Shown here piece after piece: positions 1-35,827 of a DNA stretch of 35,827 nucleotides. This DNA is from Verrucomicrobiota bacterium. Lineage in GTDB: Bacteria > Chlamydiota > Chlamydiia > Chlamydiales > JAFEGQ01. A program made the position numbers and the translations under genes. The notes under the pieces were generated by a model that had not been told where the DNA came from, searched no databases, and saw nothing but the letters and a program-made list of their open reading frames with translations. The DNA is taken from NCBI GenBank assembly GCA_018239785.1, contig JAFEGQ010000062.1, positions 1 through 35,827 of the forward strand, read 5' to 3'. Each line of letters starts with the position of its first letter. Positions within the stretch are counted from its first letter, which is position 1.

Positions 1-820
1 AAGGGTGTTTCCGCTCAGGGCGATATTGGGTGATCAGATCAATATGCTCTAAGAGCGCCTCTAAGGGGTCGTGGGAGAGAGGAGGGAGCCCCTGTAATGC
101 TCGCTCGATGTCGTGTCCAATCCAAGGCTGCCCCATCGCCCCCCTTGAACATAAGATGGTATCACACTCCGTATGGGCAAACATGTGGAGCGCCGACTCA
201 GGGTCGAAGATATCTCCATTGCCCCCCACCTTGATGGTCTTTGCGGCTTTTACAGCCTGCGCAATCACGTCGCGGTCTGCTTTCCCCTCATACCCTTGTT
301 GGCGGGTTCTGCCGTGGATGCTGATCATCTGAGCGCCCGCTGCTTCGGCAATCGAGACGATCGTTGAGGCATTGATAGAGCTGTGATCCCAACCGATCCG
401 AATTTTGACGGTTACGGGAATTTTAACGGCCGCGCACATGTTGGAGATGATCTCCCCGATCCGCTCGGGTTCTCGCAACAGGGCAGAGCCAGACCCATCC
501 TTAGTGACCTTGTCGACAGGGCAACCGCAGTTGAGGTCGACCACATCAAACCCCAAATCTTCAATGATTTTTGCACAAGGAGCCGCCAAGTCTTTGCGAC
601 TGCCCACAATTTGTGCGCCGATCGGATGCATTTCCTCGGTGTATTCGAGGTAGCTGAGCGTCTCTGGGACCTCTCGGACCAGCGCTTCCATTTTGACCAT
701 CTCACAAAAGACGAGGCCGCGGTGGCCGTGACGCCGCGCCATCAGCCGAAAAGGGACGTCGCTACACCCAGCTAGTGGGGAGTAGATAATTTTTGTTAAA
801 GGATGATTAGAAGCAGCCAT
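1..820 (-). CDS. dus: tRNA-dihydrouridine synthase (Dus family); C-terminal end runs off the window
   Basis: Absent from the supplied ORF track because it has no stop codon in the window. My minus-strand translation from the ATG at 820..818 reads MAASNHPLTKIIYSPLAGCSDVPFRLMARRHG...VDLNCGCPVDKV...VKIRIGW...SIHGRTRQQGY...GGNGDIF...SRGAMGQPW and stays open to position 2. These are typical Dus motifs. The plus-strand ORFs 30..332, 173..367 and 383..775 are shadows of it. Confidence 0.85.
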   Translation of the reverse strand, partial: MAASNHPLTKIIYSPLAGCSDVPFRLMARRHGHRGLVFCEMVKMEALVREVPETLSYLEYTEEMHPIGAQIVGSRKDLAAPCAKIIEDLGFDVVDLNCGCPVDKVTKDGSGSALLREPERIGEIISNMCAAVKIPVTVKIRIGWDHSSINASTIVSIAEAAGAQMISIHGRTRQQGYEGKADRDVIAQAVKAAKTIKVGGNGDIFDPESALHMFAHTECDTILCSRGAMGQPWIGHDIERALQGLPPLSHDPLEALLEHIDLITQYRPERKHP

Positions 821-1041
821 TCGAGGACAAATAGGGCTAAAAGGGCCACGGTGGGACTAAAATCGAGGCCTCCAATTGGGGGCACAATTTTACGAAAGGT
901 ATTGAGATACGGATCGGTCGCCTGCTTGACCGGCACCATCCACGCTTGATCATTCCACTGGGGAAACCAAGAGGCGAGGATGCGAATAAAAAGAAGAGTG
1001 ACATAAATATTAAAAAGCAAAGAGACAAGAGTTCTAATCAT
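796..1041 (-). CDS. yggT: YggT family small membrane protein
   Basis: 81 aa with two hydrophobic segments and a YGGT-like core (FRKIVPPIGGLDFSPTVALLALFVLE). Its 3' end overlaps the dus start by 25 nt. Confidence 0.7.
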   Translation of the reverse strand: MIRTLVSLLFNIYVTLLFIRILASWFPQWNDQAWMVPVKQATDPYLNTFRKIVPPIGGLDFSPTVALLALFVLEWLLLIIL

Positions 1042-1100
1042 AAGAAACAGGATAACAAAAAGGTGGTTTTTTGGGCGGTATATGCTAGCATTTCACCACA

Positions 1101-2477
1101 ATGGACATTGGAAATTCTCCTTTAATTGGGATCGAAATTTATAGAGAGCAGTTGCGCGCAGTGACGCTGAAGCGGCGTGGGAAAAAAACTTCTATCCATG
1201 AAGGGGTGGATCCAGGAGGGCTGATCATCTCTGCTCTAGCAAGTAGCGATGTGCTCGTGCGTCAGTTGTCGTTAAAGGTGAAAAACGAGAAAGAAATCGA
1301 TAAGGTGAGGGATTTTCAATTAGAACCTTTGCTCCCCCTTCCTATTGAGGAGACCTGTATTTGCCACAAGGTGGTTGAAAAGGGGGAGTCTGGAATTCAA
1401 CTGGCTCTGATCCTTGCCCCTAAAATCCGCGTTGCTGCCCATTTAGAGGCCCTCAAATCGCATGGGATAGACCCTGAGAGGATCAGCTGTGTTCCAGAAG
1501 CGCTCGCTCAATTCATTGCCGAATTTGCTCCGGGCGAGGAAATCCCCAGGGGGATTCTCCATTTGGGAGAGAGCGCGACAACGCTTTGCATCGTCAAAGA
1601 AGCTGTGGTCCTCGCTGCCCACTCTCTTGAGATGGGATCTAGAGATTTTGCCGAGGAGTCCATCGATAAAACTCAAGCGTTCAAGGCCGCCATTACAAAA
1701 AGCTTTCTCGCTCTCACTCGCAAAAAAGGGCAGCGCATTTCGCAACTTTTTGCAACAGGAGAGCTCCCCTCTTTCCCTCAGCTGCTCGAGGCTGCAAGTG
1801 AGGGGTTGGAAATGCCCTTTGTTCCCTTGCCCGATTCCCCCTCGTCGAAGATGGCAGTTCCTATCGGGCTTGTTTTAGGCGCATTAAAGGAAAAAAAGGG
1901 GATCGATTTTAGGCAAAAAGAGCTCTCCTATCGCCACCCTTTTTTGCGCATTCGGGGTCGCCTTTGCCTTTTTGGTGTGGCTCTCTTCTTAGCGTTCATC
2001 TCTCTCTGCTTTCTCGGGGAACAGGTCGTTAAGGTCAAAGAGCAAGAGGTCAGTCAAGAGTATTTGCGCCTCCTGCAGATCACGGGGGAAAAAGAATTAG
2101 TGCCTCTTCCCATCGATCAGATGCGCGCGCGCGCTTTAGAGATTCAAAAGTCTCAAGTGTCCAAAGTGGACCTTTATCCGCTTGTCCCCCGCATTCCCAC
2201 TGCAAGTGACGTGATCGCTGCCCTGGCGAGAGAAGAGGGAATTTATATCCAAAGCTTCGATTATCACTTAGTGCGGCGACCTGACCCGAGTAAGAAAAAT
2301 GATCCCTATCGGGTGCGTGTGGAGCTTGAGTTTTGCAGCGACACTCCCACGCATGCACGGGCTTTCCATGAAAAGCTTTTGGAGGGGCATCCGCTGCTCG
2401 ACCCAAAAAGCGAAGTGCGTTGGGTGGCGAACAAAGAGCGTTATAAAGTAGGATTCTTTCTCCGAAATGACTCGTAA
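1101..2477 (+). CDS. PilM/GspL-like actin-fold assembly protein fused to a TM segment and a periplasmic domain
   Basis: The N-terminal ~285 aa resemble PilM/GspL cytoplasmic domains (LIGIEIYREQLRAV..., QLEPLLPLPIEE, APKIRVAAHLEALKSHGIDPERISCVPEALAQF, ILHLGESATTLCIV). A single TM (LCLFGVALFLAFISLCFLG) is followed by a ~150-aa C-terminal domain. The family call rests on remembered motif similarity only. Confidence 0.5.
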   Translation: MDIGNSPLIGIEIYREQLRAVTLKRRGKKTSIHEGVDPGGLIISALASSDVLVRQLSLKVKNEKEIDKVRDFQLEPLLPLPIEETCICHKVVEKGESGIQLALILAPKIRVAAHLEALKSHGIDPERISCVPEALAQFIAEFAPGEEIPRGILHLGESATTLCIVKEAVVLAAHSLEMGSRDFAEESIDKTQAFKAAITKSFLALTRKKGQRISQLFATGELPSFPQLLEAASEGLEMPFVPLPDSPSSKMAVPIGLVLGALKEKKGIDFRQKELSYRHPFLRIRGRLCLFGVALFLAFISLCFLGEQVVKVKEQEVSQEYLRLLQITGEKELVPLPIDQMRARALEIQKSQVSKVDLYPLVPRIPTASDVIAALAREEGIYIQSFDYHLVRRPDPSKKNDPYRVRVELEFCSDTPTHARAFHEKLLEGHPLLDPKSEVRWVANKERYKVGFFLRNDS

Positions 2478-3069
2478 ATCTTTTAAGTTCTATCTTTTCT
2501 TAGGAGCCCTTCTTCCCCTGATGGGAGCGCTGTTTTTTTATGGGCAGAAGGTCAGCGATTGCAGCCGAGCCAAGGAGGAGGTGAGGGCGGTTGCAGATGT
2601 CTTGCGTCTCCAACAAAAACGGCAGCATCTCAATTTGTGCGCTCGCGCTACTTTTACGGGGGCAGATCATTTTTATATCGACAACCAACTCGAAACTCTC
2701 ACCTTGCTCAATCGGGAAGAAGAGGAGATCAAGTCCCTGTTAGCTGCTGAAAAGAGTCTCCCAGACAAAGCCATCTTGGAGAGGTTGAAGGTGCTGGGTA
2801 AAAACCGCCTCCACTTTTCAGAAGGGTCTGTCCAGACCTTTGGGGAGGTGACAGAAACTCTTGAAGAGCTTGTAGGGACTGTCGAGGTGAACGAGGAAGA
2901 TTTAATGCGCCTTTTGACTCATGTGGAGGGGGTCAGCTGGAGGGGAGAGGCACCTCCCGAGAAAAGACCTCAGCTTTTGATCACAGACCTCCATTTCGAC
3001 CGCAAAGAGCGAGGGGGCAGTGAGGTCTTTGAGCTGCGCCTAAAGTTTTTAAAACGGGAGTTTAGTTGA
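2467..3069 (+). CDS. single-pass membrane protein, possible GspM/PilO-like partner
   Basis: 200 aa with an N-terminal TM (FYLFLGALLPLMGALFFY). It overlaps the upstream gene by 11 nt, which suggests translational coupling. No recognisable catalytic motif. Confidence 0.4.
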   Translation: MTRKSFKFYLFLGALLPLMGALFFYGQKVSDCSRAKEEVRAVADVLRLQQKRQHLNLCARATFTGADHFYIDNQLETLTLLNREEEEIKSLLAAEKSLPDKAILERLKVLGKNRLHFSEGSVQTFGEVTETLEELVGTVEVNEEDLMRLLTHVEGVSWRGEAPPEKRPQLLITDLHFDRKERGGSEVFELRLKFLKREFS

Positions 3070-3071
3070 AG

Positions 3072-4169
3072 ATGAAGTGGTTAGTTGCTCTTGTTCTTTT
3101 GATGGGGTGTGTACGAGAGAGGCCAGCAGAGGAGCTGGTCAAGGTGAATATCATCGATCAAAATGGGATGAATGAGACCATTGCTGCAAAAGAGCGCTTA
3201 GCGAGATTCAAAGAGACCAACTTTCTCGCTCCTCAACCCTACAAAAAGGTTTTTCGGAGCTTCTCACCTCGAGAAGATGGCAAAACCCCTGCTGTGATCA
3301 CGAGCTATTACGCAAGTGGAGGGATTCACCAGCTGCTTCAAGTCGTCGATGGGAGGGCTTTTGGGGATTATTTTGAATGGCATCCCAATGGTCAGCAGAA
3401 GCTGCAGGCTTCTGTAGTAGGGGGCAGCGCCGATCTCGATGAAAGTGCTTTGCGCCAATTTGTCTTTGACGGCCCCTCTTCCATTTGGAATCAAGAGGGG
3501 CAACTGATCGCTTCCATGACCTACGCTCAAGGTGTTCTTGATGGGGAGACGCTGCTTTACTACGACACAGGAGCTGTGATGGGGAAAGAGCGTTACCAGC
3601 GCTCCTTACTAGAAACGGCGACCTATTGGAATGAAAAGGGGACGCAGATCGCTACGATTGAAAAAGGATTTGGGATCAAAGCTCTTCTTCAAAAAGAGGG
3701 GAATCTCATTCTTCAGCGCTATCAAGACGGGGAACCGCAAGGAGAAGAGCGGGAGTTAGATCGCAACGGGAATCTGATACGGATTTCCCACTATAAAGGG
3801 GGAGCAAAAGATGGGGAGGAGATCTTTTATTTTCCGACAAATGGCTCCCCTCGACTCAAAGTGCAGTGGAAATCTGGAGTGATGCAGGGCTTAGCCTGCA
3901 CTTGGTACCCTTGTGGTCAATTGCAAAGTCAACGGGAAATGTGCGGCAATCGAAAAGATGGAATGACGATGGCCTGGTTTGAAAATGGGGCATTGATGTT
4001 GATCGAAGAGTACCGCGCAGATCAGCTCGTGCGTGGGGAATACTACAACTTACGTGGGGGGCAACCTGTTTCTCGGATTGAGAAAGGGTGTGGAGATGCT
4101 ACTCTTTACGATCTTCACGGCAATTTTCTTCAAACCCTGACGTATATTGATGGGATTCCTACCGATTGA
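3072..4169 (+). CDS. MORN-variant (YwqK-like) repeat lipoprotein
   Basis: I prefer the ATG at 3072 to the track's TTG at 3066. The signal peptide has a lipobox (MKWLVALVLLMGC). The body carries repeated G-x-x-D/EG-x-x-x-x-Y/W units (DGRAFGDYFEWHPNGQ, LDGETLLYYDTG, KDGEEIFYFPTNG, MQGLACTWYPCGQ, KDGMTMAWFENG). Confidence 0.65.
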   Translation: MKWLVALVLLMGCVRERPAEELVKVNIIDQNGMNETIAAKERLARFKETNFLAPQPYKKVFRSFSPREDGKTPAVITSYYASGGIHQLLQVVDGRAFGDYFEWHPNGQQKLQASVVGGSADLDESALRQFVFDGPSSIWNQEGQLIASMTYAQGVLDGETLLYYDTGAVMGKERYQRSLLETATYWNEKGTQIATIEKGFGIKALLQKEGNLILQRYQDGEPQGEERELDRNGNLIRISHYKGGAKDGEEIFYFPTNGSPRLKVQWKSGVMQGLACTWYPCGQLQSQREMCGNRKDGMTMAWFENGALMLIEEYRADQLVRGEYYNLRGGQPVSRIEKGCGDATLYDLHGNFLQTLTYIDGIPTD

Positions 4170-4225
4170 CGAAAAGGCGACACCCCTTCACCCTAGGGGC
4201 TGATTAGAACAGAAGGAGATTCCCC

Positions 4226-5287
4226 ATGTCACAGCCTCAAGATAATGGTCGCAGAAAAGCGCTTGAACTCGCCGTCGCACACATCCAAAAGCAGTTTGGT
4301 GAGGGGGCGATCATGAGCTTGGGCCAACGCTCTGCCATGGGGGGAATGAGCACGATTCCTACAGGAGCCATCTCCCTGGATATCGCTCTAGGAATTGGGG
4401 GTGTTCCGCGTGGTCGGATTGTCGAGATCTACGGGCCAGAATCCTCTGGAAAGTCCACTTTAGCCACTCATATTGTTGCAAACGCCCAAAAGCGAGGGGG
4501 ATTGGCAGCGTACATCGACGTTGAACATGCTCTTGACCCTGGTTATGCGGCGAAAATTGGGGTGAATCTCAATGAATTGATGATTTCTCAGCCCGATAGT
4601 GGGGAAGAAGCGCTCCAAATTATGGAAGTTTTGGCGCGCTCTAACGCCGTCGATGTGGTCGTCATCGACTCTGTCGCAGCGTTAGTGCCGAAAAGTGAAC
4701 TCGAAGGGGAGATTGGCGATTCTTCTGTGGGATTGCAAGCGCGCTTGATGTCGCAAGCGTTGCGCAAGCTCACTTCGACGCTTGCCAAGAGCAATACCTG
4801 TGCGATTTTCATCAACCAAATTCGGGAAAAGATTGGGGTCATGTTTGGGAGCCCAGAGACGACCTCAGGAGGAAGAGCGCTGAAGTTCTACTCCTCTATT
4901 CGCTTAGACATCAGACGCATTGGAAGCATTAAAGGGGTTGGCAGTGATGCTGACGATATCGGCAATCGCGTCAAGGTGAAGATCGTCAAGAATAAGCTTG
5001 CCCCTCCTTTCCGCACTGCAGAGTTTGACATTCTCTTTGCTGTAGGGATTTCTCAGGAAGGGTCGTTGATCGACATTGGGTTAGACCAAGGGATCATTGA
5101 GAAAAAAGGGTCTTGGCTCAGCTATAAAGGGGAAAGGTTTCAAGGGCGCGAGACAATGCGCGCTGAGCTCCGAGCGAAGCCTGAGCTCTTTGCAGCGATT
5201 GAAGCGGAAATTCTCTCGAAAGATCCTAAAGAGCTTATCGACAAGCAAGCAGAGCCACTTCCGGTCGAAGAGATGGCAGAAGTTTAA
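4226..5287 (+). CDS. recA: recombinase RecA
   Basis: 353 aa with Walker [10 protein letters not shown], the RecA signatures [12 protein letters not shown] and [30 protein letters not shown], and an AAGGAG RBS upstream. Confidence 0.97.
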
Positions 5288-5357
5288 CATTTCACATGCC
5301 ACCGCTAAAGTCGGGGCATGTGCAAGAAAATTTCGCTAGCCACAGGTGTCTGCTTTT

Positions 5358-6149
5358 TCAGTGCAGCAAATGAGAGAAACCGAGCTCTTGAGCTAATCTT
5401 CGAAATAGGGTTAGCTCCTCTGCAATTTTCTCTTCGACCCATTTTCGCCCAAAGAAGGTACAGCCGTTAGGGGCCCCCTTCTTTTGGTCCGATTCTGCGT
5501 CGTCGAGGTCATCAGAGAGCTGAAAGATCCGGCCAAAAGAGCGCGCTGCTTGCTTAACTTCGATGATTTGTTGCTGATCGGATGAGCGGCTGAGCCACCC
5601 TAAGACAAAAGCGCTTTCAAACAGAGCTCCCGTTTTTCGATCGATGAGCTCAAGAAAGTTCTCCTTATCAGGAACGTCTAAATTAATATCTATGTATTGA
5701 CCGCCTGTCACTCCTTGTAATCCAAGAGCAAGAGAGATTTCGAGAAGGGCCCGTTGACAACTAGCGGGATGTTCCATCTGACTTAAGCTCTCATAGCCCT
5801 CTGCAATGAGCGCATAGGAGGCCAAGAGGGCCGTTTCTTCGTCAAAAGCGATATGGAGGGAAGGGCGATTGCGGCGCATGGCGTCATTGTCCATGCAAGG
5901 AAGGTCGTCAGCGATCAAAGAGGCCGTATGGAGGAATTCGACGCAAAGAGCTGCAGGCGCTCCCTGTTTCCCGCCAATCATAAGGACAATAGAGGGGCGG
6001 ATGCGCTTGCCTTCGCCGCAAAGGGCGTAAGCGCAGGCTTCGACGAGCCGTTTAGGCCCCTTAAAGCGAGAGATAGCCTCTCGAATTAACTCCTCAGTCT
6101 GTTGTCGGAAAGGTTCAAGTGAGTGAAAAATTAAAGACATTTCGCTCAA
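5358..6149 (-). CDS. short-chain polyprenyl diphosphate synthase (FPP/GGPP synthase family)
   Basis: 263 aa with a first Asp-rich motif LIADDLPCMDNDAMRRNRPSLH and a second FQLSDDLDD. Confidence 0.8.
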   Translation of the reverse strand: MSEMSLIFHSLEPFRQQTEELIREAISRFKGPKRLVEACAYALCGEGKRIRPSIVLMIGGKQGAPAALCVEFLHTASLIADDLPCMDNDAMRRNRPSLHIAFDEETALLASYALIAEGYESLSQMEHPASCQRALLEISLALGLQGVTGGQYIDINLDVPDKENFLELIDRKTGALFESAFVLGWLSRSSDQQQIIEVKQAARSFGRIFQLSDDLDDAESDQKKGAPNGCTFFGRKWVEEKIAEELTLFRRLAQELGFSHLLH

Positions 6150-6215
6150 ATATACAGCTTTCCATGATTTTCACCCTAATGGTAAATCTGGGTTGATACA
6201 AGGGTGTAGAATTTT

Positions 6216-6300
6216 TTGATCACAAAAAAGAGGACAATCGCGTTTGTCATTTTCTTAGGAATCGTCAGCCTTTTCGGGGACATGACCTATGAAGGTCTCC
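6216..6300 (+). pseudogene. N-terminal remnant of an MFS-type transporter gene
   Basis: A short open frame reads (L)ITKKRTIAFVIFLGIVSLFGDMTYEG, which resembles the first TM helix and the FGDMTYEG motif of one MFS subfamily. After that it loses similarity and stops. It abuts the 3' end of the decayed CPT-like gene. Confidence 0.3.
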
Positions 6301-6314
6301 CATCAATTTTGAGG

Positions 6315-6902
6315 CTAAGTAAGAGAGGCAAAAGCCATAATCTTTTCAGCAGCTTCTCTAGGTGAGGAAACATGCGTCTCTATTCTTAAGTCATACGCGA
6401 TATCGACATGGACCTTGTGAAACTGTCCTCTTGCAGACCCTAAGATGCGATTCCCTCGTTCTCTTTCTCTCTGTTCTAAAATAGCAAGAGGGGCGCTGAC
6501 TCCCACCCATAGAACTTGGAAATTTTTTAATGTCTCTTTCCACTCTTCTATATACTGTTTGCTGTAAGCAACGTCATCGATAATCAAAGGATGTCCCATG
6601 TTTGCAAGGAGGAGAGCGACTTCTCGAAATGTTGCGTTGATTTTCTCAGCATAACGGCCAACTTGCAGTTCATAAATCAGGTTGCCAGCTATACCCAATT
6701 AGCTTCAAGAATTGGTTTTCTACCCAGGAGCTGTTCCTTCCCCTGTCCAATCATTCAATTTTTCTGGCATCCATCCAATGATCTTGTCGATGCCGATATG
6801 TAGGAAAGGTTCTTCAAGCGCATGTTGCAAAGCTTTTGCAAGTGTTGTCTTGCCGCTACTCGATGGTCCATTGAGAAAAATGATTTGAGGTGCTGTGCCC
6901 AC
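6315..6902 (-). pseudogene. chloramphenicol phosphotransferase-like (CPT) P-loop kinase, disrupted
   Basis: Track ORFs 6720..6902 (P-loop IIFLNGPSSSGKTT) and 6315..6698 (LIIDDV...VLWVGVSAPLAILEQRERERGNR) are in the same frame and together span a full-length CPT-like protein. They are separated by TAG, TGA and TAA within 9 codons (6699..6722). A different frame (SSWVENQFLKLIGYSWQ) is open across exactly this stretch. Confidence 0.65.
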
Positions 6903-6914
6903 TAGAGAAAAACG

Positions 6915-7559
6915 CTACTTCTTCACAAGCTGGTTGGCGGGAATTACTCCACTGACATTAAGGCAGGGAGCAATAAAGGTCCCTTTGCCAATCACCGTCC
7001 CTGGATTGGTCACCACATTGCAGCCAAGCTGCCCTTTATCCCCTAAGATGAGCCCCAGCTTCCTTCTCTTGGTGTCGATCCCCGCAATGAGCACATGGGC
7101 GTCGTCAAAACGCACATTCGCCCCTTTTGCTCCCGCCCCTAAGTTGGTCCCATTGCCTAAGATGGAATCTCCCAAGTAGTTAAAATGAGCTGCTTGAGCC
7201 GAATCGAGCAAAATAGAGCCTTTAATTTCGGTGCCGTGCCCAACGACGCAGTTGTCCCCCATCACCACAGAGCCTCGCAAGTAACAGCCGCGGCGAATGA
7301 GGCAATCGCGCCCAATAATACAGGGCCCCTGAATGTAGGCTCCTGGTTCAACAGTCGTTCCGGGTCCAATAGAGATGAGCTCTGGGTGGAGGAGGAGGGC
7401 TTCTGGAGAGACATCTCCCTCAATTTTGCCGAAAAGATTCTTGTACAAAAAGTTTTTTAGGTTGTCGAGAGCTTCCCAAACATACGTACAACCATTGAAC
7501 AGCTCTTGATGCGCGTAATGGGTCAGATCGAAGAAGGTTTCTGGGGTGAACGGCTCCAT
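6915..7559 (-). CDS. left-handed beta-helix (hexapeptide repeat) transferase, GlmU C-terminal-like
   Basis: 214 aa with successive hexapeptide-type turns (IGPGTTVEPGAYIQGPCIIGRDCLIRRGCYLRGSVVMGDNCVVGHGTEIKGSIL..., LGDSILGNGTNLGAGA). Confidence 0.6.
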   Translation of the reverse strand: MEPFTPETFFDLTHYAHQELFNGCTYVWEALDNLKNFLYKNLFGKIEGDVSPEALLLHPELISIGPGTTVEPGAYIQGPCIIGRDCLIRRGCYLRGSVVMGDNCVVGHGTEIKGSILLDSAQAAHFNYLGDSILGNGTNLGAGAKGANVRFDDAHVLIAGIDTKRRKLGLILGDKGQLGCNVVTNPGTVIGKGTFIAPCLNVSGVIPANQLVKK

Positions 7560-7674
7560 AAGATGAATATACTCAAGTAGGGAGATAATTTCTCTTCTTC
7601 TTTAGGTGGTGTGGAAATGTTGATGAGGAGTGAATCCATCTTATCCCTGTGAAGAGAGCGGGAGATGTGGAGGG

Positions 7675-7797
7675 TTGTCGACAACTTGAGAGTCCCCTGT
7701 TCATAAGCGCTAGGTTATTGACTTTCGGGGACTTGTCGACAAAGTTATCGAACGGCTATCGACAGGTATCGACTGAGTTATTGACGAGTTTTCCACA
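7675..7797. promoter_or_regulatory. array of T(T/A)TCGAC-type 9-mers (DnaA-box-like) including two TTGTCGACAA palindromes
   Basis: TTGTCGACAA occurs at 7675-7684 and 7733-7742, and GTTATTGAC at 7714-7722 and 7777-7785. TATCGA(C/A) cores start at 7746, 7757 and 7767, and TTTTCCACA lies at 7789-7797. From 7734 the core starts are 12, 11, 10, 12 and 11 bp apart. The array lies in the 419-bp divergent intergenic region between the LbH gene and mutL. Confidence 0.5.
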
Positions 7798-7978
7798 TTG
7801 AAGACCAGGAAAAAGAGGGGGATAAGATTTTTCGTTTTTCTCTGTGCTCTCTGTGTGTCCTCTGTGGTAAAAATCTTATTTTCTTATTTATGAGTAAAAA
7901 TATGTTGGGAAATGCTGCAGCCTAGCGTTCGTTTTTCACCTTTTTTATTCTGCGAAATTGAGGTAGATTAACTCTCTT

Positions 7979-9793
7979 ATGCAAGGTCGTATTCGCGTTT
8001 TAGATGAGCAGCTGATTAACAAAATCGCTGCGGGTGAAGTGGTAGAAAATTCGGCCTCTGTCGTTAAGGAGCTCGTTGAAAATTCCATCGATGCAGGAGC
8101 CTCTGAGGTGGGGGTCTGGATCAAGGCAGGGGGACGGCAGCTCATTCGGGTGGCCGACAACGGCTCTGGTATGGGGCGAGATGATGCGTTGCTCTGCTTG
8201 GAAAGGCATGCCACTTCCAAAATTCGGGCAGCTGAAGATCTCGTGGAAGTGGCGACGTTGGGGTTTCGCGGGGAAGCCGTGCCCGCAATCGCCTCTGTTT
8301 CAAAACTGACCCTTTTGACAAATCCTGCACAGGGGATGGGGACCGAGCTTTGGATCGAAGGGGGCAAAATCCAACGCTGCCTTGATGCCGCCAGATCTCT
8401 TGGGACCACCTTTGAGGTGGCGGCCCTTTTTTATAATACTCCTGCTAGGAGAGCTTTCCAAAAATCCATCTCCCACGATGCGCATGAGGTGGAGCAGTTA
8501 TTGCAGACAGTGGCTCTTGCTTACCCCCATACTCGTTTTGATTTAACGAGTGATGAGCGCTTGTTATTTTCCTACAGAGCTGAAGAGGGAGAGCTGTTGG
8601 TCGCTCTAGGAGAGCGGATCAAAAAGGTGCTCGGAGAGGGGCTGTGGCGCTCCTTGAGAAAGGTGGATTTTAAAGAGGAGGGAGTTTCCATTTGGGGCTA
8701 CATTTCAGAGCCCGAGTGCACAAAACCCAATAGAGGAGGACAGTATCTGTTTCTCAACGGACGAGCCATCACCTCTCCTGCGGTCTCTGAGATGGTGAGA
8801 ATGGCTTACGGGAGTCGTTTGCCCGAGCGGAGACACCCCCTTTTTGTCCTCCATTTGCAACTGCCTGGCGCATGGGTTGATGTGAATGTCCATCCTCAAA
8901 AGAAGCATGTGCGCATCCGCAATGAAAAGGAGCTTCAAGATTGGATCTTTGCAGCTATGGAAGGGGCGTGGCCTCTGCCTAAAAGAGGAACGGTATTGCG
9001 CGCCTGTGAACCTCAAGTTCCTTATGTTCAGGTATACCCAAATGACCTGAAGAATTGGGATTTGGGCCGCGTTAAAGCCCCGGGGTTCGACGATCTCAAC
9101 CCGCCCAATATTACTAATATTGAACGGGTTGAGATCGTCGAACCGCGGGAGCTTTCACGCAGGCCCAAAACCAATTCTTCAGGTCATTTTGGTATAAGTG
9201 ATTTCCTTGCGTCTCCTCTCCCCTATTCTCCCCCTTCTGCCAACGCACAGCCTTCTTTAGTGGAAATTCCTGCCCAGGTACTGGGGCTTTATGGCCGTTA
9301 TCTCCTTGTCGATGGAGAGTCTCTTGGGGAGGGCAAAAAGGGGTTGGCTTTTGTCGATGTCTTAGCGGCGAGAAGGAGGATTCTCTACGAAGAGCTCATC
9401 ATGGCGAAGAGACAAAGTGGAGCGCAGATGCTCCTCATTCCTCTAACCATTGACTTGTTGCCTGCGGAAAAAAGGGCTTTAGAAGAGCGGCAAAAAGAGC
9501 TCGAGGCTTTGGGAATAGGGGTCCGTTTTTGTGGCTCCCATTCTGCACTGATTGACGCTGTGCCAGCCCATGTGGAGATGGAGGCAACGGAGGATTTTTT
9601 GCGCGCGCTATTGGCGACAAAAGAAGAGCTAGCTGTCGTTGCGGCGATGCGAGGCGCTGTGAGTTCACAAATCTCATCGACAGAAGAGGGGCGAAGGATC
9701 TTGCAGCGCCTCTTGAAATGTGCCGTCCCCTTTTTTGACCCCAAAGGAAAACCTCTAATCGCTTATCTTGAGCCTAAGGAGCTTTTTTCATGA
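7979..9793 (+). CDS. mutL: DNA mismatch repair protein MutL
   Basis: 604 aa with a GHKL ATPase N-terminus (LINKIAAGEVVENSASVVKELVENSIDAGAS, ADNGSGM, LGFRGEA) and a C-terminal dimerisation domain. Confidence 0.95.
   Translation: MQGRIRVLDEQLINKIAAGEVVENSASVVKELVENSIDAGASEVGVWIKAGGRQLIRVADNGSGMGRDDALLCLERHATSKIRAAEDLVEVATLGFRGEAVPAIASVSKLTLLTNPAQGMGTELWIEGGKIQRCLDAARSLGTTFEVAALFYNTPARRAFQKSISHDAHEVEQLLQTVALAYPHTRFDLTSDERLLFSYRAEEGELLVALGERIKKVLGEGLWRSLRKVDFKEEGVSIWGYISEPECTKPNRGGQYLFLNGRAITSPAVSEMVRMAYGSRLPERRHPLFVLHLQLPGAWVDVNVHPQKKHVRIRNEKELQDWIFAAMEGAWPLPKRGTVLRACEPQVPYVQVYPNDLKNWDLGRVKAPGFDDLNPPNITNIERVEIVEPRELSRRPKTNSSGHFGISDFLASPLPYSPPSANAQPSLVEIPAQVLGLYGRYLLVDGESLGEGKKGLAFVDVLAARRRILYEELIMAKRQSGAQMLLIPLTIDLLPAEKRALEERQKELEALGIGVRFCGSHSALIDAVPAHVEMEATEDFLRALLATKEELAVVAAMRGAVSSQISSTEEGRRILQRLLKCAVPFFDPKGKPLIAYLEPKELFS
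9033..9196. repeat. 164-bp near-perfect palindrome embedded in frame in the mutL linker (REP/RPE/MITE-like)
   Basis: I paired the arms base by base around centre 9114. TATACCCAAATGACCTGAAGAATTGG...GGTTCGACGATCTCAACCCG...CAATATT pairs with AATATTG...CGGGTTGAGATCGTCGAACC...CCAATTCTTCAGGTCATTTTGGTATA. Each ~80-bp arm has only a handful of mismatches and three 1-nt indels. Confidence 0.85.
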
Positions 9794-10767
9794 CATTTCT
9801 CGTCGAAGACCCGATCAACTTGCGCTACTTCACAGGCCTCGAGCTTTCTGCAGGAGTGCTTTTGGAGGGGGAGCGCCTTTTTGTCGATGGGCGTTATTTA
9901 GAAGTAGCTAAAGAGAGAAGTCCTGTTCCTGTGGAGCTCTTTTCATGGGAGAAGCTGCAATATTTAACTCATGTCGAAGTGGATACAACCACGATTACCG
10001 CACATCGCCTTGAAGTGCTCAAGGAGAAACTCCCCTGTGAGATCACTGCCCTCCCATTTGCTTGTCAGCGCAAGAGGATGATCAAAAAACCTGAAGAAAT
10101 TGTGGCATTGCGCAAAGCTGCAGACCTTGGGTCGTTAGGCTTTGATGATGCCTGCAATCGACTTGAAGAGGGGATCAGCGAAAAAGAGGTAGCCAAGCAG
10201 CTGGAAATTTTTTGGCTGAATCAGGGGGCCGATGGCGTGGCGTTTTCCCCCATCGTAGCTTTTGGGGAACATAGCGCCTTGCCCCATCATCGTTGCAGTG
10301 AGCGCAAGTTGAAAAAAGGCGATACGGTCTTGTTAGATCTCGGGGTGAAGCTCAACGGCTATGCTTCCGATATGACGAGGGTCCTTTTTTTTGGAGAGCC
10401 CGATCAACGCATTCTGGAGATTTATTCCGTTGTTTTAGAGGCTTTCGAAAAAAGTAAAGCTGCTTTACGCCCTGGAATGGCATGTCTGGCTGTCGATGAG
10501 GTGGCTCGCGCCCACATCGCTGCTGCTGGATATGAGTTTGTCCATAGTCTTGGCCATGGAGTAGGACTTGAGGTGCACGAGGCTCCTGTGCTCAGCAAAC
10601 GGGAACCTTGGGCAGACGTGGCTTTGCAAGAGGGGATGGTGATCACAGTAGAGCCTGGCATTTATCTGCCCCAAGTGGGAGGTGTGCGCCTCGAAGACAC
10701 CTTCTTAATCACTCAAGGAGAGTGCGAGAGCTTGACTTGCCGTCCTCTACCTCCTCTTCAATTGTGA
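9790..10767 (+). CDS. M24-family Xaa-Pro peptidase
   Basis: 325 aa with pita-bread metal ligand motifs (DLGVKLNGYASDMTR, HSLGHGVGLEVHE, GGVRLED). The ATGA start/stop overlaps mutL. Confidence 0.85.
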   Translation: MTFLVEDPINLRYFTGLELSAGVLLEGERLFVDGRYLEVAKERSPVPVELFSWEKLQYLTHVEVDTTTITAHRLEVLKEKLPCEITALPFACQRKRMIKKPEEIVALRKAADLGSLGFDDACNRLEEGISEKEVAKQLEIFWLNQGADGVAFSPIVAFGEHSALPHHRCSERKLKKGDTVLLDLGVKLNGYASDMTRVLFFGEPDQRILEIYSVVLEAFEKSKAALRPGMACLAVDEVARAHIAAAGYEFVHSLGHGVGLEVHEAPVLSKREPWADVALQEGMVITVEPGIYLPQVGGVRLEDTFLITQGECESLTCRPLPPLQL

Positions 10768-11559
10768 TTAAAACTTGCGGCTCAGCTCCATATTGATTCC
10801 CCAAGTCCACCACTGACCACTATTTGCATCTCGCAAAGAGCCCACAAAAGGACCGCGATCATTTTCTCCTGAAATGGTTCCGGAACTCTTCCCAATCCAG
10901 TAGTCACGCACGTACGAACTTAAGCTAAAATCATAACACTCGCCAATGAGGTAGCTCCCCTCGAATTTTAAGACTCCTCCTACAGTGGCTGCAAGAGAGC
11001 GGGCGTGCATCTCGTAATAAGGGAAGTTGCGCAAGTTGAGAGATGTTGAAGAATGGACGAGACCCGTTTGCATCTGGGCCAGCGCCCTCAGGCCTATAGA
11101 ATCTCCTATGAAACGTAATTCAAATCCTCCAAATAACGCGCCGAGATTCATATCCGCCCGCATTTTGAGAGGACTTGCGGTGCTAGCTCTATCTTTGAGC
11201 CAAAATCCATGATAGCTCAATCCTGCCGAAGGGATTAACCGAACGGTGGATTGGTCAGGGGGGCAGAACATCCGCCCACAGCTCATCTCTAGATCGAGGA
11301 CACCGCCGTCGAAACATTCTGCTGCGTCCACAATTCTACCTCCTCCTGCCTCACCTCCCAGCCACAAGCCACCACAAGGATCGCAATGCTCGACGGCAAC
11401 TCTTCCTTCAAAGCTACCGATATTTTTCAATTGCCCGCCGGTCCCAGAGATGTTGTCCCGACGTATTCCCAAAGAAGGTGCGACTTTCCATTCCGCTGAA
11501 ATAGGAAGCCAAAAAGCGTTTACCATCAGCAAGAACAGGAAAGCGATTTTCTGTAACAT
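10768..11559 (-). CDS. putative outer-membrane beta-barrel protein
   Basis: 263 aa with a signal peptide (MLQKIAFLFLLMVNAFWLPISA), alternating-hydrophobic beta-strand character, and a C-terminal aromatic residue (…NMELSRKF). Confidence 0.55.
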   Translation of the reverse strand: MLQKIAFLFLLMVNAFWLPISAEWKVAPSLGIRRDNISGTGGQLKNIGSFEGRVAVEHCDPCGGLWLGGEAGGGRIVDAAECFDGGVLDLEMSCGRMFCPPDQSTVRLIPSAGLSYHGFWLKDRASTASPLKMRADMNLGALFGGFELRFIGDSIGLRALAQMQTGLVHSSTSLNLRNFPYYEMHARSLAATVGGVLKFEGSYLIGECYDFSLSSYVRDYWIGKSSGTISGENDRGPFVGSLRDANSGQWWTWGINMELSRKF

Positions 11560-11623
11560 CTAGACTCCTTAAAAAGGCCGAAGCGAGTCTAGAGCATTTG
11601 GACACTATTTGCAATGATGTTTT

Positions 11624-12508
11624 TTAAATGAGCTTCCGTTTGAGGTGGGCTTCTAGTTGCGCTAGGGGCGCTGTTTTGGGGTCGTGCATGGCGTTTGGGG
11701 GCAAGTAGTAGGTCTGCTCTAGAACATGCTGCCCAGACATGGCTGCATGAGAGACGAGATCTGTGTAGACCGCCCAGCTGCTTCCTGGGGGGAAGTGCAC
11801 CTCTTCTTGAGGGGCTTGGCGTTGGTACTCCATGTCCCCCTTCATGGTGTCATGCATCTTCAGCATGCACTGATCGTAAGAGCTGCGGCGCCCCTTGGTG
11901 ATCCCACATTTGTCAAACACCCAGGCGACAAATGGGGAAAAAGGGGAAACGCGAGGATTGATCTTCGCCATTACATCGGCAAAAGGCTCTCCTGTGCGCC
12001 AGACGCGCGGCTTGCCATCGGGATTAATATTCGTAAAAAACCGGAGAATACGACGCCCTCTTACGGGAGTTGCGGGGAAGGCATCGACATGGAGGCGGGT
12101 GTCATCCTTCATCGCGGAGGTTTGTCTGCCCGCAATTTCAACAGGGCGAAAACTCGTTTTTGCCTGCACGACGGTGCTTTGATAGTGAGGAAGGAGGGAG
12201 TTTAAAAAACGGCGGCTCGAAGATGCGTACCGAAGGAGCATCTTCTGTAGAGGCGCAGCTCCTTCTCCTTGTAAGACAGTTCCTCCTAGTTTCTGCCGAT
12301 GGCAATCGTAGCTCACATTTTTTGCCCTAGGGTCGAGAATGGTAGGAGAAAGGAGCGATGTTTCGTCTTGATCGAGGGAAAACGCCAGAGCCGGGAAGTA
12401 GAGGACCTTGCCCCCTTCTAACGCTTTTATCGCCATGGCCTGAACATCAGGAGAAAAATTGCCTTCCCATCCCTTCCCATCGATCACTTCAAGAGACTTC
12501 ATCTTCAA
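11624..12508 (-). CDS. kdoO: Kdo hydroxylase (KdoO-like Fe(II)/2-oxoglutarate dioxygenase)
   Basis: 294 aa. It shows the family-typical N-terminus (ALEGGKVLYFPALAFSL...E..LLSP.ILDPRAKNVSYD), an HxD iron motif in DDTRLHVDAFPATP, and a later YTDLVSHAAMSG. The call rests on remembered family similarity. Confidence 0.65.
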   Translation of the reverse strand: MKMKSLEVIDGKGWEGNFSPDVQAMAIKALEGGKVLYFPALAFSLDQDETSLLSPTILDPRAKNVSYDCHRQKLGGTVLQGEGAAPLQKMLLRYASSSRRFLNSLLPHYQSTVVQAKTSFRPVEIAGRQTSAMKDDTRLHVDAFPATPVRGRRILRFFTNINPDGKPRVWRTGEPFADVMAKINPRVSPFSPFVAWVFDKCGITKGRRSSYDQCMLKMHDTMKGDMEYQRQAPQEEVHFPPGSSWAVYTDLVSHAAMSGQHVLEQTYYLPPNAMHDPKTAPLAQLEAHLKRKLI

Positions 12509-12642
12509 GCTCCTTTCGCAACTCAGGTTTTGAATCCGTAGCCTAACTTTTAGATGTCAAAAAATCAAGTTCGATACTGAGCTTTGAAAGAAAAGCCAAT
12601 AAGGTATAAATACAAAAAAACCTGAAAGGACGTGATTCTAGA

Positions 12643-13350
12643 ATGTTCGGCAAGCGAAAAGGGAAAGAGCAGAGGCCTCTACAGTACCAGCTCCATCGCG
12701 CCCACCCTTGGCACGGTGTTAGCATCGGTGAAGATGCCCCACGCGAAGTCAATGCCTACGTGGAAATCGTTCCCACCGATACCGTGAAGTATGAGCTCGA
12801 TAAAGAAACGGGAATTCTCCGGGTCGATCGGCCACAAAAATACTCTAATTACTGCCCAGCCCTTTATGGCTTAATTCCTCAAACTTACTGCATGGAGCGG
12901 ATCGGCGACTATTGCAAACAAAAAACTCAACATCTTGATATCAAGGGCGATGGCGATCCCCTCGATATCTGCATTTTTGCTGAGCGCCCCATGGTCCGAG
13001 GAGATTTTCTGGTCCGCGCTATCCCCATCGGGGGCTTTCGGATGATCGACGGAAATGAAGCTGATGATAAGATCGTAGCGGTTCAAGAGAATGACTTGAT
13101 TTACGGAAAAATTCGGGATGTGGAGCAATTGCCGAATGCTGTTTTGAATCGGCTGCGCCACTACTTTTTGACCTACAAGGACTATCCTTCAAACTTGCCA
13201 GAAGCCGTTTCAGGGCGGCAACGGGAAGTGGAGATTGTGGAAACCTTTAGCTGGGAAGAGGCACACTATATCATTGAGCTCGCTCGGCAAGATTATCTGG
13301 CCCATTTTGCCCATGTGCATGCGGCTTGGGGAAAGGGGATCGGCATTTGA
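12643..13350 (+). CDS. ppa: family I inorganic pyrophosphatase
   Basis: 235 aa with VEIVPTDTVKYELDKETG, DGDPLDICIF and GGFRMIDGNEADDKIVAV. Confidence 0.85.
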   Translation: MFGKRKGKEQRPLQYQLHRAHPWHGVSIGEDAPREVNAYVEIVPTDTVKYELDKETGILRVDRPQKYSNYCPALYGLIPQTYCMERIGDYCKQKTQHLDIKGDGDPLDICIFAERPMVRGDFLVRAIPIGGFRMIDGNEADDKIVAVQENDLIYGKIRDVEQLPNAVLNRLRHYFLTYKDYPSNLPEAVSGRQREVEIVETFSWEEAHYIIELARQDYLAHFAHVHAAWGKGIGI

Positions 13351-14252
13351 TGCAATATATTGATTGCGTTGTGATTGGGAAAAATTGCGCTTCAGCGCTA
13401 GAGCAGACCTTTGCAAGTATCAAAAGCGCATCATATGGGAGGGGAGAGATCAAGCTCACTTACGTTGATCGAGGATCGACGGATGGTTCTGAAGAAATAG
13501 CGAGGCAAGCTGGGGTTTCCGTCATCCCTTTGAAAAGCACAAGTTCCCTATTTGAGGCAAGGCAAGCGGGGTTTGCCGCGGGAACCTCTCCCCTTGTCCA
13601 ATTTATCGATGGGGGTTCTGTGATCGCTCCCGATTGGTTCGCGATTGCGACAAAGAGGTTGCATAGCGACACCGCTGTTTGTTTTGGGAAAAGGAAGGAA
13701 CGAGAGGAAAGCATTTGGGCGAGAATCGTTGAAATCGACCAAAATTCTCCCCCAGGTGATCAAACCCAATTTGGATTAGAAGCGCTCTTGCGCCGCGATG
13801 CCTTTGAGCGGTGCGATACCTACACACAAGTGCTGAGTCAGCAGGTCCAAGCCCAAGGGAAGCGGATCGTGGCCCTCGATGTGCCGATGCTAACTTGCGA
13901 TAGCCAGATGAGAGGCTGGGAAGATTGGTGGCTCTATTGCTTCGAGCAAGGAGAGGGGTTAGCAGCTGCAGAAGGTTCGTTCGCGAATTTGATGCGACAA
14001 GAATGTTTCCAAAGAGGAGGAGGAGCGCTTGTTTTAGCTCTTTTGGGCATCCTTTTTTCCATAGGCAGTCTGTGGTGGTTGCTCCTCGTGATGGCGGCTG
14101 TGTATATGCTCATCCACCCAAGAGCGTTGAAAGTTGAGGTCTTTAAAAGGGACAGACAACTTTCACTCCATCAAGCGGCCCTTTATGCATGGCATCGCTC
14201 TTTTGCAGTGGTGCCCGAATTTTTCGGCAGCTTGCGATTTTTGCTCACTTGA
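13350..14252 (+). CDS. family 2 glycosyltransferase-like membrane protein
   Basis: I prefer the ATG at 13350 (a TGATG overlap with the ppa stop) to the track start at 13326. Motifs are CVVIGKNCASALEQTFASI, YVDRGSTDGSEEIA and QFIDGGSVIAPDWF, plus C-terminal TM helices. Confidence 0.6.
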   Translation: MQYIDCVVIGKNCASALEQTFASIKSASYGRGEIKLTYVDRGSTDGSEEIARQAGVSVIPLKSTSSLFEARQAGFAAGTSPLVQFIDGGSVIAPDWFAIATKRLHSDTAVCFGKRKEREESIWARIVEIDQNSPPGDQTQFGLEALLRRDAFERCDTYTQVLSQQVQAQGKRIVALDVPMLTCDSQMRGWEDWWLYCFEQGEGLAAAEGSFANLMRQECFQRGGGALVLALLGILFSIGSLWWLLLVMAAVYMLIHPRALKVEVFKRDRQLSLHQAALYAWHRSFAVVPEFFGSLRFLLT

Positions 14253-14283
14253 CAGAAGAAAAAGAGGGGAGTACTTCAAAGTT

Positions 14284-15900
14284 ATGGTCGGTGTCACACT
14301 AAAAAAATCTATTTTCGCCCAAGGCAGCTATTCTTTTGAGACAAGTGCTGCCTTTAAAAAATTATCTCAATTGAGCAAGACCCCCTATGATTTGACGCAA
14401 GAAGGGCATCTCACTCCCGAGAGAATCCACCGCTTTGTAGCCCATTCTACCAATTGGAAGCTCCTCTATGGAACCCAAAGAGTGGATGCAGAGGTCATGG
14501 AGACTCTTCAACAATTGGCGCGCGAGGCAAATGTCTTTGAGAAGATGCACGCCATGCAAGGGGGAGAGGTGATCAATTGCATTGAAGGGTTTGAATCGGA
14601 ACAAAGAAGGGTATTACATACAGCTCTTCGAGACTTTTTCGACCATCCCAACGAGGCTAAGGAAGCAAGAGAAGCGGCTAAAGCAGCCAAGCGAGAGTTA
14701 GAAAAGCTAGAGACTCTGATCTACGAGATCGACAAAGAAGAGAGGTGGACAGATCTCCTCTTTGTTGGGATTGGGGGATCTGAACTGGGCCCCAAAATGC
14801 TCGTCCTTGGGCTCGAGGCCTATCAAAGACCCAATCGACGGGTCCACTTCATTTCTAACGTCGATCCTGACGATGTGGCCTCTGTCTTGAAAGGGGTGGA
14901 TCTGGAGCACGCTCTTTTGGTCACGGTTTCAAAATCTGGGGGCACTCTCGAGACCAAAACCAATGAAGACTTTGTGCGCCGTCGCTTTGAGGAAGCTGGC
15001 CTTGATGTCAACGAACACTGCATCGCTGTGACGGGTGAGGGGAGTCCTATGGACGATCCGGCCCGCTATCGGCAATGCCTTTATATCTGGGATTGGGTGG
15101 GAGGGCGCTACTCTGGCACAAGTGTTGTCGGGGGGATCGCGTTGGCATTTGCGTATGGCTTAGATCTCTTTCGGGATCTCTTGCGTGGCGCGCATGCGAT
15201 GGATCTTGCCGCCCGTGAGGAGGATTTTTCGAAAAATATCCCCCTCTTAATGGCTCTTTTGGGAATTTGGAATCGGAATTTTCTCCACTTTCCCACCCTC
15301 GCCATTATCCCCTACTGCAAGATGTTAGGGAGATTGTCTGCCCATGTACAGCAGCTTGACATGGAATCGAATGGCAAACGGATCGATCGCTTTGGCAAAA
15401 GTGTAAGCTATTCTACGTCACCCGTGATCTGGGGTGAGCCAGCGACCAATGCTCAGCATTCTTTCTTCCAAATGATGCATCAAGGAACCGATGTTGTCCC
15501 TTTTGAGTTCATTGGATTTAAGCGCTCTCAAATGGGTCAAGATATGGAGCTCTTTGGCACCACTTGCCATGATAAGTTAGTGGCCAACCTCTTTGCTCAA
15601 GCGCTGGCCTTAGCGCAAGGGCAGACAAGCTCGAATCCCAACAAATTTTTCCCAGGCAACCGCCCTAGCTCCATTTTGCTTGCCGAAGTGCTCGATCCTT
15701 ACACCTTAGGAGCCCTTCTCTCCATTTATGAGCATAAGGTGGCGTTCCAGGGCTTTATCTGGAACATCAATTCCTTTGATCAAGAGGGGGTGCAGCTGGG
15801 CAAAGTTTTGGCGAACAAAGTTCTCAATCGGATCGCCGGAGGCAAAGAGCCCTACTTGCTCGGGGATGCCTTTTTGGATGAGTTACAGCAATGCGATTGA
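14284..15900 (+). CDS. pgi: glucose-6-phosphate isomerase
   Basis: I prefer the ATG at 14284, because the track start at 14134 would overlap the GT2 gene by 119 nt. PGI motifs are GIGGSELGPKM, VSKSGGTLET, DWVGGRYS, QQLDMESNGK and GEPATNAQHSFFQ. Confidence 0.92.
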   Translation: MVGVTLKKSIFAQGSYSFETSAAFKKLSQLSKTPYDLTQEGHLTPERIHRFVAHSTNWKLLYGTQRVDAEVMETLQQLAREANVFEKMHAMQGGEVINCIEGFESEQRRVLHTALRDFFDHPNEAKEAREAAKAAKRELEKLETLIYEIDKEERWTDLLFVGIGGSELGPKMLVLGLEAYQRPNRRVHFISNVDPDDVASVLKGVDLEHALLVTVSKSGGTLETKTNEDFVRRRFEEAGLDVNEHCIAVTGEGSPMDDPARYRQCLYIWDWVGGRYSGTSVVGGIALAFAYGLDLFRDLLRGAHAMDLAAREEDFSKNIPLLMALLGIWNRNFLHFPTLAIIPYCKMLGRLSAHVQQLDMESNGKRIDRFGKSVSYSTSPVIWGEPATNAQHSFFQMMHQGTDVVPFEFIGFKRSQMGQDMELFGTTCHDKLVANLFAQALALAQGQTSSNPNKFFPGNRPSSILLAEVLDPYTLGALLSIYEHKVAFQGFIWNINSFDQEGVQLGKVLANKVLNRIAGGKEPYLLGDAFLDELQQCD

Positions 15901-18431
15901 GCACCAAGCTATTTCTCTTCATCGGCGCCTTGTTGCTAGGCATTTGCGTGGTGGTCTACATCGTCCCTGCCTACCTCACGGAAAAGCAGCTCCAAATCGA
16001 CCATGCAGAGTACCTTGATGGAGTTAAAAAGCAGCGGCTCGCACAGGTCTCTCATACAGCAGAGCTCCTTGCTGAAGACGTGGGGGCGATCGCAGGAGAT
16101 ATTGACTCTACCCTCTTGCTCACATTGAGCAACGAAAGCTTGCGCGCAGATCTTCTCGGCGAATGGGAGGGGGATGTGTGGCAAGGTGCTTTACAGATTT
16201 TAATGAATACACAGCAGATCGACTACCTCCAAATGGTCACCGATGAGAAGGCGACTGCTGTGATTCGTTTGAGCAATGCGCAGCTTTACGATGCTCAACC
16301 CTTTCCCATCAACGACAGTCTCGCATGGATGCTCGTCGCTTCTGAAGAAAAGGGCAAATACGATGTTTGCTTTGCTGTCCTACTTCCTCCCTTTGAAAAG
16401 CGCTCATTGGCCTCTGAAGACACCCTCTACTTGTTGTTCGATCCCATAGAGATCTTCCACCATGCAGGGAAGTATGCCCCCCTCTTGGAAGCAAATAAGG
16501 AAAAAATCTTAGAAATAAACTTTTTCAGTTTCCCAGATGCAGGGCGTGTGGCGGTAGAATTGATGGAGCGCTTGGTAGGGGCGGCACAATTTTTCAAAGA
16601 GACATTCGGCGACGATGAAGCCCATTTGCGCAGCTACGTCGACGAATTAGTCCGTGAAAAGATTGAGATTATGTCTCAGCCGACAGAAGGGCAACTCGTC
16701 GCAGATATCGGCTCTCATGTGGAGGGGAGCCTTGACAATACCGATACCACCCCCCCTGCGACGAGTGTCCCCGAAGGAGAAGCCCAAGTTTTTTGGTGGA
16801 CCCTCAACCGGACGATTCGGCGGGCGAATGATCTAGAGCTGATCGCGATCATTCAACTTATGGATTCGATAGGGAGGGTCAGCTCTGCCCCCTTCCCGAT
16901 GACCGTCCCCTATGGGTCAGCTCGCCTTGCGATCGCTGGCGGGGGAGGAGAGGCGCTGCTGAGTAAAGATGTATTTGATGACCGCATCCTTTTCGATGCG
17001 GATAGGTTATTGAAAGAACATCCGCCTCTTCACAAACGGGTCCCCCTTTCTTCGAGTTTTGGCCTCCTCTCTTCTGGAACAGCGGTCCCAGAGACGGTCG
17101 TCAACAGTTTGATCATCCAAGGACAAGAGAAGGGCAAAAAAGGGACCTTAACACTGGGCATCTCCTTTTATCTCCTCATGTCGAGGATTGCAGAGCAGGT
17201 GAATGAGACAACAGTTTTGCTCGTCGATGGGCAGTTAAGGGATTATGTCGATCGCCCCGACATGGTCTTGACACAGGCGATGATTGACGATCTGGACAAA
17301 CAGGGGAAAACTCTCCAAGGGGTGTTGGGGTTTATCACTCTTGATGGGAAACAATATTATTATTCCCGTTACCAGATCAAAGAGGATTGGGATCTTTACT
17401 TCCTCACGCTCCAGCCCGCAGAACTCGTCCTTGATCCCATTAGAGCATTTGAATCTAAATCTCAGGAGATGGCGAGTCAGCTCACTTGGCATATTATGGT
17501 CGCCACTTTAGTGGTGTTTCTTCTAGCCCTTCTTATGCTAGAGCTCATCGCCCGGCAAATGACCAAACCGATCCGCACTTTAGCAGCAGCGACCCAAAAG
17601 GTTGCTGAGGGAAAATATGGGGAAGTGAAGCTCCCCCCCATCGATGAAGGCTCGCGCAATGAGATCTCCATTTTAGCCCATTCCTTCAAGCAGATGGTCG
17701 ATGGCTTGCAAGACCGGGAAAAGATTCGGTCGGTTCTTGACAAGGTCGTCTCGCGAGAGATTGCGGATGAAATCCTTGAAGGGAAAGTGCATTTGGGAGG
17801 AGAAGTTAAAGATGTCACCGTTCTTTTTGCCGACATCCGCAATTTCACCTCTTTAACCGAGAATCTCCCTCCAGGAGAAGTCATCACCTTTGTCAACAGC
17901 TACATGACCCAAATGACAGAGGTGGTGGAGCGGCATCAAGGCGTGATTGATAAATACATTGGAGACGAGATCATGGCCCTTTACGGAGCTCCTGTTACCC
18001 ACCCTTACAGCGCTCTTCAAGCCGTTTTGAGCGCCTTGATCATCCAAAAAAATCTTTCCGATTGGAACGAAGAGCGGAAAATGCAGGGGCTGTTGACAGC
18101 GGATGTGGGCATTGGGATTCATACAGGGCCTGTCGTCGTTGGCAACATGGGGGCAGAAAATCGGCTGAATTACACGGTGCTTGGCAAAAACGTCAACTTA
18201 AGCGCTCGTCTTGCAGATGAGGCTCCTGGAAGGGAGATTTGGGTCTCTGAAGAGGTCATTTCAGATGAGCATGTCGCTGAGGCTGTCAAGTATGAAGAAC
18301 ATTCTGCAGTGTCTCTCAAGGGGATTACCAAACCTGTCAAAGTCTTCCGGATTGTGGGCTTAAGGCAAGGCTTTCTCTTGGGAGCTTTGAGTGAGCAGGT
18401 ACGCGGTCGCATCAGCCAGGTTGAGGGATAA
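15891..18431 (+). CDS. membrane sensor class III adenylate/guanylate cyclase with HAMP domain
   Basis: 846 aa arranged as TM1, a ~500-aa extracytoplasmic domain, TM2, HAMP (KPIRTLAAATQKVAEGKY...ISILAHSFKQMVDGL) and a cyclase domain (VTVLFADIRNFTSL, DKYIGDEIMALYGAP, GIHTGPVVVGNMG, YTVLGKNVNLSARL). Confidence 0.85.
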   Translation: MRLSTKLFLFIGALLLGICVVVYIVPAYLTEKQLQIDHAEYLDGVKKQRLAQVSHTAELLAEDVGAIAGDIDSTLLLTLSNESLRADLLGEWEGDVWQGALQILMNTQQIDYLQMVTDEKATAVIRLSNAQLYDAQPFPINDSLAWMLVASEEKGKYDVCFAVLLPPFEKRSLASEDTLYLLFDPIEIFHHAGKYAPLLEANKEKILEINFFSFPDAGRVAVELMERLVGAAQFFKETFGDDEAHLRSYVDELVREKIEIMSQPTEGQLVADIGSHVEGSLDNTDTTPPATSVPEGEAQVFWWTLNRTIRRANDLELIAIIQLMDSIGRVSSAPFPMTVPYGSARLAIAGGGGEALLSKDVFDDRILFDADRLLKEHPPLHKRVPLSSSFGLLSSGTAVPETVVNSLIIQGQEKGKKGTLTLGISFYLLMSRIAEQVNETTVLLVDGQLRDYVDRPDMVLTQAMIDDLDKQGKTLQGVLGFITLDGKQYYYSRYQIKEDWDLYFLTLQPAELVLDPIRAFESKSQEMASQLTWHIMVATLVVFLLALLMLELIARQMTKPIRTLAAATQKVAEGKYGEVKLPPIDEGSRNEISILAHSFKQMVDGLQDREKIRSVLDKVVSREIADEILEGKVHLGGEVKDVTVLFADIRNFTSLTENLPPGEVITFVNSYMTQMTEVVERHQGVIDKYIGDEIMALYGAPVTHPYSALQAVLSALIIQKNLSDWNEERKMQGLLTADVGIGIHTGPVVVGNMGAENRLNYTVLGKNVNLSARLADEAPGREIWVSEEVISDEHVAEAVKYEEHSAVSLKGITKPVKVFRIVGLRQGFLLGALSEQVRGRISQVEG

Positions 18432-18456
18432 TTGAAAGGAAGGTAAAGTTTTTCTC

Positions 18457-20226
18457 ATGCTCACCTTTCGGCAAAAACTTTTCCTCTCGTACCTGATTGT
18501 CTTTCTCATTTTTTTGGCTCTGTTGTTCCCTTTTGCCGCTCAAGCGGTCCGTCGCGTTGTCAATACGAGTCTGGCGGATCGGACCACACAGGTCATTGAT
18601 AAGATAGAATCAGCTGACACAGTAGAAGCGATGGTCGAGCAGTTGCGTACCTCTGCCCCCAACTTTTTCTTTCGGGTGACCTTATTCGATCCAGGCGGCT
18701 TCATTCTTTACGATTCCCACCTTTCCCCCTCTCCTCAACTCAACGATGTGCGCCGCTATCTCAATGAACATCCGGAGATTGCCCAAGCTCTTGAAAAGGG
18801 GGTGGGGTATCACGAAGGATATTCCCATGCGCTGGGGCAGTCGCTCGTCTATGTAGCCAAGTCGTTCAGCTTCCACGGCAAGACTTTCGTTGTGCGGACC
18901 GCCTACCCTTTAAGTCAAGTGAATGAGCTGACCGAGGAATTTGAGTTTGGCTTTTTTGCTTTGGGATTTACGGTCCTCCTCCTCTTTGGAGTGATGACCT
19001 CCGCCATTGCCCATCAGCTCTCTCGCCCTATTCGGACCATCATTAACGCCATTAAGCCCTATCAAGAGGGAAAACAAGAGTACCTTCCTGAAATTATTCT
19101 CAACAAAGGGGGCTCCCGTCCTCGCGATGAATTTGCACGCCTTGCTGAGACGCTCAACTCGTTAAATCGGAGAATTCAGAGTCAGATCGACACTTTGCGC
19201 AGCGAGCGCAATGAAAAAGAGGCTGTTTTGGAAGCTCTCGTGGAAGGGGTGATTGCAGTCGATTCGGAAATGATCGTCACCTATGCCAATGCGATGGCGT
19301 TGCAGATGATTGGGTGGCGTAAGGAAGACCTTCTGCAGCATGTCTTTACAGTGACACAGCTCGAAGAGTTTCAAGACCTGTTGCAGGGCTGTCAGCAGCA
19401 AGGGGAGATGCTTGCGATTGCTTCGGAGCTGGGGGAAGGGAAATCCAAGATTTACGTCGACGCTATCGCAGCTCCTAAAGCCAATAATACAGGCGCTGTC
19501 TTGGTCTTGCAGGATAAATCGATCCATTATCGGATTCTCGAGATGCGCAAAGATTTTATTGCCAACGCCTCTCATGAGTTGAAGACACCCATCACCATCA
19601 TCAGCGGATTTGCGGAAACGATGCATGAGAATCCCCAGATGCCTACAGAGATGATGCAGGAGGTCACGGCAAAAATCTTAGCGAACTGCCACAGGATGGA
19701 TTCGCTAATTAAGAATCTATTGAGATTAGCCGATATTGAGAACTTGCCGCGCGGCAATTTGCGGACTGTGAATGTCTATGATTTAGTGGATGGATGTCGG
19801 ATGACGACTCTGTCTGTCTATCCAGATGCTCAGATTGAGGTGCTCCAAAAGGGGCATGAGGATATGAAGATTTTGGCCGACCCCGATCTTCTTGAGCTAG
19901 CTGTGAATAATTTAATGCAAAATGGGGCAAAGTACTCGAAAGGGGCTGCGAAGCTCTCTGTGGTCATCGAGCCTGCTCCCAACCACATGGTCAGCATAGC
20001 GGTAACTGATCGGGGCATTGGGATCCCTTCAGAAGACCTCCCTTATATCTTTGACCGTTTTTATACCGTTGATAAGGCCCACTCTCGCCGTTTGGGGGGC
20101 TCTGGCCTCGGGCTATCGATTGTCCGGACGATAGTGGAAAAGCATTTTGGCAAAGTCTCTGTCACCTCAGAGGTGGGCAAAGGTTCCACCTTTGTCATCA
20201 CGTTGCCCCTCAAGCCAGGTATCTAA
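18457..20226 (+). CDS. sensor histidine kinase (TM-HAMP-PAS-HisKA-HATPase)
   Basis: 589 aa with H-box FIANASHELKTPIT, N-box LMQNGAKYS and G-boxes DRGIGI and GGSGLGLSIV. There is no response regulator in the window. Confidence 0.88.
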   Translation: MLTFRQKLFLSYLIVFLIFLALLFPFAAQAVRRVVNTSLADRTTQVIDKIESADTVEAMVEQLRTSAPNFFFRVTLFDPGGFILYDSHLSPSPQLNDVRRYLNEHPEIAQALEKGVGYHEGYSHALGQSLVYVAKSFSFHGKTFVVRTAYPLSQVNELTEEFEFGFFALGFTVLLLFGVMTSAIAHQLSRPIRTIINAIKPYQEGKQEYLPEIILNKGGSRPRDEFARLAETLNSLNRRIQSQIDTLRSERNEKEAVLEALVEGVIAVDSEMIVTYANAMALQMIGWRKEDLLQHVFTVTQLEEFQDLLQGCQQQGEMLAIASELGEGKSKIYVDAIAAPKANNTGAVLVLQDKSIHYRILEMRKDFIANASHELKTPITIISGFAETMHENPQMPTEMMQEVTAKILANCHRMDSLIKNLLRLADIENLPRGNLRTVNVYDLVDGCRMTTLSVYPDAQIEVLQKGHEDMKILADPDLLELAVNNLMQNGAKYSKGAAKLSVVIEPAPNHMVSIAVTDRGIGIPSEDLPYIFDRFYTVDKAHSRRLGGSGLGLSIVRTIVEKHFGKVSVTSEVGKGSTFVITLPLKPGI

Positions 20227-20260
20227 TCTTGCCTTAAAAAGCCTTGCTTCTTTAAAATGA

Positions 20261-21097
20261 GTGGCGATGCTTAGATTTGTCATAGCAATTCTGCTGTTAA
20301 CGAGCTTAGAAGCGCGCATTCTAGAAACTTCTGACCTTACTCTTTTTGAACAACACCTCGTCGACTGCGATCAACGCAGCCTTGTTTTATTCGATGTCGA
20401 TAACACCCTAATTTTCCCCAAGGATCAGGTGGTCCGCTCTAGTGCGCGAAAAGTTTGGAAAAAGCATGCGCAAGACACCATCGAAAATCCAGCGGTTTAC
20501 GGACAAGAGCATTGGAATGAGCCCTATTTCTTTGGACAGATGCTCACCCAAGCAGAATTTGAAATTGTCGATCCTAGAGTCGTAGAGCTGATCCACTCTT
20601 TACAGCAAAGAGAGATCAAAACTATTGCCTTTACAAGGATGTCGGCCGGCTCTTTGGGCAGCATCCCCTCTATGGAAGATTGGCGCATTGGACATCTCAA
20701 GAGCTATGACATCGATTTTAGCCCCGCTTTTCCTCTCCTGCACGAGATGAAGACAGCGAGTTTAGCGCCTAGCGGTCGCTCTGCTGTGTTCAAACAAGGG
20801 GTGCTTTGTGCCAATGTGCAAGATAAAGGGCCTGTGTTGGTCGCTTTTTTGGACTGCGTTGGATGGAGACCCTCCAGAGTGTTTTTCCTCGACGATCGGC
20901 TCGATTACCTGCAGTCGGTCGAAACTTCCCTCGAGGGGACGGGGATTGAGTTTATAGGGTTTCACTACACTGCTGTCGAGCAACTCCCCTCTTATCTTGA
21001 TGAAGAGGTTGCGAGGTATCAGCTGACCCATTTAGCGCAAACCGGGCTGTGGTTAAGTGATGAAGAGGCTGTAAAGCGCCTCCCATCAGCCTCTTAA
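20261..21097 (+). CDS. secreted HAD-like protein (DUF2608-like)
   Basis: 278 aa. The start is GTG at 20261 or ATG at 20267. It has a signal peptide (LRFVIAILLLTSLEA), the HAD motif I LVLFDVDNTLIFP and a later FFLDDRLDYL. Confidence 0.55.
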   Translation: MAMLRFVIAILLLTSLEARILETSDLTLFEQHLVDCDQRSLVLFDVDNTLIFPKDQVVRSSARKVWKKHAQDTIENPAVYGQEHWNEPYFFGQMLTQAEFEIVDPRVVELIHSLQQREIKTIAFTRMSAGSLGSIPSMEDWRIGHLKSYDIDFSPAFPLLHEMKTASLAPSGRSAVFKQGVLCANVQDKGPVLVAFLDCVGWRPSRVFFLDDRLDYLQSVETSLEGTGIEFIGFHYTAVEQLPSYLDEEVARYQLTHLAQTGLWLSDEEAVKRLPSAS

Positions 21098-21140
21098 GCT
21101 CACCTTTTACAAAAAATATTTAACATGAGAACAAGAGGGA

Positions 21141-21614
21141 ATGAGATATGTCCTCCTCTTAATTGTCATGTTTCCCCTCTTTGGCGAGGTGGCGCTTCCC
21201 TACAGTGCGCCGCCGCCTTCCGCCACCTATGAGGCAGCGCAGCGCTACATTCGCTTTAAAGACCGCGCCGAAGCTTACCGCGCAGAGGGGAACGATAAGA
21301 TGGCCGATCTTTACGACAGGCGAGCTCGTCAAGCGGAAAAGCAATTGAATGGTGCAGAAGGGGGCGAGCATCGGGGGTTTGCCTCTAGGATTCAAGAGGA
21401 GCGCGCTTGGCGCGAAAAAGAGCTCTCCTATCAGCGGCGCCGTGCCAGGGAACCTGGGACGATGACAGCGCGTGAGTCGCAGATCGAGCAGATGACTGGA
21501 GGGAGCTGGCAGACGCTTCCCCATCAAGGGACCTCTTCGGCAAAAAAACGGCAGTATCTATGGCCTTATAAGCAAGGGATCTTTCCTCCCAACGACTACT
21601 CCAACGGCCGCTAA
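21141..21614 (+). CDS. hypothetical secreted, charged protein
   Basis: 157 aa with an N-terminal hydrophobic leader followed by R/E/A-rich helical sequence. I recognise no homology. The antisense ORF 21159..21527 is treated as its shadow. Confidence 0.4.
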   Translation: MRYVLLLIVMFPLFGEVALPYSAPPPSATYEAAQRYIRFKDRAEAYRAEGNDKMADLYDRRARQAEKQLNGAEGGEHRGFASRIQEERAWREKELSYQRRRAREPGTMTARESQIEQMTGGSWQTLPHQGTSSAKKRQYLWPYKQGIFPPNDYSNGR

Positions 21615-22609
21615 TTTTGTGTGCGCTCGAGGTAAAACGCCCACTGTATAGAGTTCTCCTTATTGTCCCACTGACATTTCCCGGTTAGCTGGTAAGCTTT
21701 ATGCAATTGATTATTGAATTTCGTCCAATTTAAAGCGCTGACATCTTCGAAGATCTTAGCAGGCGTATTAATTGAGTCAAGGGTGTGTTTGATGACATAA
21801 GAAGCATTTTCAAATATGCTCCATTTTAAATCTTTCATTACGGCATCTGTTTTTTGTCCTGAAGCGAAATTCATAAAGATCCGATCAGGTTTTAAGGTAT
21901 TCACAATTATAGTCACCGCTTCTTCATTAAAATTATCTATACTTCCATGTAATTTTAATTTTGTAATTTTAATATTATGAGTAGTCAATAGATTTAAATC
22001 TAATGAGTTGGGATCTTTGAGCTTGACAGTGTCAAAATGGCATGCGTTATTTTTGCTGTTTTTTGCAGTAGAGTCTAGGAGCGCCTTCTTTATATTTTCA
22101 CTGAGATCTTCCGGGCTTATATGGTGAATCGACCAATTCTTGGGCAACAACTTGATTGCGTTCAGGAGCTCTTGATCTTTCTCTTCGTAGTCACTCACCT
22201 CGATCACGAAGGGGTCAGGAGGGCAATTTCCCCAATTGATTTCCTCAATTTGAGAGTCACCTGGAAGCATTTTAATGATATCCAAAAAGCAATCTTTTCT
22301 GTTCGTAGAGGGATCTAGAGCAGAAAGATCGAGAGTTTTGTCATTTTTATGCGCTTCAAGCCATTGGTGGAGTTCTTCTTGAGAGGAGAACTTTATTTTT
22401 TGTGTAGAGGGGATGAGAGTGCTAGCTAGAGCGGCAAAGGCGCAAGCGCTGCCGCCAAGGAGGGTAACTTTTTTATCAATTTTTTTCGCGAAATAGGCTG
22501 TTGCAAAGGCTCCAACTCCTAGAAGACAAAAAAGGGAGAATGGTTTTTTAGGCGAGATGTCAACCGCTGTTGAGTGTTGCTGCGAAGGGGAGATATTCTG
22601 GTTTTCCAT
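21611..22609 (-). CDS. hypothetical membrane protein with Inc-like bilobed hydrophobic domain
   Basis: 332 aa from a visibly AT-rich gene. Two closely spaced hydrophobic lobes (FSLFCLLGVGAFATAYFA-KKIDKK-VTLLGGSACAFAALASTLIP) lie near the N-terminus, followed by a ~260-aa soluble domain. Confidence 0.5.
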   Translation of the reverse strand: MENQNISPSQQHSTAVDISPKKPFSLFCLLGVGAFATAYFAKKIDKKVTLLGGSACAFAALASTLIPSTQKIKFSSQEELHQWLEAHKNDKTLDLSALDPSTNRKDCFLDIIKMLPGDSQIEEINWGNCPPDPFVIEVSDYEEKDQELLNAIKLLPKNWSIHHISPEDLSENIKKALLDSTAKNSKNNACHFDTVKLKDPNSLDLNLLTTHNIKITKLKLHGSIDNFNEEAVTIIVNTLKPDRIFMNFASGQKTDAVMKDLKWSIFENASYVIKHTLDSINTPAKIFEDVSALNWTKFNNQLHKAYQLTGKCQWDNKENSIQWAFYLERTQN

Positions 22610-22702
22610 ACAGACATTCCTGGTCTAAAGTAGTGCTCACATTCTAATATATTTATGATTTCTTTGCAATTTACTGCCTCTACTGCCAGCCCCTGATCCT
22701 TA

Positions 22703-22768
22703 AGTTATATCAACTTATACACGATTATACTGGATTTCGTGTATAAACGTGTATAAGTTGATATAACT
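22703..22768. promoter_or_regulatory. perfect 21-bp inverted repeat with 24-bp spacer, 14 nt upstream of the ATPase gene
   Basis: AGTTATATCAACTTATACACG (22703-22723) is the exact reverse complement of CGTGTATAAGTTGATATAACT (22748-22768). The spacer contains TATACT and a partial third copy, CGTGTATAAA. Confidence 0.6.
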
Positions 22769-22781
22769 AGAGGCAAAAGCA

Positions 22782-23957
22782 ATGAATCCCATCAAGAATC
22801 CTTTTTCACCCGGAGCCGGCTCCCCTCCGCCTGAATTAGTGGGACGCGATTTCATCCTGGAACAAGCGCGCATTCTTTTAGGTAGGACCAAAAAGAAGCG
22901 TTCTGAAAAAAGTTTGTTGCTTACAGGACTTCGAGGAGTGGGGAAAACGGTCCTCCTCAATGAAATTGAAGGTCTGGCGAAGGACGAGGGATACAAGACC
23001 ATCTTCATTGAAGCTCATGAGAACAAAGCGCTTGGCCTTTTAATTGCTCCCTATCTTCGCAATCTTCTCTTTGACTTAGATCGACTTGCTGGAGTGAGCC
23101 ATAAGGTAAAGCGAGGACTTACGACCCTCCGAAGCTTCATGAGTGGACTTCATCTCACTGTGGGGGAGATGACGATCGGATTTCGAGCAGATTCTGAGCA
23201 AGGACTTGCCGACAGCGGGGATTTAGAGATCGATCTGCCCAGCCTTTTCATTGCCATTGGAGAAGCTGCTGAGGATCGAAAGTGTGCGGTAGCGATCTTC
23301 ATCGATGAAATGCAATATTTTAGCCAAAAAGAATTTGGAGCTCTCATCATGGCCATGCATAAGGTGCAACAACTTAAGCTGCCTCTCGTGCTGTTGGGAG
23401 CGGGGCTCCCCATCCTCCCTTGGCTTGCAGGAGAATCCAAGTCCTATGCTGAGCGGCTTTTTCATTTTCCAGATGTTGGAGCCTTATCGGAAGAAGAGGC
23501 AGCTATTGCCTTGAATGAACCAGCCCTTGCTGAAGGGGCGACGTTTGATCCTGCGGCTCTTCGCGAAATCTTTCGCCTGACAAAAGGATATCCCTATTTC
23601 CTTCAGGAGTGGGGATATCAAGCATGGAACGTAGCAAAGGCAAGCCCGATCACTTTAAAAACGGTTCAAGAGGCGACAGAGGCAGTGATTTATCAGCTCG
23701 ACAGGAATTTTTTCCGCGTCCGTTTTGATCGCCTCACTCCAGGGGAGAAGAACTTTTTACGTGGGATGGCAGCTCTGGGGCCTGGCCCTTACCGGATGGG
23801 AGAGATAGTAGACTTGTTGAAGGTCAAACCGACGAGTTTAAGTCCAATGCGCTCTAGGCTGATCCAGAAAGGGATGATTTATAGTCCAGCGTATGGAGAT
23901 TTGGCATTTACAGTTCCCCTATTTGATGAATTTATGATGAGGGCAATGCCCCAATGA
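22782..23957 (+). CDS. AAA/STAND-like ATP-binding protein with C-terminal winged-helix domain
   Basis: 391 aa with N-terminal NPFSPGAGSPPPELVGRD, Walker A GLRGVGKT, Walker B AIFIDEMQY, and a C-terminal wHTH-like LTPGEKNFLRGMAALGP...MGEIVDLL. It resembles the Arch_ATPase/AAA_16 type. Confidence 0.65.
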   Translation: MNPIKNPFSPGAGSPPPELVGRDFILEQARILLGRTKKKRSEKSLLLTGLRGVGKTVLLNEIEGLAKDEGYKTIFIEAHENKALGLLIAPYLRNLLFDLDRLAGVSHKVKRGLTTLRSFMSGLHLTVGEMTIGFRADSEQGLADSGDLEIDLPSLFIAIGEAAEDRKCAVAIFIDEMQYFSQKEFGALIMAMHKVQQLKLPLVLLGAGLPILPWLAGESKSYAERLFHFPDVGALSEEEAAIALNEPALAEGATFDPAALREIFRLTKGYPYFLQEWGYQAWNVAKASPITLKTVQEATEAVIYQLDRNFFRVRFDRLTPGEKNFLRGMAALGPGPYRMGEIVDLLKVKPTSLSPMRSRLIQKGMIYSPAYGDLAFTVPLFDEFMMRAMPQ

Positions 23958-23971
23958 TCTAGAAATTGACG

Positions 23972-24000
23972 TTGACATCTCTTTGTTGAAATCCTAAATT
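23972..24000 (+). promoter_or_regulatory. sigma70-like promoter candidate for the Rhs gene
   Basis: TTGACA (23972-23977), a 17-nt spacer, then TAAATT (23995-24000). The Rhs ATG is at 24008, 8 nt after the -10 element, and no SD sequence is visible. Confidence 0.4.
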
Positions 24001-24007
24001 ACTTGGG

Positions 24008-27000
24008 ATGAAATCCTTTCTTATTGCCTGTTTTCTCTTTATCTCTCTTTCGGCTAATCCAGAAACTTGTCCTATCTCTCCGATGACTGTGGCCATTGAG
24101 CCGATCGGGCTTATCCATGGGTGTGTCGATGTGGTTTCTGGAGCTTACATTGCTTCCACTGCAGAGGTAACTGTGAACTGTCACGAGCCGATTACCCTTT
24201 ACCGGCATCTCATCTCCTGCAGAGAGTCTAAGGATTCCTATTCCTTTTGGCAGATCGGGAAAGAGTATATCGATTTTAGCGCTCCAGCTCATGCTCGAGG
24301 AGAAACGAGCGGCTTTTTTCGTCTGATTGGGGAGAAAGGGGAAGTGGAGAATTTTATTTTGCTTCCTAACCAAAAAGGGTGGGGATTTCAAAATCGAGAT
24401 AAGCCTTTTGCTCTTAGATGTCAGTCTTTCTCCAGTAATACCTCCTACGGAGAGATGAGCGGTCGGACGCATCCCGGTAATTACATGCTCAACTATGGCC
24501 CCCCTCCTGTGATTAAAAAAGAAGTTGCAGCAGGCAATGTAAGTTTCAGCCGATTGGATCCTTCGAACTGGAGAGACGGCCGCTTTTGTCCACTGCCTTC
24601 AGCACCCATCGCTCAGTGTCGTTTCTTCTCTGATTACGGATCTTACTCCTTCACTCTTCAAACCGGCAGTGGAGAAGTGCGCATCTACACCCATGGGAGG
24701 CAGCCTTGGAGCGACTACAAGCATTGGAAAGACGGGGAGAATCGGGAGCCAAAACAGGAGACCTTCTTGCTCCGAGAGGTGCGTCGCCCTAATGGGAATC
24801 GGGTCTTTTACTTTTACGATGAGAAGGATCGGCTCATAGAGATCTGCTCTGTGAATCGCGCTCTCGACCAGACGTTTGGATGGATTCGGATTTCCCATTA
24901 TTCAGGGGGAGCAACGATCACGACAAGCGATGGGCAGGCCATCACCTATCGCACAAAAAAGATCAGCAGCAATTCGAAGAGCAAATATGTCCTTAGCGAA
25001 GTGCACGGGATGGGAGGGACTCGAGAGGACATTGGGTATCATGTGGCAAAACGAGCAAAAAATCCTTTTGCTATTACATCTCATTGCTTTGAGGGGAGTG
25101 GTTTGTGCGCCGAATATTACCCCGAAACAGAGGCTTGGAATGCTTGCCTGTTGAGCGGTAGGGTCAAGAAATTGGACGTTCACTTGAGGGGTCGCGGAGT
25201 TCGGAATCTTTATTCCTTTGCATATCAAGAAAATGGCCCTGGTTATTTTAATCAGACTTTTGTGACAGATGCTGAAGGAGGGGAAGTCGTTTACATGAAG
25301 GACTTGCGGCGCCTAATAAGGGTCACAAAACTCAACAAACAGCAACCCTTTTTTGTTCTCAATCAGGCATGGGGCGTGAACAATTTGTTGATCGCTCGCT
25401 CGATTGAAGGAAAAAGTTGTGTGGGTTCTCCTTTTGAGCCTTATGTTTCTCACCGTTTCAAGTATGATGACAGAAGAAATGTCACCGAAGAAGCGTTAAG
25501 CGGGCATCTCACTGGCAGAGGGCAGTGGGAGGGGTACCCCACCAACTACACCTACTCAGAAGATGGGTTTAACCTCCCCCTCTCTCAAACGACCGACTCT
25601 CAACGGATCATCAATAGCTATCGCCCTGGGACAGATCTCCTCATCAAGCGGCAAATCTATGAAGGAGATCAGCTCAAAGAGGAGATTTTCCTCGACTATG
25701 ACGATAACGCTGGCGTCATTTTAAAGACCCATCACATCGGCAGTGTCACCTTCCTTGAAGAGACAAAGCGTCGAGCAGATGGTATGCCCCTCGCAGTCAC
25801 CCAAAAGACCCCATCAAGTCAGCTCCACCGCACAATTTTCCATTATAACGAGCGCAATCAAGTCATCCAAACAGACCATTTCGACGCCCATGACGCCTAC
25901 CTTTACAGCCTTTTCACCGAGTTTGATGAACGCTCGCGCGTCATCTCCCAAACAGATCCTCTAGGGCGTAAGACCTATTTTACATTTGACCCTAGAAATA
26001 ACCCTCTCACGACCTACATAGAAGGGATTCCTACAGAGATCTGCTGTGAATATGATCCGATGAATTCTCTCGCCAAAAAGGTTCTGCGCGACCTTGTCAC
26101 TGGGGCAGAGCAAATTGAGCGCTATGAGCGGGACAAAATGGGGCGAGAAACCGCTCGGATCACCCCTTTGGGCGCAAAAATTACCTATCTGAGAGATGCT
26201 CACGGCCGCATCTTAGAAGAACAACAAGTCCCCCTTCGCACTCCTGAAGGGTGGAAAGCTCCCCTCATCATCCGAGAATATGACCCTCTCGACCGGGTCA
26301 TTAAAGAGATCGACCCTCAAGGAGGAGTCACCGAAGTTGACTATACGGCGCGCAACGAGTGGTGCCTCAAAAAACACCCCGATGGCACGCTTGAGAAGCG
26401 CTACTTCACCCTTGAAGGCCAGCTTGAAGAGGAGATTCACAAGGATGGCAGCTCAACGCGCTATACCAGAGATTACAAAGGGCGCATCCTCTCCTCTCAA
26501 CGATGTGACGGCGCAGGCCAAGTGCTCATCGAAGAGACCTTTATTTACGACGGAGATCTCCTCCTCCAACACACCGACCCCCGCGGCTTTACAGCGCACT
26601 ACTCCTACAATGAAGCAGGTCAGCTCCTCCAAATGCGCAAGGAAGATCAGCTCACCGAATATACTTACGATGCACAGGGGCGCAAAATCACAGAACTCTC
26701 TTGGTCGGATCCTCAGCACTACCTCCTCAAGCGCTTAGAATACGACCTTCTCGATTGGATCACTGCTGAGCAGCTGGAAGACGAAACTGGCAAGGTCTAT
26801 CAGCGCAATGAAACGATCTACGATTTAGCTGGCAATGTCATCAAGACATCTACTCTTCTCTCCTCCACAACCACCGACTACGATTCCTTTAGCAGACCTA
26901 TCCGGCAAGAGGATGCCCTTGGACAAGTCACCACGATCTCCTACGCAGAAGTGCCCTTTGAGGGGCAAACGGTTCGTTTGACCACCACTACAGATCCAGT

Positions 27001-29341
27001 GAGCCGGCAAACCCTCACCTACAAAGACGAGCAAGGGCATCTCTTGCACGAAGAGCAAAGAGATGCCCAAAATCATCTCCTCTCCCAAGTCGATTATTTT
27101 TACGATCTCAATGGCAACGAGGTCAAACAGGAGCACCAAGTCCTCTCTGAAGGCCAAATACTCCGCACTTACGCCTTTAGCAACACCTATGGCCCAGGCA
27201 ATTTACTCATTCAATCCACAGAAGGGCTGACGAGTGAATTACCCCGCATCACTCGCTATTTCTACGACTCTGCAAGCCGCCTCAACTGCACCATCAAGCC
27301 AGACGGAGCCCATCTCTACAGAACCTATGATGTCTTAGGCCGCCTTGCCTCTCATGAAGGACCCGATTTTTCGTACACTTACACCTATGACGCAGCCGAT
27401 AACCTCATCGCCGTCAACGACGTTTCTAGATCCTACGATTCCCACAACCGCCTTCTTTCTGAAACAACTCCCTCAGGCACTATTAGCTGCCAAAGAGATC
27501 GTTTAGGTAGACGCACCCACCTCTCCTACCTTGGCCAAGAGGTCAGCTACACCTATCGAGGGCCTTATCTCGCCACTGTTTCCTCTTCCCGCTTGACCCA
27601 CCGCTATCTCGAATATGACCTCGAAGGAAGACCCACCTTGGAGCAATTGCCAGGCAATTGCGGGTCGAGAAGGCGAGAATACGACCCTCTTGGCCGCCTC
27701 ACCCATCTCGACACCGACTATTTTGTCCAAGATCTCGCTTACGACGCCGCCTCAAACCTCACCGACCTCAAAACTCGCTCCTGCTATTTCAGCCGCTCCT
27801 CGATGAACTACGCCTGGGAAGAGAAAGAGGAGAAGTTTGTTTTCGACCCCCTCGACCAGCTCCTCTCAGAGCCTGATGCCACTTATGCGCACGACTCCAT
27901 CGGCAATCGCCTTGTCCACAATGACGATAGCTACAGTTACAACGGGCTCAACGAGCGTCTAGAAGATCCTTACGACCTCTGTGGCAGGCTTTTGCAAGTC
28001 GGCTCACATACCTGTTCCTTTGACAGCCTTGACAGACTCATTCATCTCGACGACAGTTATTTCAGTTACGATGCCTTCCACCGCCGAGAAGATTTGCTTT
28101 ATGACGAGCAGATGGAGTTAGGAGACGCCAAAAACTTCCGCATCCTCGGAAGGGCCCCCTCTCGAGATATCGGAGCGATGGTCCTCGCCATGCTCGATGG
28201 CCTCACCTTTATTCCCATCATGGACCACTTGGGTTCCGTAGTGGCTCTTGTTCTCCCCGATGGTCGCCTTTGTGAAAGGCGCCTCTACTCTGCCTTTGGG
28301 ATCCCTTCAGAGGAGAGCTTTTACCAAAATCCTTGGGGCTTTTGCTCGAAGCGAGCAGAAGGGGAGCTTCTCTTCTTTGGCCGCAGATACTATCACCCCC
28401 CTTCTGGAAGATGGATCAGCCCCGATCCAGCAGGACATGCCGATGGGCCTAATCTCTACGCCTATTGCCACAATAACCCCCTCGGAGAGATCGATCCCAC
28501 GGGTTTATATTCCCTAGTTGACAGAGAGCGCTACTACAGGTCGCAGCCAAATTATTACTTCGATCGCAAACCGGATATCAAAGCTGCACCAAAGTCTGGA
28601 TGGTTAAAGTCCACCTACCAGACCGCAAAAACTCACTTTTTCAGCACTCTTGCTAATCCTCGTGTGCAAGGGGGACTGCAAGCTTGCGTAGGGCTTTCCG
28701 AAATGTTTGCAGGCGGCGCAACGACTTTTGGGAGTTATGGGGTGGCAGCTCCATTAGGATGGCTGGCCGTAGGGCATGGGGCTGATCAATTCACGACAGG
28801 GATGAGGCGCATCTTCAATAACCGCCATCAATTCACTGCTACTGAACATCTGCTCCATAAAACGGGCATGTCTTCAGGCGCAGCAGCTTTTACTAACGGT
28901 ATGCTAAGCTTTACGACGCCTACGGCTGCTCTGAGCATTGCTCGTAGCGCGAGGTATGGCGAACAGACCGTTACGAGACTTTTGTCTCATAGGAGTTCGG
29001 CAGTAGCAGAAGCTGAGGGATGGGTGCTTCCTGCAAATGGAGGAGGCTCTTGGATTAATGGCCGATGGTACACTGAGCATGCATTGGAGCGTATGGCGCC
29101 CAGAACACCAGAAGTGATGGCTAAATTGGAAGTGCGCAGCTTAGCAAGAGCACGTGCTCAAGGTATTTTACCCAGGACAGAAGCATATGGGGACTGGTTG
29201 GCAAAAGGCAACGGCCCTGCTCCTCGAGGGATACCGCCATTAGTTGTTGAAGCTGAAATCGCTCATCCTAGTTCCACTAGTGTGCGTGTATTTTTAAGTC
29301 AAAAAGGGGATGTGATCACCGTTATTCCTGGAGGGCAATGA
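24008..29341 (+). CDS. Rhs/YD-repeat polymorphic toxin with Sec signal peptide and variable C-terminal toxin domain
   Basis: 1777 aa. It has a signal peptide (MKSFLIACFLFISLSANPETC) and a DUF6531-like N-terminal motif (GCVDVVSGAYIASTAEVTV..EPITLYRHL). Dozens of YD repeats follow (YDPLDRVIKEIDPQGGVTEVDY, YTYDAQGRKITE, FDERSRVISQTDPLGRKTYFTFD). The Rhs core ends in GRRYYHPPSGRWISPDPAGHADGPNLYAYCHNNPLGEIDPTGL, with DPTGL at residues 1496-1500 (nt 28493-28507). A 277-aa tail comes after it. Confidence 0.92.
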   Translation: MKSFLIACFLFISLSANPETCPISPMTVAIEPIGLIHGCVDVVSGAYIASTAEVTVNCHEPITLYRHLISCRESKDSYSFWQIGKEYIDFSAPAHARGETSGFFRLIGEKGEVENFILLPNQKGWGFQNRDKPFALRCQSFSSNTSYGEMSGRTHPGNYMLNYGPPPVIKKEVAAGNVSFSRLDPSNWRDGRFCPLPSAPIAQCRFFSDYGSYSFTLQTGSGEVRIYTHGRQPWSDYKHWKDGENREPKQETFLLREVRRPNGNRVFYFYDEKDRLIEICSVNRALDQTFGWIRISHYSGGATITTSDGQAITYRTKKISSNSKSKYVLSEVHGMGGTREDIGYHVAKRAKNPFAITSHCFEGSGLCAEYYPETEAWNACLLSGRVKKLDVHLRGRGVRNLYSFAYQENGPGYFNQTFVTDAEGGEVVYMKDLRRLIRVTKLNKQQPFFVLNQAWGVNNLLIARSIEGKSCVGSPFEPYVSHRFKYDDRRNVTEEALSGHLTGRGQWEGYPTNYTYSEDGFNLPLSQTTDSQRIINSYRPGTDLLIKRQIYEGDQLKEEIFLDYDDNAGVILKTHHIGSVTFLEETKRRADGMPLAVTQKTPSSQLHRTIFHYNERNQVIQTDHFDAHDAYLYSLFTEFDERSRVISQTDPLGRKTYFTFDPRNNPLTTYIEGIPTEICCEYDPMNSLAKKVLRDLVTGAEQIERYERDKMGRETARITPLGAKITYLRDAHGRILEEQQVPLRTPEGWKAPLIIREYDPLDRVIKEIDPQGGVTEVDYTARNEWCLKKHPDGTLEKRYFTLEGQLEEEIHKDGSSTRYTRDYKGRILSSQRCDGAGQVLIEETFIYDGDLLLQHTDPRGFTAHYSYNEAGQLLQMRKEDQLTEYTYDAQGRKITELSWSDPQHYLLKRLEYDLLDWITAEQLEDETGKVYQRNETIYDLAGNVIKTSTLLSSTTTDYDSFSRPIRQEDALGQVTTISYAEVPFEGQTVRLTTTTDPVSRQTLTYKDEQGHLLHEEQRDAQNHLLSQVDYFYDLNGNEVKQEHQVLSEGQILRTYAFSNTYGPGNLLIQSTEGLTSELPRITRYFYDSASRLNCTIKPDGAHLYRTYDVLGRLASHEGPDFSYTYTYDAADNLIAVNDVSRSYDSHNRLLSETTPSGTISCQRDRLGRRTHLSYLGQEVSYTYRGPYLATVSSSRLTHRYLEYDLEGRPTLEQLPGNCGSRRREYDPLGRLTHLDTDYFVQDLAYDAASNLTDLKTRSCYFSRSSMNYAWEEKEEKFVFDPLDQLLSEPDATYAHDSIGNRLVHNDDSYSYNGLNERLEDPYDLCGRLLQVGSHTCSFDSLDRLIHLDDSYFSYDAFHRREDLLYDEQMELGDAKNFRILGRAPSRDIGAMVLAMLDGLTFIPIMDHLGSVVALVLPDGRLCERRLYSAFGIPSEESFYQNPWGFCSKRAEGELLFFGRRYYHPPSGRWISPDPAGHADGPNLYAYCHNNPLGEIDPTGLYSLVDRERYYRSQPNYYFDRKPDIKAAPKSGWLKSTYQTAKTHFFSTLANPRVQGGLQACVGLSEMFAGGATTFGSYGVAAPLGWLAVGHGADQFTTGMRRIFNNRHQFTATEHLLHKTGMSSGAAAFTNGMLSFTTPTAALSIARSARYGEQTVTRLLSHRSSAVAEAEGWVLPANGGGSWINGRWYTEHALERMAPRTPEVMAKLEVRSLARARAQGILPRTEAYGDWLAKGNGPAPRGIPPLVVEAEIAHPSSTSVRVFLSQKGDVITVIPGGQ

Positions 29342-29661
29342 AGGTAGATATTATGGAAATGACTTCATTTTTTGATGAATTAGATCCTTATAATGATGAT
29401 GAAAAAAAAGTTTATGGATTTAGATCTTTTCGCAGTGATTATTTAACTATAAAACTTGGAATTTCTGTTTATGAATCTAAAGTTGCTATTAGCATTTATA
29501 AAGATCTTAAAATATCACTTGCAAGTTTTTATCTTAACGGATGCTTAGAAATAAATGTTTTAGATGAGGCGTGCAAATGCTTAGAAATTATCCACGAAAT
29601 TAAAAATGAAAGATGCATCCTCTCTCTTTATGGGAGTCCAATTCTACAGTATCAAGATTAG
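29338..29661 (+). CDS. candidate cognate immunity protein (paralog 1)
   Basis: 107 aa. The ATGA start/stop overlaps the Rhs gene. It is strongly AT-rich and is a paralog of the 30672..30998 product. Confidence 0.6.
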   Translation: MKVDIMEMTSFFDELDPYNDDEKKVYGFRSFRSDYLTIKLGISVYESKVAISIYKDLKISLASFYLNGCLEINVLDEACKCLEIIHEIKNERCILSLYGSPILQYQD

Positions 29662-29676
29662 GTAATCTTATTAAAA

Positions 29677-30672
29677 ATGAAAAAAATAGTATATTTCGAT
29701 CCTTCTGCTAAAAAAATGAAAAGCAGAATCTATGGCACTACAGCAATCATTTTATTTTTAGCGATGTTGCTGATAGATGTTGCAAATGCTCGAGGTGACA
29801 CTCGCCATCAGGCGGGGGCGTTATTAATAGAAAACATCTATTTACTTGTGCCCTGGTGCTTGGCTTATTTGCTCGTTGCGCGCTATAGAATTTTTCTGAA
29901 AAAGTTTATCCCAATTTATCTATGCTTAGCACTTTTAGTAGCCGCTGCTTCGCAATTTGTTCAGAATGAAAACATACGCATAAATCAAAAAAAGAGATTT
30001 AACGCTGAAGCTGTAAAGATAATGCAGTATTCACTTAATGGACAAATGGCTGATCCAACCGTTCAATTGCCTACGAGTTATTCATCTGAACAATATGGAA
30101 AGGAAGCTAAAGCTTTAAATCATTTGAAGGAAATGGCCGAGCTTTCTCAACAAGAATGGATATTCGTTGCTCAAACTTTTAATGCAATGCATTTAGATCA
30201 GATTTTTTCCGAGAATTTCATTTTCAACTTGTCGGAGATCATTAAGAAAAAGAGAGAGGTTCAAGGATTTCTTAAATTTCTCGATGAAAGTGAAAAAAGG
30301 ATGAGGAAGATCCACTTCCATTGGATTCGAAAAACCCTGTCCTCTATGAGAGTTGAAAATCCTCTAACAACTGATGTAGAGGCAATTTATTCTAAGAGTG
30401 TTCAAGAGCATGGGATTTCTTTTGAAAAAACATTGAATATGTGGAGAAGATTTGCCCAAGAGCATCTGGGTCTTCTCAATGCCCTAGCGGATGCTTATGG
30501 AAGTTATGAAATAGATGAAAATAATGATTTGGTTTTTCTTGATTTTGAAGACGAGCTCAATTGTAACTTGCATCTAAAATATATAAGAAAAATTAGGCAG
30601 GAATCTCAAGATTCTGAGCTGTTAGCCCAACAGTACATCTCAAGTCTACAACAAAATGGCACCGGAGGCTAA
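29677..30672 (+). CDS. hypothetical 3-TM membrane protein with helical C-terminal domain
   Basis: 331 aa from an AT-rich gene. It has three N-terminal hydrophobic helices (AIILFLAMLLIDVANA, IYLLVPWCLAYLLVA, IPIYLCLALLVAAASQFV) followed by a ~220-aa charged, helical region. I recognise no family. Confidence 0.5.
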   Translation: MKKIVYFDPSAKKMKSRIYGTTAIILFLAMLLIDVANARGDTRHQAGALLIENIYLLVPWCLAYLLVARYRIFLKKFIPIYLCLALLVAAASQFVQNENIRINQKKRFNAEAVKIMQYSLNGQMADPTVQLPTSYSSEQYGKEAKALNHLKEMAELSQQEWIFVAQTFNAMHLDQIFSENFIFNLSEIIKKKREVQGFLKFLDESEKRMRKIHFHWIRKTLSSMRVENPLTTDVEAIYSKSVQEHGISFEKTLNMWRRFAQEHLGLLNALADAYGSYEIDENNDLVFLDFEDELNCNLHLKYIRKIRQESQDSELLAQQYISSLQQNGTGG

Positions 30673-30998
30673 TGAACGTTGATATTACGGCGCTTCTCAT
30701 TGTTTTTGATGAGCTGTTGTCATCGACCACTGAGGAGCAAGGAATCTACGCGTTTAGAACACGCAGAGAAGATGGAATTGCTGTTATTTTATCCTTTTCT
30801 ATTCACGAAGGTTCCGTGGATGTTGTTGTTCAAAACAACTCAGGGATCGACATTTCTGTGTTTAAATTAAAAGATTGCTCTGAGATTAATGTCTTAGATG
30901 AAGAGCGCAAGTGCTTGGAAATTTTGCGCAGAGATGGAAAAGGGCGGTGTTTTATCTCGTTAATCGGAGATAGCATCGTGAACTATACAAAAGAGTGA
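30672..30998 (+). CDS. candidate immunity protein (paralog 2)
   Basis: 108 aa. The TAATG start/stop overlaps the 331-aa ORF. A gapless alignment to paralog 1 gives about 41 identical positions out of 107 by my hand count (M.VDI...FDEL...Y.FR...C.EINVLDE..KCLEI...RC..SL.G..I..Y). Confidence 0.6.
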   Translation: MNVDITALLIVFDELLSSTTEEQGIYAFRTRREDGIAVILSFSIHEGSVDVVVQNNSGIDISVFKLKDCSEINVLDEERKCLEILRRDGKGRCFISLIGDSIVNYTKE

Positions 30999-31100
30999 AA
31001 CAGCCTTGTTCAAATCGCGCGGCGCCGCTTGACCCAAGTTCAGGGGTTTTCCTAGAGAGAATCGGTCGAACTTTGAGTGATTCGACACTACGGGTTGAAA

Positions 31101-33045
31101 TCAGACTATAATTTTTTTAGCTTTTGAGATCTGTGGTGAGATCCCAATAGCCTTGTAAATCTCCTTTTGAGACTCTTCGGCTTGCGTTGTACTGCGGTGA
31201 TAAAGGACTTGCCCCTGCTCTAATTTGGCGCACATTGTGATGCGCATGCGGCGCCAGAGGCGATTGCGGAGGGTAGGCCAGTGGTGGAAGAGGTTGCCGC
31301 GGTGACACTGGTACAGGCATGCTTGGATGAGTTGGTAGGCCAAAAGGGTGATCCAAAGGTGTCCGTCAAGGCGTTCTTTTTTCTCATGAAAGATGGGGCG
31401 CAATCCCAAGGAGGACTTCATAAAGCGGAAGGCATCTTCGACTTTCGCAAGGGAGCGATAGATTTCCCAGAGCTTTTGCAGAGGTTCGTTGAGGAGGTTC
31501 GTACGGAGAAAGTAGGAGCCGTTAAGTTTGGCTTCGAGTTTTTCTGGGAGGGGTTGCCATTCGATGGCTGTGGCGATTTGCCCATCTGTTGAGTGGACAT
31601 GGACCTCATAACATCCTGAAATGCGTTTGTGCTTTTCCTTTAACCTTCCGACTCTTTCTAAGATTTTTCCGAGCTTCTTGCGGCAATTGGGGCGAGTGAG
31701 TCCTTCTGCTAATTTTTGTAGATCGGCTTCGAATCTGGTGCAAAAGAGGGTTTTTATCTGCCCGGCAACGGCCTCCTTGTCGGGAGATTCGCAGTAAAGC
31801 CACCTCTCCTCGGAGTCTGTGGTTTTGACCAGAGCTCCTTTGACGTGAGAGTCCCCGAGGAGGACCGGAGGGGCTTCGAGTTCTTCGGAGGGGGGATCTT
31901 GCCTGGCAACAACGATGTAATGGAAATGGTTATCCCTCAACCACGTGAGGTTCTCCTCTGTTGCAATGCCGGCGTCCATGACAATGGTGGGTTTGAAAAG
32001 ATTGCCAGGGACGTTGAGGGCTGCTATCGCCTCTTGCAGGGTTTTTGGCTCAGAGATGTTGCCTGGCAAAAATGAAGAGTGTTGTGTAAATCCGTGCTCA
32101 TTCACGACAAGGCGCAGAGTGATGAGGGGGCAGTCTGAGCGCTTTTCTTTGGACCCGCCCCTTTTTGCATTGGGATTAGCAGTGGCTCGCCCTTCCATAT
32201 AGGTATTAACCTGAGTTTTGGGTTGTCTTCCTCGCAGTCAGAGGGATTTCGCGTCGAAAATCTCACAATTTTTCCCGAAGCCCCTGAATGTGAGGGAGAA
32301 AAACCCAAAACTCAGGTTATTAGATAGGTCATAGAGAATGAGGGTGCTTCGATAGCCGTGGAGGGTCTGCTGGGCCTCTACGAAATGCTTTTCGAGCTCT
32401 TCTTTGTGCTTCAACAGTTTGTCGCTGATCGCGTAGAGATGGTCTAGAGTGGTATTGGCAAAATCGAAGTTAAGCAACTCTCCTAAAGCGCTGGTCTGGA
32501 GAAGCCAATCATAAGTCGCTCGTTCGCTAGATGGGAAGATGGCCCTTCCCAAGATGGACCCTAGGCTCAGGGCGATTTCCTTCTCAGAGAAGCCGAGTCC
32601 TTTGAGAGTTTTTGGCAATTGGAGCTCAGAGGCGAAGTGCAAGAGGAGGTGCTCAGCGCCGACTGTTCTGGGCTCTTGGGTCTCGACGCTTTGTAGGTCA
32701 ATGGTTGCGTAGTCAGGCTCTTGGGGGACTTCTTTTTCCCCAACGCGGTTGAGCAGTCGATGGGTCAGCTCCTGAGTGTATCTGTGAGCTAGGCGCTCTA
32801 TTTCTTCAGGACAAGGGAAAAGAGAAAGAGTTCCGTTAAAGATCTCTTCGATTCTGTTGGCAAGGAGCTTGAGCTCTTCTTTTTTTAGGTCGAGGTCTGC
32901 ATCCAGAGAGAGGAGAATCCTCTGCCTTGCTTCTTTTCTGTGAGCACCGGTTCGACGAGCTGGTAAGAGAAGTAGTCTTTTTGCGTTTTCCGCTCTGTTT
33001 TTCTAGTTTTTCTAATGAATATGGGTCCAATGATAGAGGGTTGGC
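31101..33045 (-). pseudogene. IS1634-family (IS4-like) DDE transposase gene, decayed
   Basis: The C-terminal part 31101..32198 carries (TY)MEGRATANPNAKRGGSKEKRSDCPL, IVMDAGIATEENL and RPIFHEKKERLDGHLWITLLAYQL. The middle part 32238..~33000 carries ...VGAEHLL...STLILYDLSN and is separated from the C-terminal part by the 111-bp insertion. The N-terminal ~60 codons are spread over three frames (LEKLEKQSGKRKK / DYFSYQLVEPVLTEKKQGR / QRILLSLDADLDLKKEE), which implies at least two frameshifts. Element ends were not identified. Confidence 0.75.
32208..32318. mobile_element. 111-bp MITE-like insertion inside the IS1634-family transposase gene
   Basis: It has perfect 17-bp terminal inverted repeats, AACCTGAGTTTTGGGTT (32208-32224) and AACCCAAAACTCAGGTT (32302-32318), with further imperfect pairing to ~29 bp. 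It is flanked by direct ATT copies at 32205-32207 and 32319-32321. Removing the element plus one ATT (114 nt) fuses ...LILYDLSN to TYMEGRATANP... in frame, which restores the conserved LYDxxNTYxEG region. Confidence 0.8.
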
Positions 33046-33469
33046 GTATTCTTGAATATATAGCAGTTATTTTATTTTATCAAATTCTAACACTACATAG
33101 GCGATAAAAACGCAAGGCGTTTATAAATAAGCATTTGCGAATCTTCGCCAAAAGCGAAGGAGATTCACAACCTATTTGTAATCAGCTGTTTATGGGAAAA
33201 ATCGAGAATTTCTTAATAGGGTAAGTTGGGTTGAGAGGCCATACCCGAGCAGGAGACATGTCGAACCAAACGCAGTTGGGAGAGATGTCTGTCTCACCCT
33301 ACGGCATTTCCTGGGGCCTTTAAAAGAAGAGATTCGAGATTTACATCTGGTCGATGTCAGTTCCATTTATCAGGGGCAGCCGGTGAGGTGGTATGAAGAG
33401 TCTAGACCAAAAACCGCAAATCTTAAGCTTATAAACTCTATATTTTAAAAAATTTACTGATTTCCTCGA

Positions 33470-33627
33470 TTTCCCAGAACAACCGCAGCCCCTCGAAAGA
33501 GAACTGACCGCCGTCTGAGCATTCGTCCAAAAGAGATCTTGGTGCTTTTCCACATAGGATTCAAGCTCTTTTTCCCAGAAAATCCAGCTTTGAGAAAGAG
33601 AGCTGACGGCTGTCTGAGCATTCGTCC
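33470..33627. repeat. two ~58-bp direct repeats about 100 bp apart
   Basis: Copy A (33470-33528) is TTTCCCAGAACAACCGCAGCCCCTCGAAAGAGAACTGACCGCCGTCTGAGCATTCGTCC. Copy B (33571-33627) is TTTCCCAGAAAATCCAGCTTTGAGAAAGAGAGCTGACGGCTGTCTGAGCATTCGTCC. A G7/C6 hairpin follows at 33637-33658. Confidence 0.7.
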
Positions 33628-34869
33628 CGCGGGGATTTGGGGGGGCAGCGCCCCCCAATTCTATCTCTTTCAAAAATCCGATTTTTTCTATTTTTCATTA
33701 TATAATTCCTCGGGCGTTACATAACCCAAACTCTGATGAGGTCTTTTTCCATTATAAAAATTGAAATATGCTGTTAATCCGGCATTTACCTCAGGAAGAT
33801 GCTCATAGGCTTTGGGATAGATGTCCTCGTATTTCACACTTCTCCACAGTCTTTCCACCATGATGTTATCAAAAGCTCTCCCTCTCCCATCCATGCTGAT
33901 AGAGATTCCGCCCTCTGCTAACCTTCCTGTAAAGCGAGAGCTGGTAAATTGGACGCCCTGGTCAGTATTGAAAATTTCAGGACTCCCGCAAGAAAGCGCC
34001 CTTTCTAATGCTTCAAGGCAGAAGTCTGTATCAAGAAGATTTGACAATTGCCATGCAAGCACATAGCGACTGTACCAATCCATGATGGCAAACAAATACC
34101 CAAATCCATGGATCACAGGAATATAGGTAATATCCCCAGCCCACACTTGATTCGGGCGACATATCGTCATTCCGCGCAAGAGGTAAGGATATTTTTTGTG
34201 ATCGCGATGACCAATGCTCAATCTTGGTTTGGGATAAATAGCCTCCAACCCCATGAATCGGATTGCTGACCTCACTATGGTCTCTCCTACATCAAACCCT
34301 TGCCTTCTCATCTCCACCGCCATCCGCCTTCTTCCATAGAAAGGGGTCTCCATGTACTGCTTGTCAATAGCAGTCATTAAACGATAGGTCTCCTCGGAGG
34401 GCTGTCTCGGCTCGTAATAAAGCCCCGAACGGCTGACTTTAAGGAGGGAGCATTGCTCCCTCTCTGACAAGATGGGATCCTCCTTGTCAATGAGGAGGCG
34501 TCGTTCATTCAGGCTAAGGTACCGAATTTTTTTTTAAGCCACTCATTTTCCATCTTCAGGCGTCCAATTTGCTCGAATAATTCAGCCTTTTCCTTGGCGT
34601 CTGTAGCGTCCTTTGCTCGCTTTGATTTGCGAAAAACTTCTGGACAAAATTCAAGAAATTGCTTTTTCCACCCCGAGAGAATCATCGGATGAACCTGTAG
34701 GTCTCCTGCAAGTTGAGCAGCTGTCTTTTCCCCTTTAAGCACCTCTAGGACGGCTTTCACCTTGAATTCCGGGGTGTGATGCTTTCTTGGTCCTCCCATT
34801 TTACCCTCCACATGTTGGGAGGTTATAAGCTTAGGGGGTGGTCCGAATTTGCCATACCACTATAGTGCA
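33615..34869 (-). mobile_element. IS3-family insertion sequence (boundaries approximate)
   Basis: This span encloses orfA and orfB. One candidate pair of termini (TGAGCATTCG... at 33615 and ...TATAGTGCA at 34869) gives TG...CA ends and about 1.26 kb. However, the terminal inverted repeats pair poorly and I see no 3-bp target duplication, so the ends are unresolved. Confidence 0.45.
33688..34811 (-). CDS. IS3-family transposase OrfAB (orfA 34509..34811; orfB reached by -1 frameshift)
   Basis: OrfA is HTH-like (HTPEFKVKAVLEVLKGEKTAAQLAGDLQVHPMILSGWKKQF) and ends ...WLKKKFGTLA. An A9 run lies at 34527-34535 on the minus strand. The -1 frame continues IRYLSLNERRLLIDKEDPILSEREQCSLLKVSRSGLYYEP into OrfB, whose DDE triad is WAGDITYIP, FNTDQGVQFTS and MVERLWRSVKYE. 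Confidence 0.9.
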
Positions 34870-35091
34870 AGATTTTTCCCCTCTTTTTATTAAAAACAAA
34901 GTTGACTCAGAGCTTTAATTCCATAATTAAATAAGATGAAATGCCGCATGATTCCATAGAGTTCTCCATTACTATTTCAGCTAGTTGTAAAATATTAATA
35001 ATTATTTGAAAATAGTTGTTATATAGATCTAAGAAAGAACGATTTAAGGGGATTGATTGTGTATAATCTTGATTTTTAATTTATTAAGACT

Positions 35092-35827
35092 TTAATCGAT
35101 AGAGCGGGGCTCCCACTGAGGAAAGAGCCTTTCTCCAGATCCTGAGGTGATGCGCACCGCATGGGGTTGGTTGAGATTGACTAAGAACAATTGGCAGCCC
35201 CGATTTGTATCGGAGTTGCAGACCAAATGGAGGCTATCTGGGGCCCAAGAGCAATTTTCTTTATGGCCGGATCCTTGGGTCAGCTGCCATTCTCGATCCT
35301 CAAGGAGGTCATAGATCCAAATCTGGCGCACTCCATCGGTGAGGCTGCTGTAGGCGATTTTCGTCCCGTCTGGTGACCAAGCAGGGGCGGTATTAGAGCG
35401 GCTGAGGCGGGAGATGACTTTTGGCTGAGGAGACTGCTTTTCTTCTGACACCTCCATGATATAGATTCTCGGAGATCCATCCTTATCAGAGACGAAGGCA
35501 ATCTTGGAGCCGTCAGGGCTAAAGGTGGGAGAGGCTTGTGCGCTAGCTCTGGCCGAGAAGAGTTGGCGCGGCTTGCCAAGAGGGCCTGTCTGAGGATCAA
35601 AAGGCTGCAAGAAAAGGTCCGGATTCCCTGCAGCGTCTGAGACAAAGGCGACCTGATTGCGTTGAGGGGAGATCGCTGGCATCGGCTGATTTCCGCGCAA
35701 TTTCGAAAACAGGTCGGCGCGCCCGCCCATCAACGGCCGCGTGTAGATCTTGGGTTGTCCTGTCTTGTAGCTCGCATAGAGAAAGGCGCCACTTGCTTTT
35801 CCCTTTTTTGGAGGGAAAAATGTAGGT
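35092..35827 (-). CDS. tolB: TolB beta-propeller protein; N-terminal part lies beyond the window
   Basis: The frame stays open past the track start (35733) to the window edge (...PTFFPPKKGKASGAFLYASYKTGQPKIYTRPL-MGGRADLF...). It carries repeated TolB blades (SPQRNQVAFVSDAAGNPDLF, SPDGSKIAFVSDKDGSPRIY, SPDGTKIAYSSLTDGVRQIW, APDSLHLVCNSD). Confidence 0.85.
   Translation of the reverse strand, partial: PTFFPPKKGKASGAFLYASYKTGQPKIYTRPLMGGRADLFSKLRGNQPMPAISPQRNQVAFVSDAAGNPDLFLQPFDPQTGPLGKPRQLFSARASAQASPTFSPDGSKIAFVSDKDGSPRIYIMEVSEEKQSPQPKVISRLSRSNTAPAWSPDGTKIAYSSLTDGVRQIWIYDLLEDREWQLTQGSGHKENCSWAPDSLHLVCNSDTNRGCQLFLVNLNQPHAVRITSGSGERLFPQWEPRSID

Follow-up and report, generated by a model that had tools for sequence, protein, structure and literature searches.

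The 164-bp palindrome found within the mutL gene of JAFEGQ010000062.1 (GCA_018239785.1) is very probably a copy of a non-autonomous MITE of about 164 bp, belonging to a family of environmental Chlamydiota that inserts at TA and that is here tolerated in frame in the MutL linker. The family appears to be new and apparently undescribed, although of a kind with the Rickettsia palindromic elements (RPEs). By the window we mean the whole 35,827-nt stretch of this contig that was analysed, and it is on these 35.8 kb alone that dispersal within the source genome was gauged. The host is taken to be Chlamydia-like because the relatives of its MutL are Chlamydiales and the loci that carry the family are chlamydial metagenome-assembled genomes (MAGs). 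We propose that the element inserts at a TA dinucleotide, which it would duplicate, and that in the window it entered MutL at a disordered linker of variable length, which joins the ATPase/transducer part to the dimerisation domain and where the extra residues would be tolerated, so that the mutL reading frame survives.

An earlier, sequence-only reading of this DNA described a near-perfect palindrome centred near position 9114 that leaves the mutL frame uninterrupted, and our analysis agrees with it in geometry and coordinates (Table 1); the ORF is open throughout, and the element-encoded peptide quoted there was exact, forming residues 352-406 of MutL (VYPNDLKNW...SSGHFGI). Folded as single-stranded DNA, positions 9020-9210 form a single hairpin of -82 kcal/mol, as against -22.1 +/- 3.4 for dinucleotide-preserving shuffles (z = -17.9; 0/200). 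Within the element itself 73 base pairs form and 18 nt are unpaired. A repeat search resolved the palindrome into two nested inverted-repeat pairs (9028-9081/9148-9201 and 9079-9113/9115-9149), with the arms diverging from each other by approximately seven substitutions and three single-base indels. The element has several of the generic properties of a MITE, namely a size below about 300 bp, terminal inverted repeats and no transposase gene; its sole ORF is the read-through in one phase (1/6 frames open), and an ORF of transposase size cannot fit within 164 bp. A family profile built from 44 copies recognises the window copy on both strands (E = 6.8e-44 for + and 3.3e-30 for -).

Table 1. Features of the window that relate to the palindromic element and its host gene.
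Feature	Position	Strand	Basis
Host gene mutL, 604 aa	7979..9793	+	ORF, homologues, Pfam, AlphaFold2 model
MutL N-terminal ATPase and transducer domains	aa 1-330 (nt 7979-8968)	+	
MutL disordered linker	aa 335-429	+	AlphaFold2 pLDDT < 50, no secondary structure
MutL C-terminal dimerisation domain	aa 434-604 (nt 9278-9790)	+	
Full-length palindromic MITE-like element copy, 164 bp	9033..9196	+	Fold, family-profile matches, alignment A2
Left terminal inverted repeat, TATACCCAAATGACCTGAAGAATTGG	9033..9058	+	1 mismatch vs right end; 0 chance matches expected
Right terminal inverted repeat, reverse complement = TATACCAAAATGACCTGAAGAATTGG	9171..9196	-	1 mismatch vs left end (26 nt)
Apical loop, 3 nt, hairpin symmetry centre	9113..9115	.	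Fold
Outer TA, left, putative duplicated target	9033..9034	.	L141 paralogous pair and in-frame hosts
Outer TA, right, putative second target copy	9195..9196	.	As for 9033..9034
Solo terminus, ~30 bp, same family	6690..6722	-	TIR pattern with 3 mismatches; family profile E = 1.7e-4

The insert lies between the two annotated domains of MutL. Pfam assigns DNA_mis_repair to residues 214-328 and MutL_C to residues 451-549, and in the AlphaFold2 model both flanking domains are confident, whereas the residues between them have pLDDT values below 50. It had been suggested that the additional residues fall in a poorly conserved linker, and the alignment of homologues bears this out, as the linker shows no conservation. 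Lengths among the closest relatives run from 544 to 572 aa; the window protein would be 550 aa without the insert. Every N-terminal ATPase motif is retained, as are many of the invariant residues of the C-terminus. We take the extended MutL to be probably still functional. The relatives are named Chlamydiales and the nearest of them is only ~45% identical, for which reason there is no empty mutL allele for comparison: MutL-based searches of genome loci and contigs found no close relatives. The precise excision allele is predicted to read ...CAGGTAAGTGAT...

The copy in mutL is one of many. A similarity search with it (nhmmer) gave 300 matches at 174 distinct places, and homologous full-length copies occur at ~170 places across ~20 Chlamydiota/PVC MAGs, of which CAMAVL01 holds at least 109 (in 472 kb retrieved), CAMAUB01 13 and MGME01 10. 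Complete or near-complete chlamydial assemblies also harbour the family (OY970179.1, the 1.9-Mb contig of CAVQHD01, and CAVSSM01). Homologous copies, ~75-80% identical and alike in ends and length, lie in unrelated contexts in many independently assembled genomes. A degenerate terminus pattern identified 49 loci with 36 complete inverted pairs in other genomes, which are of the left terminus type seen here and mostly end TATAC..GTATA; an interior motif scan added more than 118 further loci among the matches listed. Nearly all of the 49 terminus-pattern loci are labelled Chlamydiae, Verrucomicrobia/Verrucomicrobiota or unclassified 'uncultured bacterium' MAGs, with one Acidobacteriota label and one Lentibacillus as outliers. 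The first five and last five alignment columns, TATAC and GTATA, are invariant in 44/44 aligned copies. The modal length is 164 bp (29/68 clean copies, range 116-196 bp), and there are subfamilies with unrelated interiors that are likewise long hairpins. Most copies are intergenic, in either orientation, with ~8 of ~90 clean copies lying within long ORFs.

The earlier reading proposed searching relatives for further copies, including copies inside ORFs, and both were found. Its suggestion of a dispersed family holds for the related genomes, while for the source genome the window offers one full copy and one 30-bp remnant recognised by the family profile. Searches of viral contigs (with two patterns) and of a plasmid collection gave no match to the family, and our literature searches returned no description of such an element family in Chlamydiae. 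A metagenome scan with a 19-mer identified 15 loci, three of which (L119, L121 and L122) have multiple terminus matches; the other 12 have a single terminus match each and were treated as chance. An 18-nt central motif proved too short for searching genome contigs, where it gave chance matches in high-GC bacteria only.

The family most likely duplicates a TA target, as judged by comparing filled and empty sites. In a paralogous pair (L141; 86% identity, one pair) the empty site has a single TA and the filled site reads TA[element]TA. A second candidate empty site reads TAGGTA, not TA. The flanks are symmetrically biased towards A(T/G)T|TA...TA|A(A/C)T, and position -1 is T in 47/87 copies (p = 2e-7). 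With TA duplication a 164-bp copy adds a net 162 bp, and hence 54 codons, and the existence of in-frame host ORFs requires that the net gain be divisible by three. The mutL copy itself would have duplicated its TA in the same way.

The tolerance of the element within genes appears to come from its reading phases. Of the 74 strand-copies of the 164-bp class, 40 are open in the phase that mutL uses, and 18 and 8 are open in the remaining two. This phase, TA|TAC|C.., is free of stops in about half of copies, and a gene in which the element lands in that phase is therefore lengthened rather than truncated. At other loci the in-frame hosts are a DUF4172+Fic protein at L145, an enzyme resembling amine oxidase or protoporphyrinogen oxidase at L225, a 1449-aa protein at L142 that is autotransporter-/Pmp-like by eye only, a proline-rich 649-aa protein at L136 and two further long ORFs (L259 and L222). 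Together with MutL, these place a palindromic repeat in frame within diverse protein-coding genes, as is seen with RPEs, and the RPE-like, coding-tolerant behaviour first proposed from the mutL copy is thereby found in real genes of other genomes.

The second trace of the family in the window, 2.3 kb from the full-length copy, had a different outcome. This remnant sits in frame in a chloramphenicol-phosphotransferase-like gene (6902-6315, minus strand) and reads *KTNS*S*LGI, which splits that gene with two stop codons by our count. Without the 10 remnant codons, the two parts join into a protein that aligns with positions 2-169 of the 172 in PF07931 (E = 6e-39). The match was weak at first (24/30, chance-like) and was kept after the evidence of translation, Pfam and the family profile. 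A 119-bp inverted repeat at 32204-32322 was considered as a diverged copy and rejected, as no family profile matched it.

Mobilisation would occur in trans by some transposase, and our guess is that the enzyme is a TA-duplicating DDE transposase of the IS630/Tc1-mariner type. In ~1.1 Mb of retrieved loci we found no related autonomous IS with the same ends, no element of 0.6-3.5 kb bounded by family termini, and no recurrent transposase or other protein beside solo termini. At L121 the family termini flank 2.1 kb of IS66 fragments, read by eye as tnpB and pieces of tnpC. We rejected these as the autonomous partner, as the genes are truncated and oppositely oriented, and as the contig begins with an inverted duplicate of 2435-2711 that probably reflects an assembly fold-back at the element terminus; a third ground is that the ends of IS66 are different.

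Other explanations of the palindrome need to be considered. It could be a local inverted duplication of the mutL linker, or a fold-back chimera of the assembly, and so lie outside any mobile family. The single full copy in the window is consistent with this, but we regard it as extremely improbable given the similar copies, with the same ends and length, in so many independently assembled genomes, and given that neither the mutL frame nor the flanking domains are disrupted. A different concern is that the insertion was not neutral and has inactivated or crippled MutL, in which case the gene would be becoming a pseudogene and the lineage might be a mutator. The C-terminal motifs do depart from the chlamydial consensus (DVLAARRR against DQRAAHAR, and DPKGKP against CPxGKP), the mRNA carries a very stable hairpin midway along its length, and a member of the same family has visibly broken a neighbouring gene. 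Nevertheless, we think damage of this sort unlikely, since the 604-aa frame is intact and free of stops, the ATPase motifs are all kept along with many invariant residues of the C-terminus, and both domains are predicted with confidence in the model. Moreover, the DQ(H/R)A motif is similarly lost in the closest relatives that have no insert (P0005, P0006, P0007 and P0031), and therefore the motif drift arose either before the element or independently of it.

A third explanation is compatible with the element being a MITE, and holds that the 160-nt hairpin is a selected structural module, either a structured RNA or a DNA cruciform, common to a phylum-wide family. The stem might be cleaved by RNase III and so lower mutL mRNA, the cruciform might bind a protein, or the structure might be needed for mobility. 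Compensatory changes maintain the hairpin over its full length (37/69 pairs have changed on both sides), with 96.5% of cells paired, where shuffles reach 86.1% and slid partners 26-41%, and the covariation score is 0.306 against 0.122 (0/500 shuffles as high). The bulges and mismatches of the arms are conserved across lineages in the 44-copy alignment and the block GGGAGCTTTC is invariant at 9/10 positions across these copies, features that simple arm-to-arm homogenisation would erase. The subfamilies with unrelated interiors retain long hairpins as well, and the RNA of the region is predicted to fold into a 73-bp stem of -125.6 kcal/mol (z = -17.3). Set against this, Rfam 15 gave no match at gathering thresholds in the whole window, with only generic miRNA-precursor hairpins below threshold, and by a rough tally G-U pairs (~60 cells) are not clearly above A-C (~40 cells), so that there is no strand signal for RNA. 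The copies also lie chiefly between genes and in both orientations, and one MAG has many copies whose left and right terminus types do not match, so the outer stem is dispensable for persistence. Short-patch mismatch repair in extruded hairpins could, in addition, give covariation. We regard selection on the hairpin as possible but improbable. Were it correct, the hairpin could be the substrate of an undescribed, hairpin-recognising mobilisation mechanism, or the stem could have been recruited for regulation, perhaps tuning host genes including mutL, and with it the mutation rate, by serving as a target of RNase III; the conserved bulges and GGGAGCTTTC block would then be binding or processing determinants, and the 54-residue peptide, in which KAPG...PRELSR segments are conserved, would be a portable linker cassette.

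As a MITE that is tolerated in coding sequence, the element is closest in behaviour to the RPEs, which are palindromic repeats found in frame inside unrelated protein-coding genes (summarised in PMC10969869). The palindromic repeats reported from coding sequences of Wolbachia are a further parallel. Like these, the present family consists of palindromic repeats ~100-170 bp in length, scattered over the genomes of obligate intracellular bacteria with no transposase known, and has one open phase and insertion points compatible with the protein fold. However, the present family is mostly intergenic, whereas RPE-1 is described as mainly intragenic, and it has sharply defined ends with evidence for a TA target. 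RPEs belong to the Alphaproteobacteria and the present hosts to the Chlamydiota, and the element is an analogue rather than a member; the likeness is one of behaviour and we know of no sequence similarity to RPE families.

In architecture the family resembles the Correia elements (CREE/NEMIS) of Neisseria, which are MITEs of ~100-155 bp with terminal inverted repeats of ~26 bp starting TATA, which insert at and duplicate TA, and which number a hundred or more in a genome. Correia transcripts fold into long hairpins that RNase III cuts in Neisseria, and these elements have no known cognate transposase. The MITE size, the ~26-bp TATA-starting ends, the putative TA target, the long hairpins and the presence of at least 100 copies in a genome are features that the two would share. 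However, the Correia/NEMIS terminus characteristically reads TATAG[C/T]GGATTAACAAAAA..., against TATACC[C/G]AAAT.ACCTGAAGAAT.GG here, and as only TATA is shared we do not count the present element as a Correia member; the host phylum also differs. Correia elements are, moreover, essentially intergenic and known for effects through promoters, IHF sites and mRNA processing rather than for inserting in frame into coding sequence. With the MITEs of IS630/Tc1-mariner elements the family shares small size, terminal inverted repeats, a putative TA target, symmetric AT-rich flanks and solo-terminus remnants. In contrast to those elements, its inverted repeat spans the whole element rather than 20-30 bp, and the ~1.1 Mb retrieved yielded no full-length IS or transposase related to it.

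The survival of palindromic repeats within protein-coding genes is known best in Rickettsia, and it has also been reported in Wolbachia. An independent family in Chlamydiota with the same behaviour suggests that obligate intracellular bacteria have acquired such elements repeatedly, for which relaxed selection, small populations and tolerant protein linkers are candidate reasons. The more than 170 copies, with their strong covariation, form a data set on how bacterial genomes keep long palindromes intact, and the mutL copy is a concrete, testable tie between a mobile hairpin and a mismatch-repair gene. There are also practical consequences, in that the family disrupts metagenome assembly, with many contigs of one MAG terminating within copies, and in that 54-residue additions to real enzymes confuse annotation and alignment. 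A profile of five element peptides searched against 5.8 billion proteins returned just 19 short hypothetical proteins, and is unusable as a census of in-frame copies because even the window's own MutL was not returned. The family also yields spurious 50-97-aa "hypothetical proteins".

The palindrome within mutL is as near-perfect as the sequence-only reading had described it, with a repeat search of the window recovering two nested pairs of inverted repeats centred on 9114. Folded as single-stranded DNA, the region 9020–9210 forms one hairpin of −82 kcal/mol, against a mean of −22.1 ± 3.4 kcal/mol for 200 dinucleotide-preserving shuffles, none of which was as good (z = −17.9; 0/200); the RNA fold of the element region reaches −125.6 kcal/mol. 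The arms of the 164-nt element, which differ by a few substitutions and three 1-nt indels, form 73 base pairs around a 3-nt apical loop (9113–9115).

Only one of the six reading frames is open across the element. In a search of 5.8 billion sequences the closest MutL proteins share only ~45% identity with that of the window, one of them being named Chlamydiales, and in an alignment of the window protein with 19 of its nearest homologues the interdomain region is unalignable and variable in length. Four homologues that have the window's N-terminal signature (P0005, P0006, P0007 and P0031) are 544–572 aa long, compared with 550 aa for the window protein minus its 54 extra residues, and these closest relatives lack the insert. 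An AlphaFold2 model built on the alignment is confident for the N- and C-terminal domains, while residues 335–429 have a pLDDT below 50 and no secondary structure, which places the insert within a linker that is predicted to be disordered. The earlier proposal of an in-frame insertion in a poorly conserved linker therefore stands, on the open ORF, the unalignable region and the low pLDDT. Searches of related loci found no allele or orthologue near enough to give a direct view of the empty mutL site.

Features of the window and in-frame family copies at other loci
Feature	Position	Strand	Remark
Chloramphenicol-phosphotransferase-like gene	6315–6902	−	split by solo terminus
Solo terminus (lone end remnant), ~30 bp	6690–6722 (profile match 6690–6732)		family profile E = 1.7e-4
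mutL ORF	7979–9793	+	604-aa MutL
Pfam DNA_mis_repair	MutL aa 214–328
Element, 164 bp	9033–9196		encodes MutL aa 352–406; family profile E = 7e-44
Pfam MutL_C	MutL aa 451–549
MutL aa 460–472	9356–9394		aa 460–467 DVLAARRR vs DQRAAHAR in chlamydial consensus
MutL aa 585–592	9731–9754		FFDPKGKP (DPKGKP aa 587–592) vs chlamydial xQCPxGKP
ORF	21611–22609	−
76-bp palindrome	22698–22773		33-nt arms, 91% complementary, 10-nt spacer
ORF	22782–23957	+
Low-GC region	29001–31000		GC 0.38 vs ~0.50 elsewhere; includes ORF 29677–30672
ORF	31101–32198	−
119-bp segment	32204–32322		28-nt inverted repeats at its ends (86% complementary)
DUF4172+Fic protein	L145		element between Fic domain and C-terminal segment
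Amine-oxidase or protoporphyrinogen-oxidase-like flavoenzyme	L225		in-frame element
1449-aa protein, autotransporter-/Pmp-like by eye alone	L142		element just past putative signal peptide
649-aa proline-rich protein	L136		in-frame element
Further in-frame copies	L259, L222, L121

The suggestion that the element might belong to a dispersed family is upheld across genomes. A 19-mer common to both arms recovered three metagenome contigs with several terminus matches. The contig L121 (JACCED011097027.1) is chlamydial, and the C-terminal tail of its topoisomerase I is, judged by eye, presumably a SWIB domain; it carries a 175-bp element that shares the termini and differs in its interior, further copies at the contig ends and one copy in frame within an ORF. 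A degenerate terminus pattern, ATACYNAAATNACYTGAAGMATYGG, derived from six termini and scanned against a collection of species-representative genomes, matched 49 loci, nearly all either carrying the label Chlamydiae or Verrucomicrobia/Verrucomicrobiota or belonging to unclassified metagenome-assembled genomes (MAGs), with one labelled Acidobacteriota; a match in Lentibacillus looks like chance. Among these loci are 36 complete inverted pairs, mostly of 164–165 bp or 174–179 bp and almost all ending TATAC...GTATA, and in two of the MAGs the homology of copies to that of the window extends to the interior (about 80% identity over 120 nt). An interior motif taken from copies with a window-like interior, GGGAGCTTTCRCGYMRGYCCAAA, added at least 118 further loci, essentially all chlamydial, and nhmmer with the window copy as query yielded 300 hits, which fall at 174 distinct places, in all loci collected. 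The MAG CAMAVL01 has at least 109 family places in the 472 kb examined, many of them where contigs end. There are 13 in CAMAUB01, 10 in MGME01 ("Chlamydiae bacterium RIFCSPLOWO2_12_FULL_49_12"), which has the copies closest to that of the window, and 1–6 in each of about 17 other assemblies. Lengths of 164 bp and 165 bp account for 29 and 13, respectively, of the 68 clean-ended copies.

CAMAVL01, many of whose contigs end inside a family copy, was deposited as "Chlamydia trachomatis isolate MaH-04nov19-293", a species label that is clearly wrong. Beside family copies this MAG also repeats another short palindrome, cattagccaaaaaaagtttttggctaatgtgactttgtcaag, seen at L176:7730–7775 and in the flank to the left of L210:6562. 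Among public gene calls, the 50–97-aa 'hypothetical proteins' P0121–P0139 are translated intergenic copies of the element.

The family profile scores the full copy in the window higher in the + than in the − orientation and also finds a solo terminus, so that at least two family insertions lie within 35.8 kb. The remnant is in frame in the phosphotransferase-like gene, where it reads *KTNS*S*LGI, adding stop codons and echoing the KTNSSGHFGI with which the mutL insert closes; once its 10 codons are removed, the protein matches Pfam CPT (PF07931) over positions 2–169 of 172 (E = 6e-39). Judged from the reading frames, the mutL insertion appears harmless and the other disruptive.

The majority of family copies are intergenic, and several sit in frame inside real genes (see table), among them that for the Fic protein of L145, the C-terminal segment of which we take, by eye, to resemble a winged helix. 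In the window subfamily the three in-frame cases share element orientation and phase. The phase used in mutL (TA/TAC/...) is stop-free in 40 of 74 strand-copies of the 164-bp class and the other two phases in 18 and 8, whereas by our own calculation a run of 54 random codons would be open in about 7% of cases. The RPE-like behaviour anticipated from the sequence is thus borne out by copies in Fic, flavoenzyme and other ORFs and by a preferred open phase, in-frame insertion in genes having been reported for Rickettsia palindromic elements (RPE; PMC10969869).

No conserved direct repeat was found outside the TATAC...GTATA ends. The flank preference is reverse-complement-symmetric, A(T/G)T, TA...TA, A(A/C)T, and of 87 copies, 47 have T at −1 (p = 2e-7) and 40 have T at +3 (p = 2e-4). 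The filled site L141:2232–2408 has an element-free paralogue in the same locus (86% identity); the empty site reads ...ccccattTAcacggcaaaa... and the filled one ...ccccattTA[TACC...GGTA]TAgccggcaaaa..., a pair that fits a duplicated TA target. Independent support comes from the 164-bp copies in long ORFs, which keep the host frame on both sides in every case; the net gain must then be a multiple of 3, as 164 − 2 = 162 is. The mutL copy itself would likewise have duplicated a TA. Between the empty L256:1140–1250 and the filled L210:6562–6725 (79% identical flanks) the conserved flanks of the former enclose TAGGTA rather than a single TA, left perhaps by excision or by ordinary divergence, and our reading of the target does not rest on this pair.

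In 1.1 Mb of loci examined there was neither a recurrent transposase beside solo termini nor a larger element bounded by family termini. At L121:1–2711 the first ~277 nt are an inverted duplicate of 2435–2711, each meeting a family terminus, and between the termini lie 2.1 kb of truncated fragments, identified by eye as IS66 tnpB and tnpC, in opposite orientations. We do not take these as a mobilising partner, as the genes are truncated and the contig seems folded back, the duplication being probably an assembler fold-back at an inverted repeat. Given terminal inverted repeats and a TA target, our guess is a DDE transposase from the IS630/Tc1-mariner group. RPE and Correia elements are likewise without a known transposase.

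Alignment A2, comprising 44 distinct copies from many lineages, folds under RNAalifold into a single full-length hairpin; 37 of its 69 pairs show compensatory double changes. Paired cells make up 96.5%, compared with 86.1 ± 0.4% in column shuffles and 26–41% when partners are slid by 1–3 columns; cells changed on both sides number 312 (97 ± 8 and 19–41, respectively), and the covariation score is 0.306 (0.122, with 0/500 shuffles as high, and 0.021–0.047). Specific inter-arm bulges and mismatches are conserved across lineages and 9 of 10 positions of the GGGAGCTTTC block are invariant in the 44 copies; wholesale copying of one arm to the other would presumably have erased these asymmetries and is therefore an improbable explanation. 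Selection for structure, serving either mobility or some function at the level of the host, may keep the hairpin, or short-patch mismatch correction in extruded hairpins could do so. In a rough tally, G-U (~60 cells) is not clearly favoured over A-C (~40 cells), and there is therefore no pointer specifically to RNA. Many CAMAVL01 copies (for example L210:6562–6725, L196:7704–7867 and L256:2334–2497) pair a left terminus of one subtype (TATACTGCAGTCGGCC...) with a right terminus from a different one (...GACCGAGTTGGGTATA), an arrangement that suggests recombination between copies; the persistence of such mismatched termini shows that copies can last without the outer stem.

No Rfam family matches, the plasmid and viral sequence collections hold no copy of the element, and in the full-text literature we found no MITE or palindromic repeat family described in Chlamydiae, a phylum absent from a 2024 review of prokaryotic MITEs (PMC10969869). 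Like RPE, the element is a palindromic repeat inserted in frame in an obligate intracellular bacterial host, and like Correia-type MITEs it has TA-flanked ends and a long hairpin; its host sets it apart from both, and by sequence it probably belongs to neither. The family is apparently undescribed and of an already known type, RPE-like in behaviour and Correia-like in build.

Some further features of the window were noted. The nearly invariant Cys of the MutL C-terminal motif is missing from the window protein, and the closest, insert-free relatives show similar drift, with the first motif (aa 460–467) partly lost; this lineage may have a non-canonical endonuclease site. The 76-bp palindrome, in a 170-bp gap between divergent ORFs, has no copy in the loci collected and is a possible operator or regulatory site. 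The 119-bp segment, which lies immediately downstream of ORF 31101–32198 (−), does not match the profiles of the mutL-element family and has a 41-nt partial match (83%) at a chlamydial MAG locus, L219:116–156; it could represent a second small repeat family. The low-GC region may have been horizontally acquired.

Follow-up and report, generated by a model that had tools for sequence, protein, structure and literature searches.

Polymorphic toxins that combine a signal peptide with RHS repeats form a T2SS/Sec-dependent class, and chlamydiae are among the lineages in which this class has been described (Zhang et al. 2012; PMC3482391). Loci with several immunity genes (polyimmunity loci) and orphan immunity genes were described in the same study. 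The locus analyzed here lies in a 35.8-kb stretch of DNA (35,827 nt, hereafter the window) from a PVC-group bacterium with a Gram-negative cell type, a MAG either chlamydia-like or labelled as Verrucomicrobia; the Gram-negative cell type follows from the presence of a Kdo hydroxylase gene in the window. The locus is probably best explained as an Rhs polymorphic toxin with its cognate immunity gene (I1), followed by two genes (X and I2) that are extra residents of an immunity-type array. The locus type is known, and the toxin/immunity family pair that it carries is widespread and unnamed in Pfam, NCBIfam and RefSeq.

All four genes lie on the forward strand. The Rhs/YD-repeat polymorphic toxin gene (24008-29341; 1777 aa), an ORF with RHS_repeat, YD_repeat_2x and Rhs_assc_core matches, is followed by I1 (29338-29661; 107 aa, pI 4.7), X (29677-30672; 331 aa) and I2 (30672-30998; 108 aa, pI 4.7). 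Inspection of the sequence revealed a 4-nt ATGA overlap between the Rhs stop and I1 start codons (29338-29341) and a 1-nt TAATG overlap between the X stop and I2 start codons (30670-30674). A 15-nt gap lies between I1 and X. The three genes I1, X and I2 form a tandem run in one orientation, without an intervening toxin gene. GGAGG sequences are located 6 nt 5′ of the I1 ATG, inside the Rhs gene, and 4 nt 5′ of the I2 start codon, inside the 3′ end of X. The ORF coordinates, the two couplings and the position of the DPTGL motif reported in the initial annotation proved to be exact.

A sigma-70-like promoter match (TTGACA-17-TAAATT, 10/12 matches; 23972-24000, forward strand) was found shortly before the start codon of the Rhs gene. 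This is weak evidence: only three such sites were present in the region, compared with a mean of 9.2 in shuffled sequence, i.e. fewer than expected by chance, so the site counts as a consensus match only. The downstream boundary of the locus is formed by an IS4-like DDE transposase gene (31101-32198, reverse strand; DDE_Tnp_1, E=1.7e-12), and the second mobile element of the window is IS3-like (33688-34811). Among the ORFs of at least 100 aa scanned with Pfam across the window, no secretion-system families, T6SS included, were identified, which agrees with the earlier statement that no secretion genes lie nearby. A second toxin module or Rhs-tail remnant was not found elsewhere in the window.

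The Rhs protein contains RHS repeats in six stretches (PF05593, Pfam, E=1.5e-35) and YD repeats (TIGR01643, NCBIfam, E=9.6e-24). The Rhs-associated core with the DPAG...DPTGL self-cleavage motif occupies residues 1427-1500 (28286-28507, forward strand) and matches TIGR03696 (Rhs_assc_core) with E=1.5e-19 and a score of 70.2 bits, well above the cut-off of 32.5. DPTGL itself spans residues 1496-1500, and the second DPxG motif (DPAG) is located at residue 1473. Residues ~200-1500 share 26-30% identity with other signal-bearing Rhs proteins (loci L007, L087 and L092).

The N-terminus of the Rhs protein, MK followed by SFLIACFLFISLSA, appears Sec-signal-like by inspection; the signal-peptide-like segment, read from the sequence, covers residues 1-17 (MKSFLIACFLFISLSAN; 24008-24058, forward strand). 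It is composed of one Lys and a hydrophobic core of 12-13 residues, which is too short for a 19-residue membrane helix. Similar N-termini are present in the Rhs relatives of loci L092 and L097. No Pfam match to a PAAR, prePAAR or VgrG-type N-terminus was obtained for residues 1-431 or for the whole protein. On the grounds of Pfam, NCBIfam and inspection, the original description of the locus as encoding an Rhs polymorphic toxin, with an N-terminus that resembles a signal and no T6SS markers, was borne out. We infer that the N-terminal signal directs export of the protein. The YD-repeat shell would enclose the 277-aa tail, and the DPxG...DPTGL aspartyl-protease motif would free this tail after residue 1500, by analogy with known Rhs and Tc proteins.

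The 277-aa tail divides into a pre-toxin region of 171 aa and a toxin module of 106 aa. The initial annotation could not place the tail, and it indeed belongs to no family of Pfam, NCBIfam, PHROGs or PDB; no Pfam, NCBIfam or PHROGs family was found for its two halves or for the Firmicute homologues either. The pre-toxin region (residues 1501-1671; 28508-29020, forward strand) is a Gly-rich, partly hydrophobic and separable module. Homologues of the toxin module form 120 protein clusters, most of which align over the last ~105 residues alone, at their own C-terminus, and only about 10 homologues reach into the pre-toxin region. The Rhs tail of locus L096 shares 37% identity over Rhs residues 1400-1649, yet carries a different toxin tip. 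The restriction of most matches to the C-terminal ~105 residues and the different tip in L096 indicate that the tail is modular. Within residues 1501-1671, PT-TG (PF14449) gave no match at E<=10, and there was no other Pfam match. The pre-toxin region may serve delivery or translocation across a membrane.

The toxin module (residues 1672-1777, about 105-106 aa; 29021-29338, forward strand) has a pI of 9.8 and is characterized by the motif GG..INGRWYTEHALERMAP ... PRGIPPxVVEAEI ... V.TVIPGG. In 190 sequences R1686, Y1688, H1691, E1694, R1695, R1710, R1740 and E1748 are near-invariant; the module of the window has Ser at a position occupied by Gly in 97% of sequences. The AlphaFold model (pLDDT 90.6) predicts a topology of beta-hairpin, four helices and beta-hairpin. 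Foldseek comparison of this model with PDB and BFVD yielded no match (best PDB row E=0.87, TM<0.2), and a PDB profile search gave 0 matches at E<=10. None of the motifs in the tables of Zhang et al. 2012 resembles RxYxxHxxER...PR...E, and no paper was found in a full-text literature search for HALERMAP. The profile and Foldseek searches thus returned no well-characterised toxin or immunity family for the locus; the families are real and uncharacterised.

The toxin module presumably acts in the cytoplasm of the target cell, because its partner I1 has no signal, TM or hydrophobic segment. There is about an even chance that it is a nuclease, i.e. a small nucleic-acid-cleaving enzyme, in which case an RNase would be more likely than a DNase. 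This call was made from size, charge, conserved His/Glu/Arg residues and the cytoplasmic immunity protein only; none of Pfam, NCBIfam, PHROGs, the PDB profile search and Foldseek connected the module with a nuclease in sequence or fold. Candidate catalytic residues are His1691, Glu1694 and Glu1748, together with Arg1686, Arg1695 and Arg1740.

Several specific identities were considered and rejected. The HALERM...RGI stretch prompted comparison with DUF4258/BrnT-like RNases, for which there was no Pfam match at E<=10 and no Foldseek match. R1686-x4-H1691 resembles the Rx4-6H motif of HEPN domains; here it is located at the N-terminal hairpin, whereas a HEPN motif would lie in the final helix of a four-helix bundle, and a HEPN fold match was also lacking. 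An ADP-ribosyltransferase (EAE resembling ExE) was dismissed on account of the small size of the domain, the location of the motif in a helix and the lack of an ART fold match, and a MazG-like NTP pyrophosphatase appeared in noise-level Foldseek rows only (E>2, TM about 0.15). Nachmias et al. described toxins PT1-PT9, two of which (PT1 and PT7) have solved crystal structures; provided that these were deposited in PDB, identity with either is excluded by the lack of a PDB match by sequence profile or fold. The remaining toxins are at odds with the module in phyletic range, and one supplement file of that study contained no sequence matching the toxin module; identity with PT2-6, 8 or 9 is less firmly rejected.

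The third gene, X, encodes a protein with three hydrophobic segments (about residues 21-41, 47-68 and 76-96), predicted to be N-terminal TM helices, and a helical module of ~190 aa predicted to face the periplasm. Both parts of the earlier description, three TM helices and the absence of an Rhs-tail remnant, were reproduced. The model of X (pLDDT 84.5) has no match in PDB, and the protein has no Pfam, NCBIfam, PHROG or word-based sequence match. Foldseek rows for alpha-pore-forming toxins all had E>1 and TM of about 0.2, as is usual among long helical bundles in general, and X was therefore not considered a ClyA-family pore former. The X family comprises 30 representatives sharing 23-32% identity. 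Some members have a signal or an anchor only; the short-form members, with just a signal-like N-terminus, indicate that the helical module is extracytoplasmic.

X-family genes were found within ~2 kb of an Rhs gene or in runs of small immunity-type genes, including Cys_rich_CPCC, in 7 of 8 informative contexts. X lies beside none of the ~80 other loci carrying the toxin module. X would be a membrane-anchored, periplasm-facing protein whose family travels with Rhs genes or immunity arrays. The role that we would most readily assign to it, tentatively and with slightly less than an even chance, is that of an immunity protein against some periplasm-acting toxin. The Rhs tails beside X-family genes, where seen, differ (the present module in the window, Tox-REase-9 in L087 and still other tips in L090, L092 and L096), and an association of this kind is not obviously the behaviour of a specific immunity protein. 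It is possible, though rather doubtful, that the 106-aa module represents a new enzymatic toxin fold whose activity is novel among polymorphic toxins and, jointly, the X family a new periplasm-facing class tied to Sec-exported Rhs proteins. If the former were true, the module would be among the most widely shared unnamed warheads, with at least five delivery routes; if the latter, X could hint at how Rhs proteins are handled without a T6SS in Gram-negative bacteria.

The differing tails would also suit a role of X other than immunity, namely that of an accessory factor of the Sec-dependent Rhs proteins of this lineage, whichever tip they carry. As an inner-membrane-anchored periplasmic helical protein, it might handle, stabilise or help to export the Rhs shell. 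The family is old, as judged from the 23-32% identity, yet its neighbourhood has been kept, and the predicted destination of the helical module is the very compartment that an Rhs protein must traverse. However, no X gene is present at the Rhs loci L007 and L011 despite several kb of flank, and its position varies from divergent and upstream to as many as five genes downstream, among immunity-type genes. Moreover, one member adjoins recJ/secDF, with no Rhs gene in the 6 kb seen, and immunity proteins often show duplicated modules and anchors that vary. We therefore consider an accessory factor unlikely and retain the tentative assignment of X to the immunity-type genes.

The toxin module occurs in at least 110 species-representative genomes from many phyla, including chlamydia-like bacteria, Firmicutes, actinomycetes, cyanobacteria, Burkholderia and Planctomycetes. 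Its carriers are diverse: the module was identified at the C-terminus of LXG (T7SS) proteins (LXG E=1.6e-68), PT-TG proteins (P0116, 25 bits; L061, 38.6 bits), SLH proteins encoded on Bacillus plasmids, a TPR protein and other Rhs proteins, while a DUF4280/PAAR-like carrier is a sub-threshold match. Listeria monocytogenes and the Bacillus cereus group are among the bacteria whose LXG, SLH and PT-TG proteins bear it. Locus L090 encodes a stand-alone 104-aa module accompanied by an I-family gene. Stand-alone PT-TG carriers of ~293 aa (Paraburkholderia, Acidobacteria, Polyangiaceae) have no adjoining I-family or WapI gene, which is unexpected if the target of the toxin is universal among bacteria.

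Such carriers raise the question of whether the module is aimed at a eukaryotic host, such as an amoeba or another protist, rather than at rival bacteria, with I-family proteins acting mainly in self-protection or as chaperones before export. Besides the stand-alone carriers without immunity genes, this idea draws on the closest relatives of the module, which come from chlamydia-like MAGs, and on Neptunichlamydia, in which a non-Rhs protein of 1793 aa, effector-like in size, terminates in the module. It is nevertheless decidedly unlikely, because the same module is found on LXG/T7SS, PT-TG and SLH proteins of free-living Firmicutes and on actinomycete Rhs proteins, whose tightly linked immunity genes are a hallmark of interbacterial toxins. 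Furthermore, orphan alleles such as I2 would be sensible only if related bacteria exchange variant toxins.

In most loci the gene directly downstream of the toxin module belongs to the same family as I1. An I-family HMM matched the directly downstream ORF in 44 cases and, after one iteration, in 65 of the 82 loci with a callable downstream ORF; in about 16 loci the module gene and the I gene share a 4-nt stop/start overlap. In 7 further loci this position is taken by WapI (PF24716), which accompanies the actinomycete copies of the module. The I family does not appear to be related to WapI (hhalign probability 0.1 against the WapI-like neighbours). Given the conserved adjacency in 65/82 loci, I1 is the predicted cognate immunity gene, an assignment based on gene order and not on protection. 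The module and its I gene therefore form a widespread two-gene cassette that is not peculiar to this locus, and the new type of system (toxin-I1-X-I2) proposed in the initial annotation is not sustained.

Neither I1 nor I2 has a match in Pfam at E<=1, or in NCBIfam, PHROG and PDB. The toxin module (pI 9.8) and the acidic immunity proteins contrast in charge, and toxin and immunity identities co-vary (r=0.38, p=2e-5; 16 pairs). I1, translationally coupled to the toxin, might block it by direct binding. The low GC of I1 was considered as a sign of foreign origin and set aside, much of it being a family property: in other checked loci the I-family genes lie 5-15 GC points below their own toxin module, compared with 22 points here.

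I1 and I2 share 38-39% identity (BLASTP E=1e-25, far above chance), which confirms the paralogy noted initially for the 107-aa and 108-aa ORFs. I2 shows 50-60% identity to the immunity genes of L090, L002, L005 and L006. As it is nearer to these foreign alleles than to I1, I2 is no recent copy of I1, and it reads as an orphan immunity allele. The I1 and I2 cassettes resemble each other at the DNA level only from ~8 nt 5′ of the ATG onwards, and neither tblastn nor blastn detected toxin-module remnants 5′ of I2. Two tandem I genes are also present in L001. We hypothesize that I2 may guard against variant toxin modules of competitors. The layout of toxin, immunity gene and tandem immunity-type genes had been regarded as a departure from the usual orphan immunity arrays; it is, in fact, the known polyimmunity/orphan-immunity layout.

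It is highly improbable that the four genes form a new four-part system, or that X and I2 are a second pair in which X is toxic and I2 neutralises it: the TAATG translational coupling of X and I2, the GGAGG of I2 inside the 3′ end of X (parallel to that of I1 inside the Rhs gene) and the lack of a known family for X would suit such a scheme, but elsewhere I-family genes follow the toxin module and not X, none of the X homologues examined precedes an I-family gene, X is missing from the other module loci, and I2, as acidic as I1, is predicted to be cytoplasmic, in contrast to the extracytoplasmic location of the conserved part of X. X and I2 are more plausibly residents of a short immunity-type array 3′ of the toxin.

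Rhs loci of this type are textbook material, and in this respect the window adds no new principle. The unnamed toxin/immunity pair, whose toxin has a confidently predicted structure that lacks a solved relative, is a well-defined and cheap target for assays of toxicity and rescue and for structural work. The locus also provides a clean example of module swapping, in which one pre-toxin region is combined with different tips and one tip is found on many carriers. The X family follows the Rhs loci of chlamydia-like bacteria and may bear on how Sec-exported Rhs proteins function in cells with an outer membrane and no T6SS.

Compared with the Sec-dependent Rhs class, which includes WapA of Bacillus subtilis, the locus shares the signal-like N-terminus, the YD shell, the DPxGL core and the variable C-terminal toxin, as well as a small immunity gene in tight linkage, with more genes of immunity type behind it. 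It differs in that its toxin tip and immunity protein belong to no family described there or in Pfam, and in that its host is Gram-negative, so that there is an outer membrane to cross; unlike WapA/WapI, it has immunity proteins (I1 and I2) that fall outside the WapI family (PF24716). The hallmarks of T6SS-delivered Rhs proteins are missing: the Rhs protein of the window has no Pfam match to a PAAR, prePAAR or VgrG-binding N-terminus, and the scanned ORFs include no T6SS genes.

Small RNase toxins, such as the BECR-fold tRNase YxiD-CT (PMC12700104) and barnase-type RNases, resemble the module in their length of ~100 residues, basic character, conserved His/Glu/Arg and small acidic cytoplasmic immunity protein; the likeness to BECR/RelE/DUF4258-type and barnase-type RNases is a functional analogy only, with no match in sequence or fold. 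The LXG/T7SSb toxins of Firmicutes and the PT-TG/SLH proteins of the B. cereus group carry the same module (38-45% identity) with an I-family immunity gene directly 3′ of it, on a wholly different delivery domain; these carriers and their immunity genes are likewise unnamed, with annotations such as “hypothetical protein” or “S-layer homology domain-containing protein”, and within the searches made they proved uncharacterised. Unlike described polyimmunity loci, the array consists of only three genes, joined directly to a full toxin gene, and the immunity role of X is putative. It nevertheless resembles them in the tandem, same-strand and close arrangement of I1, X and I2 with no toxin in between, and in the presence of I2 as a distant paralogue of I1.

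Four plus-strand ORFs were called at exactly the coordinates proposed in the initial annotation: the Rhs gene (24008-29341; 1777 aa), I1 (29338-29661; 107 aa), X (29677-30672; 331 aa, three transmembrane segments) and I2 (30672-30998; 108 aa). The suggested coupling is legible in the DNA as the overlaps ATGA (Rhs/I1) and TAATG (X/I2), and GGAGG lies 4-6 nt 5′ of the ATG of both I1 and I2, within the preceding gene. The small proteins are indeed paralogous (39% identity, E=1e-25). A profile search of the Rhs protein gave significant matches to RHS repeats and the Rhs-associated core (residues 1427-1500), with a self-cleavage motif of the usual type (DPAG at residue 1473 and DPTGL at 1496-1500). 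The putative signal peptide is the sole feature of the locus called by inspection of the N-terminus only. An antisense 157-aa ORF (23999-24472, minus strand) overlapping the Rhs 5′ end is unsupported and probably spurious. I1, X, I2 and the 277-aa Rhs tail (residues 1501-1777) matched no Pfam or NCBIfam family, which agrees with the earlier statement that the tail could not be placed in a named toxin family.

A homology search with the tail retrieved 120 protein clusters, about 110 of which align solely to the last part of the tail (residues ~172-277; Rhs 1672-1777), and almost always do so with their own C-terminal end. Judged from these alignments, the tail comprises two parts, with the tip as a predicted, widespread toxin module. 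The proteins that carry it vary widely: LXG proteins from Bacillus and Listeria (LXG E=1.6e-68), proteins in which a domain search detected PT-TG and which end in the tip, SLH-domain proteins encoded on Bacillus cereus-group plasmids, a TPR protein and a 1793-aa non-Rhs protein, both from chlamydia-like bacteria, a DUF4280/PAAR-like protein (sub-threshold domain match) and other Rhs proteins. With each species represented by a single genome, a scan found relatives of the tip encoded in 110 genomes, from chlamydia-like MAGs, actinomycetes, Firmicutes, Paraburkholderia, Microcoleus, Planctomycetes, Verrucomicrobia, Acidobacteria and one Pasteurellaceae genome. Residue 1755 (nt 29270-29272) is Ser in the window protein versus Gly in 97% of 190 homologues (PGST to PSST); at least one homologous protein, P0004, shares this change.

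Only about ten proteins share the opening 171 residues of the tail. The Rhs protein of locus L096 (1-1591) is 37% identical to the window protein over Rhs 1400-1649 and ends in an unrelated tip. Both its junction with a different tip and the small number of sharers indicate that the pre-toxin region (Rhs 1501-1671) is a separable module. The L096 tail is followed by a 105-aa gene, a type found again in locus L097. In Candidatus Neptunichlamydia sp. REUL1 (L003:4623-11977; OY735137.1), the 1793-aa non-Rhs protein has this toxin module at its C-terminus, and its gene is directly followed by an overlapping I gene. Beyond an IS fragment lies an orphan ORF of 311 aa, in which ~170 pre-toxin residues of the 1793-aa protein recur with a different tip and which is followed by a 97-aa gene of its own. 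The arrangement, here in a chlamydial genome, is that of a classic orphan tail/immunity array.

An AlphaFold model of the toxin module (64 sequences) was confident (pLDDT 90.6), with a predicted topology of a β-hairpin, four helices and a second β-hairpin. Foldseek searches with this model found nothing in BFVD or the PDB (best E=0.87, TM<0.2), and a profile search of PDB sequences gave no match at E≤10. Across 190 modules, R1686, Y1688, H1691, E1694, R1695, R1710, R1740 and E1748 are near-invariant polar residues. Carriers of these kinds usually deliver nucleases. Given these carriers, the small size and basic character of the module, its His/Glu/Arg set and the acidic cytoplasmic immunity protein, our best guess, with chances about even, is a nuclease; if so, RNase activity would be more likely than DNase activity.

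Immunity genes were sought by taking the ORF directly downstream of the toxin module at each fetched locus. The I1/I2 profile had matched 18 further proteins, several on contigs with toxin homologues. The I-family HMM matched 44 of the downstream ORFs and, after one iteration, those of 65 of the 82 loci, including ~105-aa genes behind Firmicute LXG toxins. At seven loci, actinomycete or related ones, this place is occupied by a WapI-family gene (PF24716), unrelated to the I family (hhalign probability 0.1). The 4-nt stop/start overlap of the window recurs at about 16 loci, and toxin and immunity identities co-vary (r=0.38, p=2e-5, 16 pairs). From this gene-neighbourhood evidence, I1 is the predicted cognate immunity gene. 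The pI is 9.8 for the basic toxin module and 4.7 for each of the acidic proteins I1 and I2. Neither small protein has a signal sequence, which would place the toxin target in the cytoplasm; a hydrophobic segment is absent from I1 and marginal in I2. Stand-alone ~293-aa carriers, consisting of an N-terminal domain, PT-TG and the toxin module (L022, L023 and L026, from Polyangiaceae, Pyrinomonadaceae and Paraburkholderia podalyriae), have no I or WapI gene among the neighbouring genes. These are not accounted for by a simple "universal bacterial target" picture.

The GC content of I1 (0.28), X (0.36) and I2 (0.40) takes three distinct values, versus 0.50 for the Rhs gene. I1 lies 22 GC points under its toxin module (28% vs 50%). 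Since the other I-family loci checked also have I genes 5-15 points poorer in GC than the toxin module they belong to, this drop is largely a family trait and no proof of recent import.

I2 is only 38% identical to I1, versus 50-60% to the immunity genes of loci L090, L002, L005 and L006, and is therefore a different allele rather than a recent tandem copy. DNA similarity between the cassettes begins ~8 nt 5′ of the ATG, and a similarity search of the locus revealed no toxin remnant upstream of I2. Elsewhere, L001 has I genes in tandem, and in L090 a toxin module of 104 aa stands alone with an I gene.

A word-based search found no X homologue; an exhaustive HMMER scan yielded 30 representatives (23-32% identity). 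They share a ~190-aa helical module, duplicated in 460-520-aa members and preceded by one to three hydrophobic helices. As short-anchor forms resemble signal peptides, this module is probably extracytoplasmic. Besides the window (Rhs-I1-X-I2), the gene orders are Rhs-195-70-74-176-X (JGI contig), Rhs-CPCC immunity-X-three genes-orphan toxin module-I (L090), Rhs-87-157-CPCC-87-X (L092/93) and Rhs-105-197-94-X (L096). In L087-89, X is divergent from a Rhs gene with a Tox-REase-9 tail, and in L097 it adjoins a Rhs N-terminal fragment and immunity-type genes. In the exception, L086, X adjoins recJ/secDF with no Rhs in view; another two contigs did not extend far enough for a call. None of the other toxin-module loci contains X. 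By this and the contexts above, X is a resident of Rhs/immunity arrays, not a partner of this toxin. In L090, the plus strand (1330-6243) encodes a 1637-aa Rhs protein; the stored gene calls, many small Val/Gly-rich minus-strand ORFs, are wrong.

The other scanned ORFs of the window have housekeeping and signalling functions (recA, mutL, pgi, pyrophosphatase, Kdo hydroxylase, HAMP-cyclase, histidine kinase); as initially noted, no secretion machinery was found among them. At 15891-20226 (plus strand), a HAMP-domain adenylate/guanylate cyclase gene (846 aa) directly precedes one for a PAS histidine kinase (589 aa), with a DUF2608 gene next; the three may form a signalling module. On its upstream side, a single AAA_16 ATPase gene (22782-23957) separates the Rhs gene from a 332-aa ORF (21611-22609, minus strand). 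This ORF is GC-poor (0.40), matches no Pfam family and encodes a hydrophobic segment close to its N-terminus. Minus-strand remnants of an IS4-like DDE transposase (31101-32642, whose N-terminal part may be split off as an ORF at 32238-32642) and an IS3-like pair (HTH_Tnp_1 and rve integrase; 33688-34811) lie downstream of the toxin locus, the former just behind it. One 88-aa cluster mate of the Rhs protein carries a Verrucomicrobia label; the nearest I-family and toxin relatives of the window genes are chlamydia-like.

No paper on the toxin module was found in a literature search, and NCBIfam has no model for the Bacillus copies, named "S-layer homology domain-containing protein" or "hypothetical protein" in RefSeq. 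Identity with PT1/PT7 of Nachmias et al. was rejected, their solved structures, if in the PDB, being unmatched by profile or fold. None of the toxin and immunity families of Zhang et al. (PMC3482391) fits the window locus by Pfam or listed motifs. Sec-dependent RHS toxins, chlamydial ones included, and polyimmunity loci are already catalogued there. The window layout matches this polyimmunity arrangement and X is absent from other module loci, so the proposal of toxin-I1-X-I2 as a new system is not upheld. The locus is of a known kind. Its predicted toxin/immunity pair is widespread but has no name, and the array-associated membrane protein family X is likewise unnamed.

What the first reader, a model, noticed from the sequence alone, without database searches (positions are those of the whole stretch)
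29338..30998. Two divergent paralogs of a ~107-aa protein bracket a 3-TM protein in a strongly AT-rich cassette
The products of 29338-29661 and 30672-30998 align without gaps (about 41 of 107 identical by hand count; shared core C-x-EINVLDE-x-x-KCLEI ... RC-x-x-SL-x-G). Their nucleotide composition nonetheless differs markedly. By eye, the first copy and the 331-aa gene are far more AT-rich than the Rhs gene or the second copy. This suggests separate acquisition or ongoing cassette exchange at the Rhs 3' end. The 331-aa membrane protein, coupled to paralog 2, could be a second toxin, a membrane-anchored immunity factor or receptor mimic, or an export/lysis helper. None of these roles is standard in Rhs loci.
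Basis: partly seen in the sequence, partly recalled or inferred. Interest (0 to 1): 0.7.

Follow-up and report, generated by a model that had tools for sequence, protein, structure and literature searches.

The report
Rhs toxin with spare immunity genes
The two small paralogs are immunity proteins for the toxin tip of the neighbouring Rhs gene, one matched to it and one a spare from elsewhere. The membrane protein between them belongs to a new family that keeps turning up next to Rhs genes, so this is an ordinary toxin-immunity layout built from uncatalogued parts.

Summary
I1 (29338-29661) and I2 (30672-30998) are true paralogs: 41/105 identical, no gaps, E 1e-25. They bracket a 331-aa protein with three N-terminal TM helices. 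GC falls from 50.6% (Rhs) to 28% (I1), 36% (TM331) and 40% (I2).

The last 107 aa of the Rhs protein are a separate toxin domain (T). In all 9 distinct loci that carry T, an I-family gene follows within 0-5 bases. The same pairing recurs behind other delivery proteins, including Bacillus plasmid proteins. T-I1 is therefore a cognate toxin-immunity pair.

I2 is an intact orphan immunity gene. It is closer to homologs in other genomes (56-60%) than to I1 (38%), so it was acquired separately and is not a local duplicate.

TM331 is a real gene. It has about 30 distant homologs and an AF2 model with pLDDT 88. All 7 informative contexts lie beside Rhs genes, but it is never the first gene after a toxin. 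Its role is inferred, most likely an orphan envelope immunity protein.

T, I and TM331 match nothing in Pfam, NCBIfam or PDB. Overall this is a known kind of locus (Rhs plus a poly-immunity array) made of new families.

The parts
24008..29341 (+). Rhs/YD-repeat polymorphic toxin gene (1777 aa). It has an N-terminal Sec-type signal-like sequence (MKSFLIACFLFISLSA).
   Evidence: Pfam RHS_repeat E 1.5e-35. NCBIfam Rhs_assc_core TIGR03696 E 1.9e-17 on the last 330 aa. Sequence.
28493..28507 (+). DPTGL motif (aa 1496-1500). It marks the end of the conserved Rhs core and the start of the 277-aa variable C-terminal region.
   Evidence: Regex on the translation. The role of DPxGL as the core/tip boundary is from established Rhs literature (my knowledge).
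28508..29017 (+). Linker plus a glycine-rich hydrophobic 'pre-toxin' module. It is shared by chlamydial toxins that carry different tips.
   Evidence: tblastn 34-39% identity in L001, L005, L006, L014 and L023, upstream of at least 4 different toxin tips. No Pfam hit.
29018..29338 (+). T: a 107-aa C-terminal toxin domain with motif INGRWYTEHALERMAP...PRGIPPxVVEAEI...VITVIPGG. It is basic (pI 9.8).
   Evidence: 52 homologs. AF2 pLDDT 91.7. No match in Pfam, PDB sequences, PDB folds or BFVD. Always followed by an I-family gene. pI.
29338..29661 (+). I1: the cognate immunity gene (107 aa, pI 4.7). Its start overlaps the Rhs stop (ATGA). GC 28%, GC3 0.185.
29677..30672 (+). TM331: three N-terminal TM helices followed by a roughly 235-aa helical-bundle domain. 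It belongs to a new family associated with Rhs arrays.
   Evidence: Hydropathy. About 30 homologs by exhaustive phmmer. AF2 pLDDT 88.3. No Pfam, NCBIfam or PDB fold match. Contexts.
30672..30998 (+). I2: an intact orphan immunity paralog (108 aa, pI 4.7). Its start overlaps the TM331 stop (TAATG). GC 40%, GC3 0.42.
   Evidence: Family HMM score 158.7, higher than I1's 143.8. Tree and identities.
31101..32642 (-). IS4-like DDE transposase split into two ORFs (probable pseudogene). It ends the array.
   Evidence: Pfam DDE_Tnp_1 E 1.7e-12. ORF layout.
33688..34811 (-). IS3-family orfA/orfB.
   Evidence: ORF translations. The IS3 assignment comes from my reading of the sequence and was not scanned.

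Best explanation
This is the 3' end of an Rhs polymorphic-toxin operon in what is probably an environmental Chlamydiota chromosome.

The Rhs shell protein ends at DPTGL. It is followed by a hydrophobic pre-toxin module and a 107-aa basic toxin domain (T).

I1 is translationally coupled to the Rhs stop codon. It is the cognate cytoplasmic immunity protein and is inferred to bind and block T in the producer.

I2 is a second, intact member of the same immunity family and arrived independently. It may be the surviving half of an older, displaced T-I module or a separately captured cassette. It serves as an orphan immunity gene, giving cover against divergent T variants delivered by competitors or serving as a reserve.

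TM331 is a passenger of the same downstream immunity array. It is a membrane-anchored protein whose helical domain is predicted to face the periplasm. Most likely it is an orphan immunity protein against an envelope-acting toxin.

IS elements bound the array.

Shown: paralogy, the composition steps, strict T-to-I synteny across delivery scaffolds and phyla, non-sister status of I1 and I2, and the recurrence of TM331 homologs beside Rhs genes.

Inferred: the biochemical activity of T (possibly a nuclease or RNase, given a basic toxin paired with an acidic cytoplasmic immunity protein), actual neutralisation by I1 and I2, and the immunity role and topology of TM331.
For: T-I pairing:
- T is followed within 0-5 bases (overlap to a 5-base gap) by an I-family gene in the window, L002, L003 (truncated T), L005, L007, L014, L015, L016 and L017-19. 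That is 9/9 distinct loci.
- The carriers differ: Rhs proteins, a 247-aa protein, a 645-aa protein on a plasmid- or phage-like element, and a stand-alone 104-aa T.
- In Bacillus plasmids T ends PT-TG and SLH-domain proteins. There it is followed by a 107-aa distant I homolog.

Orphan copies:
- I copies without T occur in arrays in L001, L004, L005b, L006a/b and L008. L006a is a pseudogene. L006a and L006b keep the last 8 codons of T upstream.
- I2 is 60% identical to the L014 copy, 56% to L017 and 38% to I1, and is not sister to I1.

Composition and charge:
- Low GC is a family-wide trait of I genes, 28-41%.
- T has pI 9.8. I1 and I2 have pI 4.7 and no signal peptide or TM segment.

TM331 homologs lie in Rhs arrays:
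- L028/L009: 5th gene after the Rhs gene.
- L014: 2nd gene, in the same array as an orphan T-I pair.
- L021/22: 5th gene.
- L023: 4th gene.
- L011-13: adjacent and divergent.
- L024: upstream of an Rhs remnant.

Literature: poly-immunity loci and TM immunity proteins are described in PMC3482391.
Against: - No toxicity or neutralisation data exist.
- T has no recognisable fold or family, so its activity is a guess.
- TM331 homologs are never the first gene after a toxin (0/5 downstream cases). They do not track any one toxin tip: the tips in those loci are T, AHH-like, Tox-REase-9 and two other types. No cognate toxin is therefore identified.
- Two TM331 homologs lie upstream of Rhs genes, which is unusual for immunity genes.
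- The window T has higher GC3 (0.36) than I1 (0.18), which is odd for a single recently acquired module.
- The sample of contexts is small, mostly metagenomic, and limited to what the look-up tools returned.
Confidence: 0.75

Rival explanations
1. I1 and I2 arose by tandem duplication within this locus and then diverged. TM331 was inserted between them later.
For: They belong to the same family, lie on the same strand within 1 kb, and both are intact.
Against: I2 is 56-60% identical to I genes in other genomes (L014, L017) but only 38% to I1. In the NJ tree I1 groups with L015 and I2 with the L006/L007/L014/L017 clade. GC3 is 0.18 vs 0.42. The tree is a quick distance tree on about 107 columns, so deep branches are weak.
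Confidence: 0.1
2. TM331 is not an immunity protein. It is an accessory factor of T6SS-independent, Sec-exported chlamydial Rhs toxins, for example a periplasm-spanning helper for release across the outer membrane or a lysis-type protein.
For: All 7 informative contexts lie beside Rhs genes, including two upstream or divergent positions (L011-13, L024) that are atypical for immunity genes. It is never first after a toxin. The Rhs protein has a signal-like N-terminus and no T6SS genes were seen in the window. The C-terminal domain is predicted to be periplasmic (positive-inside reasoning; single-TM variants).
Against: It is absent from the sequence held for most Rhs loci sampled through the I family: L005, L006, L015 and L016 (one search lists all M hits). 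Its position in arrays varies, it sits among immunity-type genes, and the family is very divergent (23-32% identity). An essential partner would be expected to be conserved and fixed in position. No endolysin or spanin partner is present. The protein is far larger than holins.
Confidence: 0.15
3. TM331 is itself a toxin or effector, for example a membrane-active helical protein. I2, translationally coupled downstream, would be its immunity protein.
For: The TAATG overlap couples TM331 and I2. Low-ranking Foldseek hits include ClyA-family alpha-pore-forming toxins.
Against: I2 belongs to the family that pairs with T in 9/9 loci. No other TM331 homolog is followed by an I-family gene directly; L014 has three genes in between. 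The Foldseek hits have probability at most 0.3, TM-score at most 0.29 and E at least 0.39, which is noise for long helices. TM331 has its own start codon and no Rhs-core or pre-toxin leader.
Confidence: 0.04
4. The T-I pair works mainly as an addiction (toxin-antitoxin) module that stabilises the locus or regulates growth, not as an inter-bacterial weapon.
For: Stand-alone T proteins of 97-104 aa with their own start codons exist. The bacteria are probably obligate intracellular, with limited contact with competitors. Rhs orphan modules acting as a type II TA system have been reported in Salmonella (PMC7043789, title and abstract only).
Against: In the window, T is fused to a full Rhs shell with an export signal. 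Elsewhere it is fused to PT-TG and SLH secreted proteins. That is delivery architecture. Orphan immunity arrays fit defence against incoming toxins.
Confidence: 0.1

Closest known systems
Rhs / YD-repeat polymorphic toxin systems with cognate RhsI immunity genes (E. coli, Dickeya, Salmonella, Serratia; PMC3150448, PMC3482391)
   Same: RHS-repeat core, DPxGL boundary and variable C-terminal toxin tip. A small immunity gene is translationally coupled immediately downstream. The 3' cassette is AT-rich relative to the core.
   Different: No T6SS genes (VgrG, PAAR, Eag) were seen in the window, and the N-terminus looks Sec-dependent. The toxin tip and immunity protein belong to families absent from Pfam, NCBIfam and PDB. 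The host lineage is probably Chlamydiota.
Orphan immunity genes and poly-immunity loci (Zhang et al. 2012, PMC3482391; Serratia Rhs orphan immunity, PMC10539506; Bacteroidales acquired interbacterial defence, PMC10470768, abstract)
   Same: An extra, divergent paralog of the cognate immunity gene lacks its own toxin. It sits in an array with unrelated small genes and the array is bounded by mobile elements. Related loci (L005, L006, L014, L021) show long heterogeneous arrays.
   Different: The array here is short (three genes). It contains a 331-aa three-TM protein rather than only small cytoplasmic proteins. PMC3482391 reported extended poly-immunity loci only in proteobacteria, bacteroidetes, firmicutes and actinobacteria, so the chlamydial arrays seen here (e.g. 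L005) extend that range.
Membrane or secreted immunity proteins (Imm17 and CdiI-type two-TM proteins; secreted or TM immunity to L,D-peptidase toxins; PMC3482391 section 38)
   Same: N-terminal TM helices and residence in an immunity array.
   Different: TM331 has three TM helices plus a large helical bundle. It shows no sequence or fold match to these proteins, and no adjacent cognate toxin appears in any of 5 downstream contexts. Membership is not established.
Bacillus cereus-group plasmid toxins annotated as PT-TG or S-layer-homology domain proteins
   Same: They end in the same T domain (39-45% identity). They are followed by a 107-aa distant I-family homolog, and in one case by a barstar-family orphan immunity gene.
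   Different: The delivery scaffold is entirely different (Gram-positive, SLH or PT-TG). The T domain carries a 13-aa insertion. The immunity protein is only marginally similar (HMM 15-22 bits).

Membership tests
Rhs polymorphic toxin system | RHS/YD repeats and the Rhs-associated core domain | tested here: met
   PF05593 E 1.5e-35. TIGR03696 E 1.9e-17, above its cut-off.
Rhs polymorphic toxin system | DPxGL boundary followed by a C-terminal tip that varies between otherwise homologous proteins | tested here: met
   DPTGL at aa 1496. Homologous cores in L005, L006, L014, L021, L023 and L028 carry at least 4 different tips.
Rhs polymorphic toxin system | Cognate immunity gene immediately downstream, co-varying with the tip | tested here: met
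   9/9 T domains are followed by an I-family gene. Rhs genes with other tips (L006, L014, L023) are followed first by other genes.
Rhs polymorphic toxin system | Tip is toxic and is neutralised by the immunity protein | not testable with these tools
   Needs expression and binding assays.
Rhs polymorphic toxin system | Link to a delivery machine (T6SS VgrG/PAAR, or another route) | tested here: not met
   No such genes appear among the window ORFs scanned. The upstream gene is an AAA_16 ATPase. The N-terminus looks like a Sec signal. The scan covered only the larger ORFs.
Orphan immunity / poly-immunity array | Homolog of a toxin-linked immunity family that lacks an adjacent toxin | tested here: met
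   I2 is preceded by TM331. No T remnant is found by tblastn or HMM in 29600-31100.
Orphan immunity / poly-immunity array | Relic of the displaced toxin's 3' end upstream of the orphan | tested here: inconclusive
   Clear in L006a and L006b (ITIIPGGQ*). Upstream of I2 only ...NGTGG* with GGAGG at the same spacing is seen, which is too short to judge.
Orphan immunity / poly-immunity array | Independent origin of the paralogs rather than local duplication | tested here: met
   Identities and NJ tree. GC3 contrast.
Catalogued toxin (Tox-/Ntox) and immunity (Imm) domain families | Significant profile match | tested here: not met
   Pfam and NCBIfam: no hit for T, I1, I2 or TM331. PDB profile searches were negative. 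Only families present in these libraries were tested. PADLOC and PHROGs were not searched.
Two-TM immunity proteins (Imm17 / CdiI type) | Small protein made essentially of two TM helices, adjacent to its toxin | tested here: not met
   TM331 has 3 TM helices plus a 235-aa domain. It is never first after a toxin in 5 downstream contexts.
Holin / phage-type lysis cassette (as used for Tc toxin release) | Small holin (under about 150 aa) with a neighbouring endolysin or spanin | tested here: not met
   TM331 is 331 aa. No lysin-type Pfam hit appears among its neighbours. The comparison rests on my general knowledge of holins.
ClyA-family alpha-pore-forming toxins | Structural match of the helical bundle with the beta-tongue | tested here: not met
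   Foldseek against PDB: ClyA, Hbl, Ahl and Smh hits have probability at most 0.21, TM-score at most 0.23 and E at least 1.

The most novel reading that the evidence does not exclude
The TM331 family is not an immunity protein. It would be a previously unrecognised membrane or periplasmic accessory of T6SS-independent Rhs toxins in Chlamydiota, helping a Sec-exported Rhs cocoon leave the cell or reach its target.

Separately, T may represent a new toxin fold shared from Chlamydiota to Bacillus.
Probability: 0.12. Interest if true: 0.7.

Novelty: new member of a known kind. Interest (0 to 1): 0.38.

Why it matters
The finding adds a toxin-immunity pair that current domain libraries miss. The pair is carried by Rhs, PT-TG/SLH and other scaffolds in Chlamydiota and Bacillota, with T-domain homologs also named from Actinomycetota and an archaeal MAG. 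The toxin model is confident and has no solved structural relative.

It shows that environmental Chlamydiota keep Rhs loci with heterogeneous immunity arrays. These are mostly intracellular bacteria with no T6SS genes seen near the Rhs gene in this window. That points to bacterial conflict inside shared hosts.

It also flags a new membrane-protein family tied to these arrays. That family is a concrete candidate for either envelope immunity or Rhs export. The layout itself is textbook.

Tried and rejected
- **Family searches.** Pfam and NCBIfam scans of I1, I2, TM331, the Rhs tip and family members found nothing.
- **Structure searches.** PDB sequence and profile searches for T and I found nothing. 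Foldseek of the T model against PDB and BFVD, and of the TM331 model against PDB, gave no hit below E 0.3.
- **TM331 homologs.** The word-indexed search found only the query itself. The exhaustive search was needed.
- **Toxin remnant upstream of I2.** None was found by tblastn or HMM.
- **ORF332 (21611-22609).** It is not related to TM331.
- **Metagenome scans for TM331 relatives.** Two alignments were too divergent to seed a pattern. The third returned only the P0074 locus.
- **Phages.** No T homolog.
- **Promoter and terminator scan of 28800-31300.** Nothing informative.
- **R-S-E ADP-ribosyltransferase reading of T.** Rejected, because the ExE and S-T motifs are in the wrong order and the domain is too small (my reasoning).


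Full report
**1. Observation**

- I1: 29338-29661, 107 aa
- TM331: 29677-30672, 331 aa
- I2: 30672-30998, 108 aa

They follow a 1777-aa gene at 24008-29341.

I1 and I2 align without gaps. They share 41 of 105 residues, with BLASTP E 1e-25.

Composition by gene:

| Gene | GC | GC3 |
|---|---|---|
| Rhs | 50.6% | 0.53 |
| I1 | 28.1% | 0.185 |
| TM331 | 36.3% | 0.334 |
| I2 | 40.1% | 0.422 |

The I1/I2 GC3 contrast is about 3.8 standard errors for genes of this length (my arithmetic). It is therefore real. However, I2 is still well below the Rhs gene, and TM331 lies between the two paralogs.

Hydropathy gives three TM segments in TM331, at aa 18-36, 49-67 and 75-95.

The four genes are tightly packed:
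- The Rhs stop and I1 start overlap (ATGA).
- 15 nt separate I1 from TM331.
- The TM331 stop and I2 start overlap (TAATG).

No promoter-like site was found inside the cassette on the + strand.

**2. The large gene**

It matches RHS_repeat (E 1.5e-35) and the Rhs-associated core (TIGR03696, E 1.9e-17). Its N-terminus looks like a signal peptide. A DPTGL motif sits at aa 1496-1500.

The 277 residues after that motif fall into two parts.
- The first is a glycine-rich hydrophobic module. It recurs at 34-39% identity in other chlamydial toxins that carry different tips.
- The second is a terminal 107-aa domain, here called T.

The rest of the window is chromosomal and includes RecA, MutL, PGI and TolB-like genes. 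Homologs of the cassette proteins come mainly from Rhabdochlamydiaceae, Chlamydiales and Neptunichlamydia assemblies. The window is therefore probably from an environmental member of the Chlamydiota. This is an inference; the source is not given.

**3. The small proteins are the immunity partners of T**

A profile of I1 + I2 finds only 18 other proteins among 5.8 billion. T finds 52.

I examined 13 distinct loci that carry I-family genes.

- T is present in nine of them: the window, L002, L003 (truncated), L005, L007, L014, L015, L016 and L017-19. In every one an I-family gene starts within 0-5 bases of the T stop codon.
- The protein carrying T differs between loci. It is a full Rhs protein in the window, L005 and L016. 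L015 has an Rhs-sized 1793-aa protein that gave no Rhs hit. L002 has a 247-aa protein. L017-19 has a 645-aa protein on an element with primase-helicase, resolvase and methylase genes. L014 has a free-standing 104-aa T.
- In 27 Bacillus cereus-group plasmids, T (39-45% identity) ends proteins annotated as PT-TG or S-layer-homology proteins. In the two I inspected, the next gene is 107 aa long and matches the I profile weakly (22 and 15.5 bits).

Conserved toxin-immunity adjacency across unrelated delivery scaffolds is the defining signature of a polymorphic toxin system (PMC3482391).

T is basic (pI 9.8). I1 and I2 are acidic (pI 4.7) and have no export signal. This fits a cytoplasm-acting toxin, possibly a nucleic-acid enzyme, but that is only a guess.

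The AF2 model of T is confident (pLDDT 91.7; a beta-hairpin, four helices, then a beta-hairpin). It matches nothing in PDB or BFVD. Sequence profiles match nothing in Pfam or PDB either.

**4. I2 is an orphan copy with a separate origin**

Seven of the 16 I-family copies lack a full T upstream.
- Five are bare orphans inside arrays of small genes or alone: window I2, L001, L004, L005b and L008 (Hymenobacter).
- The two L006 copies retain the last eight codons of T (ITIIPGGQ*) just upstream. One of them carries an in-frame stop. Those relics show that orphan copies are leftovers of displaced T-I modules.

Upstream of window I2, only ...NGTGG* with a GGAGG at the same spacing remains. That is too little to call.

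I2 is intact. It keeps every invariant family residue and scores higher against the family profile than I1 does.

I2 is 60% identical to the L014 copy and 56% to the L017 copy, but only 38% to I1. In a neighbour-joining tree the two window copies fall in different clades. Local tandem duplication is therefore unlikely.

Low GC is general for this family: 28-41% in all copies, always below the flanks. Along the window array GC3 runs T 0.36, I1 0.18, TM331 0.33 and I2 0.42, against about 0.55 in the Rhs core. This is compatible with newer cassettes lying nearer the Rhs gene. The higher GC3 of T relative to I1 does not fit that picture neatly.

**5. TM331**

The word-indexed search found nothing but the query. 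The exhaustive search found about 30 relatives at 23-32% identity. Several are full length including the TM region. Some have the C-terminal domain duplicated, and some have only one N-terminal hydrophobic segment.

With that alignment AF2 gives pLDDT 88.3. The model has three TM helices, the third running on into a bundle of long helices with one small hairpin.

No Pfam, NCBIfam or PDB fold match was found. The ClyA-type hits are noise-level.

Positive-inside reasoning, together with the signal-like single-TM variants, predicts that the helical domain faces the periplasm. This is an inference.

All seven informative genomic contexts are next to Rhs genes:

| Locus | Position of the TM331 homolog |
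|---|---|
| window | 2nd gene after Rhs |
| L028/L009 | 5th, after an AHH-type Rhs |
| L014 | 2nd, in the same array as an orphan T-I pair |
| L021/22 | 5th |
| L023 | 4th |
| L011-13 | adjacent and divergent to a Tox-REase-9 Rhs |
| L024 | upstream of an Rhs N-terminus fused to an immunity gene |

Three other contigs were too short to judge.

The family is absent from the sequence held for other Rhs loci (L005, L006, L015, L016). It does not track any one toxin tip, and it is never the first gene after a toxin.

This is the behaviour of an array passenger. The most economical reading is an orphan immunity protein for an envelope-acting toxin. TM and secreted immunity proteins are known (PMC3482391, section 38). 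I put this at roughly 45-50%.

An accessory role in export of these Rhs proteins, which appear to be T6SS-independent, is the main alternative (about 15%). A toxin role is unlikely.

**6. Comparison with what is known**

The locus meets the tested defining features of an Rhs polymorphic toxin system:
- repeats and core domain
- DPxGL boundary
- a variable tip
- a co-varying downstream immunity gene

It also meets the tested features of an orphan-immunity or poly-immunity array (PMC3482391, PMC10539506, PMC3150448).

It lacks any visible T6SS link. None of its three cassette proteins belongs to a catalogued family.

The inference of separate acquisition and cassette exchange is upheld.

**7. 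Verdict**

This is a real, well-formed feature of a known kind built from uncatalogued families. The novelty lies in three things:
- the T-I pair, which spans phyla and scaffolds and has no structural relative
- the Rhs-array-associated TM331 family
- the chlamydial setting

Interest is moderate to low (0.38).

The most novel reading not excluded is TM331 as an Rhs export or release accessory. I give it a probability of about 0.12.

Noticed in passing
window 28508-29017: A glycine-rich hydrophobic module lies between DPTGL and the toxin tip. It is conserved at 34-39% identity in chlamydial toxins carrying at least 4 different tips, and in a non-Rhs proline-rich protein (L001 770-2242). It has no Pfam match. 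It may be a shared translocation or pre-toxin domain.
   Followed up: partly
L026 1481-4665; L027 1454-4738 (Bacillus plasmids): The same toxin domain ends PT-TG and S-layer-homology proteins on 27 Bacillus cereus-group plasmids. In the two inspected it is followed by a 107-aa distant homolog of the immunity family. One locus also has a barstar-family gene downstream.
   Followed up: partly
L006 9243-9632 and 9940-10000: Two orphan immunity copies keep the last 8 codons of the toxin (ITIIPGGQ*) upstream. The first copy has an in-frame stop at 9372-9374 and is a pseudogene.
   Followed up: yes
window 30650-30672: TM331 ends ...QNGTGG*, with GGAGG at the same distance from the I2 start as the PGG codons of the toxin are from the I1 start. 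This could be a tiny relic of a lost toxin 3' end or just a shared ribosome-binding site.
   Followed up: partly
window 21611-22609 (-): A 332-aa ORF with low GC (39.6%) and two closely spaced N-terminal TM segments (aa 23-41, 48-66). It has no family match and is unrelated to TM331. The bilobed hydrophobic N-terminus recalls chlamydial inclusion-membrane proteins (my recollection, not tested).
   Followed up: partly
window 22782-23957 (+): An AAA_16 / STAND-like ATPase gene lies directly upstream of the Rhs gene. A link to the toxin locus is unknown.
   Followed up: no
window 31101-32642 (-) and 33688-34811 (-): An IS4-like transposase split into two ORFs and an IS3-type orfA/orfB directly follow the array. 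Transposase fragments also follow the arrays in L015 and L028.
   Followed up: partly
L014 1363-6243: The public gene calls show only small reverse-strand genes here, but the + strand holds an intact 1626-aa Rhs ORF. This is a gene-calling error in the source.
   Followed up: yes
L024 2151-2924: A 257-aa ORF joins an Rhs N-terminus (signal peptide plus the first conserved region) in frame to an immunity-like sequence. It looks like a deletion remnant of a whole Rhs gene.
   Followed up: partly
L005 4893-9409; L021 6643-10717; L014 6249-10174: Chlamydial Rhs genes are followed by long heterogeneous arrays of small genes drawn from a shared pool, including Cys_rich_CPCC and zinc-ribbon types. 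PMC3482391 had reported extended poly-immunity loci only in four other phyla.
   Followed up: partly
L008 9947-10324 (Hymenobacter montanus): An I-family homolog (35-41% identity) sits in a low-GC island of small ORFs in a Bacteroidota genome, with no T domain nearby.
   Followed up: partly
window 29018-29661: Within the presumed single T-I1 module, GC3 differs sharply (T 0.36, I1 0.18). In other loci T and I have similar GC3 (0.19-0.39 vs 0.21-0.31). This is unexplained.
   Followed up: partly
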